A DNA stretch of 56,518 nucleotides, the filler included, from Platydemus manokwari (lineage: Eukaryota): assembly GCA_037951405.1 (NCBI GenBank). It is 5 parts of 5 records of this genome, joined end to end, with 100 filler letters (N's around TTAATTAATTAA, not from the genome) between each part and the next. Parts side by side here need not be neighbours in the genome. Positions count along the whole stretch, not along the records: positions 33,454 to 45,112 come from JBBMOY010542218.1; 4 more parts are not named here. One strand, written 5' to 3'. The number at the start of each line of letters is the position of its first letter. Within the stretch, counting starts at the first letter, position 1. This document shows positions 1 to 56,518 of the stretch, piece by piece. The notes under the pieces were generated by a model that did no database searches, was not told the DNA's origin, and saw only the letters and a program-made list of their open reading frames with translations. A program made the translations under genes and the position numbers.

Positions 1-3000
1 GCCCTTAATCTTAGTATTGGAGTCAAATAAATAGAGCAAGTCGCCATATAGTTTATAAAACCTTTCATAGTTCCGTAAAACTAAAAACAAAATTTCTGAA
101 TGACAACTATAATTACAATTTTTCACGGTTGCACCATTTTATATATTAATCATTTTATTTTTAATTTAATACCCTTGATAATATTGTTTAGAAATACCGT
201 GTGTGTGTTCCAAAAAAATGTTTTCTACAAGTGTGACCAAATGAATCCAAATAATTAGACAACACTGATTTAAATCTTTGCCAGATAACAATGTTTTTTT
301 AATTTGAAAACAACATTAACGGTGCTATGAACTTAAATACAAAGCCACTGAAGTGACTTAAATATAATAATAGACAATAATAAATATCTGAAATGTTTTA
401 ATGGCTTCCACACTTGTTGAATCAAACTAAACCCACGCGTAATGCATTCATTAAAATTCTACTTGATACTACAATAATACAAATATTCTGTTTCCTGATT
501 GTATTAATGTGAAATATGGCTTCATTTTGAACAAATGCTTATCTCTCTCCGACTCTTACTAATCATAACACATTATGCCTTGTTATTGGTCTATTATAGT
601 GCTCAACACATTTCAAAAACATTTCAGTAAGTCGTTACTAATGTGGTTTTTAAAATATGCTCATAACCTACCCTATTTTGCTGTAAGTTAAAATTGTGTC
701 TGAAAATCAAATATCAGTTTATAGTAGAAATTTCAGGTAGTAGAATTTTATTATTAATTTCTTATAAATAATAAAGTAAATAATATTTAGAAATAATAAA
801 GGACCACAACTAGGTAGGAAGAGATCTTAGATGAGTGGAAAAATCCATAAAAACTGATAATATACAGATATCATTATTATAATAATTGCTAGTAAGAATT
901 TAAAAACTAGTTGACATAATTGATAATGTGTTATATTTTCATGGGTTCCATTGTTGATTTAGTCTGGTTTTGATTGTGATTAGTAACGATTTGGGTTTTG
1001 TAATTTTGTATAATTTACAATTATAATTTTAAGTATTTAGCGTAAACTGATATCGTGACAATATTATGAAACACAACAATTAAAATAAGAACAACTTCAT
1101 TATTATATTGAGCCAATGATTTCACAAATTTAATACCATAGAATTAATATAATTGAATATATTGTAGAGTACGTACAACAGCATAAAAGATGAAAATATG
1201 AAGATCGACATTGCAAAGACTCTAATTATTATATCGTAACTATTTGATGTTAGTTTGAGTGATATATTGATTGTATACAAATTGATTGATACCTACGGTC
1301 TGGTTTTCTAGGCATTAGGTTCGTGTTTGCCAGAGTCCCAGCTCTCCTAGTATTCATTTATATTGTTCTAAGACTTCTCCATTCAATTCATTATCTTCAA
1401 ATCTTTGGACAAACACTAATTGTAGCTCATGTCACTCAGTTGCCAATGATTTGTTTACCTCATCACTCCTTATATTGGTTATGCGATTGTTTGTCTTGAT
1501 AATGTAATTAGATTGCTTTGATCATGTGCGAATTTACTTTTTCATAATGGCTGTAGATTATTTCAATTTTATTTTTCTGATTCACACGTGGCGTCGTTAC
1601 CTACCTCTCTTGTCAGATCCTTTGCATATTCAATAAGCGATTTGAATATATCATCTTATCGGCCAATAGGTTCCTAGAAAGAGTGTATAGTGGGATTGAT
1701 ACTATTTCCACAAGATTAAGGTCAATTTACTCACATTCACTTTCACATGCTGGACGACTTTGTACAGATAGTTCCCTTATATTCTGATTTCATGTCGATA
1801 TAAACTTCACATTAATTGTAGGTCTGATATGGAGTCAGAATTGATCGATTGAAATAAGTCGAAACCAATAATCGTAGTTGAATCATCGCAGCTCAGTTTA
1901 TAAAAACATCACGAACGTATTTAATTATCTAATTTATTATGATGAATTAAAAAACTATTGAAAATTGGAAGACTTTCATAAAAGAAAATTCTCAAAATCG
2001 GAAATAAATAATAATCACCTGATTATTAAAAACAAATCCAAATTAGGAGAAAGTAATTAAGACTTGATTTTCGCTACAAACAGTAAATAGGACATTGGAA
2101 AAATAGAAAATAGACAAAACAAGGTTATTTAAGATGAACAGCTGAATAATAATAATAATAAGAACTCTTGAACTAAATATGGATAGACTACAAAAAAGCT
2201 AATTAAAATAGAGGACTACAAATCAATAAAAAAGATATGAGATAGGATATGTAAACATTAACATAATAATTAACATAAACACTTATATTAATTTTTTTTT
2301 CTAAGCTTCATTTGGATTTCGATGGACAGGTGACGCACATCTAGATGCACCAATAATATAAGGGATAGAAGGAAACTTGTTAACATGCTAATCTTCAAAT
2401 GGATCCAACGAATGAAATGCAAAGATAAAAAACAACAGGTATATGAATAGTGTATGAAGAGAGTTGAGTTTCGAGAGAACTTGTCAGTCTTTTATGATCA
2501 GCAATTTCTGTCGTTGTGTTTATCTTTCGGTGCTGAACCCATTGTGATTTGACGTTTGGATATGGGGGTTTTGTTTTCTGAATAAGTTTGATTTAATGTT
2601 TTATTTTTAATGTTTGTGTGTAGACGATGTTATTTAATTATCATAATACACACACATATATAGTTTTTACGAGTTTCTAATGTTTTTGTCTTGAGTTTTA
2701 AATTTTAATTTTTAGCTCCGAGAGTTAGAATCTTTAATAATAGTACAAAATCTTTCACATTGAATAACAATAATATATGTTTCTATATTTGTATGCACTA
2801 TGTAGTTAATGAATTTTAAGTCGTAAACCACTCATCGCATTAATAACTGCCAGTATGACACTAAAATAAGGGATATCATTCTGTCTATCGATACAAATCG
2901 ACTTTGAACATTCATAGCACACAATCGTTGACTCATTATCACTAATAAATTTATATTTTAAATATCTTGTTTACAAATTGATTTCATTTATTTTCATTTG

Positions 3001-6000
3001 TGATTCATTCAATTCCGAGCCATTTCATACAATGTTTGTTTCGATGAAATATCATTTAATTAAAACAAACAATGAAATTTGATTCTTGATTATATTTATT
3101 GTAATAAATTATTATTAATAATTTGGCAAATTATCGAAACCAAAGTAAGATCCCTGATATGATGATTCATAATTAAATGTCGATCCTATATGATCCCGAA
3201 GACAATGATGATAAATGGATACTATGTAATCCACAAACATAATTTGTCTTCATTCATCAATCAATTGTTCTATATGCTACCATGATATATGTGTGGAATT
3301 TTGGAATTTTTGCAATGTACGCATTATTAAAATAATTGTTCTGGATATGAGACTAATGGTGTGATTTGAGAATTGTTGAAACAAAAATTGTGACAACCGA
3401 AAAATATTTAAAATATTTTTATGCCAGTGAATAAATTTATAATATTTATATTCGCCTTTAGGGAATTTAAATTTAAAGCATTATATTTTGTATTTTAAGA
3501 TCAGAGGATTGAGAAAAACAAAACTCCGGAAGATATTATATTCTTTAAGATAGAGAATTCCACTTTGTTTTACATTGTCGAAAAAAACAATACATCTCGA
3601 CTCGCTTTTAGATATTATTGATTTCCAAAACGTCTTTGATTTCCAGGGACAGCCAAAACCTCGAAGAATTGAGTGGCTAAAAAGGATCTCAAAAACAACG
3701 GGAGAGGGAAGTTAGATAAACAAAATGTGATTTGTTTTAATATTAAAAAAAACAAACGGTGTAATTTTGAAATAGAATAAAATATTGATGAAAACGAGTT
3801 ATCTTTTACTTAAGATTTCTGACAACATTCTTTAAAATCATGATTATTCGAAAGACAAACCCAAGTTTTGATGAAACGTGATCTGATTTCGGTTTGGTTC
3901 ATATCGAAAATATTGTACTCAATCTCAAACTAATAACAGAATTAAAATTTCTTTATGCATGTTGATCGCAATGAGTTTCTTGCTATGTACACTCAATAAT
4001 CGCAATCTCAATTTTCAATCTCAAGACGGTCAAATGGTGACAGCAAATAAAGAATAATTCTAAATATTTATCAGGCCAATGATTTAAACAATTTAGAGAA
4101 ATATTCATAATAATACAAAATAATAAAAATTACTAAGTAAAAGCAATAAACACTAATAAAGGGAAAAAATAAAAGGAAAAATTAAAATTAAAATTAACAT
4201 CAGAAAGAAAGGACAGGAATAAGTAATTTAATCCAGTCAAGAAGTATCCATATAGAATAAGCACAGTTGAATTTATCGACAAATCAAAATAGAAATCCGA
4301 TGATTAGGAATGAAATATAAAAATATAACGTATTTTATAAAGAAATTTAATATCGATAAAACTCAACGGAATATTGCGTAAAACAGAATATAAGAGCAGA
4401 ACAAAGTCCATACCTTACAATTTCCAAAAAAGCCAAAACCACTGGTACGAGAATTTTTACTAAAGCCAGATTATAATACATCGAATAATTCTACTATCTA
4501 TATCTCAAGGGAGATAATTGTTGATTTCCTGGTTTCTATTTGACAATTGATTTTTAAACAAATATATAATTATAGGATCGAATCATTTTTTGATAATAGA
4601 ACATACCTCTTGTAGTAACAACCAATGAGTTTTGAATTATAAAATCAAAATCTTTAGATTTCAGTTAAATTATTGTAGTTTCGTCATCATAAGAAATTAT
4701 TGAAGCCTCTCAAGAACCAGAGTAAATAATATCATCAAGTTCAACCAAAGTCACCAAGTCACCCAAAAACCAATACATATATCGGCAACGTCATTAAAAC
4801 AAGCAACAACATTTTGAATATTAGTCTTTTTAATAGCTTATCTTCTGAAAATTCAGTGAAGTTGGTGGCTAGTACACAAGAAATTCTATTGAAAGAAAAC
4901 TGACCAGTATTCATACTGAATGTATATTCCGAAAAATCTTGGCTCCATGACCTGATTTAGTATATTTTTTCTATGGACTTCCATTTGACACTTTACTCTC
5001 TTATATTTTAGTGGTCGCTCATTACTTGTTGAATAGAGATAGAGTTTAAATACCAATAAAAGTAAATTTTGGAAACCATGACTCAAAATTATGTAGACCA
5101 AACCGGATCAAAGTACATCTAAACAATTAAACAGTCTCAATAAAATTAGTGATATTAGGTCAGCATTAAAACGAAATATAAAGTAGATTGACATCAAATC
5201 AATTGACATTGGAAAGCTAATATCATTAGAGTATCAAAACACCGACAAAGAAGCCATCTCTCCAATTAGGAAGATTTTCTAAGATGTTATCCAATTAGAA
5301 ATCTGACTATTGAAAAAAGGAACATAATAATTTGCTAAAACCTGTTTTATCTAAAACAATGAAATGAAATCGTTACATATCTGAAGGAGAATTGCTTGAA
5401 GAAAATACTGTGTAAATTAAAAATGATAGACATCTATAAACTGGACGACAACACTTTGATTTGAAAGTTCTTGGCAAAGATAGAAATATTCAATCTTTTT
5501 CAACATTAAATTGTCATATTTTTCAAAAAGTAATTATCTATTAATATAAGCATTTTTGATTTTTATTTTAACGCTTGAAATAATTTAAATAAATAAATTA
5601 CAATTTCTTAAATTTTGTTGTTTTAAATTTTGGAATAATTAAATGTTTATTTTGTTAGTCAAATCTAATTGACCTAAATTAATGGCGTTAATTACATTTT
5701 CAAACAAAAAATGATCTTTTTAATTATTTCAAGAAATCCAATTCGATCAAATCATTTATTATTGGTAATTTGTCTAAGGCAATTATCTTTTTATGGTTTC
5801 CAATGGAATGTTTTTATAATTTTCCAAACTTTTTACATCATATTTTTAACAATCAATTGATGTTGCCTACGTTCTTTCTATTGTTCATATACTAATAAGG
5901 GGTAAACATTGATGCTTAAGCCTTATTACTTGAATGCTTAGCTTAAAATGTTAACAAAAAATTACCATTTCTATGAAAAGAACGACTTAAACCATTTCAT

Positions 6001-6443
6001 TTGAAAAGATTGTCCAACATTTCTTTAATTTTAAAACCAATTCACAATCTATGTCAGTTTTATTTTATAATCATAAAATTATTTTTGAATAGTTGTAAAA
6101 CTTAGTGATTAAAACTAAACAAATCAAGGCTATCTTTTAAATATACATTGGAGTAAAATGGAATTAAAGTTTAAGGAAACAATTCAATAATGATATTTTA
6201 TGGAAAATATTTATCGTGCCAATACAAAACCAAGATTAATTTTATCATCGATCAAGTTGTCCAGTTTAAGCTCATTTTCAAAATCCAAATAAAAACATTA
6301 GACAATATTACTTACAACAATAAAATCGAACAGATTTTTCAAGTCGACGAAAAATGATAATGTTCATCTATTTATAAAGTATAATCGTATCAATCTAAAA
6401 TTCTAACCTACTCACTAAATTACCAAAATTATTGGATGATTTT

Positions 6444-8342
6444 TTAAACCAGATTTCGAAACGCGCTTTGATAAAATTCATAATACTCAGGAAGATAATC
6501 AAAACAATCTAATTCTTCCCGGCCTTCTTGATAGAATTGGTCAACGACTTTCCGGTACTGTTTGTTTTGAAATGCTACACAATAATGGCAAACGTTTCTA
6601 TTGAAGCAGTCTTTCAGTTTAAGACAATCGGGAAAATTGTCCACTAGATATTGAAACAATCCATCATTTTTAGAGGTGATCGCCCAATGAATAATTGACA
6701 TTCCCTTTTTGTTGTATGCAAAGGCGTTCATTTCGTTTTTGATTACATCACTCCAATTCAAATCGGTGACTGAATTGGATGTTGAGAATATTTTTGAAGT
6801 CTTTTCATGCTCTTCTGGGAGACTTAAGTAAAAGTCCGCTACTTCCTGAGATACATCAAACAGATCTGGCCCACAAAGATCATAAATATTCGGAAAGTTT
6901 TCATAATACCCACAAATATATAGATTTTGTAAAGCCTGAAGATTTTCTTCATTGATCATGTTTAAAATTACAGAATCCAAATCATCTTTAATATTCATGT
7001 AATTCATCGATTGAGCTATTTCCTTCAAAGTATTAGCATTGCTGTCACGAAGACCAAAATTTACACCTCTTTTAACGATTTCAAACCAATCAACTTCCGA
7101 CGAATTAAAGGATTGCAATTTTTTAATCAAAAGTTTATAACCATACGGAGTACCACATTTATCCCTCGCAACTTTCGCGAAAGGAGAAAATATTTCGGGA
7201 TTAAAAGTGAAAACTTTTTCATCGGAATGAAAATCGGAATCAATCTTAATTCTCGATGATAAGACTTCATATTCATAGTCACTACTATCAAGATTCGTGG
7301 CATAGAATTTAAGAAAATTTCCCAAAAAGTCAATCGGATCTAGTGGTCGCTTTTCAACCACCAAAGCGAAAGCTTTAACGAGAGCATTCCCAACAGTTCG
7401 TTTCAAATATGCACTTTCATTTTTATCTGGTTTCGTTAGAGATTGAATATTTTCAGTGCGCTTTTTCAATTGAAATTCCATCAGATCTGATTTGATAAAT
7501 TCTTTATAATAATCGAAATTCAAAAGATGTGGATAACATTCATAATATTCGGGACAATTTCCCAAAACGTCTACAAAGTTAAATAGACAATTTGTAGACA
7601 TATCAACAATGATTTCGTTGCGTTGAGGTGTAGATTTAATAGAAAAGAGATAATGTAATGCCGTCCTACCCATATGATCAGTAGCCTTGATGTCATTTTG
7701 CAAGCAAATTTCTTTCATATAATTAATGAAATCATACTTTTCAAACACCACCGCAACATGGATTAAAGTCAGCCCAGATTGATTGCGAAATGAAAGGAGT
7801 TCATTTGTTTGAAATGTAGTTGATCTAAGAGAATCTTTGAAAATATTGAAATTACCAGAATCATTTTCAACAACCAGTTCAGTGAAAAGTCTGACATTCT
7901 CCGTAAGGCTTTCAATCGATGTCAAAAATGCCGTGAAATTATCATTTAATGAATCCCTCAATTTTTCAATAGCACTTTCCAAATACGGTTTATAATTCCA
8001 GCCTTGAACAATTAAACTTCTTATATAATCGCCTTCGCAATTGCGCAATTTATCCGCCAAATAGTCCACAAGTTCATTTTCATAAAACTTTTCCAACTTT
8101 CGACCTGGGAATAAGTCCTGGGCTAATTTAAATTCTTCATTCCGCAGCGAGATATTTGAACGTTTCAGAATGATTTCAAACACATCAACTTTGCATTCGG
8201 CTTGAACCAACAGATGGAGCAAAGAATTCCCATGTTCATTTCGAGTGTCCAAAAGCGATAAATCCAACTCTTCGAGTTTGTGTTTGATTTCTTCAATATC
8301 TTCTGTTTGAATAATGATATCACAGAAATAATTCAACGACAT
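6444..8342 (-). CDS. Ankyrin-repeat protein with a central Dpy-30/RIIa-like dimerisation-docking motif (632 aa, single exon)
   Basis: Uninterrupted 632-aa ORF. Ankyrin-like segments GNSLLHLLV, GLTLIHVAV, GRTALHYLF, GMSIIHWAI, NRNVCHYCV; Dpy-30-like motif YLKRTVGNALVKAFALVVEKRPLDPIDFLGNFL. Confidence 0.85.
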   Translation of the reverse strand: MSLNYFCDIIIQTEDIEEIKHKLEELDLSLLDTRNEHGNSLLHLLVQAECKVDVFEIILKRSNISLRNEEFKLAQDLFPGRKLEKFYENELVDYLADKLRNCEGDYIRSLIVQGWNYKPYLESAIEKLRDSLNDNFTAFLTSIESLTENVRLFTELVVENDSGNFNIFKDSLRSTTFQTNELLSFRNQSGLTLIHVAVVFEKYDFINYMKEICLQNDIKATDHMGRTALHYLFSIKSTPQRNEIIVDMSTNCLFNFVDVLGNCPEYYECYPHLLNFDYYKEFIKSDLMEFQLKKRTENIQSLTKPDKNESAYLKRTVGNALVKAFALVVEKRPLDPIDFLGNFLKFYATNLDSSDYEYEVLSSRIKIDSDFHSDEKVFTFNPEIFSPFAKVARDKCGTPYGYKLLIKKLQSFNSSEVDWFEIVKRGVNFGLRDSNANTLKEIAQSMNYMNIKDDLDSVILNMINEENLQALQNLYICGYYENFPNIYDLCGPDLFDVSQEVADFYLSLPEEHEKTSKIFSTSNSVTDLNWSDVIKNEMNAFAYNKKGMSIIHWAITSKNDGLFQYLVDNFPDCLKLKDCFNRNVCHYCVAFQNKQYRKVVDQFYQEGREELDCFDYLPEYYEFYQSAFRNLV

Positions 8343-9384
8343 ACGGGAAAAATTAAAAAAAATATTAGCAAAATGTAAATAAATACAATTTCCATGGAAA
8401 CGAATAAGAAATATTTCTACTCTGACAGCTCGTTGCTAATGCAATTTTCTTTAAATGAAATGAGAGAACATTAAAATGATAATTAATATAATGGATAATT
8501 ATTATTTTAACAAAAACTGTTATCAACAAGATAATGACATAGAAAAACACAAAAATTCGTCTTCCAAACATTGTAATAAAATGTAAATTATTATTGAATC
8601 TTTGCTCGAATTGCTGCTCTTTTGGTAGTGACGGCTTGAAATCCAGCGGTATGTGAATCAACACTATACTTAGATGTGCATGAATTACAAATCAAGAATA
8701 ATAATCGTGAATCTTTGGACAGTTTTGTATCCGATAATTGACATGTTTTGCATATTACATAGGCTCCTAGAAAAACAAGAACTCAATTACAAAATTCTTT
8801 GCAGAAGATTCCGAAGAAATCATGACAATAAAATGTTTAATGTTTATATTTAATATCAAAATCAAAACAATGAAAAGGAGATTCATATAGTTCTACTAGG
8901 AACAGCTCACAAAAAAATTCTCTGGCACATGTAATTATTGATTTATTGGTAGAGAAATTTTCAGATTTTTTTTCTATCGAATGAAAATACAACACATTTT
9001 TAGAAAATATGATAATTATTGCAAATAGCAAGTGAAATTTTTAAAAATTATTCAAAAAACAATGTTCATAATTGTTTGGAAATAATATATATAATTTGAG
9101 ATAAATTCTCAAATGAAAAATAAAATTAAAATTTTTATTCGATATTACCAATATTTCGGCTTCGTACCAATTGGTATAGATAGTCGGACACCGATAAAAA
9201 CAACTTATTGATTTTCTCTATTATTTAGTGGATAAAAATAATTTTGTTCAAATTAAACGATTTTTATATAGTGCCCCACAGCGAAATACTACAAATACAA
9301 TATTTTAAAAATGGCATTGACTAAATCGCAATGAATTGTTCTAACTTTAAAATCCTGTTGATTATTAATTATTCAATTTCAATC

Positions 9385-9760
9385 ATGATGGAACGCTAAG
9401 CGACTAAAAAGCGTCTTTATTGCAAAGAATTTTTATAAAACAGGAAACTGTTTCAAAGCGTCTCAATTTTTTTGAAGATTTTCACTGAGGATCAAGTCAA
9501 TTTCTTCTTTAATCGAAATTTGAATTATCAAGAAGCGCTGAAGAAAAGCACGTGGCAAACATGGTGATGATTCGTATGACAATAAAACTGGTGCAATTAC
9601 TAATGCTGTAGATGAATTGGATAATACTTTCTTCATATGAAATGCACCTAAGAATCTTAGCATTTCGAAAGCTTTGGTTCAGAGTTATTATGGCCTATTT
9701 TACCACACAATGAAAATCATCTCTCCAAGTTTCAAAACGTGCTCCAAAGCGTTGTCGAAC
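9385..9760 (+). mobile_element. Degenerate Tc1/mariner-superfamily transposase N-terminus (DUF4817-type HTH)
   Basis: Across frameshifts: MMER..VFIAKNFYKTGNCFKASQ ... NLSISKALVQ..GLFYHTMKII, resembling the MERY..QRVFIVK.YY..G.S / LGIS...QRIL..LGL.PYKI pattern. Confidence 0.5.
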
Positions 9761-10110
9761 GCCGAATGGAGCCAATTTGGGATTTTCAATTACCAATTTG
9801 AATTCTCCAAGTCGTTGAATTCGTTAACGAGGAAACCTAGTCATAGGCTTTCTTTTTTGGTGTGAAACAGAGCCATCTTCAAACATTGGATGAATTTTGC
9901 AATATAATGAGAAGCACTTCAAGACAAAGATTGTGTGGAGAGGTATGTTCTCGAGTTGTTCAGAAGTGAATTTATCTTTGATTTTATAGAAATGGCGATC
10001 ATTTTGAAAATTTAAATTTATAAAATGAGGCTTGTGAGGTTCGCTACGGGATACCTGTGTGCAAACACTATACTGGCATAGATCGTTGATTTCAATGTGG
10101 AAAATAAATG

Positions 10111-10260
10111 TATTAGGTTGGTGCAAAAATAATTGCCTTTTTTAAATTGGCTTTTCATTTTTAAATATTAAATTGAAGATCTCATGAAAATTATTCATAT
10201 AATATATCATTTTAAAGCTTTCTTTGTGCTCTGTTGTTTAGTCATTCTACATTGTTTATA
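10111..10260 (+). mobile_element. Left end of a cecropia-subfamily (Hsmar1-like) mariner or MITE, truncated by the gap
   Basis: TA followed by TTAGGTTGGTGCAAAAATAATTGCCTTTTT, close to the Hsmar1 TIR TTAGGTTGGTGCAAAAGTAATTGCGGTTTT. Confidence 0.75.
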
Positions 10261-10360
10261 NNNNNNNNNNNNNNNNNNNNNNNNNNNNNNNNNNNNNNNN
10301 NNNNTTAATTAATTAANNNNNNNNNNNNNNNNNNNNNNNNNNNNNNNNNNNNNNNNNNNN
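10261..10360. other. Assembly gap with TTAATTAATTAA linker
   Basis: 44N + TTAATTAATTAA + 44N. Confidence 0.98.
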
Positions 10361-12332
10361 AAAAATTAAAGTAATAATTTAAAAAATTAAAAAATATATT
10401 GAATTATTAAAAAATTCAACATAAAATATTTTAAAATATATGTTCATCTATTCATATACCTGATTAAGATTAGCAATAAAAGCTCTCTGGGCAAGATTTA
10501 AAATTTGTTTAAAATTTTTCTGATTTGTTTGTGTCAATATATAATTTACAAAAATCGATTAAATGAAGCCTTCCAATGAATCTTCAATTTTAATCGAAGT
10601 AGCTGTTACTGATAGGGGGCAAAAATGTTCCATTATGGGTTTAGTTTAATCTTGACAATATGGATGGAGAAGGAATTTAAATTCTCGATCAATTACTGGG
10701 AATTCATATTACTAAAATCACTTTTTTTCCAATCCAGTGCCAAATTTGAATAAAAAATGCAAGGTCCTTGCATATTAATTTCATTGGGATTATTCCTAGC
10801 GGCTCTCGAAGCAGCTCAAACTTTCTGAATTTTTTCAATTTAAATTAAACCCCCCCTCCCCATTTAAAATGTAAGTTTTAGTTCTTTGTTAAAATCATCG
10901 ATTAGGGAAATTTCGATTAATCAATATCACGTAATTAATAAAACTATCCACAAGGGAAACACTTGATAGCCTATTTAAATATTTCCAACTGCTCACATAA
11001 AACTACCTGATATGGAGGTATTTCGATCGTAATTTGAGGAAAACTTTTCGTTTGAGGAATATCTACTGTTCGTCAATAAAACATTTTAATTTCTTTTATC
11101 AACTTCGAATGTCAAATGGTTCCCACCAAAAGAATTGTTGGCAAATAAATCACTTTCAATTTACATCACTTTGATTATCATTATCAAACATTTTGTTCAA
11201 TGAACTTATTATCATTCACAAGTAACCAACCTAATTATTTCCAAAAATTAGAATTTTGAAGAGTAAAACTCAATATTAATGTGCTTAATAGTAAATTTCC
11301 AACATTAATTTAGATATCACGGCTTTGATAATAATAGGTCTTCTGAATCACCAAGAGAGATCTCAAATAACCTAATTCAAATCAATATTAATAAAACACC
11401 AATCAAACATTCACGTGCCCTTTTGATTACAGTGTCTTTCGAAAATAATTTCTTCATCAAAAATGATTTATCATAAAGCCCTAAGCATTTGATTGTATTT
11501 CCACAAAACATTAAGAAATATTTGATGAGTAACACAAAACGGGATTCACATCAATTTGATGAATTAAATTGGTGTCATCACAGTAGGTTTGAATCTGCCA
11601 TTGGGAAATGATGATTTTACGGGATTAATCAATAATGCATCTGCTAATGCATAATGTCGTATCAATCAATTATCAATCAAATCATTTCAAGCTGTTTATC
11701 GAAAAAATAAAATAAAATGATAAGTCTTATAATAGCCATAAACGTTATCCGGCTGAAACTATTTTCAAAGAATCTTTATCCAATCGTAAATTAAGAAAGA
11801 ACAAATAATATTTTATTGTTAAAATAGTTATCAATGCTAAATGGTCACAGCAATAATTGCAAAATAAAAGTTCATACAAATTCAAGAAAATCGTCAAAGC
11901 ACAGCGCTCAGAAATCGTCAATCCAAGTTATTAAGAAGACCTAGAGTTTCAAAAGTCAAGTAACGAATCTCAATGGGATCAGCACGAGAAAGATAAAAAA
12001 CAATTACAGAATTTACCGACCACAAAAGTCTAAAAGTTGCCGGCAAAATTCAATTTCTTTTAATAGACTTGTTGTGTGCGTTGAATTCTTCACACGCAGC
12101 TTTGAGTTCCTTCCGTTAAGAGTCTGAAGACCAGCCAATTAACAGATTTTCTTCTATCTCACATGCCATTGGTGTATCTCGACGCATATAGCCTTTTGTT
12201 GGCGTAAAATAACAGACTAATGAAGTCCAATGAGAAATTGGTAATTTGAAACCATCACATTGACTACTGGAACACTTGTGTTTATTATGTCTGTTTTGAT
12301 AATTATTCTTGATTGATTTAACATAGGATACA

Positions 12333-12965
12333 TGTGAGGAAAATCAAAATTTTAAAAATTAAAACGGACAAAATTATAATAATTTTAAAAATAAATTATT
12401 TAAAATGTTCGTGTTTGGGGTTTCCTTGGTTTATTTGAATTATCAGTCTCTATATTAATTTTATTGTGGATCAATGCCGACTTGATCAGTCTCTGTGAGC
12501 TCTGACCTACGCCTTAAGGTACACAAATTAAAACTTAACTTATAGTCTTCTTTTCTTCACATCGCTATCAAAACTATGTGGAGATAGTATGATAGGCAGC
12601 AATGATCCAGTTAATATTTTTATCAGTCTCAAAATGTATTTTGCTCGCAAACAAATCTAAATTTCAATGATTTTATCCTATTGAATCAACAACGCAACAC
12701 TTCACGTTTACAGTAACGTTTATTAGAATTATAACAATGATACAATTATACACTTATAAAAATGTTTGGGTTTAAACTACGATATACACTAAATAAAATG
12801 ACCTAAACGGCTACAAATTACAAATTCAGGAAGAACACGGTTGCGTACTTCAACTCTAGAAGCAGAACCTTTACCTCAAGATAGTTGAGACAAAGCTCCA
12901 TAATAAAATGATAAGCGAAATACGGTATATAATAAAGATGATGATTTTATAGGTATGGTCTTACT
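12333..12965 (-). mobile_element. Partial LTR (3' half), same family as 42763-44006 and 47566-48741
   Basis: Reverse complement contains tggatcattgctgcctatcatact, gtaccttaagg..cagagactgatcaagtcggcattgatcc and gaagtacgcaaccgt, all shared with the other copies; ends ...cctcaca. Confidence 0.75.
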
Positions 12966-12974
12966 TTGGGTCTT

Positions 12975-13482
12975 CCAGCAAATGCCGGACATATACTGAA
13001 ACAATTGATCTTCTGCACCAGACGATCTTCTTGAGTGCGTCGAAATTGAACGAAAGTTCTTCTCCAATTGATTCAATGTCAGGCAGCGATGATAACGGCA
13101 ATTAACAGCGAAAAATTGTGTCTAATAGAGTGTCCAAAATTGGATTTTATTTGTTTGCGACAGGTCGACAAAAGAATACTCAAAAGAATATTAATTCCAT
13201 TGAAGATATTTAGTAAAAGGAAATGTCAGTCATAAAATGCTTGATATAGAAATGCGAATGAAAAAGCTTCTGAATACAGAAGATACATTCGAAATATCTC
13301 CTCTTTCGAATGTTTGTTTTAAAAATAATGGATAGGATGATTCCCAAATAATATGTTTCTATTTTGGAGTTCAATAAAGTACTATAATCATTACAAACCA
13401 AATCAGACCGGACGCATAAATAGATTTAATAGTGTTAATCGAATTCAATTGATTATAATCTGGTATAAACTTCATCCATTTT
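12975..13482 (-). mobile_element. Mutator-like (MULE) transposase remnant
   Basis: Frameshifted motifs in MULE order: STLLNSKIETY, HFMTD, SFVDLSQ..KIQ..TLY, LPLSSLPDIESIGEELS, DQLFQYM..ICW. Confidence 0.55.
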
Positions 13483-13898
13483 GACCGATTATTATTTATA
13501 AAAACAAGAGATTAATTGAAATAAATCATGATTCAAATTGGTGAATTTTAAATTCAATACTTTTTTCATAATCAAACACTTTATAAATAAATTTATTAAC
13601 TTTGTTAAATTTGGGTAGATGTTGGATATTTTTTTAATCATTAATTTTCATCTGGAAATATTCTTTGTAAATTCAATATTTTATCACAATTAAATTTAAA
13701 TTTAATATAGTAGGCAAGTTTTAAAATAGAAACTAGTGTTACTTTATTGAAGATTAATCATATTACCATTATAAAAATGGTCTTTTATTTGAATTATATT
13801 TTTATTTAAACTTATTTATTTATCTAAATATTAACAAACTCTTTTGTTTTATCGAATAACTTAATATGTTGTTAAGTTATTATTAGAAATCATTTGAA

Positions 13899-15035
13899 AT
13901 GAATTTCGAATTAATTTTGTCCAGAAATCTGCCACACAGTTTCAATGATTTATCAACAGAAGAAAAGTTATAAAATTCCATCATTATTAATTTATGTGAA
14001 TCGATCTGATTTAGAATAAAAGAAATTGAAAAATTGGATCACATTTATCTCGATCGTGAAAATTTATCCAAAATCGAAAACTTAGATTTTTTATCAATCA
14101 ATGTCACTCATATTTATCTTCAAAATGTAAGAATATTTGTTAACGAATGACTTTCATTGAATGTGATATCAGAATAAAATCGAGAAGATCGAAAATTTGG
14201 AGTGTCTTAGGAATTTGCGATGTTTGATTTTGTCAAATAATTTGCTGAATAAAATTGAAAATATCAAACATTTGAAACGATTGCAATCATTGGATGTTTC
14301 GAATAATGAAATTGTAAATATTTCTCCGGGTAAATTGGATTTTATTCTTATTCTATTGGTGAAATGGATTCCTGTTTTTATGGGTTATTTTATGATTTCA
14401 ACTTTTGAGATGCCAGCGAGGGAGTTATTTTGGACATTTTATTCATTATTTCTCGGAAAATGTTAATTTTTCATTATAAAAACAGCGAAAATTTATTTTC
14501 CTGTGGGGGGTATCCATGCTAACCTATGAGGGTTTTTACAATTTTATCAGCCAAAGATTTATTATTGACTTGATTGATTCCCGGATAAGCAGAAATTATA
14601 ATTGATGTAATCTTGTATTGATTTTTATAAAGGGTTTCATCTTGAACTGGTGTTTGAAATGTTTTTTCTCTCCTCAGATGAGATTCCCCGATCGCTTGTG
14701 ACACTCAATATTAAAGGAAACCCGCTGATTTTGTCGGACAAATTACAGCCATTCAATGCAGAATTGCCTTTATTAATCGTGCTTGATGATGCAGATGTGA
14801 AAAAATCAACACCAAACGATGGCCATGAACTGACATGCGGTAAAGCATTGAGTTGGTAGCAGTGGGTTGTGATTGATTTGATGGGTTTTTAGATGATGAC
14901 GAGATTGGCGAGAATGTGATGGCCATGTTAAATCGTTCACAACAACGAGTGGAGAATAATTATCGCCAGAGATTAGCTTATAATGATGACATATTGGAAA
15001 TGAAAGATCGTTTGAAGCAATTTATTCAATCCTGA
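13899..15035 (+). CDS. LRRC46: Leucine-rich repeat protein 46; exons 13899-13966, 14015-14126, 14173-14329, 14678-14839, 14893-15035
   Basis: All introns GT-AG with consistent phases. Spliced protein MNFELILSRNL..HIYLDRENLSKIENLD..HIYLQNNKIEKIENLECL..LDVSNNEI..DEIPRSLVTLNIKGNP..ELPLLIVLD matches the LRRC46 pattern (LDRE, LYLQ.NKI..IENL, DE.P.SL..LN..GN, LPLL..LD). A further 5' exon cannot be excluded. Confidence 0.85.
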
Positions 15036-15129
15036 TTATCGGCTTGAATCAGGAATGAATTTGATTGGATAGAAATATTTATTGATTTTTGATGAGATTT
15101 TCATGAATGATTGTGGTTTGATGAGTGTT

Positions 15130-15350
15130 TATTGATTATCGATATTATTGATTGGTCATAGATATTGATTGGTTGTCGATATTATTGATTGATTATCGAT
15201 ATTATTGATTGGTTGTCGATATTATTGATTGGTTATCGATATTATTGATTGGTTGCCGATTTGTTGAATGATTATTGATTGGTTACCTGTATTGTTGCTT
15301 GGTTATCGGTATCATTGGTTGACTATCGATTTATTGATTGATTATCGATT
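15130..15350. repeat. ~20-bp minisatellite (attattgattggttatcgat)n
   Basis: Clear 20-nt period at 15161-15260, degenerating on both sides. Confidence 0.9.
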
Positions 15351-15640
15351 GATTTCAATCCAATAAGAAATCATCAATTATTAATGTGATGTCATCATAT
15401 ATCACAGCATTTATTGTTGATTATCGATAATATTGATTAATTTCAATTCCTCAATCCAATAAGAGGTCATCAATTATTAATGTGATATCATAATATATCA
15501 CAGTATTGATTACCGATAATACTGATTGATTTCAATCCAATAAGAAATCATCAATTATTAATATTGATTGATTTCAATTCCTCAATCCAATAAGAGATCA
15601 TCCATTATTAATGTGATATCATAATATATCACAACAATGA
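15345..15640. repeat. Compound tandem repeat (ttgatttcaat[tcctcaat]ccaataagaaatcatcaattattaatgtgatatcataatatatcaca), about 4 variant units
   Basis: Core ccaataagaaatcatcaattattaat (or close variants) at about 15360, 15456, 15537 and 15587. Confidence 0.85.
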
Positions 15641-18600
15641 TTTGACATTTCTGTGAAAATTTACTCGAACAAGTCAGCATTAATAAACATAAAATACTCG
15701 AACAATCCGAAATATTGATTTATCAATACACTTCAATTCGACCAAAATTAATATGTGTGTCTAATGTGTTGAGTTTTCGCTTAATTATAAGCTTTTATAT
15801 AACTGATATTATAGCACTATCAAAGGGATTTTTGGTGATAAATATCAAATATATTAATAATTTGCCCATTGTTAAATTCATCTGACTCGCGTGGGTTTTT
15901 GCTTTTTGGGCTGTCCAACATTAAACGTCAAACTCATGCATCACTGTCAAAATTGATATAGATAATATGAACCGGAAAAGTAAAAACACCAATAAAGTTG
16001 TAATGCGGATGTAAGCAAACTATCCCAAACTGATCTATGACTGTTGAAATCAATATGAATAAAATTAAAACCATTTCAATTGATTGTAATTAATTTGAGT
16101 TCACAAATCCGAACATAAGAAACTTAAAAAATCAATTATTAGTTAATTGATTCAATGATCTCCGAAAAACTCTCGAGAAAAGAGAGAAACCTCATAAACA
16201 TAATGAAGAAAAAGATAAAATTGAAAAAGAAAGGAAAAGGAATTACAAGCTTACTTTAAGAAAAAGCAAGAGTAACAAGCACACATCAAACAACAATAAT
16301 ACCACATTGACAACACAAAACATCTCTCCTAATAAAAGCACTAATAAAGTGGAAAGCTTTAAAGAGAAAAGAAGGCATGAAAAATGTAAAAAACTTCGAT
16401 GTCGACGTTGACAAATCTTCTCAGAATATCAACAAAATTCCCATGGAAAATACTACGAGGAAGCACTGATTCAAACAGACAGCTCAAAAAGAGTCGAACT
16501 TATCAAAATAATACAAAATAACTAGCATAATGAAACACTGGAAAGACATTAAGAAAATTACAACGAAATTTCACAGACCAAATTCTCTTCATGGATAAAA
16601 AAATTCAAGGCCGACTTCCTGGTATAATTCATTAAGTTAACAGATAAGTGGTAGAATTTGAAGTTTAAACAGTGAGGTAAATAAGCTGACAGAAAATTAC
16701 AAATTTTTATTCCATCTTTTATTATATTCTGTTTAGGAATTTCAATTTATTTCAAATTGTCTATTTTGACTCCGACCTATGAGGTTGATGTTTATTGTTA
16801 GAGAGAGCTCAAAAAAGTCAAAACCCAAGAGTCAGAGGAACTTAACAATGGGGAAATTAGTAATACTATCCGAAAGTGTATAGATAAGAGTACATAATAT
16901 GTGTGTAATAAGTCAAATAATCAATAACGATAAAGAAGACGTGTAAACAATGCTATCAAATGAAAAATAGAGCTCTGATACATCCAATGAACACACAAAA
17001 TAAGCCTATTCAAGAATTTGATTTCAAGAGCATCGTTTGATATTCGAACAAGAGTTTATGTTTCGACAAATTCTTTTTTGGGTATTTTGTGAAGATAATT
17101 TCGAAATTTGTATCTAATCTTCAGTCGGAGATTGTCACGAATTGAACGAAATTAAAATATAAGCAATTTACCATGATGAACTGAAATAAAATCAAAAATA
17201 TAATCCAACAAATATGATTAGATTCTGTAAATAATATCCAAGTATGAATTCGAATACGATATTTCTTCACGAAATTATTGTGCGAGATATACTGTGTAGT
17301 ACTTATTGACTCATTACTGATTCCTGTTTTAGAGATTATTTATGTTGCCATGGTAATTCACAATGTTTTCGTGGTCACGTATGTTAAATATCCATAGTTA
17401 CAAATTAAAAATTCTGAGCAACATGAAAATTTGGAATTAGATTTTTAAATGATATGCTTTATATCATAACTATCTGTGTTTTATATCGTGTATTATAATA
17501 TCCAGCCATTGTGCTATTGATTGGATCACCTTCTAAACTAAAAAAATAGAAAAATATCCACTAATTTTCTTAAAAAGCTGTTTCCATCGGACTCATTTCT
17601 GTCCAATCATTAGTGGCTGAGGATAAGTGAAAAATCAATGAAAAATTCAAAACCTGAAACCAAAAACCAATACATTTTTGCAACTAATAAGTTACTTACA
17701 ATATTCTTTTCAAAATTTATTCATCGAATGACCATTCAAGTAATAATGTTTATTTGATGTGGGTATCTAAGATGGCAAATTGTATTCGGACTCGCCAGCT
17801 TGCTAACTCCAAACAGCTAAGCAGCAAATTCAAGACATTTCTTAATCACTGCGCTCAGAGAGATTTAAAAACACTAAAAATTAGACATTTAAAATCTTAA
17901 AAATAACTTAAACAACAAATTTAAAATCAGATCAAATCATTTTTGAAAATAATGAGAATAAAGCACCAAGCTCTTTTTTTAAAAGTTCAACAGATTTACA
18001 GCAGTAAACCACAATTTAAACAGGTGATCACGACATAATAATTGATTGCAGTCAAGTTAGATTATTCATAGAATAAAATTGGATAAAGCTTACAAAGCTA
18101 ATCTATAGATGATTTATCAGATATTGTTTATCATGCGTTACATTACTGGAAGTATGTGTTTAATGGATTGCTTATTATTGTTGTCATCTAATTGAATGGA
18201 TGAGTTATTCATAAATGTTGAACTATTTTTCATTTCCTTCTTCCGATGAAGATGTTCAATTCGGAATTCTGTATTGGTCCAAGATCTGAATTCGATATGG
18301 TCTATCGAGAAGTGTTTATCGATTTAGTGTTTATGGTTTTCTCATGTCTTCTTTTAAAGTACTGAATTTAAATATATTTTCATTTTAAAATTCCAAGATA
18401 GAGTGATGACTATCGATTGAGTCAAGACTGAGCCATATCAATTGGGATAATATAAACTCTCCCGTTACCAAAATAACATAAACGCTGATACTGAAACGCT
18501 TACTTATCGCTTGCTAGCCCTCATTCGTGGACATGTCTCTGAAATATTTATAAATCTCTAAATCAATAAATTTCAATGATACTGTTGTCTGAAAGTTATT

Positions 18601-19738
18601 TATACACCGGTCACGGAGGCTTGAACAACACATCAAGCAAATTGTATTTTCATTATCGAGATCTTTTTAATCAATGTGTGTTGCTAATTGAACCGTGCAA
18701 TTTATTATTGATATTTCTACTTAATAGCTGTATTTGTATAACATAGCTTACTGTTTTATGTGTTTGAAAATAATAATTGAGATTAGATGGAATAAGTTTC
18801 ACTGTTGAATGGAACATGAAGAACCTGTGACAACTCATCAGTCACTAACAATGATTACGCGTCGATTTCTTTTGTTTATCTGTGAAGTAACTACGCGGTA
18901 ATTCTGTGATGAAATGAACCATTTAAAAGATGAGCACAAATGAATTCTAACTAGTAGATTAGCCAATTATAGCCATTAACAAACTGTATTCTATCATTTA
19001 TATTTTAATGAATTACCAGACAAAGTAGAACAAAGTTTACTCTGACTTGTGCTTATGTTCACTCGTTAGACATGTTGAGGAATTCATGTATAATGAATGG
19101 TACAAAGTCACAAAATCAGTTATCAGTTATCAGAACATTTATATAGATTTGAGATGATTTAATAAGTGTTTCAAAAACAAGCCTTCAACTTGTTTTTCTT
19201 TCATTGAGATCGATTAATAAAATAACCATTTGAATCAATATGGTTGTCCCACTGATTGTCCCAGTTTATTCAAGTTTGTTTTGTATTTCGACTTTTAAAG
19301 TGGATTGAGAGAACTCACATATTTGGAATAAATTAATGACGTTGTTAAATTGATGATTCACCTTATGTGTTGAAATCAAACAATCAAGGCACAACATGGG
19401 AAAATGAAAGGTGCAATCAGGCACACACACAAACACACAAAATAGATTCCACCAATGAAAAAATGGAATCCATATCAGCTCAACACACACACGCACACAA
19501 TGAATGATCGCATTGCCAAGCATCTAACACAACTCAATTAGCTGACGAATAGTAAATATTCAAGGAAAAATCGATTTTTCTCTCAATCACTTGTTAGCAA
19601 CAAATACATACCGACAAACAATCGATAAAACAAAAAATCAATATTTATTGTTATCATGACTAGAGCATCTGTCATCTGGTTAAAGAAAATAAAATATTCA
19701 AAAATATGAAGCAAGCGGCCCGTGATGATGATATTTGA

Positions 19739-20713
19739 TCACAAAAATAATTTTGGATCCGCAATGGGATCCCTCTGGTTCCGGAACCGAATGGCCAACC
19801 AAACTCCGATTATCTGAAAATAGAAACAAGTTAAGCGGCCAATTAAAACAGGGTCAGAAAAATCGATATTTGAAGTTTGGAATCACCTCAGTGAAACTGA
19901 AGAGCAACCCAACAACACCCGTCACCTTGACAGCAGCGTCGAGATTGTTGTACAGCTTGGTCCAGCAAACTACACAAGGACAGTCATTGTAGCGCCCCTT
20001 CGTACCAGTGCAGCACGATGTCTGGTTCGCTACGATCCCTTGGCAACACTGGAGCTGCAAAATGTAATCAGGGATTCACGAGCCTAGCAACGATAAATGC
20101 TCACATTTAGCTCATTGCATTTCAAGTTGGGATCGTGATTTATGTCGTTCCAAAACAGGCCACAGCAATTGAACGTCGTCATAACATCGATTTGGGCAGG
20201 CCGCGAATTTTCCCAGCCTCGCTTTACCAAATATTTTTCCATTTTTTCATTGACCGCCAAACATGCGCAAGCAATCGAAAATTGAACGAGAAATAAAATA
20301 AACAAGATTATAATGTACTGAATTAGAGATAATTTCCGTTGAGGAAAACAATTCAATTCAATGGTTTTTCCAATAAATAAATCTCTACAATATTTACATC
20401 TCAAAGGATACGAAAAACAAAGCAATTTGATTATGTTTAGAAGTGGCAAAAATGCCCAAGGAAGCTATTAAAGCCAAAAGCACACCGCAAACAATTATCC
20501 CTCCACAAATACTAACACTCGTCACTACAGCCGACAATCTAGCATATGCTCCGAGTAAGATCAAAAGCATTGCCACAAGCTGAATTACAGTAAAAACAAA
20601 AAAAATTATAAAAATAAGAATAAATTAAAATAAATAAAAAAGAATTAACTTACGATATAAATGACATTCAGAGCGAACAATGAACTTCTCAAACATTTGA
20701 AGTTAATTAACAT
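19739..20713 (-). CDS. TSPAN31: Tetraspanin, TSPAN13/TSPAN31 subfamily (227 aa); exons 20713-20654, 20579-20412, 20317-20105, 20054-19887, 19813-19739
   Basis: Phase-0 GT-AG introns; four TM segments; KHNQIALFF|YIIILFILFLVQFSIACACLA; CCG motif; C-terminus FSFTE|IIGVWLAIRFRNQRDPIADPKLFL typical of TSPAN13/31. TSPAN13 and TSPAN31 cannot be distinguished here. Confidence 0.92.
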
Positions 20714-22175
20714 ATTTCAATATATCGCATAATAAATAATAACAGTTTTAAATATTAAAAGAAATTTCTAATTCATATGTAACTAAACATGTTTTAAAAT
20801 AATTTACAATCTTAATTTTATAGAAGTCCATTTCAAGATAAAAGTTATTTTTTTTAAGAAAAATAATTTGAAATATCTAAATTTACTTTAATTTCAAAAT
20901 AATTTTTTGGTTGAATAATCTGCTTTATTAACTTGCTTTCATTATAATGAATTTCCACGCAGGAATTAATTTTATTACATAATTGTATATAAAATTGCAA
21001 TGCTTGATTTATTCTTATAATTCAGTTCAATCCTCATTTTTTAGGATGTCTAATATGAATATGACATAATTTTAAAACCACGTTCATATTTTAATTACAC
21101 ACTTCTATCTGATTGTTTTAGTTTTAAAATTTTAATTTTTTTTATAAATCGAGTTAGTTAACTACAGTCACATTTAACAGTATCAAAGATTATTTTTATA
21201 GAAGCAACTGTAAAAAGTGAAAATATCTATTAATTTACTTCTAGTGTTAAAAAGGCTCCTCACTCATTTTCAATAAATTGCAATTCGATCTACTTTGATC
21301 CGTTTTTCAAATAGTGAAATTTTAGAAGTTTTTAAAGCTCTAGTGCATTTACTATTTGTTTTCCAGCAACTAAAATTCTTCTTACGAACTTAAATAAAAA
21401 ATTTAAAACGTTTTAAAAGAATATGATTAAATAAACTATATAGATTTTTGAAAAAAAAATTTAAAAATTAAATAAAAAAAATTCTAATATTTATTTCAAC
21501 ACAAATATTGGACTTTTCGATACCTCACATCATTTTTGTTTGTATGATCCATGATTTTTCTATAGGTTTCTTCCTGATTGATGGCATAGAAATTCTTCTA
21601 ACATCCATAATTTCCAGCATGTTCCAATCTTGGCCCTTGCCATTGATTTTTTTGATTTTCTGATTTTTTGATTGATGAAATGATGAGCAGATTGATAATT
21701 GTAGACTGAGTCGAATAAATATAAAATCTCAAATTTTGCACGAATTTTTGGGGGTCTCGAATACGAGTTGGTATTGATAGGACGTCATTGAGAATAGTGA
21801 ATAATTGATTAATAAAGTGTTGAGTGAATATGATCGAAAAATTGGGGCACAAGTATTTGATTCAGAACTTTGACTCGGGATCGGATAACTGTTTGAGACG
21901 AATAAGTTCAACTCTTGTTTGGGCATCAGTTGATTTTCAGTCTACGCTCAGTACTTAGGATGCGTGCAGGGTGGGAATTTTCGGGACATACGGGCAGTAC
22001 TAGGAACTCCTTAATGGTTTCTGCTTTGGTTAGAATAGAAAGAATTAATATCATTGGAGATCCGAGCCGAGTTTGGGTGGTGTTTCCAAGACAAGTTGTC
22101 AATCTTTTTCTGAAGATGAGACTGAATGATTTGCAAGGAAGAGATGTGCTGTGAATCGTAGACTTGTTTTAATTA

Positions 22176-22445
22176 GGGGTTACTCTGCCGAATTTTTCAA
22201 AAAGTACGCGCACTTATCGGGAGCTTTTTCTTAAGTTAGAGTAGATGGGACGTAATTGAATTTTTGTGGAGTTCTCAAGTTTTATCGAAGAGGAATTTAG
22301 AGTTTTCTATTGATAGGCTAATAATTGTGATGTTTGGGTTTTGATGGGGTTGCTCGACCGAATATCTAAAATAATGAACACATTTGTCGGAAGCTTTTTA
22401 ATAAGTCAATATAGGCAGGACGTTATTGAATTTTTTTGGAATCAG
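22176..22445. repeat. Diverged direct duplication, offset 170 bp
   Basis: ggggttactctgccgaat..cgggagctttttc..ggacgtaattgaatttttgtgga (22176) versus ggggttgctcgaccgaat..cggaagcttttta..ggacgttattgaatttttttgga (22346). Confidence 0.8.
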
Positions 22446-22967
22446 ATTTTTTCTTTTGTCGAATCATTTGCTATTATCAGTCCGATGATGTTTGTGAGAT
22501 GAATGATGGTTGAGACTGATCGTGGCTTTCAGAAATTGATGAGTTTTGGAAAAATGAATTTTGTAAAAGTGACCGAGGGTTCCTCCCTGAAGTCAGACCG
22601 GAGCCGAGTCATTTGAGATAGACAATTTTGAATATATCCCGAAAAGAATGCCCGTATTCGCCCAGTTCTTCCCCAGAGTCCTCCTTGAATGATTATTCTG
22701 AATAAAAACTATGTATAAAAATTACACAAATACACTGAACAAATTTAAAATTCTATTTCAGAACCCTTTTTCTTTACTTTAGCTGAAAAATTTAAATTAT
22801 AAAAAGTAAATATCATAAAAATGGGCTTAAGTTAATAAAAAGGGTCCTTTGATCGACTTTCGTTGTAATGAATTTTCACACATGAGATATTTTTATAACT
22901 TAATTTTATTCCTAACTGCTATGTTTGATTTATTCGTATAATTTAGTTAATATCTCATTTTTTAAGA

Positions 22968-23067
22968 NNNNNNNNNNNNNNNNNNNNNNNNNNNNNNNNN
23001 NNNNNNNNNNNTTAATTAATTAANNNNNNNNNNNNNNNNNNNNNNNNNNNNNNNNNNNNNNNNNNNN
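22968..23067. other. Assembly gap with linker
   Basis: 44N + TTAATTAATTAA + 44N. Confidence 0.98.
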
Positions 23068-26000
23068 TAAGTAAGAAGAATATGTAGATAGATATTCTAA
23101 TATGTGATTTACACGAAATGATCTTACTATTTTCACGATCAGTAGCAATTATAGTATTACTTATTCATTTTATACTTTTATTATTAACAAAATTTATTAT
23201 TAAACTAAAATGATTACCAAATGATAATTAAATTTACCTCTAATATTATTAATTTTCTTATCATTAATTTTAACTAAAATTATTATTATTTCTAATAAAC
23301 TATCCCATTTCTTAAGTGTGAAGGGTTTTTAATTATTATTGTTATTCTATTTTTAAGTGTCTAGATTCTAGACTGTTGCACAGAAATAAAAAGGAAAAAA
23401 ATAAATATTAACAATTCCAAGATAGTCATTTACAGAATTTTACATTTCATAACGTTTAAAGATAAAACTGTTTGTTACCATATTACACTTAATAAAAATT
23501 CGATCAATACTCATATACACAGTATCATGCAAGTGTTTTTTCAAAGTCTGATTTTTGGAAAACCCGACATTGTCATGATAAATATCGGAGTTATTTTACC
23601 AAGTGATGATTCAATGTTATTGATTTTCGATGGATTTTGTTGTTGATATTTAAAGAGCTGCCATATGGAATTGTTTCGGAATCGGTTTGTATCTGCTTTG
23701 TTAATTTAGAATATTGCGTATTGTTGGGTATATCACAAATCAATCAAAAAAGTTTCAAGAACCAAAATAAAACCCTAAAATGGGTCAATACACACAAACT
23801 CGATAAACACACATGCCCATGACCAATCAGATTAATTCTAATGTTAATCCATATTTAGAAGCTAAGAATCGACAGGCACATGCCTACAAACGGCAGCAAG
23901 CTCAAATATCTGCCAATGACATGAGAGATATAAGGAAAATCTCAAATAAATCGATCCACAAACAAATTCAGGGAACTGAAAGAGGTCTATAAAAGAGGTT
24001 GAATTCCATGGATTCTTGCCAGTCTTTATTGGTCCGTAACTTTAGTGCTTAGCTTATGTGTGATTTCAGTAATCAGTATTTTTGATTACTCTTCATTCTG
24101 TTTTTAACTTTCGGCGTTGATCCCATCTTGAGTGATTTTATTTATCGAATTGCGTAAAGATTTGTTATTGTTATCATTGAGACTTCGAGTGTATTATTTT
24201 GGTTAATAGAGATTTGTACATTCTAATTGTTGTTTGATAACCCAACAATATGTAAAGAAGAACAAAGTGGTAATTAGGGCAAGGAAGGGTGAGATGATGG
24301 TTCATACCCTTATTTCCCAACAAAACAAGCGAGCAAAAAAGCTCACCAAAGCAATGAAATAACCCAACTAGTCATTCACAATTTACTTTTTCAAAGTTCA
24401 TCTCTATTTCAAAAGAAAATTTATTTTTTTTGAGAATTGGTAAAGCTACTTCACTAATTTTCAAAGTCCATTCATCCATGAATAGCCATTGAAAATATTA
24501 TTACTGAAAAACATCAGTTACCAATGTTTAAAATTTTTTTCAATCAAACATATTATTAAATCGAGATTAAAATAAATATTGGTTTGAGATTTGCCAGAAC
24601 ATCTGCTTTGCTTTTATGACCGTATCAAAAAAACATTATTGAGAATGGATTCTTTAATAGACTTACATCGGAATTTATTTTAATAAAGCTAAATGTTGTT
24701 AAAGCTCAGATTTTTATATTATTATGGATTTTTATTGACGGAAATAAATCATCGATATGACTACTAACCACCAAGTTAGTTTTCTTATGTTAAACGGTAA
24801 TTCATAATTTTACTATTCGGTTGTCACTGCATTTCGCTTTGATGTTTTCGAAAAATGTGCATTAACAGTCGTTTATTGGTTCTTAAGAATAAATGTTTTC
24901 TTAGGTGTGCCTTTAGATGTCGATTAAATTTTTGCATTTCAACATATGGTTGGTATTCATGATTAAAATGACCACAGTCTGAAACTCATGATTTTGATCT
25001 ACGCGTAGACACCGTAAGAAATAGTCAATCGTATCGATTGAAATTTTGATTATTATTTAAAGATGATTCCCAGATGGCATATAAATCAGATTTTTAATAA
25101 TGAAATGCAATATTTTTTTATTGGAAATAACGCTATATGATTTATTCTTTATTTTTGCCGAATTTTTTAAAATAAATTTAAAATAATTTGTGAAATATAT
25201 TGAATTGAAAAATATGTCTTTGATTTTTTGATATAAGTCTTATAATGAATATTTGTTGATTACAATTACAAGTGCTGTTTCAGCACTTTCAACAATTCAA
25301 AGAAATTCCACATTTATAATGGCTTCTATTTTGACATTTATAATCAGGTGTTTGGGCGTTCTCAACTTTCTAAGATTCCAACTGGAGTTGTTGATTTATG
25401 TCTTGGCATAGTTATGTATTTTGAAAAATTGAAATCTTCTTTATATATCGATTCGAATTTGTCGATGATAATGTGAATATGAATCTGTAGTCATGTGGTT
25501 ATGTAAAGTATGTAAGTAGGAGTTCAAAAAAAACAATGATCTATATTTAGTAAAAGGTGTGATATAGAAAATTTTAAAAGCTGGTTAGTCAGCTGGTGTC
25601 AATCTGTCTGTTGTTCAAGAGTCGCAAAATAGCACATCGAAGGGAGTTCTATAAAATTATGATGCAGTGGTTTGTTTTTTATATTCCTTCATATTTTTGA
25701 ATTATGTTTCAATCCTCTATGTCAAGAAGTTGATTACTAGCCTCCCATCAAGAATTAGTTAAGTGTCATGAAAGCCATTATGATAGAATGAAGTCATTTA
25801 TTTTTTATTCATTATTCTATCAACGATAAATAAATAACACGATAAAAACATTTTATTTGTTATAAATCGTATGGATAATGACAGTATTGATATCGAAAAA
25901 TGATGTAGAAAATAAGAAGATCAACAATATTTAATGATGTTCACTGTGTTCCCATAGCATAGGGACTTTTCTAAATATTTTACGAAATTGTTGAGTTCTA

Positions 26001-29000
26001 ATATCTTGTAATGACAACATGTTTACGAATGTTATGAATTATATAATATTCGAAGTCTAAGCTTATAATATATGACTCCAAGGATATTTTCTATTTATAC
26101 GTAGGGAAGTGTTCCACAAAAAATGATGTATTTCATTCAATATGAATGATCTTTGTTGCCTTAGAAACCATTGTTTATCATAAAAATGAGAAATACAACA
26201 ATCACATATTATAATCAAAGAACACGATGAAAATCTAATTTGTTGTCTATTGGAGTGTGTCTATTAATGGGTATTATGTTTTTATGGATGTAGTTCAACG
26301 GAAAACGTTGTTGTTAAGAAACGAACAACACTAACATCATGCTAAATGATAATGAAATAATGTTTTGAAAATGATTAAGATTTGGATTATTTGAGGTTAA
26401 TATTGTTCCCGAATCACTAATCAAAATTCACAATTTTAATGGACTCACACGTTAGAGATTTTTTAATTAATTTAAATCTGAAATTAAAATTTTAAATGAA
26501 AATTTTATAAAAAATAGATTTCTGCTGCTTTAAATTAAAATATCGTAATGAATTAATTAAGTGCTATGCCCTATCAATCAATGACCCTGATTTGAAATAA
26601 TTGATGATATAATGACAGGTTTCAAAGTTAGGTATGATATTTTATATCACGAATTTAAAATGTTCAAGTTTTACTTCAATGGATTTTTCAAATTGTGTGT
26701 GTGGTCTTTAATCGATATTCTGTAATAAATTTTTAGTAAACAATTTTGATAAATACAATAATGATTCATGCAAACGATGCGATTATGCTTCAACTCTTCT
26801 TGGTAATGTTTTTCAAAATTCATATGTCCATTCATTCGAATTTAAAATGTCAGTTCCACAAAGCAAAAACGAAGATCTGTCTGCAATTAAATGCTTAAAT
26901 ATCGTCATAAAATCGTAGCAATCAAACGAAAATTTGGCAAACAATGAAATAGTATTGAATTAAATTCCTGAAACAAGTCTTAAGCAAATTTTAAAATGTT
27001 AATTTTCTCAGAAAAGATCAATCTGCTTTTAAAATTTATACATTTCCACTATAATTGCTTAAATCTGGTCAGAGATACGCCTCTTCTCTTAAACGGTATC
27101 TATCCAAGAATAATTCTACTTAATTAAATTTGAGTTGAATGAAATAAATAAAACGGTTTCAAATAAACTTAAAATTACTGGAAATCTTTATCCTAATTAT
27201 TGGTAAATCAACAATGTCGAGTTATTGAAATTTGAACAAAAACTTGATAACAAATGAATAGAAGTTCGACATTTACCAGATGAATCTCAAAATTGTCGCT
27301 CCTTCTGTGTGACAAACCTTATGGGAAACCTAAACTGTCATCAAATGATTCAATCTGTAACTCCATCTATATGAGCAAGAATAGGTTAATCATTAAAGTG
27401 ATGTATCCTAAATCTTGTGTTTCAATATTCAGTTATGAATTTCTATTTAAATCACACAAGATCACGACAAGAAACAACTTTCTCAACCAACAACGGAATT
27501 AACTTAAAATGGAGAAAAGTCTTCCAAATGTTTTGGATGGTTGTTAAGCTGATTTTGTGGAATACAAGCTTCATATGCGTCAAATCCCTGGACAATCTGT
27601 TTCAGAATCTCAGACTCCTCCACATAATGCATTAAACGAGCATTTTAAAATGTATAGAAACTGGCTAACTTCGTCCTATTTAATCCAAATTCTTCAGATT
27701 CTAAAATATCAAAACTTCTTGATAAGCTGAACTCAAATTCCAATTTTCTAAAACAGATAGATCAGAGCTGGCCAACTTTTGTGTACGTAAAATCGACTTT
27801 TCATTTGGATAACATCTCACGCGACCCACTAAAATTGGCTTCAAGATCGACCGGTTGGCCACCCCTGAAATAGATTATCGATCATCAAAATTCGTATCAT
27901 CAATTTTGCCAAAACATGATAATCATGAATCTAAAAGAATTGGTGGATTTGATTTATTCCCTGTTTCGTTAAATGATAAAATTCTCGATCAAGCTTTGCA
28001 ATTTGAGAACCAATTTCAAGTAATTACCAAAACTATTTTTCACATCAATATTCGAGTAATAAACAATGAACTTTTGTATGAACCTATCTCCAAAACAGAC
28101 CGGTCGAGAAATTTAATTCGTAATATAACTTCTAATACTAGGCAAGAAGCAAGTCAAAATATTTGCCGATGATTATCTCAAACTTTGTGAGAACATATTA
28201 AGACTTATGTAGAGAATTCTCATTTGCGACCAATCTTAAAGAAAATCGAAAATAATCTAGAAATATCCTCATCTTTTCGATTAGTCAAAGAATCTTTAAA
28301 TCTTTCTACAAAAATAATTTTAAATGATACATCTACAACTAACAAGCTTTTTGATCAGTACTGATTTCTATCTCATACTAGTATTACCCCTATGTAATAT
28401 ATTGACATTGAAAATTTTCTTCTGTCTGATCTGATTCTTTTATGTTGGAATATTCTTCATCAATGTATTGTATTTATTATTGTAACATTTCATAATTCTG
28501 ATACATGTGAAGTCATTATACGGATTCACAGATTAGAAAGATCATTATTTTCTAACGATATTCTAAAATTTTGTCAGTGTTCGAATAAATTTTAGACTAT
28601 CGGTAGAAAATAAACGTATTGTTAGATAATTATAATTAAATTTGATTATAAACTGCGTTTATCGATACCAGAAAGACTTTTCTTTCAAGAAATTTCTTTG
28701 ATTTATCTTTCATTTGTTGCTAGCGTTATTTATGTATAACCGCTTGGTTTACAGTGAACTAAAATCTGTTTAGTTGAATACCATTTTTCAATTTTTTTTA
28801 ATAATATATGAGGTGCCTGCTTCCGACAATACGGTATAAATTAATTCGAGCTTGTCTGACGTCTAGAAATTTGTTGTCTGGAATGTTCCAGATGTAGATT
28901 GATTTATTCTTTCGTTCTAATCCGTTTTATGATCTGATTTAAATAAATGACTCAGAAGGCCAATGATTAATATATTTTTTTAATTACAAAATTTCTTCTT

Positions 29001-29315
29001 TAAATTATAAAATTTCTCATTTCTTCATTAACACTGAGAATTCAGATTAGAAACAATTTGTTTTACTTTTCTTTTTAAAAAATGTGTTGTTGTTCATTTG
29101 AATGTCAAGTTGATTGAGAATTTTAAAAAAATTTCTTAAATTCAAACCTACCATTGATTGTGTTATTAGGAAAATACACTATTATCGATGTTAGTTGCTA
29201 ACACTTCTTCGTTTTTAATGTTGGATTCAAAAGTCATAAATTTTTTTAACGCGCAAAAAATATATTTATATAATACATCTTTTCCAAACAAATATTCTAT
29301 TATTTTTAACATTCT

Positions 29316-29551
29316 TTAACCCTTTCAATACGACTTTTGGCCAGTGAAAATATTTTTGTATAACTGAACTATATGTCCTGCAAATAAATAAAGGAACATA
29401 TTTACATAATTTCAGATTTTTAGAAAATATGGTTTATATATGCCTTGGGACACATATGTCCCTGCAGTAGTTTAATGCGAATATTTTTCGCATCAGTAAT
29501 TTTTGAACATTCTCTGGGACTTATATATCCCCGCAGTATTGAGAGGGTTAA
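29316..29551. mobile_element. piggyBac-type MITE with TTAA target sites
   Basis: TTAA|CCCTTTCAATAC ... GTATTGAGAGGG|TTAA; subterminal palindromes gggacacatatgtccc and gggacttatatatcccc. Confidence 0.8.
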
Positions 29552-29930
29552 AGGAACCAGATAAACAAAATAACAAAACAGAGACTGCATCTTGAGCCGT
29601 TTTCTTCCAGCTTTTACTTCAAAAAAGTATTTTCTGTTGCTTGTGTTAGATCCATAGAAATGCATAGCTAAACTAAAACGACACAAGACATCGTTAAATA
29701 TCTGGCCTAATATGCTGACGAAATTTTTACGAGATAACACCATTCTATGCAATCATTATTTTTCAATATAATTAAGAGTATTATCCATGTGTTATTTTAA
29801 GAACAAAACAATTAGCATGGAGTTCTACAACGAACCAGACATTTCTAAAGCCCATCCCCCAAAACGTTTGGAGAACACTCCTTTATACTCTGTGTAATCA
29901 CTATCAATGTAAGCCGCTACTACTTTATAA
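29552..29930 (-). mobile_element. Possible piggyBac transposase C-terminal remnant
   Basis: DYTEYKGV.. and LFCS*NNTWIIL loosely resemble the YN..MGGVD / LF......NAWI pattern; adjacent to the piggyBac MITE. Confidence 0.35.
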
Positions 29931-30303
29931 ATCACCCATTGGGAACGAATTGGAAAGTCACGACATCAAATTATATATTTAAATACAATTATATAAACAA
30001 ATAAATATAATTTTATATAAAATTAAGTCCTCAAAAAATTAATTCATTTAAAAATCTCACAATCAAAATGATTGTAATAAGTGTTGACATAACCATGTTA
30101 CTTCAATATTAAAAATCGGTCTCAATAAATTAATATTTTGATGCAAATATGAAAATAAAATTTCCAGCAATGGAAAAATAACTATTAATAAAATAATTAT
30201 TAAAAGCAAAAATCTCGATGAAACACAACTAATTAAACAGAAATCTTCACGTACAAAATGAAACAAAAAATAAATATTGCCACTGAAACAAATTGTAACA
30301 TAC

Positions 30304-31268
30304 TTCTTCGAAATTCAATTTCCCTTCGTTTTTGACATCAACTTTTGCCACTATATCGGCAATATCTCGTCTAGACAACTTAGAATCCGGCTAAAATATA
30401 CATTTATATCAAACAACAAATTTTAGCTTGAAATAATATTGAACACATATATATTCAATGAATTTAATATAATTCTTTATATCGGGTTTGAAAATGATAT
30501 ATTCACATTATCTAGTGTGGAAATTATTTTTCCTGTGGATGTTTGAAAATTCTTTTTCACCTAATGTAAAAAATATTCTTTTTATCCGATTTTTTTAGAC
30601 TTATTAGTAGAAAAAATGTGAAAAAATCTGCTCAGTTGACAAAGTATGGCTTATATTTCATAAAGGAGGTTATTTATTAAATAATTAACTCCAGCAATAA
30701 TATCTTTATTGGGATTTTTCAAGCATTATGTCAAGAAAATATCACTCCAGTGACAATAACTTAATTCTATTTCATTAATCATCTCAGATCATACAGAAAA
30801 CCGAGAATCTGGAGTAGAAATTTTACTTTTTTACTGAATATTATTTTAAAAACTCACTTTAAAATAAAAATACTTTTATATGTGATTGAGTGAATGGATT
30901 TATATAAATGCGATTTTACCAGATTTGAAACATATCATTGAATTTACCATTGAGATTATAACTTTTATACGAACTTGTTTGACATACATTCTTGCTGAAT
31001 GTATAGACCACATTAAAATTAAAGCAAGTATTCATAAATTTTCCAATATTCATTTATATCAAAAGAAAAATTATAGTACTAACAAGTACTGAATTATTAA
31101 CTACAAAAACATATGCTTAAACAATCCATATTTTATAATCATATCATTTGCTCGAAATAATGATTGTGCAATGAATCTTCAATCAAACAAGTCGTCATAA
31201 TAATTTTCATCATGCGGCGATCTACAGTTTATAAGCACACACGCACGCATACACATACACATAAACAT

Positions 31269-31315
<47 letters not shown>

Positions 31316-32971
31316 AAGACATTATTTTGTTTCAGCGAACTAAATTTCAAATTTAATTTTAGGAAATTTAGAAAATCGACCAGACTTGAAAAAATCTTTT
31401 TAATGATAGGCTTCATAGCAGACAATTAAAAGAGGCACACATAACCAACAAAATTAATATCGTGACATTGTAATTTCATATTTATTATCCTGATATTAAA
31501 ATATGTCGTCATTTTTTCATGAATAAATGACCATTTGAGCACTAGATTTCGACATAAATTCCCCATTTAATCACAAATGCAGCCTTTCGGCAATCGATAA
31601 TTATTGTGATGATTTTTCAATTATAATTTCACACACACACAGAGACACACAAGTATACATTTTGAAATTACTATTTTTCAGTGAAAGGATTTTCCAATAC
31701 CAATTGAGAAATTACATTTCAATACGTATTATGAGAAATATTTTTGACCAATGCTACACGATTCATTTGATAGCGATGGATTTTTTCGTTCAATTTCTTT
31801 GTCAATTATAATAAATAATATCATATTTGAAACAATAAAACAAAATAATTCATTTTATATTACAATAACTAACCAAACTGTCCAAACAAAATAATAAACA
31901 AGACACACAAAACCTTTATTCAACAAAAGAAAAAATAGATTTTAAAAATATGTTTTTTTGAAGACAATAAAGAACATATAATAATATTTTGGTATTATTT
32001 GATGTGGAGCTCCAACATAAAAACAGGTTTTCTACGTGATATTATTCAACTTATTTTTGATATTTTGTTTGTCTCTATATTGTTTTTTTCTGTTTATCTT
32101 CAAACCAATTAATATTCTATACCTTTTTTGTTTGATGGCTTTAGTACATTTTTTATTACTTTCTTTGTTCTTTTGGTAGATTAGATGTGTTGCTGATACA
32201 AAATCGATTTCCCTTTGGATTTTTCTAAAGGAGAAAGCGAATCGGTTTTCTCGGTTCAATATGGATTATGAAAATAATGGAGTCTGCTTATTCATTCTTC
32301 CATTGTGTTGCTTTTTTATACTTCTAATATCAAGTACAAAAAACCTACCAGCTAATAATCACAACAACCAATCGAATGATTTCTATGTTAAAACCGATAT
32401 TAATCGTTAGTAAAGAAGAAATTTAAGTTTTCCCAACTTTAATTGTCAATTCTAATTTTTTTTATTAAATTCTCCATAATAAGAACACTCCAACCAAACG
32501 AAGACCTATGCATAAATTCTTGTAGAAAAGATAAATACGAAAAACGAATTTTAAATAATCAGTTGACATAGAAAAGTTTCTTTATTGAGCCAATCGAAAT
32601 AGCATTTCTAACAAAACATTCCAAACAACAGATACTGGAAAATCGTGGAAAATCCTCATGAAATATAATACAATGTTGTTACTTGATTTATAATAGGGAA
32701 TGGAATAAACATTAATGATTGATTATAATATAATATTTAGCTAATAGTTGTTTAAATTGTTGACAAGAAAATGTTGTTTGATCGAATGGCAAATTATGAA
32801 TAACGAAAATAATTTCTAAATTTACCGTTGAAAAGGTTTTAATAAATTCATTTTTATCCAAGAATCCGTAATTATTGGTGTCCAATTGCTTTAGAGCCTT
32901 CACCAAATCCGTTTTTGTTATTATCGGAATCTCACGACAAATATTAATGAAATCATCGAAAGTGATTTCCT
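30304..32971 (-). CDS. EFCAB7: EF-hand calcium-binding domain protein 7-like, two internal exons (32971-32826, 30390-30304); partial gene
   Basis: AG/GT-bounded exons splice to EITFDDFINICREIPIITKTDLVKALKQLDTNNYGFLDKNEFIKTFST|PDSKLSRRDIADIVAKVDVKNEGKLNFEE, matching the EFCAB7 EF-hand region (FDDF..I.R......K.EL.K.FKQLD.N.DG...GEKM.R.EV..I....D.N.DGK..Y). Confidence 0.7.
31236..31291. repeat. (CA)n/(TA)n microsatellite
   Basis: Seen directly in sequence. Confidence 0.95.
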
Positions 32972-33353
32972 CTAAACAAAAAATAACAAATAATTTCAAC
33001 ATAAATCAATACATCTACAAATTAAAATTAAAACGACACACACATCTCAAATAAAATTTTAAAAAAAATTAAATTCTAATGGTTTATTATTAATTATTTT
33101 AATTTATTTGTTTTAAAATCACAGACTTTATTATGCGTCAACAAAATAAAAATTGTGATAAATAGGTGCAATAAATACTTTTTGTGAAATCATGATAACG
33201 TTATGTCAATAATTGTTCATATTTTTTTAACGTGAACATTTGAAAAAATTGGAACGCTAGTGTTCATATTAAACAAGATTGACTGTTTTTCCTTTTATAA
33301 TTAGATTACGTTTTGGCGTTGCTTTATCAGGTTTTATAGAAACATTGTATATT

Positions 33354-33453
33354 NNNNNNNNNNNNNNNNNNNNNNNNNNNNNNNNNNNNNNNNNNNNTTA
33401 ATTAATTAANNNNNNNNNNNNNNNNNNNNNNNNNNNNNNNNNNNNNNNNNNNN
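33354..33453. other. Assembly gap with linker
   Basis: 44N + TTAATTAATTAA + 44N. Confidence 0.98.
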
Positions 33454-35419
33454 ATTGATTGGGATTTACATATACACCAATTAAAAACCTAATGTTTTAT
33501 CTCACTTATTTCTCAATATGTTCATGAAAATTTGATTTCACTTTTATCAGTGTATTCAAATGATTTTTGCTCGCAATTATCAAGGAAATAAAACGATCAG
33601 GAAAAAGAAAATGAAAGAGAAAAGGAAAATTTTAATTTCAAATTTATTGTAGAAACCTCTTTATTTTCCATAATCAAATGCTTTCATTTTTTTCCGTTGC
33701 TTTTGAAAACGAAAGTGGTTAATGATTTATTATCTTTTATCATTGATTTCTCCTGTGATGAGAATTACAAATATCGACTAAACATGTCATTATTTTGCAA
33801 ATGATAAACAGCTATATTCATTTGGGAAATAGCTAGTATTTGATATTTATATTGAAACCTTAATGAATTGATCATTGTATAGAGTATTGCATATTTTGAT
33901 GAACCATAAGATCCTTTTGTTCGTTTTAATATTCATGAGTGAAAAAATCTCAAAATTGATCGATTAGTGATTGGTTTATTGTTCGATCGATCTTACTTAT
34001 CGAAATGCAGAATTTCAATGGCACAGTGCCTGTTGTCAAACCGTTTCCGTCAACTATTTCTCTTAACTGTTATTTTATTGGTCCAATTAAATGATATATT
34101 CACAGATCAACTAAAAATGTGGACAATATATATAAATTGTTGCCGTGACTTTTCAGTTCAGTTTTAAAGTGTGGTGTTTAAAATAGTAGCGGCTTGCATA
34201 GAGATTTAATATAAAATTGTTGATGCTCAATTGTAAAAAATTTTAAACTTATTTTTACCTAATTAATTTATGTTTAAAAATTTAATGAAATTTGTATCAA
34301 AGATTTTAAATTTAATATTCTTATCAATAAGTTATTGATTAATAATTATTATGTTCTTAATCTAATAAAATGTTCATGCTTTCATTTATATTTACATATG
34401 GAAATTTTGACAACTCATTTATCAGTCAATGAACCTGATGTCAAAAGCTGATAGGTGAAATAACAGATTTGCTGGTAAATTTGATTTATAAACTTGCTAT
34501 TATTAACAAGTTTGGTTTTTTGGAAGTTAGCCATCAAATAGTGAGATATTTAATTATTTTTTAAAATTATTCTCCAATATTATAATTGGCTTTCTCATAG
34601 TTAAATTATATATTTATTTTTTAGTTAATTTAATTTAAATTATTTGTTTGAAACAATAAAATAGAAGTTAATATTTGTGAGACATTTAATGTTTCACATT
34701 TTAAATATAACAGTTTTCTAAAAATAACTTTGAATATTTGTTGGAATATTTAGGCTGAAAAATACTTTTATGGTTGAACTTCTTAAATTCGTGTTTTATA
34801 AAATAATTGTGAGTTACATAGATAATTTAAGTTAGGGATTTACTTCTAAGAATAATTTGTCAAACAAGATGGAATAAAATATAATTAATCTTAGTTACAC
34901 AATAAAATCAATAAATCAATTATTCGAAAACCATTAAAAGTTTAAAATTAAAACAAGTATTTTAAAAAATACTATAAAAAAGCGCGAGTATAAATGCTAA
35001 ATTTGTAAAAAAACATTTGAAACTTTTCAGCCTTTTAAAACCCATGAGAAATCCTAAAAAATTTAAAAATATAAATGATAGTTGTGAGGTTTGTATAAAA
35101 ATACGATAAATAATTAAATTTTAGAAAAACAAATAAAATTATAAAAAATTGAGAAAAACATTGATATTTATAAAATGATCTTGCTTTAAAAAAATTAATT
35201 TTAACATCTCAGTTTTAAAAAATATTAAAAAATTGGATAAATTATTAAAAGTAAAGATGTAATATAAATATGCAAGCAATTTTATTTGAAAGAAGAAATA
35301 TCAGATGGAAATAAATTTTAAATATTTTAAAAAATGTTCAAAAATTGATGTATTGAAAATATATTTTTGGGTTGGTGAAAAAATGACTTTTTATTTAAAA
35401 ATCAAAGACGAAGAAATTT

Positions 35420-36230
35420 TGGCAATTAACCTGGCTACCACGCACATGAATTCCATAGTTAGTTTGTTGCTGCAAGAAAGATTTAAAATTGGTGATAATA
35501 TCGAACAGTTTATAAAATTTTACGAATGCAAAAGAGTAGCTCACATACCAAGAAATTGTCCAAATACCATGAAGTGTGATAGATGTCAATACTGAGAACA
35601 TCACGAGACAGAATACTATAATAATTTAGCCAAAAGAGTACGACAAAGGACCAACTACTAGTAAAGTACAGCAATAATCCACAGAAGGATTGATCACAGG
35701 CAGAGCACCACAAGAAGAAGTCCAATTAATGATGACAGATATAATTTCGATGGATAAAATTACAGAATGGTGACCCGAAATAATAAACCAGAAGCTGTAG
35801 TCGAACAAGAATCGTATTCAGAATACAACAAAGAATAAACATGATAACACGCAGACTCCCATAGAATGGATCTGGCTATACACTAAACAGCAAATATAAG
35901 TCTGAGCAAGATTCCGAGAGTAATTATATTAGTATTTATAATATAAATATTTTATTTAAAAGAAACAGAATGAAAAATAAAATAAAAAAACAAGGCAAGG
36001 TACAGAGCATAGATAGTTCAGAAAGTAAATAAACAAATTTAATAACTACAATGGCATAGAATCAGGAATGATAGTACAATGAAAAGTCGTAAAATGGATG
36101 ATAGAATTTGGATGCTTGTGACACACTGAAGCAAGAGTAAATGTCATAAATAAGATGATATTACAGACACTCAAAAAGGTAGAAGTCGAATATATAAAGT
36201 GAAAGTTTAAATTGTGCCAAGTTAGGAAGT
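35420..36230 (+). mobile_element. Ty3/gypsy gag-protease remnant
   Basis: Two degenerate CCHC knuckles (FYECKRVAHIPRNC; CDRCQY*EH) followed by a protease-like MLV/DTEARVNVI (D-T-G motif, frameshifted) at about 36115-36150. Confidence 0.65.
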
Positions 36231-36699
36231 CAGTTCAAGATTATTCCTATTTTTCATATTTTATATTTGAATGCATGAATAAATTTGATAAAAAATCTAT
36301 GAAATTTTTTGTGTTTCAATCTCCTCAACATTGTGATAATCATATATCGATCTAAGTTTCTTCGATATCTATAACAAAATTATGAATCCTTCAAAAAACA
36401 AAAAGAATTTGTCATTTTTAATGATTATGTTTCAGAAAAAATCAAACAAAAATGCCCACTTATTATACAAGAGGAAGTCATAATAATCATGATTATCTAT
36501 CACGAGGTTTGTTTGATTTACCAAAGAAAATAATAGGAAATAATAATTTAAATTTTATTATTTTGTTTAAATCAAATAAAAGAAATAAATCCTGCACTTG
36601 CAAGAATTATAAACAACGCGATACCACGCTGCAGTCAGCATTTAGTTTAGTAATCATCTCTTTTTCTACAGAGCACTTTTACCACAACACACACTTAAA

Positions 36700-37860
36700 G
36701 ATCAACATCATGCTGTGCCACATGCAGCGCAAATGCTCCAAATGCTCAAATGACTAAACAAGCTATTTTGTAAGTCTTGGCATATTCAAGAATAAATCAT
36801 AACAGTTCAACAGAATACTCTGGTTTGCGATTAAGAATACTTCACCAAACTCGAGCTAGAAAATTAAGAAGTCTCTAAGGATTCAACACTGAACAGAATA
36901 ATTCTGGTATTATGGATCTTTCACAATAATGTCATTTGATTAGCCCAAAACTCCAATGACTCCAGCATCTCGCTTTACACACTATCAGATTCAGACGCAG
37001 AAATTCCTCAAAAATCCTCCATGTCAACTAGATCTCACTTACATAATTTCTGTCAAAAGAGTTGCTATAACTTCATCATATATGTTTCTAATTGATGGAA
37101 GAAATGCACAGCGAAACTTTTGTCCAAAAATTTACTGTCAATCCAAAACATAAAATTAAAGTCATCTAATCAAATCAGTAGGTCAACATTGATTATTTGC
37201 TTGAGTCTTTAGGTTTCTGACTGTTTTGCTTGGGATTTCGAACATATTTGTTTTAGACAGGAAAACAAATACAACAAGGAAATGGACCAAAACATGGTTT
37301 GTACCTCGAAAACTAATCACACATTAAATCTCTGTCAAGTCCAATCACCATAACAATAAGATACAACTGAAAGTCACTGTGTATCCGGATAAGATATACT
37401 TTTTCTTTAAAGAAAACCGTGGGAAACTCTATCGTATACTTCATTACTCATCATCAATGTCCTTTTTCAATGAATAGTCCGCAATAAAAAAACAGAGCAA
37501 TCATCTATCACAAAAATAGCTAAAATTATCAAATTCACTCACCAAGCTCGTAACAATCTGCTTTTACAGAACTTTACAACTTATTTTAAGAATCTCAACA
37601 AGTCAATATTTTTCCGCAGATGCGAAATGGATGCGTATAGTTTTATCCACTGTCCATTGGACCCTGGTCTTGCATCGAAACGCCATATCACTATTTTGGA
37701 TAATTTCGGACACTATTAACAATCTGTTGGACTGGAGACTGACATCCATTCAAGCCCGCCTAAATCTAGTACAAAATCAAGACTAAATCTAATCATCAAA
37801 AGCAAAGGGAAGAAACAGAGCAGCGAAATTCTCAGTTCTCAATCTATAACCTTTTGGTCT
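36700..37860 (+). mobile_element. Possible heavily decayed LINE (CR1/L2-like) reverse transcriptase
   Basis: Weak motifs in the expected order: LSL*VSDCF (LDF.KAFD-like), KWTKTWFVPRKL (KWI.SWL..RKQ-like), VTVYPDKI, KLVTICFYRTL. Confidence 0.3.
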
Positions 37861-38968
37861 TTCGCTTTTGATTTCCAAAAAAGGTGCGAATTCAAATCGT
37901 TTTGACCCATTGCGCAATAATTACAATAATATTTTATTTTATATTTTAATTAATTTTTTTATCTTATACGACTTTATAACCTTAATATATCTAAAAACAT
38001 TTATTTTGTTCGTAATTTACCAATCTCCACCACTACTAATTATCGTCACAGAATTTCTCATATTAATATCTCGCAGCTAACACCTTATTTATGCACACTT
38101 AATTAAATGAATTTAATATTACATCATCACATCATGATGTGAATAATTCAATTGTTTCTGAACTTCCACGCATCAGAACCATAATTACTCACATATCAGT
38201 TCCACATCGTACTGAATGTCTGAACTTCTCTTCTTTAGCTGAAGGCAAAATAACTCTCCGGTCAAATCATTTAAGCGTTCATTATTTCACATGATACTTA
38301 ATCGTTTTGGCAATTTTTTCTATTTTATAATCTCGACTCCTGGAGAATTGTTTTCTGATTAATTCACTGGAATAATCAACGCTGGAATTTATACATTATA
38401 GACATTACAAAATCCGCTTTATTTTTCATCGATCTTGCCACCTGTTTTCTAAGTGCTTTCTTTTCACAAACTCTAAATCCGATAAATTAGCAAATATCAG
38501 ATGAATTCAATCACTATTACTAATATTAACGCAATTAAGTCTTATAGTGTTATGTTTTTTCCACGCGGGCCACTCATTGAAAAAGGAAATGGATGTCCAA
38601 TCATGAAGTATATCAGTCTCAAACTATGATGAACACAAACTAGCTCCCGTGAGATGTCTTTTTAAAAATATGACGCAATGCTAACGAACTTTTTTGGCAC
38701 CAAACTAGATCAACAAACAAATGCAAAGCACTGCACTGGACCTTCGTCGTAAATAACTAATAGTTCAAAACTCACTAGTCTTAAGAAATCAACCACCAGC
38801 TACGACAAAAGAAAAATTCTCATGTGAAGTCGAATGAATCCTCAGCTTAAGCGAATCCAAAAGATCCTGCATTTCAATCAAAGCATCAGCCAGTTTTCAC
38901 TCTTAAAAATCTACCTTATCTTCGTACAAGAAAAGTCCTTCTTCTCAAGAAATTAAACACAAAAAGAT

Positions 38969-39488
38969 ATGAGAAAATTAAAACTTTCATTTTGGACACG
39001 AGCTTTCGTTACAATTCAAAATAAACAATCGCCATCGGCAAACGTAACTCTAAAGCAAGGATTAGAAACAATGAATTTACGAACCAATTTTTGTATATAC
39101 TGTAAAAAGATATAAGGATATATCACTGATTGGAACATTAGCAAAAATAGGAATAAATAAAGAAAAGGAAATCAAATTAAATAACACCATGCCATCTAAG
39201 ACAATCATATTATCATCATTGGGAATACATAATATAACATATACACAGTGTTATGCGAACCAATATACATCGAAATGATATTGTAAAAAAAGAAAAGCAA
39301 TCCAGTGGAAAAATGAATTAGAACAAATAAGAAAAGAAAAAGATAAAATAATTAAGGATAGAATTGGAACGTTAAAAACTGTTAAAAAATATGAACAACA
39401 TATTAAGAGTTTAAAATTTGCCTTAATAGCTAGTCTAGCTATAACATTCATAGCAATAATAATAATATATGGAAAAAAGAAGAAATAA
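38969..39488 (+). pseudogene. Decayed accessory ORF with CxxC, coiled-coil and C-terminal TM helix
   Basis: Fragments MRKLKLSFW..FCIYCKK, QWKNELEQIRKEKDKIIKDRI, LKFALIASLAITFIAIIIIYGKKKK. Confidence 0.45.
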
Positions 39489-39598
39489 TGATATCACAAC
39501 ACCAATAATATATGGAAGAAGAATTCCAAGAATAGCAGCACTAACAACTGTAATGATAATGATACCATGCGTTCAAACGTGCGACAGCCCAGTCATGA

Positions 39599-40138
39599 TG
39601 TTCACTTTTTATTAATATAGGTAGAGAAGAATTAAAAGTATATAGTAGATATGGAAAGATGATACTGAATAACAAATATAAGAATGAAAAGATGAAATCA
39701 TTTACGGTACAACTTAAAAAAGAATTAAGAGTTAAGGGGGAAAGAAATTGGCAAACATCTGATAATAGATTACTCGAGAGTGACAATGGAGCTGTAAATA
39801 TATATAATTTAAATTGCAGAACCATATATCAGTTAGAAATAAGTAAAGAAAAAGATATCACAACAATGACAGTCCAAACCTCCGAATTACCCCGTAAAAT
39901 ATTTATTGAAAAACTCTTAGATCAGATTAAAATCATTTGGGAAGATTTAAAATGCCTTGAAGTAAGAGTGCCTGTAAATGAACATCAATATAAAATAAAT
40001 ACATTAGAAGGAATCATCACCCGGAATTTCAACATCAAAAAACCTGTAAATTTATATTTCTGGTATTATGAAAAAAGAAATCCCGAATTCATAATTCATC
40101 GAGAGCAAATAATACTAAAACCCTTTGTAAAAAAATAA
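39599..40138 (+). pseudogene. Accessory ORF, divergent macro-domain-like (TARG1/OARD1/Poa1-type)
   Basis: Collinear resemblance to TARG1: FTVQLKKEL~IAVLFKKKF; GAVNIYNLNCRTIYQLEISK~GEVAVLKRDGRYIYYLITK; LDQIKIIWEDLKCLEVRVP~LEAMKSHCLKNGVTDLSMP; INTLEGIITRNF..VNLY~WENVSAMIEEVF..ITVY. Frame is open from 39599. Confidence 0.45.
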
Positions 40139-40789
40139 TAACAACAAAATTTGTTAGTAAAACAACAACGAAGACTATGAGAACATCAGTTAATAATATC
40201 ATGACCCTCAAAAGTTATAAGAAACCCAGAGTGAAATCACCCCAAACATAATGAAGGTCGGAGCAGTTATCTCCAGTCTGACCACCATAATGATAATGTT
40301 CATAAGCTATAAGTTGTATAGGAAATATTGCAGAGACAACCCTCGTGTATGGGAAGTCAATCTATAGCAATTTCAGAAAAAAATAAATTCTCGTTGTAAA
40401 ATCTTTGGTTATTTAATTTCAATCAATTTGTATAAGTATCAATGGGACCAGAAAATCAATATGTACATAAAAAGTAGTTATTTTAATAATTTAGAAATTT
40501 TAAATGAAAAAAATTTGTGTAAATATCAGAAATCAATATATAAAACAATAGTTGATTACTTCAAATTATGTAAAAATAAAAATAAACTTTTATGTCAAAG
40601 AATGTATGAAGGATTTAAATATTGTAGATATAAAATAAAGCATGGTGAATTAATAAATGTAATTAATTTTCTTACAAAAATGACAGCAAATAAAATAATG
40701 GGAAAAAATAATTTAACCAATAAGAAAATTCCTGAAAAATCCTTACCCAATGAAAAAATCACGCATACATAATCAACCAACCAAAATCA

Positions 40790-42658
40790 TGCGCTAAGCT
40801 CATATAAAAGAAACTCTTTAGTAGATAAAAATCATAAATTCCTAGACGTAAATATTGATTGACAACTGTACAAGTAAGGATTTGTTATTTTAATATTGGC
40901 ACCAATTACGATATCATGATTACAGACATGGAACCAGCTACGAGTATAGTGCAATATTACCCTAGACGTTTTTACAACGCCATCCGTGCAGCAGTAAGAA
41001 AAGCACCGTTCGGGATTGGCAGAAGAATATTTTCAGATGCAATCCACATACCCAACAATTTGAAAACAGCGTCCCAGTCTAAAAGAACAGTATTAATTCT
41101 GCATTCACAGGAGCAGGGAGTGTTCAAATTGAAGGACATCCTTCCAATACTCAAATTTGCCCCACAAGAACTTAAGATACACAACGTTCAAAGCGATGTC
41201 TTTATCGAATACCCAGAAGAAAAAATTGAACTTGAAACGCAAGCATCAATAACCATTTATATGAAATCTCAAATTCGACCCAATTTTCAGAATGATTACA
41301 CGCAGATAAAAATCAAAGCAAAAACTATTCCATATTCGATAATGATAGAATGTATTGAATCGGAGCAATTAGAACCCGTTGAATTAAGAGAGAGCCGTTA
41401 AATTTCAATTTACTGAACATGCCTTTCCTTGGTCCGAAAAATGAGATGTCATTTTTAAGAAATATCATCCCGATAAACCAGCAAGAAGTAAAAAAGCTGA
41501 CAGTCTTCTTCGATGCCAAATATGCAATTGATTTTAACAATAAAGAGTATCCAGTGTGGATATGTTTAAAGGATAACAGAAGAAATGACATTTTTAATGA
41601 AATTTGTTGCCCGAGGCAAGAGATCAAGCATTACCAGGAAAATAAGACACACACAGCAGAAAGCATGACCAGAGGAGCTATGGATGCTGAAGATGCCAGG
41701 AGAAAGGTGATAGAGTTAACCAGGGGAAAGATACTGGGTGGCTATGATCTTAAAAGGAAACTAAAAGCAGTCTCGATTTATATGGAAGAACTACTTGGAG
41801 TCAGGGATCTAAAGGGATAAATTGCTGTAGAAAATGAAATGAGAAGAAACCGGCATTTTCTGAGCAAAAACTTGCACGCGGCCATCGTGGAAAGGAAGAT
41901 GCCACAATTCAGGAATCGAACTGATGAAATTGATGCAATAATGAACATCTATCAGAAAATTGAGTCAAAATGGCAAGATAAAGAAGGAGACAATGACGAA
42001 ACTAGATGGAAACAAAAAATTCAGGATGAAGGACAACAAATGATAAAAAAGCCACCAACATATTCGAGTGGGCAGACGAGGAAATATTGACTGAAAATAC
42101 TATTATACGAGCCAAAAATCAAATATGGAAACTCAAGTCAGCAGAGGAACAAGTCCTGGAAAACAAGAGGAATAAATTTTGGAAAAAAAATATTCGGGAG
42201 TTCAAGACTTTGAGCGGATGGAAAAAATTCAGGTAATTAATTATTGCAATGAAATTCAGCCAGCAGCAGAAAAAATGGAATTGGACAATGAAAAAGAGTG
42301 CAAAGACGATGATGAATACGAACTCACATCTGAAGATGAAAGATTCCTAGAACAACTCTGTCAAGAGTCCATAATCGAGGATCAAATGCTGAAAAATGAA
42401 GAGGAATTCGAACAATTATGGCGAGAAGCGGAAGAGTATATTCGCCAGGATATTGTCAGAAACTCCAATCTCAACCCTAATGGGGAGGAATTCATCCCGA
42501 GACAATTATAGATGAGCACCAATGAAAAGAATCAGCCAATTGAAGTAAATGAAAGGAAACGAAAACGATCTGAAAATGCTGATGAGCCTCTAAAAAGAAA
42601 AAGCATGAGGACATGCTTCCATCAATCCCCGAGTAGTGTTGGGGATCGATCGATTTAA
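40790..42658 (+). pseudogene. Decayed long accessory ORF: unknown domain + DEDDh (REXO4/ISG20/PAN2-like) exonuclease fold + PAIP2-like acidic/PAM2 region + NLS
   Basis: ORFs 40859-41401, 41419-41820, 41839-42090 and 42179-42511 are joinable through a few frameshifts and single in-frame stops (41818-20, 42509-11). Motifs VFFDAK, GKILGGYDLKRKLKAV, VRDL, DAIMNIY, SNLNPNGEEFIP, RKRKR..KRK. Confidence 0.7.
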
Positions 42659-42752
42659 CAATTACTTTGTGTGCAAATAATACTTTTTTATTTTATTTTT
42701 GTGTTTTATTAACATTTAATGAACTTTTATATGTATAAAAGTAATTCTTATT

Positions 42753-42761
42753 AAAAAGGGG
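42753..42761 (+). promoter_or_regulatory. Polypurine tract preceding the 3' LTR
   Basis: aaaaagggg, 1 nt upstream of TGTTAA. Confidence 0.6.
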
Positions 42762-42762
42762 T

Positions 42763-44006
42763 TGTTAATTAGTAATTTTGTAACAATTTTTAGTGGAGAC
42801 GGTTGAATGATTTAGTATTAATGTATTTTTAGAAATAGTAATTAAAATGTTAGGAACCTTTTCGATACATTTGACATGGTGTCAAATGTATCAGAAATTT
42901 TTATCAATTTTTCGTAAATAATTTATGAACACAATTCCAGAGGGAGTTATAACGAAATATTTATAATAATAATAGTTTATAATAATATTGATAATTTATA
43001 TAAAATTACGTAATAATTATTATTTGAAGTGGCAACAATATAATTTATATTAAACAAATTAAAATGGCAACAGAATTAAATAATTAAAGGGAATAATATT
43101 ATAATATTTCTAGCATTAAAATTCTATAGTAATTTTAATAACAATCAATATTCGGAAAAACCCATGGGGAATTTTAAATATTGTAGCGATTTTAATCATT
43201 TAAGCCTGACGAATAAGAATAGTATAAATACAAGTTCAAATATCAGAACTTGCCCATTAATTTACGAAACCACAAGCCGATAGTACGTTTGCAAGAAGAT
43301 TATTAATACCAATCTCTCGAAGTTTAGAAGAATTGCTCGACCACAGATCATACGCCATTTTATGCCAATTTGCCATTTCAAGTAGTAAGTCAGATTTTGT
43401 GTAAACTACTGATTATCAATCTATAGTACGTATTGTATAGCCTTCTATTATAGAGTTTTACTCAAACACCTTTGGTAACTGGTTTTACGCCAAGAGCAGG
43501 CTGTATTAACCACTGTCATCTGGAATTTTTAGGTAAACCCGTCATCCGAATTTTTATATTGTTGTATAAAAGTATCGGAAATTGTAATTTTGTTATCGTA
43601 TCAATAAACCTTTTATTTAGTCAAACGTGTTGGAATTATCAATTGATATTTTAAAGTTAATATTGTTGAGACTGATTAGGATTAAAACACCCCTTTCGGA
43701 TCATTGTTGCCAATCATTTCTATCTTCATGTAGATTTGATTGCGAGGTGAATAAAGAAGACAATATAATGTTTAAGTGTACCCTGGGCTTGATTAGAACT
43801 CGCCAGAGACTGATCAAGACAACAGTGATCCTTGAGCAAAATCATTAACATTGAAATAACATTGAGACTGATTAAAACAAACAAATTAAAAATACAAGCC
43901 CAAAACGCAAAATCTATAAGAATTAGCATTTTTGATATTTTATTGTGCACAGAAATTAAAAAATTAATTAATGATAATTTTTTATTTATATTTACCTAAA
44001 AAAACA
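42763..44006 (+). mobile_element. 3' LTR (~1.24 kb), termini TGTT...AACA
   Basis: Preceded by a PPT; shares collinear blocks with 47566-48741 and 12333-12965 (e.g. ggatcattgttgccaatcat; gcttgattagaactc..gactgatcaagac; tatagagttttactcaaa). The 3' end is approximate. Confidence 0.65.
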
Positions 44007-45112
44007 TTGATAATAACGAGTCGTATTCGTTGTTGTTGTTATTGATGGAAATGTTATGATATTCTGGCGATAATAATGATTTGAATCAATTAGACAATCT
44101 CTATGATTCAAATATTATTTTATTTTAGTCCGTTAAAAGCAGATTAATAAGTATCCACTAAAAATTTGACTCCTCACTGAATTAAGGTTACCTTTATAAA
44201 TTTGAATAAATAATAACAAATAAGAATTATAAATGATATTTTTATTAATCAGTAATTACACAATATATGATCAAGTAAAATTAAAAGGATAAGCTTTATG
44301 CCCTGAAGTAATGAAAATCGGCGGAGGGTTTAGGTTCTCCCTTCTCCGAATACAAACTAAGAGAATGAAAAATGATTTTTAAGATCTACGAACTCTAATT
44401 TTCTTCAACTAATCCCATGTCGGAGATTGATGAAAAAATGATAATTTATAAAAACAAATAGAAAGTTACCATTGCAAGTGTAACGAATAAATAATTCCGC
44501 TGATCTTAGAATTCTATGTTCAGTAATATGCATCACAGGAAGCAGTTGATCATGAAGTTTCACGGATTATGATCTCTGAATGACAGCAATATGAGTTGCT
44601 GAATACTGACGTATGAATATAATGATCACCTTATTTCAGTGTGTGAAATATTTGTGCGATTTTTACTCAAATTTGTTTGCATATATACTGTTTCTCACGA
44701 GTTGCTGACTAAGCGTATAACACATAGTCAAGCTTCCTCGGAGCTTTCTGACGTTGCCATGGTTTTATTACTGAATAATTGAAGTTTCCATGGCAACTTA
44801 TGATTTGGTCATGTGAATTCTAAATTAGTCACTGCTGGGTAATAATGGTTTTTCTAAATTGGTCATATAATTTTATAATATAACTTGTTTTATAATTTTC
44901 TATTACGTAATTTTATATGTAATTTTTTAATTATTATATTATCTGTATTATATTATATGTATACTGGTCGACAAGATGTTTAACCCGGTCTTAATTAATA
45001 TACATTAAGGCGTTTTCCCAATTATTATTGTTGAGTTATTAGTATAACTGATTAATTATATGGTTATAAACACGAAAATAAATTGAAACCGTTTTCACAT
45101 GGTTATAAATAA

Positions 45113-45212
45113 NNNNNNNNNNNNNNNNNNNNNNNNNNNNNNNNNNNNNNNNNNNNTTAATTAATTAANNNNNNNNNNNNNNNNNNNNNNNNNNNNNNNN
45201 NNNNNNNNNNNN
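45113..45212. other. Assembly gap with linker
   Basis: 44N + TTAATTAATTAA + 44N. Confidence 0.98.
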
Positions 45213-46860
45213 TGATCAGTTCTCACAATAAATTTCTTACCATATAAGTAGTGCTTAAATTTTTTAACAAACACATAGATGGCTAGCAATTCTTTTCTTG
45301 TTATACAATATTTATGCTGCCCTTTTGTCAGTATTCTTGATGCGTACGCTATCACAAGTTCTTCTCCGTTTTGTATTTCCCTTCAAATTTCCATTCTCTG
45401 CATGAAATTAATGATAATTTCGATTTATGAAAAGATGTTGTTACTAAATCGCTCCACTCAAATTTACTGTCTTTCTTCAGTAATTGGTATAGTGGTTAGG
45501 TAAAACCAACAAAATATTTTATAAACCGCCTATCATAACCACATAATCCAAGATGATCCTGTAGTTCCTTGACACATTGAAGTTTTAATCAATTTTCTAT
45601 TTCCCCAATTTTTTCTTCATCTCTTCGTTTACCTCAATTTTTTACCCTTAATTTCCTAAATGCTTAATTTCTTTTCTAAAGAAAAATAATTTTTGGTGCC
45701 ATTTTAAACCCAGCCTCATCGATTCGATTCAAAACCCTTTCCAACTTTTTATTGTTTTCATCGACTGTTCTTTCAAATATTCGAATATCATCTAGATAGA
45801 AAGATAGACTACACAGTTTGTCCAATTTTCAGTCTTCATTATCACATTCATAATTGTCTGAAAAGTTGCGGGCACTGAATATAATCCAAAAGACATTCGA
45901 TTAAACTGAAATTGCCTGTATCTAGTGTTAAATTGTGTTTTTTCCTTTACTTCTTTTTCTAATTCAACTTGATAATATCCGTTTGCCAAATCTATTGTTG
46001 AAAAATATCTGGCTCCTTGCACAGCAACAAATATGTCTTCGGAATTCGATATAAGAAAAATTGAACTGGACGTAGCAGCATTTAACTTCATAGTCTTCGC
46101 TGATTACATTAAGCTCAGTTCCTGTGTCAAAACTTATATTCACTTTCTCATCTTCAACTTTACTATCGACTATTGGTAAGCTTTTTGTCTTTTCTGGTCT
46201 GCGATTCGTTGAAACCGTGTCTGTTTTGCCAACATTCGTTTTGGTTTAGCTCCTTGAATATTCACAAACTGTGCATAATTGACTTCGGTCGAATTGAATT
46301 GTTTGTCCCTAGACTTTTTTGGCTTAAAAAGTCACCAATATCCAACATATTGCAATCTTTCTCAGAAAGTGTATCCAACCCCCAGATATTGTCCTCTTCT
46401 AATGTGATGCTTCTGTCCTATGTATTTAAGTATTTGATTTGTACGACAGATTCTTTGCTGATGGGAACCAGCATATAGAAAACATTCAATTGTCTCACAT
46501 TAACGAGCATAATGCCATTTTTGTTAACAAGTTACGGCATCTATTGATTTGGAACCTGATTTCCGAAAAGTTTCGTTGTTCTATTAATTTGGCAATGTTT
46601 TGCTTGAGCCTTAAATTTGCTAATGATGTCCTTTTCGTCTGATTTTATGCGTTTCAGATCCCACGGTATATCCAAATCTTCTTATTCTTGATTTGAGACA
46701 TCAGTTTCTTCCTTGATAAGTATGACCACTTCATCTATATTCTTTAGGTTTGATTTCTTCAGGCCAAATGTATAGATCTCATTAAGAATCCCTTTAATGA
46801 ATATCTTCTTGGAAATTTCTTCCTTATTTTTAATATTAATCCCAGTCACGAAAAATTTAA
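45213..46860 (-). mobile_element. Ty3/gypsy gag-pol remnant (gag, protease, RT, RNase H) with internal deletions
   Basis: FDTGTELNVIS (protease); GARYFSTIDLANGYYQV..TQF..FQFNRMSFGL..PATFQ..CVVYL (RT); IAYASRIL..YCITRKELLAI..FKHYLYGKKFIVRTD (RNase H). Confidence 0.92.
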
Positions 46861-47565
46861 CTTTTTTTGAAAAAACTTAGATGGACTATGTAACAGTTAA
46901 ATATAATAATAATTATATTTAATTAAAAATCACATTTGTTTAAATTAAATGTTAGTAAAAAATAAATTACTTTCAAAGTGTGAATCTCGTCTTCTGTCTT
47001 TATACCCAACTTAGATAAAAATCACGAGTCTTACAATTATTATTATTACTATTTTGCCAAAATAACAACTTATAAAATATTATAAATTTATAAATATTAT
47101 TATAAACATTAAAAGGCATATTATTGGCATATTTATGTGCCACCCATTTGTCTAACAAGTTTACTCATGCTTTTACCAATATTTCCAGTTGTAATAACGA
47201 TTATATGTTTTTCTATCATTTACAGCATCAAGTATTTGAGAGTACATTATATCAATCGATAAAAAAAATAAAATAGAACACATAATATAAATGGAGGACA
47301 CAATCAATAAACAAAAAAAATAATAAATGCATCAAGTAACTTCTACTGAAAGGACCAGGTGATTATGAATTCAAGAAGATATGGCAATAACAAGAAGCAT
47401 GTTTATTTTAGTTTTGATTTAATTTTAGAAACAAAATAATAAATCAATAGCATCACATTGATATGGCCTTCTATATTTTAAAAAATCCTAAAAAGAAAGT
47501 ACTCATAAAGTATATCAAAACATAAAATATAACCATTAATCTGTAAAAAGTTGCACGACAAGGAT

Positions 47566-48741
47566 TGTGTAAAGAAAAAGCATAAAAATAATGACCAAAT
47601 GAGATAATTCGCCATTTCAAGATGAATAGGCATGAAAGATAAAAATGATTTATTATTGATACCTTAAATTTTGGACATAATTTACCAAGAGAATTTTAAT
47701 ATAAAAATTATTACGAAATTATAATTAAATTATTATCGTTAAAAATTATATCTTGATATATTACAATGGCTAGATAAGTTAAATCTTTAGGGAATAATAT
47801 TTAATATAATGATTTAATATAAAGATATGAGATATTTATAATAATGTAACAAAATACATATTCAACATTATTATAAGCGCCGTTTCAATTAAGAATAAAT
47901 AGGATTTGGAACATTACAACTGCCCATAAATTACTGAAACCACTAAGAAGCATATTTATTATGAAATCTACGATTTGCCAAAGAAGCCTGCGAATTATTC
48001 GACTCGATTTCCAGATTCAACCATTGTATTAATTTATTATTCAAGTCAAAGTGAGTCCGACTAATAGTATAAAATATTAATCGGTATTATATATTGTATC
48101 GTATATTTTCATACTATAGAGTTTTATCTCAAAAAAACCTCATCACGGTATTTGGTTCGGCTTCTCGAGATGAAGTTTGCAACCGTTTCTTATTTCCAGA
48201 ATTGTAAGACAATTTTGATTATACGCATAGTGTAATTATAAATAGCAAATTTATAATTGGTGTCAATTTATATAATAATAAAACTTACTGAATTCGATAG
48301 TTGTTAATTTGATAACGTACATAACATAGTTATAAGATAATTAAATTTGAGACAGATAATAGGAAAAGTATTTGGATCATTGCTGCCAATCATACTCTCA
48401 TCAAATAGTAATGATTGTCAGGTGAAGATAAGAAATAGTAAATTAAGGTTTAATAGATTGTACCTTAAGCTTGATTAGAACTCATTAAGATTGATCAAGA
48501 CGGCATTGATCCACAGTAACAAAATAGAAAATAATAAAACTGACAAGATAAAACATAAATCCACATGCTCGAAACACATCATATTAAATAAATTATTTTA
48601 TCTTATGTGTTATTTCATTTATACACGCAACATATTAATCTGTTAAGAATTAGATATTGGTTTTAACATTAATTTATAAAAAATCATCGATCGTCATATT
48701 GTTGATTTGTTTAATAGATCATCAGATTTTAAATAATTAAA
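47566..48741 (+). mobile_element. 5' LTR of a related LTR element (start approximate)
   Basis: Collinear similarity to 42763-44006 from about 47680 to 48580; followed by a PBS-like sequence. No clean terminal CA. Confidence 0.65.
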
Positions 48742-48743
48742 TT

Positions 48744-48755
48744 TGGTGAGCCCGA
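48744..48755 (+). promoter_or_regulatory. Primer-binding site, tRNA-Trp-like
   Basis: TGGTGAGCCCGA versus the tRNA-Trp PBS TGGTGACCCCGA (1 mismatch), directly after the LTR copy. Confidence 0.55.
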
Positions 48756-49312
48756 TATCATTCGGGATATACCAGTACTTGTCATTCGCAATGTTTCTCA
48801 AGCTTTTCAAAGTAATTAATCAACTCTTAGAGTTATATTATAATTATGTGATCAATGACGGGAAGCATATCCGATAGAGTTCGCTACAAACTTTCCAATT
48901 ATTAACAATGATAAGATTAAAACGAAAACAGTACTTACAGAAAAGAAAAACAGAAAAAGAAAACTGACGGTGACACAAAAGTCCAGTTCGAAAACAGAAC
49001 CAACGATAATGTCGTGATACATATAATATATTCATTCAATGACGAAAGTACAAAATAAGCAATCTTCAAAAGAGTTCCAACAGAGAAACGCATTGACGAA
49101 AGACACAGAGCATTTACAATTTAATCAAAGGAAACAAAACCGATTGAGCACGCTAGTTAGTTTACACATTAGACTGTTGAGTTGTATAACATCAAATAAA
49201 CATCAACAACAACCCAACAATAAAATTTGGTACTCCGCGTGAGGACTGAGTTAAATAGATTTTTATTTGCTTTTGTAAAGTTTATTCATTTTCTTTTACC
49301 TTTCATATTGCG

Positions 49313-49705
49313 AAGTATTCAACTTACTACATACAATTATGGTTCCGTTTCTTGTTCCAGAGTGTCGATCTTAATACCCGATGATTTGTCTAGACTCTAG
49401 ATTGATTGTAATCTTCATTAGTTGCTTTTCTCATGGCTATACTTTTTGTTGTTTTTCTTAATCAGTTTGTTATTGATGATTCATGTTAAAATGGTTTCAA
49501 CATATCAGAAAATATTTTTCGATAAGGAAAGGATTTCGTTGGCCTAATTTCATTATGACAAATTTTCGTGTATGATTTGATTTTATAAATTAATTATTTA
49601 TTTTTTTATTGTTGTGTTTATCGAATATTTCGATAGTCATTTTTAGATTGACTTTATTTGGAACAAGAAACGGAACCATAATTGTATGCAGTAAGATGAA
49701 TACTT
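49313..49705. mobile_element. MITE/foldback element with 47-bp inverted repeats
   Basis: aagtattcaacttactacatacaattatggttccgtttcttgttcca (49313-49359) versus the reverse complement of 49659-49705; 2 mismatches. Confidence 0.85.
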
Positions 49706-52700
49706 AGCCTTTCGATATTAATTTTCTTAAATAATTATGTTTAAATATATAATTTTTAACTTTTCAAGTCGTTTACAATGCGTGCTTTATGAAAAAGTAG
49801 CGGCTTTAACATTACTAATTTTGATCTTGTCTTTTTTTTCTGATTTTTCGATTGAAATTTAATTGTATTGATTTCGTTAGATTAAGAGAGGAAATCACCT
49901 CAAATAAGGTGTGTCGAATAGGATTCGATTTTCACAAGAAAATTATGTTTCAAAATTTAGCTTTGATATCCATTTGAATAGATATTTGTTTTAATGAACG
50001 TTTTAATCATTGTTCTCAGTTTTTATTGTTAAAAATTTCGATTGTGATTTTTTTTCTAACGGTTTTCATTCTTTAGACTGAAAACTCAAAATGACTTTGA
50101 TATGTTCAATTATTTCATCATTTCAAATAACTCATTTATTTAATCACAAAGTGCCCGATGATATTCGAATTTTAAATCCTTACGAGGTTTATTTGAAAAG
50201 AAACAAAATGATCTTTTAAAAATGCGGAAAAATAATTAAAATTTACATAATATGAAAATTATTTAAAAATTATGTTAAAAATAAATATATCATATTCATA
50301 TTTATAAAAGATCTTGTTAAACAATATTGTTAAACTCTAAGTATAACAATTATTTAAAAAAAATTGAAATTAAAAAAATATAATATAAAAATGTAAATAT
50401 ATGATAAAAAATGTAGACAAATCTGATGGGACAAATTGTAATTTTGAAATTTTAAAATTGGGTTTTAAATTTTTAACTTTGCTTGAAAATTGATGTAATA
50501 ATAAATGTATTATTATTCCGATAAAAAATGACTTCTGATTCAAATCTCGAGCATGGAGACATTTTGGCAATTAACAATCCCCATAAATCACAACGAAAAC
50601 GCAAATATGTAAAACATCTTACAAAAATATTTAAAGAGGATATTATAATCGTATATATGAGTAAATAGAGTATTTTGATAAATTCAATTTTATACATTAG
50701 AATATTCAAAATTAGTTATGGATAATTTTATATATAGCAGTTTAGATAAATATTTGACTGGAAAATTTAAATTTGTAATTTATTTGTAGAACTCATATAA
50801 GATAAAAATAATAATAATATAATTGATAAGATATAAAATTGTAAATAAAATAAAATATTTTAATAATGAAATTATTAAACAGCTTAGTTTATGAAAACAA
50901 AATGTCAGCATATTAATACATGTTCAGTATTGTTATAACAAATTATCCTTATACACTACTATTTCAACATCACAAACTAGTCGGAAACATCTTTCCACAT
51001 TTTGAACAATCATAATTAACCATTCCATTAATCTCATTTATTATCATTATAATTATAAATAATGAATTTTTAATTTATGAATTTTTAATGAAATCTAACC
51101 TCAAAACGACTTCAAAATCAGAAAGAGTTTTGTCAGCTTCCGTGTTGGCATGTGGGATTACCTTAATTGGATGTCCTTGTTGATAAAATGGCAACTATTC
51201 CAATTTTGAGATAAATTTCAATTCAAAAATCAAGGCGCATCTAAAATGTATAATTAAAGATTTAGTATTTAGCATAAATACTTGACCAACGTTTTGCAAG
51301 ATTATTGTTTACTTTAAAATTTTTATTGCATATTGCAGTGCTTCCTTTTTTCAAATTTTTAACTTTGATTTGAAACTCTTTATTTTATAAATAAAATTTT
51401 ATTCATGTTATATCAATAAGGTTTTGGATACACATAAATAATTTTAATTAAAGCTAACTTATTCCTTGAGGATAATGTACAAATTAAATTTATTCTTGGA
51501 TTTATCTTAATAAAAATAAAATTACCATATCGGTTATTTAATTTTAGAATTGTATCATTTATATGTCTAGTTAAACAATAGTAATAGATTTAGAATTTAT
51601 ATAATTATTTGTATTATAATTTATTTTGTGACAAATCATATTGGTAGAGACTGAAATCGTAATAAATATTTCATCAATTTTCGAAAATATTAATAGATTA
51701 ACAGTTAACGTTTGACATTTGATGGATATATATAACATTTAATTTTTAAAAAATATCCACTCAAACATCTAAATAAATATTTGACTCGTTGAGATTCTAA
51801 TTAAAAAATCCTGGAAACTGGTTTGGATTGTGAACTTATTTAATATTGCAGTTATATTTTGAAATTATAAATATTGAGAATAAACAAAGAGACATCTAAA
51901 CAATTGGTTATATTTAAGCTGAAAAGTTCTATTTGAAATTTATTTTTAATTTTAAATTAAGAAATTCTTGAGTACGTTAACTTAAAAAGTTGGGCTTTTT
52001 AAACAGGAATAATAAAAATATTCAAAAGTAATATTTTTAAATTACTAAAATAAAATTAAAAGATATATATTTCTCTCTGTCTAGTCAGAATCTGAGAATT
52101 TTGAACTGTCTGATATAGTTCCGGATCTGTGGTTTTCATAGTAATATTTTAAAAATTCAATTTACCATAGTTATTTACCACGTTTCAACAGTAATGGATA
52201 TTTTAATTTTAAAAATTATGATCTAGTATAAAGTTCTCTCGTCAATAATGACGTATAATTATGAAAGATGTCATGATCTTTTAATTTTTAACACCCCCAA
52301 ACAAGGCACAATGAATTGTGTCTTATATTCAATAATAATTATGACTTCACATCTATCAATGATATGAAAGTTAGCTTTACATTTGAAATTATAATTGAAT
52401 TTGTTGTGTAGATAATAATTTATAATTTTATTAAAATAATCAAGTTATCGATATTTAAATTCAATACTAATCATCCGAAAACCGGAAAAATGTTATAATT
52501 CTCAGTATTAATCTCCACTATCTGCTATTTTTGATTATTTATTAGTGTGTATTAATATTGATGATATTCAAAACCAAATGTGTTTTCATTGGAATTACTT
52601 TATATTAAATTTGCTCACAATATTCTGAACATTTTAGTAATTAATATTCATATTTCGTTTAATTTTGGCTACTTAATAATTTTATTATATTAACGGATAT

Positions 52701-52852
52701 TGATTATCATTAAAATTATTAAATTAATTTTTACATTAAAATTCAGAGTTGGTGGAATGCAACTATTAAAATAATAAAATCTTATAGAACTCTACCTTTT
52801 ATAAGTCATTGCGTAACAAATGTTCAAAATTATTAAGTGATCTGTTTTACGT

Positions 52853-53408
52853 CAGTGGTTTTCAAACTTTTTGTTGTAGAGGAACCCCATGGAAACATTC
52901 TTCTGGATCGAAGAAACACTGTGCAATAATTTAATTGTTTTATGCAGAAAACAGCATTTATTTTTTTAAAATGAAATAAAAATATTTTATGTTCAGAGTA
53001 TTGTACATGTTTGAACGGATTACATTTATTATTATCAAAAACTCAGTGGGAAATTTGAGCCTGGTATTTCTTGCACAACTCTATTAGATTTGTGATGATT
53101 TAACAGTTACACACAAAGTTCATCTTCACAGACAGCTACTTAGTTCGTTTCTTGCGTTTCATGGTTGCCAGAGATGAAAATCCAAATTCATACAAGTATG
53201 AGGCTGAAAATTGCACACTATATTATATATAATAATAAAATACTAAAAATAATAATAAAAATAATAATAATGAAATAATAATAATAAAATAGATTTTCAA
53301 AGTTGAATTTAACGTGTTGTTCATTTGTTCGGTGTTCTAATTTAGAAATTTAGAAATTATGGAAACCCTGGAGTGTACTGGTGGGACCAATTGTTTGATA
53401 AAATATTC
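52853..53408 (+). mobile_element. Non-autonomous hAT (Charlie-like) element
   Basis: Starts CAGTGGTTTTCAAACTTT..GGAACCCC; degenerate right end ggaaaccctggag..gtttgataaaata. Confidence 0.55.
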
Positions 53409-56294
53409 TCATAGAGTAGGCCTTTATATATCACACTAATAAATTAAGGAAAGGTTTTTTCAATTTCGAGACTGACTCCAAATGTTAATTTATGAAAGAA
53501 TCAATAGTGATTACATAATTTTTCAGGCATTCCTATCCCAAACAAATTTAAACACATTAGTGAAATATGTTTTAAATTTGCCAAATGCTAAATTTAAATT
53601 TTTTAAATCATATTAAGCTAATTTCGATCTTAGTTTGATTGAGTTATATGAATTGATATAAATGATTAGTAAGTTACGATAATACTGTGATTCGTTTCGA
53701 TTAAACGGGATGTTATTAACCGACTCCAATGGCATTACTCGTTTCAGTTGAAATAAACGAAAAAATACAAATTCATGAATGGATGGAATAATAAAAATTT
53801 TGTTAATATTTGAAATTTTTCTACATTTTTGTGAAGCTTAAATTTCTAAGTCGTAAAATCTTATTTCATACTGTTATCAATGATGCAACAAGTCAGCTAA
53901 GAACGGAATCAACATCTCGAACTTAATCAATCAATCAGTATATTTTCAATGTCAAATTACAAGGTTCACACACTCACTTAATAGAAAACGGTAAAGCTTG
54001 AAACTGTTAGATTTATTTAATTATTTTTCTTTATTTTTAACATTATCCATATTAATGATTTTTCCAAAAAACGTTTTCAACAATCACAAAATTTAACTAT
54101 ATTGATATTAGTTTCAATTTTCGTCCCAGTTTCAGATTCGATAATCACTAGAATGACTGTCGTATTTGTAACAATTTTCACAGTCATTCTACTGAGACAT
54201 TAAAGAGTCTTCAATTTTCTAATTTCACTTGATTATATTTCGATCTTTTCATTATCTTATCTTTCAAATATTTTTATCGATTCCATTTATTTAAATATAA
54301 AACATCGATGAAGTTTTTAAGTTGTTAATTTTAATAAAGTAAGCATTGGAAACTGACCGATAAGTCACGACACCAAATGATTCCTAAACATTTTTGTATT
54401 TTATAAAAGTCTGATTTTAAAATCTTCACAACGCTTAATATATTTTAATAAGTCTGTTTTCACCTGACTAGTTATTGAGGTTAATCAACAACTTTTATCG
54501 TTTATAGTTATTCTAGTTTTATTGTCTAGACTCTAGACTGAAAAATTATCTTTTTTATTGTTGTAAAATTGTTCTTCTTTTTAATGTTAAATAATTTTAA
54601 ATCTGCGAACCAATTACTGAATAATAGTCATGATCTGTAGAATTATTTTCTCTACATTTTAGTCAGTATTGAATCATTTACAAACATCCCATTCTTCGCA
54701 GAACACTATGACACTCATCTTATTATTCAATTTAGCTGTGAATAATATATGGGAATTTGCCATACGCCTTTTACTTCATTATCTTTCGAAGTAAAAGCGC
54801 ATTAATCGTCGCGATCTGGTAAAAAAATTTGGTTCATTGTTTTACAAAGCACGAATAACAATGCCATTTCTAATTTTAGTTTAGCTATCCATTTCTGTGC
54901 ACCGTAGACAACCAAATGAAAATACTTTTGGGAAGAAAAAGTTTAAAAGGTGTTATAATAGAGGACATTGTTTTAAGATGCAATCACGGTTTTATTCTTT
55001 TGTCTAACTGAAAACGAATCCACCACAATTCTCTCATGATCCCATTGGTCTAATGTAAATCTTGAGATCCATGGGACCTTAATTGTAAATCATTGAAATA
55101 TAGTTTCACAATATCATATAGCATATTTATCGAGTCATTATTTGATAAAAATCACACCAAAATAATATCCGAAAAATACTTTCATATTCAAATAATAATG
55201 GCTAACTAATTATTTGAAGGCAAATAGTTATTTTTAGATAGAGACTCTGTCAGCAAAGTTTAGATTTTATCAATAAACTGAAAGATGACTTTGTGCTAAA
55301 TATACAACAGTCTGTAAGTCGATGTAAATTTCCTATCCAAACAAAATCAGGTGAACCGTTTAAATAAAAATGACATTTCAAATTGACCACGAATTATCCA
55401 GTTAAGAATCAAATATATCAAAATGATCGATTCATGTGTAGTACAAATACGATTCCAAGGAACGATCGATTCTGATTGGGTAATTTCGACATTTATATAA
55501 ATAAATAACATTTTTCAAATCCTTGCCCCCAACCGGGACACCCGTGAACATTTGATAGCTTTTAATTTCAACAAGAATTTCCTCACATCGACAATTCATT
55601 TTTTCATCACAACCTATCATTAAGTTAAACAGAACAAATTTATTTGAACTTCATTTTCATTACAGCAAAGGCAGATTTTATTTGAAAAACAGTCAGCAAA
55701 ATTTTTACTTCAAATGATATTTTAATTAAATGACGTTTGGTGATTTAGTGGATTTATTTTAATTGCCATAAAATTGGAAATGATTTGACTGATAGGAATG
55801 ATATTTTGTCAATTTTGCTTTTTATTAATAACGATTGGCTAATTAGGTTTCCATTTCTTCATTGTTTGTAGAAGACTATTCATAGATAAATTAAATTTAA
55901 ATTCTTATGTCAGTCGATATTATGCGTCCCTATTTTCTATATTAAGCTAATTACTCTCATACTAGTTTTCTAAATCAATGATGACCATCATCGTATTTTG
56001 AAAGAATATAAACAATATATCATTAACATTTGATTTCGATGTTTAATATGGTTGAAAAATAAACCTGAAATTTGAATGTTAGAGAAATCTACCAATCTCA
56101 TGTTACCATGAAAATAAATAATGATCTTTGTGAGGTTAATTTGATAAAAAACAAAATGATATTTTAAAAATATGATTATTATCAAAACTATTATTAGTAA
56201 TGTGAAAAATAAATATACCATTTCGATATTTATAAAAGCCTAGGATTTTGAAAAACAATACTGTTATACACTCAGTATAAAAATAATTAAAAAT

Positions 56295-56518
56295 AAAATT
56301 GTTTGGATCCGGAAATGCCAAAATCAGAGCTGTGCATAATTGTTCCTTAAGGTTTCCAAAACTTTCCTCACACTCTGTACTCCACTCCAATTTCTTGTCA
56401 TTTCCAGTCATTATCGTATATAACGGAGCCGTAATTAATGGGTAATCCTTGATAAATCTTCTGTAATAATTGCATAATCCTAGGAACGACCTCAACTGAG
56501 TGATGCAACCAGGTTTAA
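56295..56518 (-). mobile_element. Ty3/gypsy pol fragment (RT thumb/connection), runs off the window
   Basis: LRSFLGLCNYYRRFIKDY..ITAPL..LEWSTECEESFGNLKEQLCTALILAFPD. Confidence 0.92.

Follow-up and report, generated by a model that had tools for sequence, protein, structure and literature searches.

A decayed ORF cassette with a cupin-DEDDh gene and a candidate PAM2 motif upstream of an LTR in the Platydemus manokwari genome

Which genes occupy the env position of the LTR retroelement whose remains lie in a 56,518-nucleotide stretch of Platydemus manokwari DNA (the window), and what could they do for their element? The original prediction described membrane anchors, a macro-like domain, a DEDDh exonuclease fold and a PAIP2-like PAM2 tail ending ~100 bp before an LTR, and read them as a counter-defence toolkit. 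The locus is very probably what is left of a repeated LTR retroelement (Table 1): its accessory region, decayed and truncated on the 5' side, together with the 3' LTR. The element is likely of Ty3/gypsy type, an assignment made from a truncated copy.

Table 1. Coordinates of the cassette, its LTR and associated features in the window
Feature	Position	Strand	Basis or remark
Related LTR fragment C	12376..12945	-	sequence alignment
Two degenerate gag-type zinc knuckles	35518..35616	+	sequence
Retrotransposon aspartic protease remnant	35966..36169	+	Pfam Peptidase_A2_2
ORF-A, ~100 codons	39189..39488	+	internal stop 39276-39278
ORF-B, 179 codons stop to stop	39599..40138	+	first Met 39659
ORF-C	40251..40772	+	N-terminal hydrophobic anchor, Lys/Cys/Tyr-rich region; internal stop 40365-40367
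ORF-D piece 1, predicted cupin (double-stranded beta-helix) domain	40928..41401 (open frame 40859-41401)	+	family profile, model of a relative
ORF-D piece 2, DEDDh fold of ISG20/REX4/Pan2 type	41383..42090	+	stop 41818-41820; frame differs from piece 1
Acidic tail with terminal PAM2 motif	42176..42511	+	PAM2 at 42464-42499
48-codon ORF with KRKR..KRK basic cluster	42512..42658	+	begins right behind the PAM2 stop, in the same frame
Polypurine tract AAAAAGGGG	42753..42761	+	sequence; 94 nt 3' of last ORF stop
3' LTR, TGTT..AACA	42763..44006	+	sequence and copies; right end inferred from three copies
Predicted four-way-junction RNA structure, LTR 3' part	43698..43831	+	conserved in three window copies
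Related LTR copy B, ~60% identical	47639..48668	+	sequence alignment

Layout of the region and its LTR

As originally predicted, the region holds decayed ORFs on one strand; four of them (A-D) occupy 39.2-42.7 kb, in seven open pieces. They are likely intronless, despite an intron-like GTAAG..TACAG stretch immediately 5' of the ATG at 40928. The last stop codon, the polypurine tract (PPT) and the LTR start follow one another within ~105 nt, unbroken and on the same strand: this is the usual 3' anatomy of LTR elements and argues against a non-LTR origin. The LTR, TGTT..AACA as proposed, has TG..CA ends, a candidate TATA box at 43223 and a poly(A) signal (AATAAA) at 43603. A right end at 43850, suggested by a 7-bp inverted repeat, is less likely than 44006 because the likeness to other LTR copies goes on past 43850, to ~43940.

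The cassette and its LTR are a repeat, with related LTRs twice elsewhere in the window and diverged contigs (15-18%) over the ORFs; the cassette is not single-copy. Alignment of the LTR with copy B (47639-48562) scored 328 (60% identity over 956 nt, E 1e-30); 30 local shuffles averaged 106 and peaked at 139. The contig matches considered are 8 of 4637 pieces in public run X1, which is perhaps the window's own source and hence not independent. A contig over ORF-B differed at 63 of 396 nt (39740-40135, 16% diverged), one at 40579-41170 bridged ORF-C and the cupin piece (93 differences in 592 nt), another at 41143-41768 bridged the cupin and nuclease pieces (89 in ~610 nt), and a fourth contig on the cassette differed at 94 of 527 nt. 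Together, the PPT, the LTR, its relatives and these contigs support accessory cargo where an LTR element would carry env.

The RNA structure predicted for the 3' portion of this LTR had z scores of -4.83, -3.25 and -2.00 in the three copies; 4 of its 45 consensus pairs showed two-sided change among only three sequences. Comparison with Rfam gave no family at gathering level, and neither twister nor hammerhead was supported. A 19-nt LTR motif had 0 viral and 34 metagenome matches by sequence search; all 34 of the latter arose by chance, the likeness not extending beyond the motif, in loci of 39-63% GC.

A gag-protease remnant on the same strand, 2.8 kb upstream of the cassette, had been proposed as a possible part of the same element. 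It was borne out by two degenerate zinc knuckles, called by CCHC spacing, and by a Peptidase_A2_2 match under the Pfam cutoff of 27 (16.7 bits, E 0.0079, stops read as X); the link to the cassette was not, as six-frame Pfam searches found nothing, pol included, across ~36.3-39.0 kb. No 5' LTR or target-site duplication linked to the cassette lies within the window, and the knuckles and protease remnant may or may not belong to its element. The unlinked pol would also fit a cassette that is some other repeat or an endogenous viral fragment lying beside the LTR by chance, as would the lack, among the 8 X1 pieces of 4637, of any diverged contig joining the last ORF to the LTR. Against this stands the unbroken succession of stop, PPT and LTR start, and we consider a chance neighbourhood very improbable.

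ORFs A to C and the macro-domain question

The predicted transmembrane helices fared better in ORF-A than in ORF-C. ORF-A has a charged helical middle, by eye likely a coiled coil, followed by a C-terminal membrane anchor and KKKK; its hydrophobic segment (39411-39467) reached a KD19 of 2.65, where 2.5 was reached by 5% of 449 stop-free window segments. The ORF-C segment (40248-40304), with a KD19 of 1.98, is weak by itself, as 14% of these segments reach 2.0. ORF-C also matched the Pfam family SPMAP1-like at E 0.0016, below cutoff.

The predicted macro-like domain did not hold up: neither candidate ORF matched Pfam (E up to 1), PDB sequences (E up to 10) or NCBIfam, in searches that might overlook a highly divergent member. 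One candidate (40859-41401) instead forms the N-terminal part of the exonuclease gene, with a predicted cupin fold. The other, ORF-B, is an alpha/beta protein outside recognised families and, at a best guess, the unconfirmed candidate for the macro-like domain. Its single-sequence model was of low confidence (pLDDT 44) and gave no Foldseek match at E 0.001 or better. The best VIA-wide match of that model, to the acetyl-CoA carboxylase central domain (Z 6.5, rmsd 4.9, 116 aligned), lies in the chance range; the 50 rows listed held no macro chain, an absence that is no evidence of a different fold. Homologs of ORF-B were equally absent: a word-index search with ORF-B and the nuclease piece found nothing in the near length range, ESM Atlas matches to ORF-B were all under 0.9 (the cupin piece had none), and metagenome contigs held no ORF-B locus. 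Comparison of ORF-B with the cupin-DEDDh profile showed no relationship (match probability 0.2). PHROGs returned weak matches only, to unknown families.

A macro (ADP-ribose-binding) domain in ORF-B would make the cassette a virus-like counter-defence set, a reading that is compatible with our preferred explanation but that we find decidedly doubtful. With the element order of TARG1-type macro domains as the comparison, the C-terminal half of ORF-B, read by eye from the low-confidence model as strand-strand-helix-strand-Pro-helix-strand, has a TARG1-like order. Macro domains carry glycine-rich phosphate loops, and these are not visible in ORF-B; the two helices that should follow the first conserved strand are missing from the model as well. 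Fish endogenous retroviruses are reported, in the part of one study available, to contain macro ORFs (PMC4977317).

The cupin-DEDDh gene and its possible role

The most distinctive part of the cassette, a cupin barrel fused to an exonuclease (ORF-D), had been overlooked. The nuclease piece has 49 relatives (best E 1.2e-19) that are 22-49% identical to it; those of full length carry the two domains on one chain of ~420-680 residues, and Pfam RNase_T was found in 20 of 36 relatives. One family profile matched three consecutive window pieces in preserved order (positions 21-156, E 3.8e-11; 176-301, E 2.3e-37; 305-378, E 1.1e-7). The predicted DEDDh fold was confirmed by matches of this profile to ISG20L2 (E 1e-27), ISG20 (E 3.5e-17) and SDN1 (E 2e-13), and by the structure model of one relative, P0005 (pLDDT 82 overall, >90 in the cupin domain), which aligned with ISG20 (Z 19.3, rmsd 2.1, 159 aligned) and Pan2 (Z 15.4). 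The third motif of the family, H-x-x-x-[E]-D, is that of DEDDh rather than RNase D-like DEDDy enzymes.

Residues 17-137 of the P0005 model had cupin 3rns as their best cupin match (VIA Z 11.8, rmsd 2.6, 93 aligned), and the family profile carries this predicted fold over to the window piece, which retains the family-conserved FY, IPN.LK, H and E residues. The only conserved polar columns of the cupin domain are Y19, N43, K46, R52, H80 and E133. AlkB and other 2OG-Fe(II) dioxygenases bind iron via an HxD..H triad, which is not conserved in this domain. The persistence of the two-domain layout and of the pocket residues across so diverse a family implies long selection.

The 49 relatives are presumably retroelement genes. 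Searches for their genomic context gave no locus in viral contigs (queried with the window piece, two sub-alignments and four single relatives) or in prokaryote genomes. A search with the family alignment returned 4 proteins. Of 29 relatives compared with sequence clusters, one, P0048, weakly matched an insect exonuclease-domain protein.

Among the 39 relatives aligned in full, 27 retain the catalytic set D-E-[D/E]-H-D and 12 lack it. The window copy reads D-K-K-gap-E where D, E, D, H, D are expected. It shares the Lys at the first motif with 5 of the 12 relatives lacking the set, and groups with such relatives in a tree (weak support, 26/90, and long branches). The same loss in 12 relatives, together with this grouping, suggests a trait of the lineage and not decay alone, and from its residues the exonuclease fold is likely inactive in this lineage.

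The PAIP2-like tail stood in part: its terminal motif shares 9 of 12 residues with the PAIP2 peptide of PDB 1JGN (Gly replacing the conserved Ala), and the likeness established by matching the 22-residue peptide extends over these 12 residues. Pfam PF07145 matched under its cutoff of 20 (14.8 bits, E 0.023), and a pattern composed after the motif had been seen matched once in the window against 0.05 expected. None of the 49 relatives carried the strict pattern and none of 43 tails the loose one; tails at this position are acidic too, without PAM2. The cupin-DEDDh-PAM2 combination is therefore not a conserved unit. The tail, whose frame differs from that of the nuclease piece, is likely the frame-shifted C-terminus of ORF-D and possibly a separate small gene. 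The basic cluster that follows is nuclear-localisation-like, and 21 of the 43 tails of relatives also hold basic motifs; both hint at the nucleus, which fits cytoplasmic PABP binding less well.

Our best overall explanation, which we rate as an even call, is that the last gene joins a cupin, a likely inactive ISG20/REX4-type fold and a PAM2 motif, and that this motif would serve to shield the element's RNA. The cupin, nuclease and PAM2-tail pieces may once have formed a single protein of ~530 residues, an idea favoured by the one profile spanning three window pieces and by the single-chain relatives. The nuclease fold would hold RNA 3' ends without cutting, while PAM2, by putative docking on poly(A)-binding protein (PABP), would shield the element's own RNA. 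Pan3, Tob and GW182 are host PAM2 proteins that initiate deadenylation or silencing, and the motif could compete with them for the PABP MLLE domain; ORF-A and ORF-C might tether element RNA or particles to membranes. The docking and shielding mechanism itself we hold tentatively, at somewhat less than an even chance. Against the explanation stand the missing linked pol, 5' LTR and target-site duplication, and a PAM2 motif that is absent in relatives, below cutoff and in another frame. What survives of the counter-defence toolkit is the DEDDh domain and the PAM2 motif; the macro domain is unsupported, the catalytic residues are lost in this copy and in part of its family, and PAM2 occurs in none of the relatives.

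A wider reading, on the unlikely side in our judgement, treats cupin-DEDDh proteins as a widespread, so far undescribed family of accessory proteins in invertebrate LTR retroelements, some of its branches active and others inactive. An inactive member would have gained PAM2 and become a one-chain Pan2-Pan3 decoy, occupying PABP and guarding the transcript from deadenylation and small-RNA silencing. Such a retrotransposon would act on poly(A) control, as some RNA viruses do; to our knowledge, few animal transposon-encoded counter-silencing proteins are known. If the decoy reading is false, the family is still a new accessory gene class with its own cupin pocket (Y, N, K, R, H, E). Dozens of uninterrupted natural relatives and a confidently predicted fold make these proteins testable.

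The intact catalytic set of most relatives, and the profile's likeness to ISG20 and SDN1, would also suit an active 3'-5' exonuclease acting on RNA ends, to trim or to destroy them. Its targets could be host small RNAs (as with plant SDN1) or the RNA or primer of the element itself, and this copy would have lost its catalytic residues only through post-insertion decay. The copy is visibly decayed, with stops and frame changes, and only 2 of the 11 ORF-B difference sites listed (40 of 895 sites in the table) fall at third codon positions. However, 3-4 of the 5 catalytic positions have changed together, and uninterrupted relatives, P0027 and P0031 among them, show these replacements too; we judge this reading unlikely. 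The ORFs might instead be passengers, captured or exchanged without benefit, with the PAM2 ORF picked up separately as a PAIP2-like fragment, or matching by chance. PAM2 lies in its own frame and in no relative, ORFs A-C have no recognised family, and rotifer extra ORFs, in the available part of their study, have no clear link to copy number (PMC5408684). The conserved layout and pocket at 22-49% identity speak against mere passengers, as the expected count speaks against chance, and we regard this reading as quite improbable beside the RNA-shielding explanation.

Comparison with known systems

Env-position exonucleases with membrane or coiled-coil ORFs are already known. In the available part of Rodriguez et al. 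2017 (PMC5408684), the Juno, Vesta and Terminon elements of bdelloid rotifers fill that position with a 3'-5' exonuclease of the DEDD superfamily and with small ORFs for transmembrane or coiled-coil proteins, much as the cassette does, and a DEDD-to-DEED change is common to the rotifer enzymes and many cupin-DEDDh relatives. The rotifer enzymes are described as RNase D-like DEDDy with intact sites, whereas ORF-D is cupin-fused, of DEDDh ISG20/REX4/Pan2 type, from a partly inactive family and associated with a PAM2 motif; 'macro' and 'PAM2' occur 0 times in that main text. The cupin-DEDDh(-PAM2) version appears new to the extent of the literature searched, which yielded no such published retroelement ORF (the supplements of Grohme et al. 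2018 and Repbase, beyond this search, could list one) and no relevant precedent for PAM2 linked to retrotransposons, DEDDh linked to gypsy, or an ISG20-type ORF3 in LTR retrotransposons.

Orchid Ty3/gypsy elements are reported, in the part of the study available, to bear an AlkB m6A demethylase ORF (PMC9289625), like ORF-D a double-stranded beta-helix domain as LTR-element cargo. AlkB-bearing plant RNA virus replicases share this domain; plant virus replicases were among the viral fold matches, and ALKBH6 aligned with the N-domain of the P0005 model (Z 10.6, rmsd 3.4, 136 aligned). Unlike AlkB cargo, the cupin-DEDDh family has no conserved HxD..H triad and its barrel is fused to an exonuclease. 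Planarian Burro elements, giant gypsy elements with BIR, MATH, ankyrin, BCL2 and env-like domains in a huge polyprotein as far as the accessible text describes them (PMC6431247), resemble this one in being LTR elements rich in accessory domains whose genome is AT-rich and of invertebrate type; the window cargo is instead a series of short ORFs lying ahead of the 3' LTR, in which Pfam found none of the Burro domains, the element's 5' part being missing.

Closest in sequence to ORF-D are ISG20, ISG20L2/REX4, SDN1 and Pan2, which have the DEDDh fold in common; no matched chain is aligned across the N-terminal cupin as one unit, and the window copy lacks the catalytic set. PAIP2 resembles the tail in its motif and in the acidic region preceding it. 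Pan2 reaches PABP via the PAM2 of its partner Pan3, whereas in ORF-D fold and PAM2 may share one chain.

Layout and repeat nature of the cassette

Reading and translating the region at 38969-44006 revealed four decayed plus-strand genes, ORF-A to ORF-D, followed by a polypurine tract (PPT) and a 3' LTR (see table). The last piece of ORF-D is in frame with the piece before it after one stop. Both the spacing of about 100 bp between the last same-strand decayed ORF and the PPT, and the TGTT..AACA LTR beyond it, agree with the original prediction. An intron-like stretch (GTAAG..TACAG, 40874-40925) ends two bases upstream of the cupin-exonuclease ATG, and an acceptor-like site occurs at 39620, upstream of ORF-B; splicing may offer a route to the downstream cassette ORFs.

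Features of the cassette and its surroundings
Feature	Position	Strand	Basis or remark
Degenerate zinc knuckles	35518-35616	+ (cassette strand)	sequence
ORF-A	39189-39488	+	one internal stop
ORF-B	39599-40138	+	translation
ORF-C	40251-40772	+	one internal stop
ORF-D pieces	40928-41401; 41383-42090 (stop 41818-41820); 42176-42511; 42512-42658	+	translation
PPT AAAAAGGGG	42753-42761	+	94 nt after last cassette stop
3' LTR	TGTT start 42763; AATAAA 43603; AACA end 44006	+	sequence
Second related LTR	47639-48562
Third LTR fragment	12376-12945	-
LTR four-way junction fold	43698-43831 (+); 48373-48512 (+); 12468-12608 (-)		best-conserved LTR part
Gypsy-type pol remnants, decayed	45400-46900; 56136-56516	-	opposite strand
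C-over-G skewed stretch	36961-38905		~2 kb
Dispersed repeat family	35096-35430; 50217-50575; 29190-29279		66-72% alike
Host ORF	6444-8435	-	663 codons, uninterrupted
N runs around TTAATTAATTAA linker	10261-10360; 22968-23067; 33354-33453; 45113-45212

In a comparison of 33460-45110 at 80% likeness with X1, a public sequencing run that contains this stretch and may be the window's own source, 4236 contigs gave matches. From 14-16 in four flank bins, the summed depth rose to 54-875 across the cassette and to 1099-4343 across the LTR; because such depth is no copy number, as the tool warns, we relied on individual contig pieces. Among the 8 of 4637 pieces listed, contigs diverged by 15-18% covered 39740-40135, 40579-41170, 41143-41768 and 41204-41732, while a single contig with zero differences covered 36552-39251. 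This difference indicates that the cassette is a repeat, the repeated part beginning near 39 kb. The stretch that separates the cassette from the protease remnant shows strong C-over-G skew and is likewise under one contig with no differences.

The second LTR scored 328, whereas 30 shuffles reached no more than 139; a separate search gave E 1e-30. All three copies in the window keep AATAAA, and their ACA ends fall at about the same aligned place. The four-way junction fold gave z values of -4.8, -3.3 and -2.0 in the three copies, with two-sided changes in 4 of 45 pairs, and matched no Rfam family. Because it is located downstream of the poly(A) signal, the modelled junction would come to lie at the genomic RNA's 5' end, which makes it a candidate signal for packaging or dimerisation.

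A protease remnant (E 0.0079) accompanies the zinc knuckles. As predicted, this gag-protease remnant is on the cassette strand but lacks a linking pol: Pfam found nothing in six frames across ~36.3-39.0 kb. We infer both the gypsy assignment of the cassette element and its link to the upstream gag. The opposite-strand pol remnants (RVT_1, E 4.7e-12; RT_RNaseH_2, E 9.4e-5) are separate insertions, the one at 45400-46900 lying beyond the N run after the cassette. The further dispersed repeat family in the table abuts the gag remnant, and the host ORF carries ankyrin repeats and a Dpy-30 motif.

A cupin-DEDDh gene family

With its stop read as X, the window's nuclease piece gave weak direct matches to ISG20 (E 0.11) and ISG20L2 (E 0.5) and no Pfam RNase_T match. 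When 1.84 billion representatives were searched in full with HMMER, 49 related proteins were recovered at E ≤0.001 (18 at 1e-10, best 1.2e-19, identity 22-49%) from ENA, JGI, Logan or UniParc, on contigs of up to 32 kb, with P0007, P0008, P0015, P0033, P0038 and P0044 encoded on contigs of 14-32 kb; we infer that they originate from retroelements. Full-length relatives (~420-680 residues) have an N-terminal domain of ~160 residues, then the nuclease, then a variable acidic tail. RNase_T was matched in 20 of the 36 relatives in alignment A2, which leaves out 13 short or very divergent rows, and the A2 profile matched ISG20L2 (1e-27), ISG20 (3.5e-17), SDN1 (2e-13) and Pan2 (0.002). Out of 1771 stop-free window segments, this profile matched only 40859-41398, 41383-41817 and 41821-42087, in order; therefore, the ORF at 40859 is the N-terminal domain of the cupin-DEDDh family.

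Built with A2, an AlphaFold model of P0005, an uninterrupted relative, reached pLDDT 82. Its residues 180-343 aligned with ISG20 (Z 19.3, rmsd 2.1, 159 aligned). For residues 17-137 the matches were to cupins (Z 11.8, rmsd 2.6, 93 aligned) and, at Z 10.6, to ALKBH6. The family's barrel has no conserved iron triad; its conserved residues are Y, N, K, R, H and E, in motifs that the window piece retains. Among 52 aligned rows, the five catalytic positions are all covered in 39; the set is intact in 27 of these and not in the other 12. P0031 is a relative of the inactive type. The window row, one of 13 with a gap, reads D-K-K-gap-E, and a tree of 46 rows places it in a group of 14 with long branches and weak support (26/90), where most of the degenerate rows are found. 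The three ordered segments and the ISG20 match bear out the DEDDh fold originally claimed.

The claim of a PAIP2-like PAM2 tail held in part. The motif itself is present: SNLNPNGEEFIP (42464-42499) is identical to the PAIP2 peptide at 9 of 12 residues, and a PAM2 pattern drawn up post hoc had a single match in the window, where 60 simulations gave an expectation of 0.05. Its Pfam PAM2 score (E 0.023) is under the cutoff, and the motif occurs in none of the 49 relatives by a strict pattern or of 43 tails, near-duplicates included, by a looser one. The 48-codon ORF in frame after PAM2 carries a basic cluster, as do 21 of 43 relatives' tails. Relatives P0009, P0010 and P0012 share F[IV]PP.[MI]P..YL in otherwise variable tails, and a short beta-rich segment ends the tails of several others. 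The tails may be swappable docking modules.

Proposed mechanism and competing explanations

The best reading of the cassette and LTR is a dead, 5'-truncated copy of an LTR element in which several accessory genes take the env position, and we consider this identity of the locus probable. ORF-D would likely encode one cupin-DEDDh-acidic-PAM2 protein, whose nuclease fold, in the window lineage, would bind RNA ends rather than cut them. By occupying the MLLE domain of PABP, which Pan3, Tob and GW182 also use, PAM2 would protect the element's poly(A) tail, and ORF-A and ORF-C would act as membrane anchors. This decoy or protection mechanism of ORF-D with its anchors is tentative, somewhat short of probable. 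Of the predicted transmembrane helices, the C-terminal segment of ORF-A is strong (KD19 2.65, comparable in 5% of 449 background segments) and the N-terminal segment of ORF-C weaker (1.98, comparable in 14% of the same set). The predicted macro-like domain, not assigned to a specified ORF, is unsupported and, in our judgement, unlikely: for our best-guess candidate, ORF-B, neither Pfam, PDB sequences and NCBIfam nor the protein collection gave a match, and its structure model (pLDDT 44) is too poor to judge the fold.

ORF-D might instead have been an active trimming nuclease that later decayed. We judge this course of events unlikely, and slightly more so the explanation that the cassette ORFs are passenger genes. 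Chance juxtaposition of the cassette and LTR, whose spacing and repeat status are described above, appears very improbable.

Comparison with known systems

The literature searched yielded no paper on a retroelement PAM2 motif or on a cupin-DEDDh fusion; a planarian genome paper outside the search may bear on this. Env-position exonuclease cargo is already known. In rotifers, Juno, Vesta and the Terminons fill that position with ORFs of exonuclease, transmembrane and coiled-coil type, but their exonucleases are DEDDy, whereas that of the cassette is DEDDh (PMC5408684, PMC6431247, PMC6338049). Orchid gypsy elements carry an AlkB-type barrel as cargo (PMC9289625), and macro ORFs are reported from fish retroviruses (PMC4977317).

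Follow-up and report, generated by a model that had tools for sequence, protein, structure and literature searches.

The window analyzed here, a joined stretch of 56,518 nucleotides from Platydemus manokwari, carries on its plus strand a PAM2-like motif, SNLNPNGEEFIP. We put the probability of our best explanation at roughly 0.5: that the motif belongs to a broken accessory gene lying 3'-terminally in a multi-copy retroelement, likely of LTR type. That gene probably encoded one protein of ~400 residues, in which an RNase T/ISG20-like domain, changed at its catalytic positions, was followed by an acidic stretch, the PAM2-like motif and a basic tail, and this protein would dock on the MLLE domain of host PABP. 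The near-match to PAM2 is thus read as probably the tail of a larger, likely inactive nuclease-like protein rather than a stand-alone copy of PAIP2. Between the pieces of the window stand runs of N, each enclosing the same 12-base linker (10261-10360, 22968-23067, 33354-33453 and 45113-45212), and the motif lies in the piece 33454-45112. The features of the locus are as follows.

39075-41401, plus strand: five tandem intronless ORFs or ORF remnants, upstream, without a family match (ORF scan; multi-copy by contig mapping).
39075-39488, plus strand: the upstream ORF with a C-terminal hydrophobic segment (ORF scan).
39659-40138, 40221-40367, 40461-40772 and 40916-41401, plus strand: the other upstream ORFs (ORF scan).
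41419-42090, plus strand: RNase T/ISG20-like domain of DEDDh type, interrupted by a stop at 41818-41820 and changed at its catalytic positions (Atlas, PDB).
42030-42236, plus strand: middle frame of 68 aa, overlapping both neighbours (stop counts, periodicity, one contig link).
42176-42511, plus strand: stop-free frame with the acidic stretch and the PAM2-like motif, ending in TAG at 42509-42511 (ORF scan, coding-like base periodicity).
42263-42445, plus strand: acidic stretch of PAM1-like composition, weakly similar, in colinear order, to the conserved block of PAIP2 (D/E content, alignment, mixed shuffle tests).
42464-42499, plus strand: PAM2-like motif with Gly at the conserved Ala position (sequence, PF07145 score, PAIP2 profile, chance test).
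42512-42658, plus strand: basic tail in the same frame past the TAG (48-aa frame, weak coding signal to 42598).
42753-42761, plus strand: polypurine-tract-like AAAAAGGGG, followed by TGTTAA at 42763 (sequence; depth rises there).

The motif stands at 42464-42499 as an earlier note on this DNA had quoted it, with the Gly codon at 42482-42484. Its core, LNPNGEEFIP, keeps the Leu, Asn, Glu-Phe and Pro of the PAM2 consensus LNxxAxEFxP, whose partner is the MLLE domain (excerpts of PMC7356810). The fifth consensus position is Gly, a position at which 65 of 65 fetched PAIP2 motifs have Ala. In the HMM and consensus scan proposed in the earlier note, Pfam PAM2 (PF07145) gave 14.8 bits (E 0.023; 14.3 bits with the tail included), under the 20-bit cut-off, the strict consensus had 0 matches across the six frames of the window, and only the relaxed form matched. 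That form, LNxx[AG]xEFxP, was found once in the window against 0.0017 expected from residue frequencies, and once in 150 simulated windows, while LNPx[AG]xEFxP, with the Pro included, is expected 0.00004 times in the window by chance; both relaxed patterns were picked post hoc, with the motif already in view. By these counts the motif lies far beyond chance for the window. A PDB search of the PAM2 frame returned two matches at E<=10, the better being the PAIP2 PAM2 peptide (1jgn_B, E 1.5), and a PAIP2 profile of 37 fetched proteins aligned with the PAM2 end of the frame at a probability of 81% over the last 21 columns, the residues before the motif aligning too.

According to excerpts of PMC7356810, the consensus Ala faces the MLLE surface, and a bulkier side chain there is unfavourable. 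Gly is smaller than Ala, so the window motif could possibly still bind MLLE, more weakly; the retention of Leu, Asn, Glu-Phe and Pro, together with the fact that only a bulkier substitute for Ala is unfavourable, counts for docking. A complex prediction of 38 residues around the motif with a stand-in MLLE from a giant-virus contig, run without controls, reached 0.25 against a mark of 0.34 and speaks neither for nor against binding. Atlas features gave no usable match for the PAM2 frame, and 0 of 9 candidates, all near-length proteins, were related to the frame with its tail. Neither this frame nor the nuclease-like one had relatives at E<=0.001 among 1.84 billion representatives; metagenome and viral contigs held none for either, the lone match being an unrelated phage locus.

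PAM2 motifs do occur in viral contigs. The canonical pattern was found at 43 IMG/VR loci (L015-L057), 37 of them in stop-free frames of at least 80 aa, and 12 of the 22 loci checked by Pfam pass the PAM2 cut-off. Their number makes the window motif plausible and less singular. Several of these motifs belong to capsids or polyproteins of RNA viruses (L044 helicase, L046 coat, L057 RdRP), others in giant-virus bins, and one locus (L020) has three copies. The Gly control pattern occurred at only 8 IMG/VR loci, and the five of these read in frame look by eye like phage proteins. MLLE domains were also observed on seven contigs filed as giant-virus or viral (L004, L005, L006, L009, L010, L013, L014), which are possibly host contamination; six of the seven exceed the Pfam cut-off, and in L013 the MLLE is fused to a RING finger.

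The stop-free frame spans 111 aa (42176-42508), or 97 aa from its first ATG at 42218, and the text EDERF...FIP begins at 42335. The protein text given in the earlier note agrees with the sequence and its coordinates, but lacks the RQL that precedes the stop and 14 residues that follow. One reading path runs from 41419 to 42658, and its breaks can be seen directly: two stops, and two frame changes near the A-runs at 42045-42050 and 42183-42190. The path carries 1 stop over 41419-42044 against 16 and 21 in the other frames, 0 over 42051-42182 against 1 and 2, and 1 over 42191-42658 against 17 and 8. The best coding score, measured as base periodicity, follows this low-stop path and was reached by 23 of 5000 shuffles in the nuclease-like frame, 184 of 5000 in the middle frame and 3 of 5000 in the PAM2 frame. 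Past the TAG the coding signal is weak to about 42598 (228 of 5000 shuffles) and absent after.

One other contig joins 42153 to 42307 via 37 other letters, by letter count leading from the middle frame into the PAM2 frame, and it lacks the stretch containing ATG 42218. No copy linking the nuclease-like frame to the middle frame was seen among the contigs examined. The single path is supported, but indirectly: a longer ORF, now broken, probably opened with the RNase T/ISG20-like domain and had the PAM2 frame as its C-terminal part. The breaks at the A-runs could be mutations or assembly errors, and TAG-ATG at the frame end could be a true stop and restart; most likely, no full-length protein is made from this copy. 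The basic patch RKRKRSENADEPLKRK at 42554-42601 has the pattern of a bipartite NLS, as the earlier note claimed, but lies past the in-frame TAG and is so separated from PAM2 in this copy. Patterns of this type occur in 17 of the 857 stop-free segments of at least 30 aa in the window and are thus uncommon but not rare. Nuclear relocation of PABP, which would rest on this patch beyond the stop, is the weakest part of the mechanism.

For searches, the nuclease-like frame (41419-42090) was translated with X at its one stop. Atlas assigned the first 133 residues to RNase T, with PF00929 in 24 of 30 matches (best score 0.90, recognition 3417). PDB searches placed ISG20 at E 0.099 and ISG20L2 at E 0.47, or at 0.059 and 0.8 with a trimmed query. 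Pfam PF00929 itself gave no match in this frame, 0 of 41 candidates (near-length proteins only) were related, and a single-sequence structure prediction was unusable (pLDDT 37). The ISG20 alignments have Lys at the ExoII Asp and Glu at ExoIII; the ExoI position, placed by eye against the family motif, presumably reads D-A-K. The DEDDh set is thus incomplete: with ExoI judged by eye, three of the four acidic positions (two Lys, one Glu) and the His appear changed. The nuclease-like fold, itself supported indirectly, is likely inactive.

Contig mapping places the PAM2 stretch inside a multi-copy element, in agreement with the earlier note: 1987 contigs map over 39000-45100, of which 654 are less than 90% alike. 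All come from one public run (X1), possibly the window's own source, and so are not independent; among the public runs listed, no RNA dataset contained the stretch. Contig depth, which is not copy number, is 142-1191 upstream, 42-99 over 40836-42467 and 353-909 over 42468-43079, and one contig skips or replaces 42382-42599, a region including PAM2. The low depth and this contig suggest that many relatives may lack the module or be too diverged, and the greater depth of 39000-40835 relative to the nuclease/PAM2 part suggests a swappable 3' module. Among the 40 of 1092 difference rows listed, those in two upstream ORFs are non-synonymous in 9 of 10 cases and synonymous in 1, which fits a copy that is free of selection and decaying; this decay may include the Gly and the stops. 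All 40 rows lie outside 42290-42658.

Downstream of the cassette, AAAAAGGGG is followed by TG, and TGTTAA at 42763 is likely the start of a 3' LTR. Motifs of the AAAAAGGGG type number two in the window, the second on the minus strand at 43696. The LTR identity is supported indirectly. No RT or integrase was found in 33454-45112, and no second LTR copy in the window. A weak retrotransposon peptidase remnant (36014-36240, plus strand, E 0.0055) precedes the cassette by ~6 kb and shares its strand, and zinc-knuckle-like text stands at about 35520-35620 (plus strand). The knuckle-like text and the peptidase remnant (35470-36240, plus strand) may together form the gag-protease end of the element that carries the cassette. 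Between the peptidase remnant and the cassette lies a decayed stretch of opposite base skew (36240-38950, minus strand); its reading as Gypsy pol is unsupported, as it has no Pfam or meaningful PDB match.

Within the putative LTR, 43250-43870 is a very high-depth repeat (depth up to 7520) related to 12461-12633 and 48346-48519, with no Rfam or Pfam match; Rfam gave no match anywhere in 33454-45112. Elsewhere in the window, 6444-8342 (minus strand) is one ORF of 632 aa whose product has ankyrin repeats and a Dpy-30 motif, and other LTR elements have left RT and RNase H-linked remnants at 45795-46245 and 56139-56516 (both minus strand). The host is an animal with an AT-rich genome and intron-bearing genes.

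The acidic stretch bears on whether the frame descends from PAIP2. Excerpts of bioRxiv 10.1101/2021.02.07.430161 describe PAM1 as acidic and binding the RRMs of PABP, with PAM2 holding Paip2 on PABPC1 in cells. The earlier claim of a PAM1-like stretch holds for composition, with 30% D/E in the 97-aa ATG frame; outside PAM2, the signs of homology are faint and mixed. The comparison set consisted of exons from 16 metagenome loci, found by motif, and 109 proteins from one locus; it is mostly arthropod, and the PAIP2 of the host group lies outside it. With PAM2 removed, single PAIP2 blocks reached p<=0.01 in 13 of 48 cases, and of the fish-type exons, one was matched by 26 of 3000 shuffles and the next by 398 of 3000. 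The PAIP2 conserved block has an invariant Phe, Trp and NEEEF, of which NEEEF is present in the second of two possible alignment registers only.

An alternative that we consider rather unlikely makes the reading from ATG 42218 to TAG 42511 a stand-alone 97-aa gene captured from host PAIP2, encoding a PAM1 plus PAM2 inhibitor that strips PABP off poly(A), with the basic tail as a separate small ORF. The order of parts and the size would suit it, the distance between PAM2 Leu and stop being 13 residues here and 15-41 in the 58 PAIP2 proteins compared, and the frame can be aligned end to end with PAIP2, sharing Glu, Asn and Cys columns. With PAM2 removed, only 21 of 3000 shuffles reach the score for both fish-type exons and, before bias correction, 26 of 2000 (local) or 67 of 2000 (global) that for the arthropod block; all 21 segments taken from upstream of viral PAM2 motifs also score lower (mean z <=1.0 vs 2.25 here). 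Yet the reversed control scores 60 against 62 for the real sequence with the fish-type exons, 1421 of 2000 shuffles reach the bias-corrected score for the arthropod block, and without PAM2 the PAIP2 profile gives a probability of 3%, its score being reached by 15 of 300 shuffles. The Trp that is invariant in the conserved block (37 proteins) is absent in both registers, no PAIP2 match was found at E<=0.001 among the 1.84 billion representatives, and the contig that enters the PAM2 frame from upstream does so without the ATG 42218 stretch. PAIP2 descent of the acidic stretch is thus only hinted at, and the captured fragment proposed in the earlier note was not borne out. The PAM2 frame could act like PAIP2 but is not classed as a member, a capture origin being possible.

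If unbroken copies instead encoded an active, self-contained PABP-tethered 3'-5' exonuclease trimming poly(A), that enzyme would combine in a single chain the roles of Pan2 and Pan3, or of Caf1 and Tob. The domain order, nuclease then PAM2, fits this, and so does the precedent of Tob2 bridging Caf1 and PABP and of Pan2-Pan3 on the poly(A) RNP; since the copy is decaying, its altered catalytic positions may be decay as well. We nevertheless judge such an enzyme distinctly improbable, because the changes at three acidic positions and the His are more than the decay elsewhere would easily give, and none of the copies seen has all the DEDDh residues. A functionless look-alike in the acidic, low-complexity tail of a decayed repeat ORF would account for the missed Ala and Pfam cut-off, for the background appearance of the 8 Gly-pattern loci, and for the rare matches bound to occur when very many windows are screened. 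It is very unlikely, given about 0.002 matches expected per window (0.00004 with the Pro) and a motif that is read in the true coding frame and closes an acidic stretch, preceded by residues that align with PAIP2 (21 columns). A host gene or processed pseudogene without any mobile element, to which the absence of RT and integrase beside the stretch in 33454-45112 might point, is hardly credible in view of the many diverged contigs over the stretch and its neighbours, the intronless tandem ORFs, and the tract and TG that follow.

Against our preferred reading of a nuclease-like protein with a PAM2 tail count the Gly in place of Ala, the missed Pfam cut-off, the weak coding signal of the middle frame (184/5000), the absence of relatives in the protein and contig collections searched, the contig that skips or replaces the PAM2 region and the low depth there, and the lack of RT, integrase and second LTR. 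If it holds, PAM2 would dock the protein on the MLLE of PABP bound to poly(A) tails, and the occupied MLLE would exclude the host PAM2 proteins that bring decay or repression, namely Paip2, Tob, Pan3 and GW182. Tob, Pan3 and GW182 use PAM2 to reach PABP. The likely dead nuclease fold would bind RNA ends and, with the acidic stretch, protect or reshape the 3' end, to the benefit of the element's own polyadenylated RNA. General repression would do little for an element whose mRNA depends on PABP, which favours occupation of MLLE against decay or silencing adaptors. A more far-reaching version, unlikely in our estimate, sees here a single-chain mimic of PABP-tethered deadenylase machinery in an animal LTR retroelement family, in which an ISG20-like fold, PAIP2-derived PAM1/PAM2 and an NLS would control poly(A) tails or drag PABP into the nucleus.

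By titles and the beginnings of abstracts, we found no paper on a transposon- or virus-encoded PAM2 protein, and excerpts of PMC12846552, PMC13517186, PMC8532177 and bioRxiv 10.1101/2025.10.09.680815 name none. DEDD nucleases as extra ORFs of rotifer LTR elements are already known (excerpts of PMC5408684 and PMC6431247). The current basis is a single decayed copy with a variant motif. Should the single-chain mimic prove true, a transposon-encoded PABP ligand would be described for the first time; should unbroken copies retain the layout, a mobile element would be acting directly on poly(A)-tail control, an arena where deadenylases, miRNA silencing and translation termination compete. The PAM2 tail also offers a testable answer to the role of accessory nuclease-like ORFs.

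Among known systems, PAIP2 (PDB 1jgn_B; excerpts of bioRxiv 10.1101/2021.02.07.430161) shares with the window an acidic stretch followed by a PAM2-type motif near the stop, and short words such as NEEEF. It differs in that the PAM2 frame here has Gly for Ala, lacks the invariant Trp and most aromatics of the conserved block, is broken, and probably belonged to a larger nuclease-like protein of a repeat element. ISG20 and ISG20L2 (PDB 1wlj_A, 7yw5_A; PF00929) show weak colinear similarity over ~130 residues, and Atlas leads to PF00929; the nuclease-like frame falls below sequence significance, with no Pfam match, the catalytic set apparently not kept and an internal stop. Burro, the giant Gypsy of planarians, is likewise an LTR element in an AT-rich animal genome and has several accessory ORFs directed at the regulation of its host; compared by description only, it has BIR, BCL2, MATH, ankyrin, SUMO-like and env domains, with no PAM2 or RNase T in the excerpted text (PMC6431247).

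The bdelloid rotifer LTR retrotransposons Juno and Vesta, and the Terminons, carry a DEDDy exonuclease as ORF3 and, as excerpted in PMC5408684 and PMC6431247, resemble the locus in having a DEDD-superfamily extra ORF in the 3' position of a retroelement. The rotifer ORF3 has intact catalytic residues and no PAM2 in those descriptions, whereas the nuclease-like frame here falls on the DEDDh side, with altered catalytic positions and with acidic, PAM2-like and basic additions. The predicted protein would also couple a DEDD-type nuclease fold to PABP through PAM2, in the manner of Pan2-Pan3 and Tob-Caf1. Those are two-protein host complexes in which active nucleases are tethered to PABP via PAM2; the locus would place the parts in one predicted, likely inactive chain, likened to these complexes by layout.

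What the first reader, a model, noticed from the sequence alone, without database searches (positions are those of the whole stretch)
41490..41975. REXO4/ISG20/PAN2-type DEDDh fold with most catalytic residues replaced
Seen: spacing and motifs follow the REX4 family (VFFDAK ~ VALDCE; IFNEICCP..IKHY ~ YD.YV.P..V.DY; GKILGGYDLKRKLKAV ~ GRILVGH.L..DL..L; VRDL; RNRTDEIDAIMNIY ~ HSSVEDA.A.M.LY). By my manual alignment the D-E-D-H-D catalytic set reads D-K-K-R-E. D>K(aaa) and H>R(agg) need more than one substitution each, which hints at an ancestrally dead, RNA-binding pseudo-nuclease rather than simple decay. If active in intact copies, exonuclease plus PAM2 would mimic the PAN2-PAN3 deadenylase in one chain (inference).
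Basis: partly seen in the sequence, partly recalled or inferred. Interest (0 to 1): 0.72.

Follow-up and report, generated by a model that had tools for sequence, protein, structure and literature searches.

The report
Retrotransposon's dead exonuclease with PABP hook
This is a broken copy of an extra gene of a virus-like jumping gene; its protein keeps the predicted shape of an RNA-trimming enzyme but lacks the cutting residues across the whole family, and it likely grips RNA ends and the host's poly(A)-binding protein to shield the element's own messages.

Summary
The fold is confirmed. A profile of 28 genomic copies plus the window's two pieces hits ISG20L2 (E 2e-10) and ISG20 (8e-8), and a model of the nearest open-frame copy matches ISG20 (TM 0.74). 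The window reads D-K-K-R-E as stated. The loss is family-wide: Lys/Arg at Exo I Glu in 26 of 26 copies, Lys at Exo II in 28 of 28, His in 0 of 27. The domain is nevertheless under purifying selection (dN/dS about 0.1). It is the middle of a broken last ORF (40928-42636) of a 5'-truncated Ty3/Gypsy LTR element with an env-like ORF. The ORF reads: oxygenase-like barrel, dead DEDDh domain, acidic helices, PAM2, then the LTR. Outside relatives share the barrel-nuclease pair: 25 with an intact site, 18 without, none with PAM2. No sequence has both an active site and PAM2, so the PAN2-PAN3 mimic idea fails. Best guess, untested: an RNA 3'-end binder tethered to PABP that protects element RNA. The scan noted this two-domain protein before in another genome; the PAM2 tail was not in that note. 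Known precedent: intact DEDDy ORF3s of rotifer LTR elements.

The parts
39120..40365 (+). 3' remnant of the element's env-like region (broken; two predicted membrane segments near 39402 and 40248). The window copy is 5'-truncated at 39120 and lacks about 180 bases near 39290.
   Evidence: In copy L093 this region is the end of one 866-aa frame that starts in the integrase C-terminus.
40366..40927 (+). AT-rich spacer. Its 134-codon open frame (40368-40769) shows no coding signal. A splice acceptor before the next ATG is possible (inference).
   Evidence: Mismatches by codon position 36/29/35%; ATG contexts
40928..41398 (+). ORF3 N-terminal domain: double-stranded beta-helix (2OG-Fe(II) oxygenase/cupin-like) fold, with no HxD/E..H triad seen and a conserved His and Glu
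   Evidence: Model pLDDT 77; VIA Z 9.9 prolyl hydroxylases, 9.3 ALKBH6; conservation; 64% third-position mismatches
41476..41982 (+). The finding: ISG20/REXO4-fold DEDDh domain with catalytic positions D-K-K-R-E; in-frame stop at 41818-41820 in this copy
41983..42463 (+). Charged helical region and acidic helices (from 42317); frame changes near 42050 and 42200
   Evidence: (57% third-position mismatches for 42200-42508)
42464..42499 (+). PAM2 motif (PABP MLLE-binding type), weakened in this copy
42500..42636 (+). Basic C-terminal tail of ORF3 (broken by a stop at 42509-42511 and a frame change near 42600); the final stop abuts the LTR
42637..43912 (+). 3' LTR, about 1.27 kb, starting TG; right end 43909-43912 (exact base not settled)
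   Evidence: Matches in other contigs start and end at these points with unrelated flanks. A 5' copy is followed by a primer-binding site complementary to a host tRNA-Met 3' end.

Best explanation
The stretch is the middle domain of a broken copy of the last, accessory gene of a Ty3/Gypsy LTR retroelement, a domain predicted to have the ISG20/REXO4 fold that lacks its catalytic residues family-wide and likely binds RNA 3' ends without cutting them, while its PAM2 tail likely docks on host poly(A)-binding protein to protect the element's RNA. Shown: the context, sequence homology, the family-wide loss of three to four of five catalytic residues, purifying selection, and a conserved PAM2 in one subclade. 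Predicted: the folds. Inferred: (1) the two Lys/Arg that replace metal-binding acids would hold RNA phosphates directly; (2) PAM2 would place the protein on poly(A)-PABP and compete with PAM2-bearing deadenylase recruiters such as PAN3 and TOB (recalled knowledge); (3) the result would be a longer-lived element RNA. The window copy itself cannot make the full protein.
For: Identity. Context: RT (E 4e-18) and integrase zinc finger upstream of the ORF in copy L100; integrase C-terminus and env-like frame upstream in other copies; LTR, primer site and gag-like frames. Dead site: K/R in 26 of 26, K in 28 of 28, His in 0 of 27, Asp at Exo III in 3 of 26. The basic residues are kept through synonymous codon changes. 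Selection: median dN/dS 0.19, 0.11 and 0.09 in three dS bins from 0.1 to 1.0 (30 pairs); 0.07 for window vs nearest copy; 62% third-position mismatches against 34% in the LTR. PAM2: 29 distinct in-frame motifs. All 12 PAM2 matches reported from 130 scored candidates in the genome are element-borne. Best PDB match of the tail profile is the Paip2 PAM2 peptide (E 0.002). The host encodes MLLE domains. Complex prediction gives weak support: 0.46 vs best control 0.03, runs agreeing in at least 87% of contacts, partner pLDDT 59. That mark was reached by 51 of 78 solved pairs and 2 of 108 mismatches, but at 0.60 or under by only 5 solved pairs and all 4 passing mismatches; MLLE-PAM2 complexes are solved, so likeness alone may explain the pass.
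Against: No direct evidence of RNA binding. The domain's net charge (median 0) is not more basic than that of active relatives (+2) or cellular enzymes (+4). One of the main genomic subfamilies (L058-L069, L075) and all 18 dead outside relatives show no PAM2, so the dead domain has a job that does not need PABP. 290 of 433 dN/dS pairs were saturated, and open-frame copies were chosen, which biases that test (the codon-position test is not so chosen). Protection versus repression cannot be told from sequence.
Confidence: 0.45

Rival explanations
1. Paip2-like PABP antagonist: the acidic helices plus PAM2 would strip or sequester PABP and depress host translation, with the dead nuclease as a carrier or RNA anchor.
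For: Acidic helices directly precede PAM2 and are under coding constraint. The best PDB match is Paip2's PAM2. Paip2 uses PAM1 plus PAM2 to remove PABPC1 from poly(A) (PMC9019252, passages). The likeness of the acidic part to PAM1 is recalled, not from a call.
Against: The tail profile found no protein at E<=1 among 2381 candidates of 16-158 aa (limited sensitivity). The acidic stretch differs in sequence between subfamilies.
Confidence: 0.2
2. The dead domain is a protein-binding scaffold or decoy with no nucleic-acid role, for instance supporting the barrel domain or titrating a host silencing factor.
For: Other dead relatives have lost even the first Asp and differ widely at all five positions. 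Net charge is neutral. The barrel-nuclease pairing is constant while the tails vary.
Against: In this clade the pocket residues are not free: Asp, Lys/Arg and Lys are held across subfamilies only about 35% identical.
Confidence: 0.2
3. A switched active site: the domain, or the barrel with its conserved His and Glu, still catalyses something by non-DEDD chemistry.
For: Maelstrom lacks the DEDD motif yet is described as a nuclease-derived, nuclease-like protein (PMC7968707, passages). The barrel keeps His in 50 of 55 and Glu in 48 of 55 rows.
Against: No alternative His/Cys cluster is conserved in the nuclease domain. No HxD/E..H pattern is conserved in the barrel.
Confidence: 0.1
4. Active PAN2-PAN3 mimic in one chain.
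For: DEDDh fold and PAM2 lie in one ORF; active-type relatives exist.
Against: 0 of 28 genomic copies have an intact site, and 0 of 150 outside hits have a PAM2-like motif. The closest folds are ISG20/ISG20L2, not PAN2.
Confidence: 0.02
5. Simple decay of a captured host REXO4/ISG20 gene.
For: This copy has stops and frame changes.
Against: The same replacements occur across subfamilies, dN/dS is about 0.1, and cellular REX4-like proteins form their own clade at support 99.
Confidence: 0.02

Closest known systems
ISG20 / ISG20L2 / REXO4 DEDDh exonucleases (PDB 1WLJ, 7YW5)
   Same: Profile homology (E 2e-10, 8e-8) and predicted fold (TM 0.72-0.75)
   Different: Three to four of five catalytic residues are replaced; fused to a beta-helix barrel; borne by a retroelement; separate from the cellular clade
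DEDDy ORF3 of bdelloid rotifer Juno/Vesta LTR retrotransposons and Terminons (Rodriguez et al. 2017, PMC5408684; read abstract through discussion)
   Same: A DEDD-superfamily ORF3 downstream of pol in LTR elements; a DEED variant is reported there and is seen in 16 of 25 active-type relatives here
   Different: Those are RNase D-like DEDDy with intact catalytic residues and replace env. This is REX4-type DEDDh, follows an env-like region, is dead in this clade, and has an N-terminal barrel and PAM2.
AlkB-like 2-ODD ORF of orchid Ty3/Gypsy elements (PMC9289625; abstract only)
   Same: An oxygenase-fold extra ORF in a Gypsy element, acting on RNA
   Different: That one is an active m6A demethylase close to host AlkB. 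Here the likeness is at fold level only (7-12% identity), no metal triad is seen, and it is fused to a nuclease fold.
Maelstrom and EXD1 pseudo-nucleases (named in PMC5408684 discussion; PMC7968707 passages)
   Same: DEDD-fold proteins without the catalytic set, described as RNA binders
   Different: They are host piRNA factors from other DEDD branches; this one is encoded by the element
Paip2 and other PAM2 proteins (PDB 1JGN chain B; PMC9019252 passages)
   Same: PAM2 motif preceded by acidic helices
   Different: Homology beyond PAM2 was not detected
Burro giant Gypsy elements of planarians (PMC6431247, passages)
   Same: Gypsy-type, env homology in frame with a polyprotein, many accessory domains
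   Different: In Burro env lies between gag and pol; here the env-like region follows integrase. No DEDD or PAM2 domain is listed for Burro in the passages read.

Membership tests
DEDDh exonuclease (REX4/ISG20 group) | Sequence homology to the group | tested here: met
   Profile vs PDB: ISG20L2 2.2e-10, ISG20 8.4e-8; 18 of 25 outside relatives hit Pfam RNase_T. Single genomic copies do not (0 of 30).
DEDDh exonuclease (REX4/ISG20 group) | RNase H-like DnaQ fold | tested here: met
   Model pLDDT 86.6; ISG20 TM 0.74; a prediction, made from the nearest open-frame copy
DEDDh exonuclease (REX4/ISG20 group) | Four acidic metal ligands plus the Exo III His | tested here: not met
   D-K-K-R-E in the window; 0 of 28 copies intact
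DEDDh exonuclease (REX4/ISG20 group) | 3'-5' exonuclease activity | not testable with these tools
   Needs an assay
Ty3/Gypsy LTR retrotransposon | RT before integrase, upstream of the ORF on the same strand | tested here: met
   Copy L100: RVT_1 E 4e-18, then Integrase_H2C2 E 3e-6, then ORF3, with an insertion between. Absent from the truncated window copy.
Ty3/Gypsy LTR retrotransposon | LTRs and tRNA primer-binding site | tested here: met
   20 primer-site matches vs 0 for the reversed control; 1 of 5 fetched candidates is a tRNA-Met gene
Ty3/Gypsy LTR retrotransposon | Polypurine tract next to the 3' LTR; target-site duplication | tested here: inconclusive
   No purine run directly abuts the LTR; flanks of solo LTRs fit a 4-base duplication in some cases only
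Ty3/Gypsy LTR retrotransposon | RT phylogeny placing it in a named Gypsy clade | not tested
   No named RT reference set was used
PAM2 proteins | PAM2 motif above the Pfam cut-off | tested here: met
   Relative P0001 26.3 bits; 12 element-borne matches over the cut-off. The window's own copy is below it.
PAM2 proteins | Binding to PABP MLLE | tested here: inconclusive
   Weak predicted support, 0.46 vs control 0.03; may reflect solved look-alikes
PAN2-PAN3 deadenylase | Active DEDDh site together with PAM2 | tested here: not met
   Never together in 28 copies and 150 outside hits
2OG-Fe(II) oxygenase / AlkB (N-terminal domain) | Double-stranded beta-helix fold | tested here: met
   VIA Z 9.9, rmsd 3.5, 136 aligned; cupins score nearly as well (Z 8.5-9)
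2OG-Fe(II) oxygenase / AlkB (N-terminal domain) | HxD/E...H iron triad | tested here: not met
   Only one His and one Glu, 56 residues apart, are conserved in 55 rows; judged from columns, not from a superposition
Paip2 | PAM1 homology | tested here: inconclusive
   No hit; both searches are weak for short acidic helices
Viral envelope glycoprotein (upstream ORF) | Homology to a known fusion protein | tested here: inconclusive
   Two membrane segments and 16 Cys in L093; no Pfam env hit; not folded

The most novel reading that the evidence does not exclude
An undescribed, widespread family of retroelement accessory proteins (beta-helix barrel plus REX4-type nuclease) split into an active branch and a dead branch. 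In this host one dead subclade then gained a PAM2 hook, giving a transposon-encoded poly(A)-tail guard that hijacks PABP to block deadenylation, a protein-based counter-defence against RNA decay and silencing.
Probability: 0.35. Interest if true: 0.82.

Novelty: new variant of a known kind. Interest (0 to 1): 0.6.

Why it matters
Animal retroelements have few known counter-defence proteins (my knowledge). Retroelement RNA is known to protect its tail with RNA triple helices (PMC12846552, passages), but my searches found no retroelement protein with PAM2. The family also offers a natural series: active-site-intact, dead, and dead plus PAM2 versions of one scaffold. That makes the enzyme-to-binder transition and the long-open role of DEDD ORF3s in LTR elements directly testable with short in vitro assays. 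The element also supplies all 12 top PAM2 matches in this genome, so expressed copies could compete with host PABP partners.

Tried and rejected
Pfam on single copies: no RNase_T hit. Word-seeded homolog searches found nothing: P0001, A1 among longer proteins, tail profile A9. Viral contigs: 24 pattern matches, 0 relatives. Metagenome contigs: 9 loci from a partial scan (38 of 64 parts); 8 are family members on 2-3.5 kb contigs, 1 is an unrelated bacterial exonuclease, and none reaches an RT. ESM Atlas: best scores 0.78 and 0.85, RNase_T clusters, leads only. PDB sequence search with the barrel profile: Csm6 E 0.003 and one weaker match, not supported by the fold search, rejected. The 134-codon spacer frame was rejected as coding. 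A more basic surface on the dead domain was not found. One or several losses of catalysis is unresolved: all dead rows group at 72 in the 91-row quick tree and at 95 after dropping 3 long branches, 1 duplicate and 12 rows of the cellular set (75 rows); long-branch attraction is possible. Two retroelement-type rows were mislabelled cellular and were among those dropped. The host species was not determined; 'planarian-like' is my guess from composition and is untested.

Full report
Observation. The five catalytic positions read D (41512), K (41518), K (41758), R (41911), E (41926). A stop at 41818-41820 splits the domain in this copy. No single sequence hits Pfam RNase_T. The stretch is multi-copy: 42 DNA matches, and 150 scored of 582 protein candidates at 32-93% identity apart from the query itself. 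From the loci fetched I aligned 28 copies with open frames over most of the domain plus the two window pieces (A1). Its profile matched 3 of 177,635 PDB sequences at E<=10: ISG20L2 2.2e-10, ISG20 8.4e-8, SDN1 0.13. A model of the nearest open-frame copy (pLDDT 86.6) gave ISG20 first (E 2.9e-8, TM 0.74), ISG20L2 next, and PAN2 at rank 9. The fold call is right.

Dead by ancestry. Among the 28 copies: position 1 is Asp in 23 of 25 with a residue; position 2 is Lys or Arg in 26 of 26; position 3 is Lys in 28 of 28; position 4 is His in 0 of 27 (Gly in 20); position 5 is Asp in 3 of 26. The Exo III register depends on a one-residue gap in some subfamilies. The basic residues persist through synonymous codon changes. 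Pairs with dS 0.1-1.0 (30 of 433; 290 saturated) give median dN/dS 0.19, 0.11 and 0.09 by bin, and window versus nearest copy gives 0.07. Mismatches to the window fall at third positions in 62% of cases in this domain, against 34% in the LTR. The protein was therefore maintained without its catalytic set. The window's Arg at the His position is nearly private, and most active-type relatives have Glu at Exo II (16 of 25).

Context. The window copy begins at 39120, where other copies continue upstream into an env-like region and an integrase C-terminus. In L093 these form one 866-aa frame with two membrane segments. Copy L100 has RT (E 4e-18) and an integrase zinc finger (E 3e-6) upstream on the same strand. 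Downstream, matches in other contigs start at 42637 and end near 43909 with unrelated flanks, marking an LTR. One is followed by a primer-binding site. That motif occurs 20 times (control 0), several times before gag-like frames, and complements the 3' end of a host tRNA-Met gene (1 of 5 candidates fetched). The finding is thus the middle of ORF3, 40928-42636, of a 5'-truncated Ty3/Gypsy-type element. ORF3 is broken here by two stops and frame changes near 41390, 42050, 42200 and 42600. A conserved ATG with upstream AG in many copies suggests a spliced subgenomic message (inference). The host is an AT-rich animal with a 911-Mb fragmented assembly; I did not identify it.

Anatomy. The N-terminal domain folds (pLDDT 77) as a double-stranded beta-helix: best Z 9.9 to prolyl hydroxylases, 9.3 to ALKBH6, cupins close behind, and viral 2OG-oxygenases in BFVD. 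No HxD/E..H triad is conserved; one His (50 of 55 rows) and one Glu (48 of 55) are. After the nuclease come charged helices, acidic helices and a PAM2. One search found 29 distinct in-frame motifs and 8 chance matches in other frames. All 12 PAM2 matches reported from 130 candidates genome-wide are element-borne. The tail profile's best PDB hit is the Paip2 PAM2 peptide (E 0.002). The host has MLLE domains (7 matches). A predicted MLLE-PAM2 complex got weak support: 0.46 against a best control of 0.03, contact agreement at least 87%, partner pLDDT 59. At such scores passes are often wrong, and solved MLLE-PAM2 complexes may explain it.

Wider family. The profile found 625 proteins at E<=0.001 among 1.84 billion, of which 150 were listed. 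Of 92 with a long enough N-terminal part, 48 share the barrel domain: 25 with an intact DE(D/E)HD set, 18 without, 5 incomplete. 18 of 25 aligned outside relatives hit RNase_T. None of the 150 has a PAM2-like motif. The 10 looked up are unnamed or 'hypothetical', on contigs up to 25 kb. One active-type gene follows an env-like membrane ORF (L121); RT linkage for that branch is not shown. In quick trees the genomic copies plus two partial outside proteins form a clade (99 and 96) and cellular REX4-like proteins another (99). The dead proteins group together at 72 or 95 depending on the rows kept. PAM2 maps to one subclade (support 97) and is missing from the L058-type subfamily, so it was probably gained after catalysis was lost.

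Mechanism. Shown: homology, context, family-wide loss, selection, PAM2. Inferred: the pocket lysines would bind RNA phosphates in place of metal; PAM2 would tether the protein to PABP; together they would cap or shield poly(A) ends of element RNA against deadenylases (0.45). Against it: neutral net charge, PAM2-less dead relatives, and no expression data. Rivals are a Paip2-like PABP antagonist (0.2), a non-RNA scaffold or decoy (0.2), and switched chemistry (0.1). An active PAN2-PAN3 mimic and simple decay are contradicted (0.02 each).

Comparison with what is known. Rotifer LTR elements carry intact RNase D-like DEDDy ORF3s (PMC5408684; parts 1-3 of 5 read, abstract through discussion). Orchid Gypsy elements carry an active AlkB ORF (PMC9289625; abstract). 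Planarian Burro elements carry other accessory domains (PMC6431247; passages). Paip2, Maelstrom and viral tail-protection strategies were read as passages (PMC9019252, PMC7968707, PMC12846552). Nine literature searches (mostly seen as listings) showed no barrel-plus-REX4 ORF and no PAM2 in a retroelement. Subscription papers, Repbase, Dfam and supplements were not seen and may hold an annotation. An earlier AI note of this scan (e1-9291447) describes the same two-domain protein in another genome. It led me to expect an oxygenase shape, which I tested myself; it is not independent support, and the text shown does not mention PAM2.

Verdict. A real, selected pseudo-nuclease in a retroelement accessory protein; the window copy is a broken remnant. 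New variant of a known kind (DEDD-bearing ORF3). Interest 0.6; 0.82 if the PABP-tethered tail guard proves true (probability about 0.35).

Noticed in passing
window 42600-42637: The ORF3 stop codon abuts the LTR and no polypurine tract lies directly before it, here or in the one other distinct internal-LTR junction printed; the nearest purine run is about 20 bases upstream.
   Followed up: partly
L093 46-2646 (-): One 866-aa frame runs from the integrase C-terminus through two signal-like/membrane-anchored ectodomains, a pol-fused two-glycoprotein layout with no Pfam env hit.
   Followed up: partly
L104 1225-4145 (+): A much more divergent ORF with what looks by eye like the same barrel and dead-nuclease layout follows an integrase-like C-terminus; a second, closer copy lies downstream in the same contig.
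   Followed up: no
L121 2-2841 (+): An active-site-intact relative (DEEHD) sits after a Cys-rich, Thr-rich, membrane-anchored ORF, the same layout as here.
   Followed up: partly
L059, L061-L063, L075 ORF3 tails: The PAM2-less subfamily ends in a long coiled-coil-like acidic tail with a conserved Trp/Pro motif instead.
   Followed up: no
window 6447-8435 (-): Intronless 663-codon frame with ankyrin-like repeats and a DPY-30-like stretch, read by eye.
   Followed up: no
window 45795-46245 (-) and 56139-56516 (-): Fragments of other Gypsy-type protease/RT and RT-RNase H frames, read by eye.
   Followed up: no
window 14167-14463 (+), 20087-20464 (-), 32715-33005 (-): Likely host exons: leucine-rich repeat, tetraspanin-like and EF-hand, read by eye.
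   Followed up: no
P0021, P0047, P0134 (outside proteins): Proteins with four tandem REX4-like stretches; the best-scoring stretch of each lacks the catalytic set.
   Followed up: no
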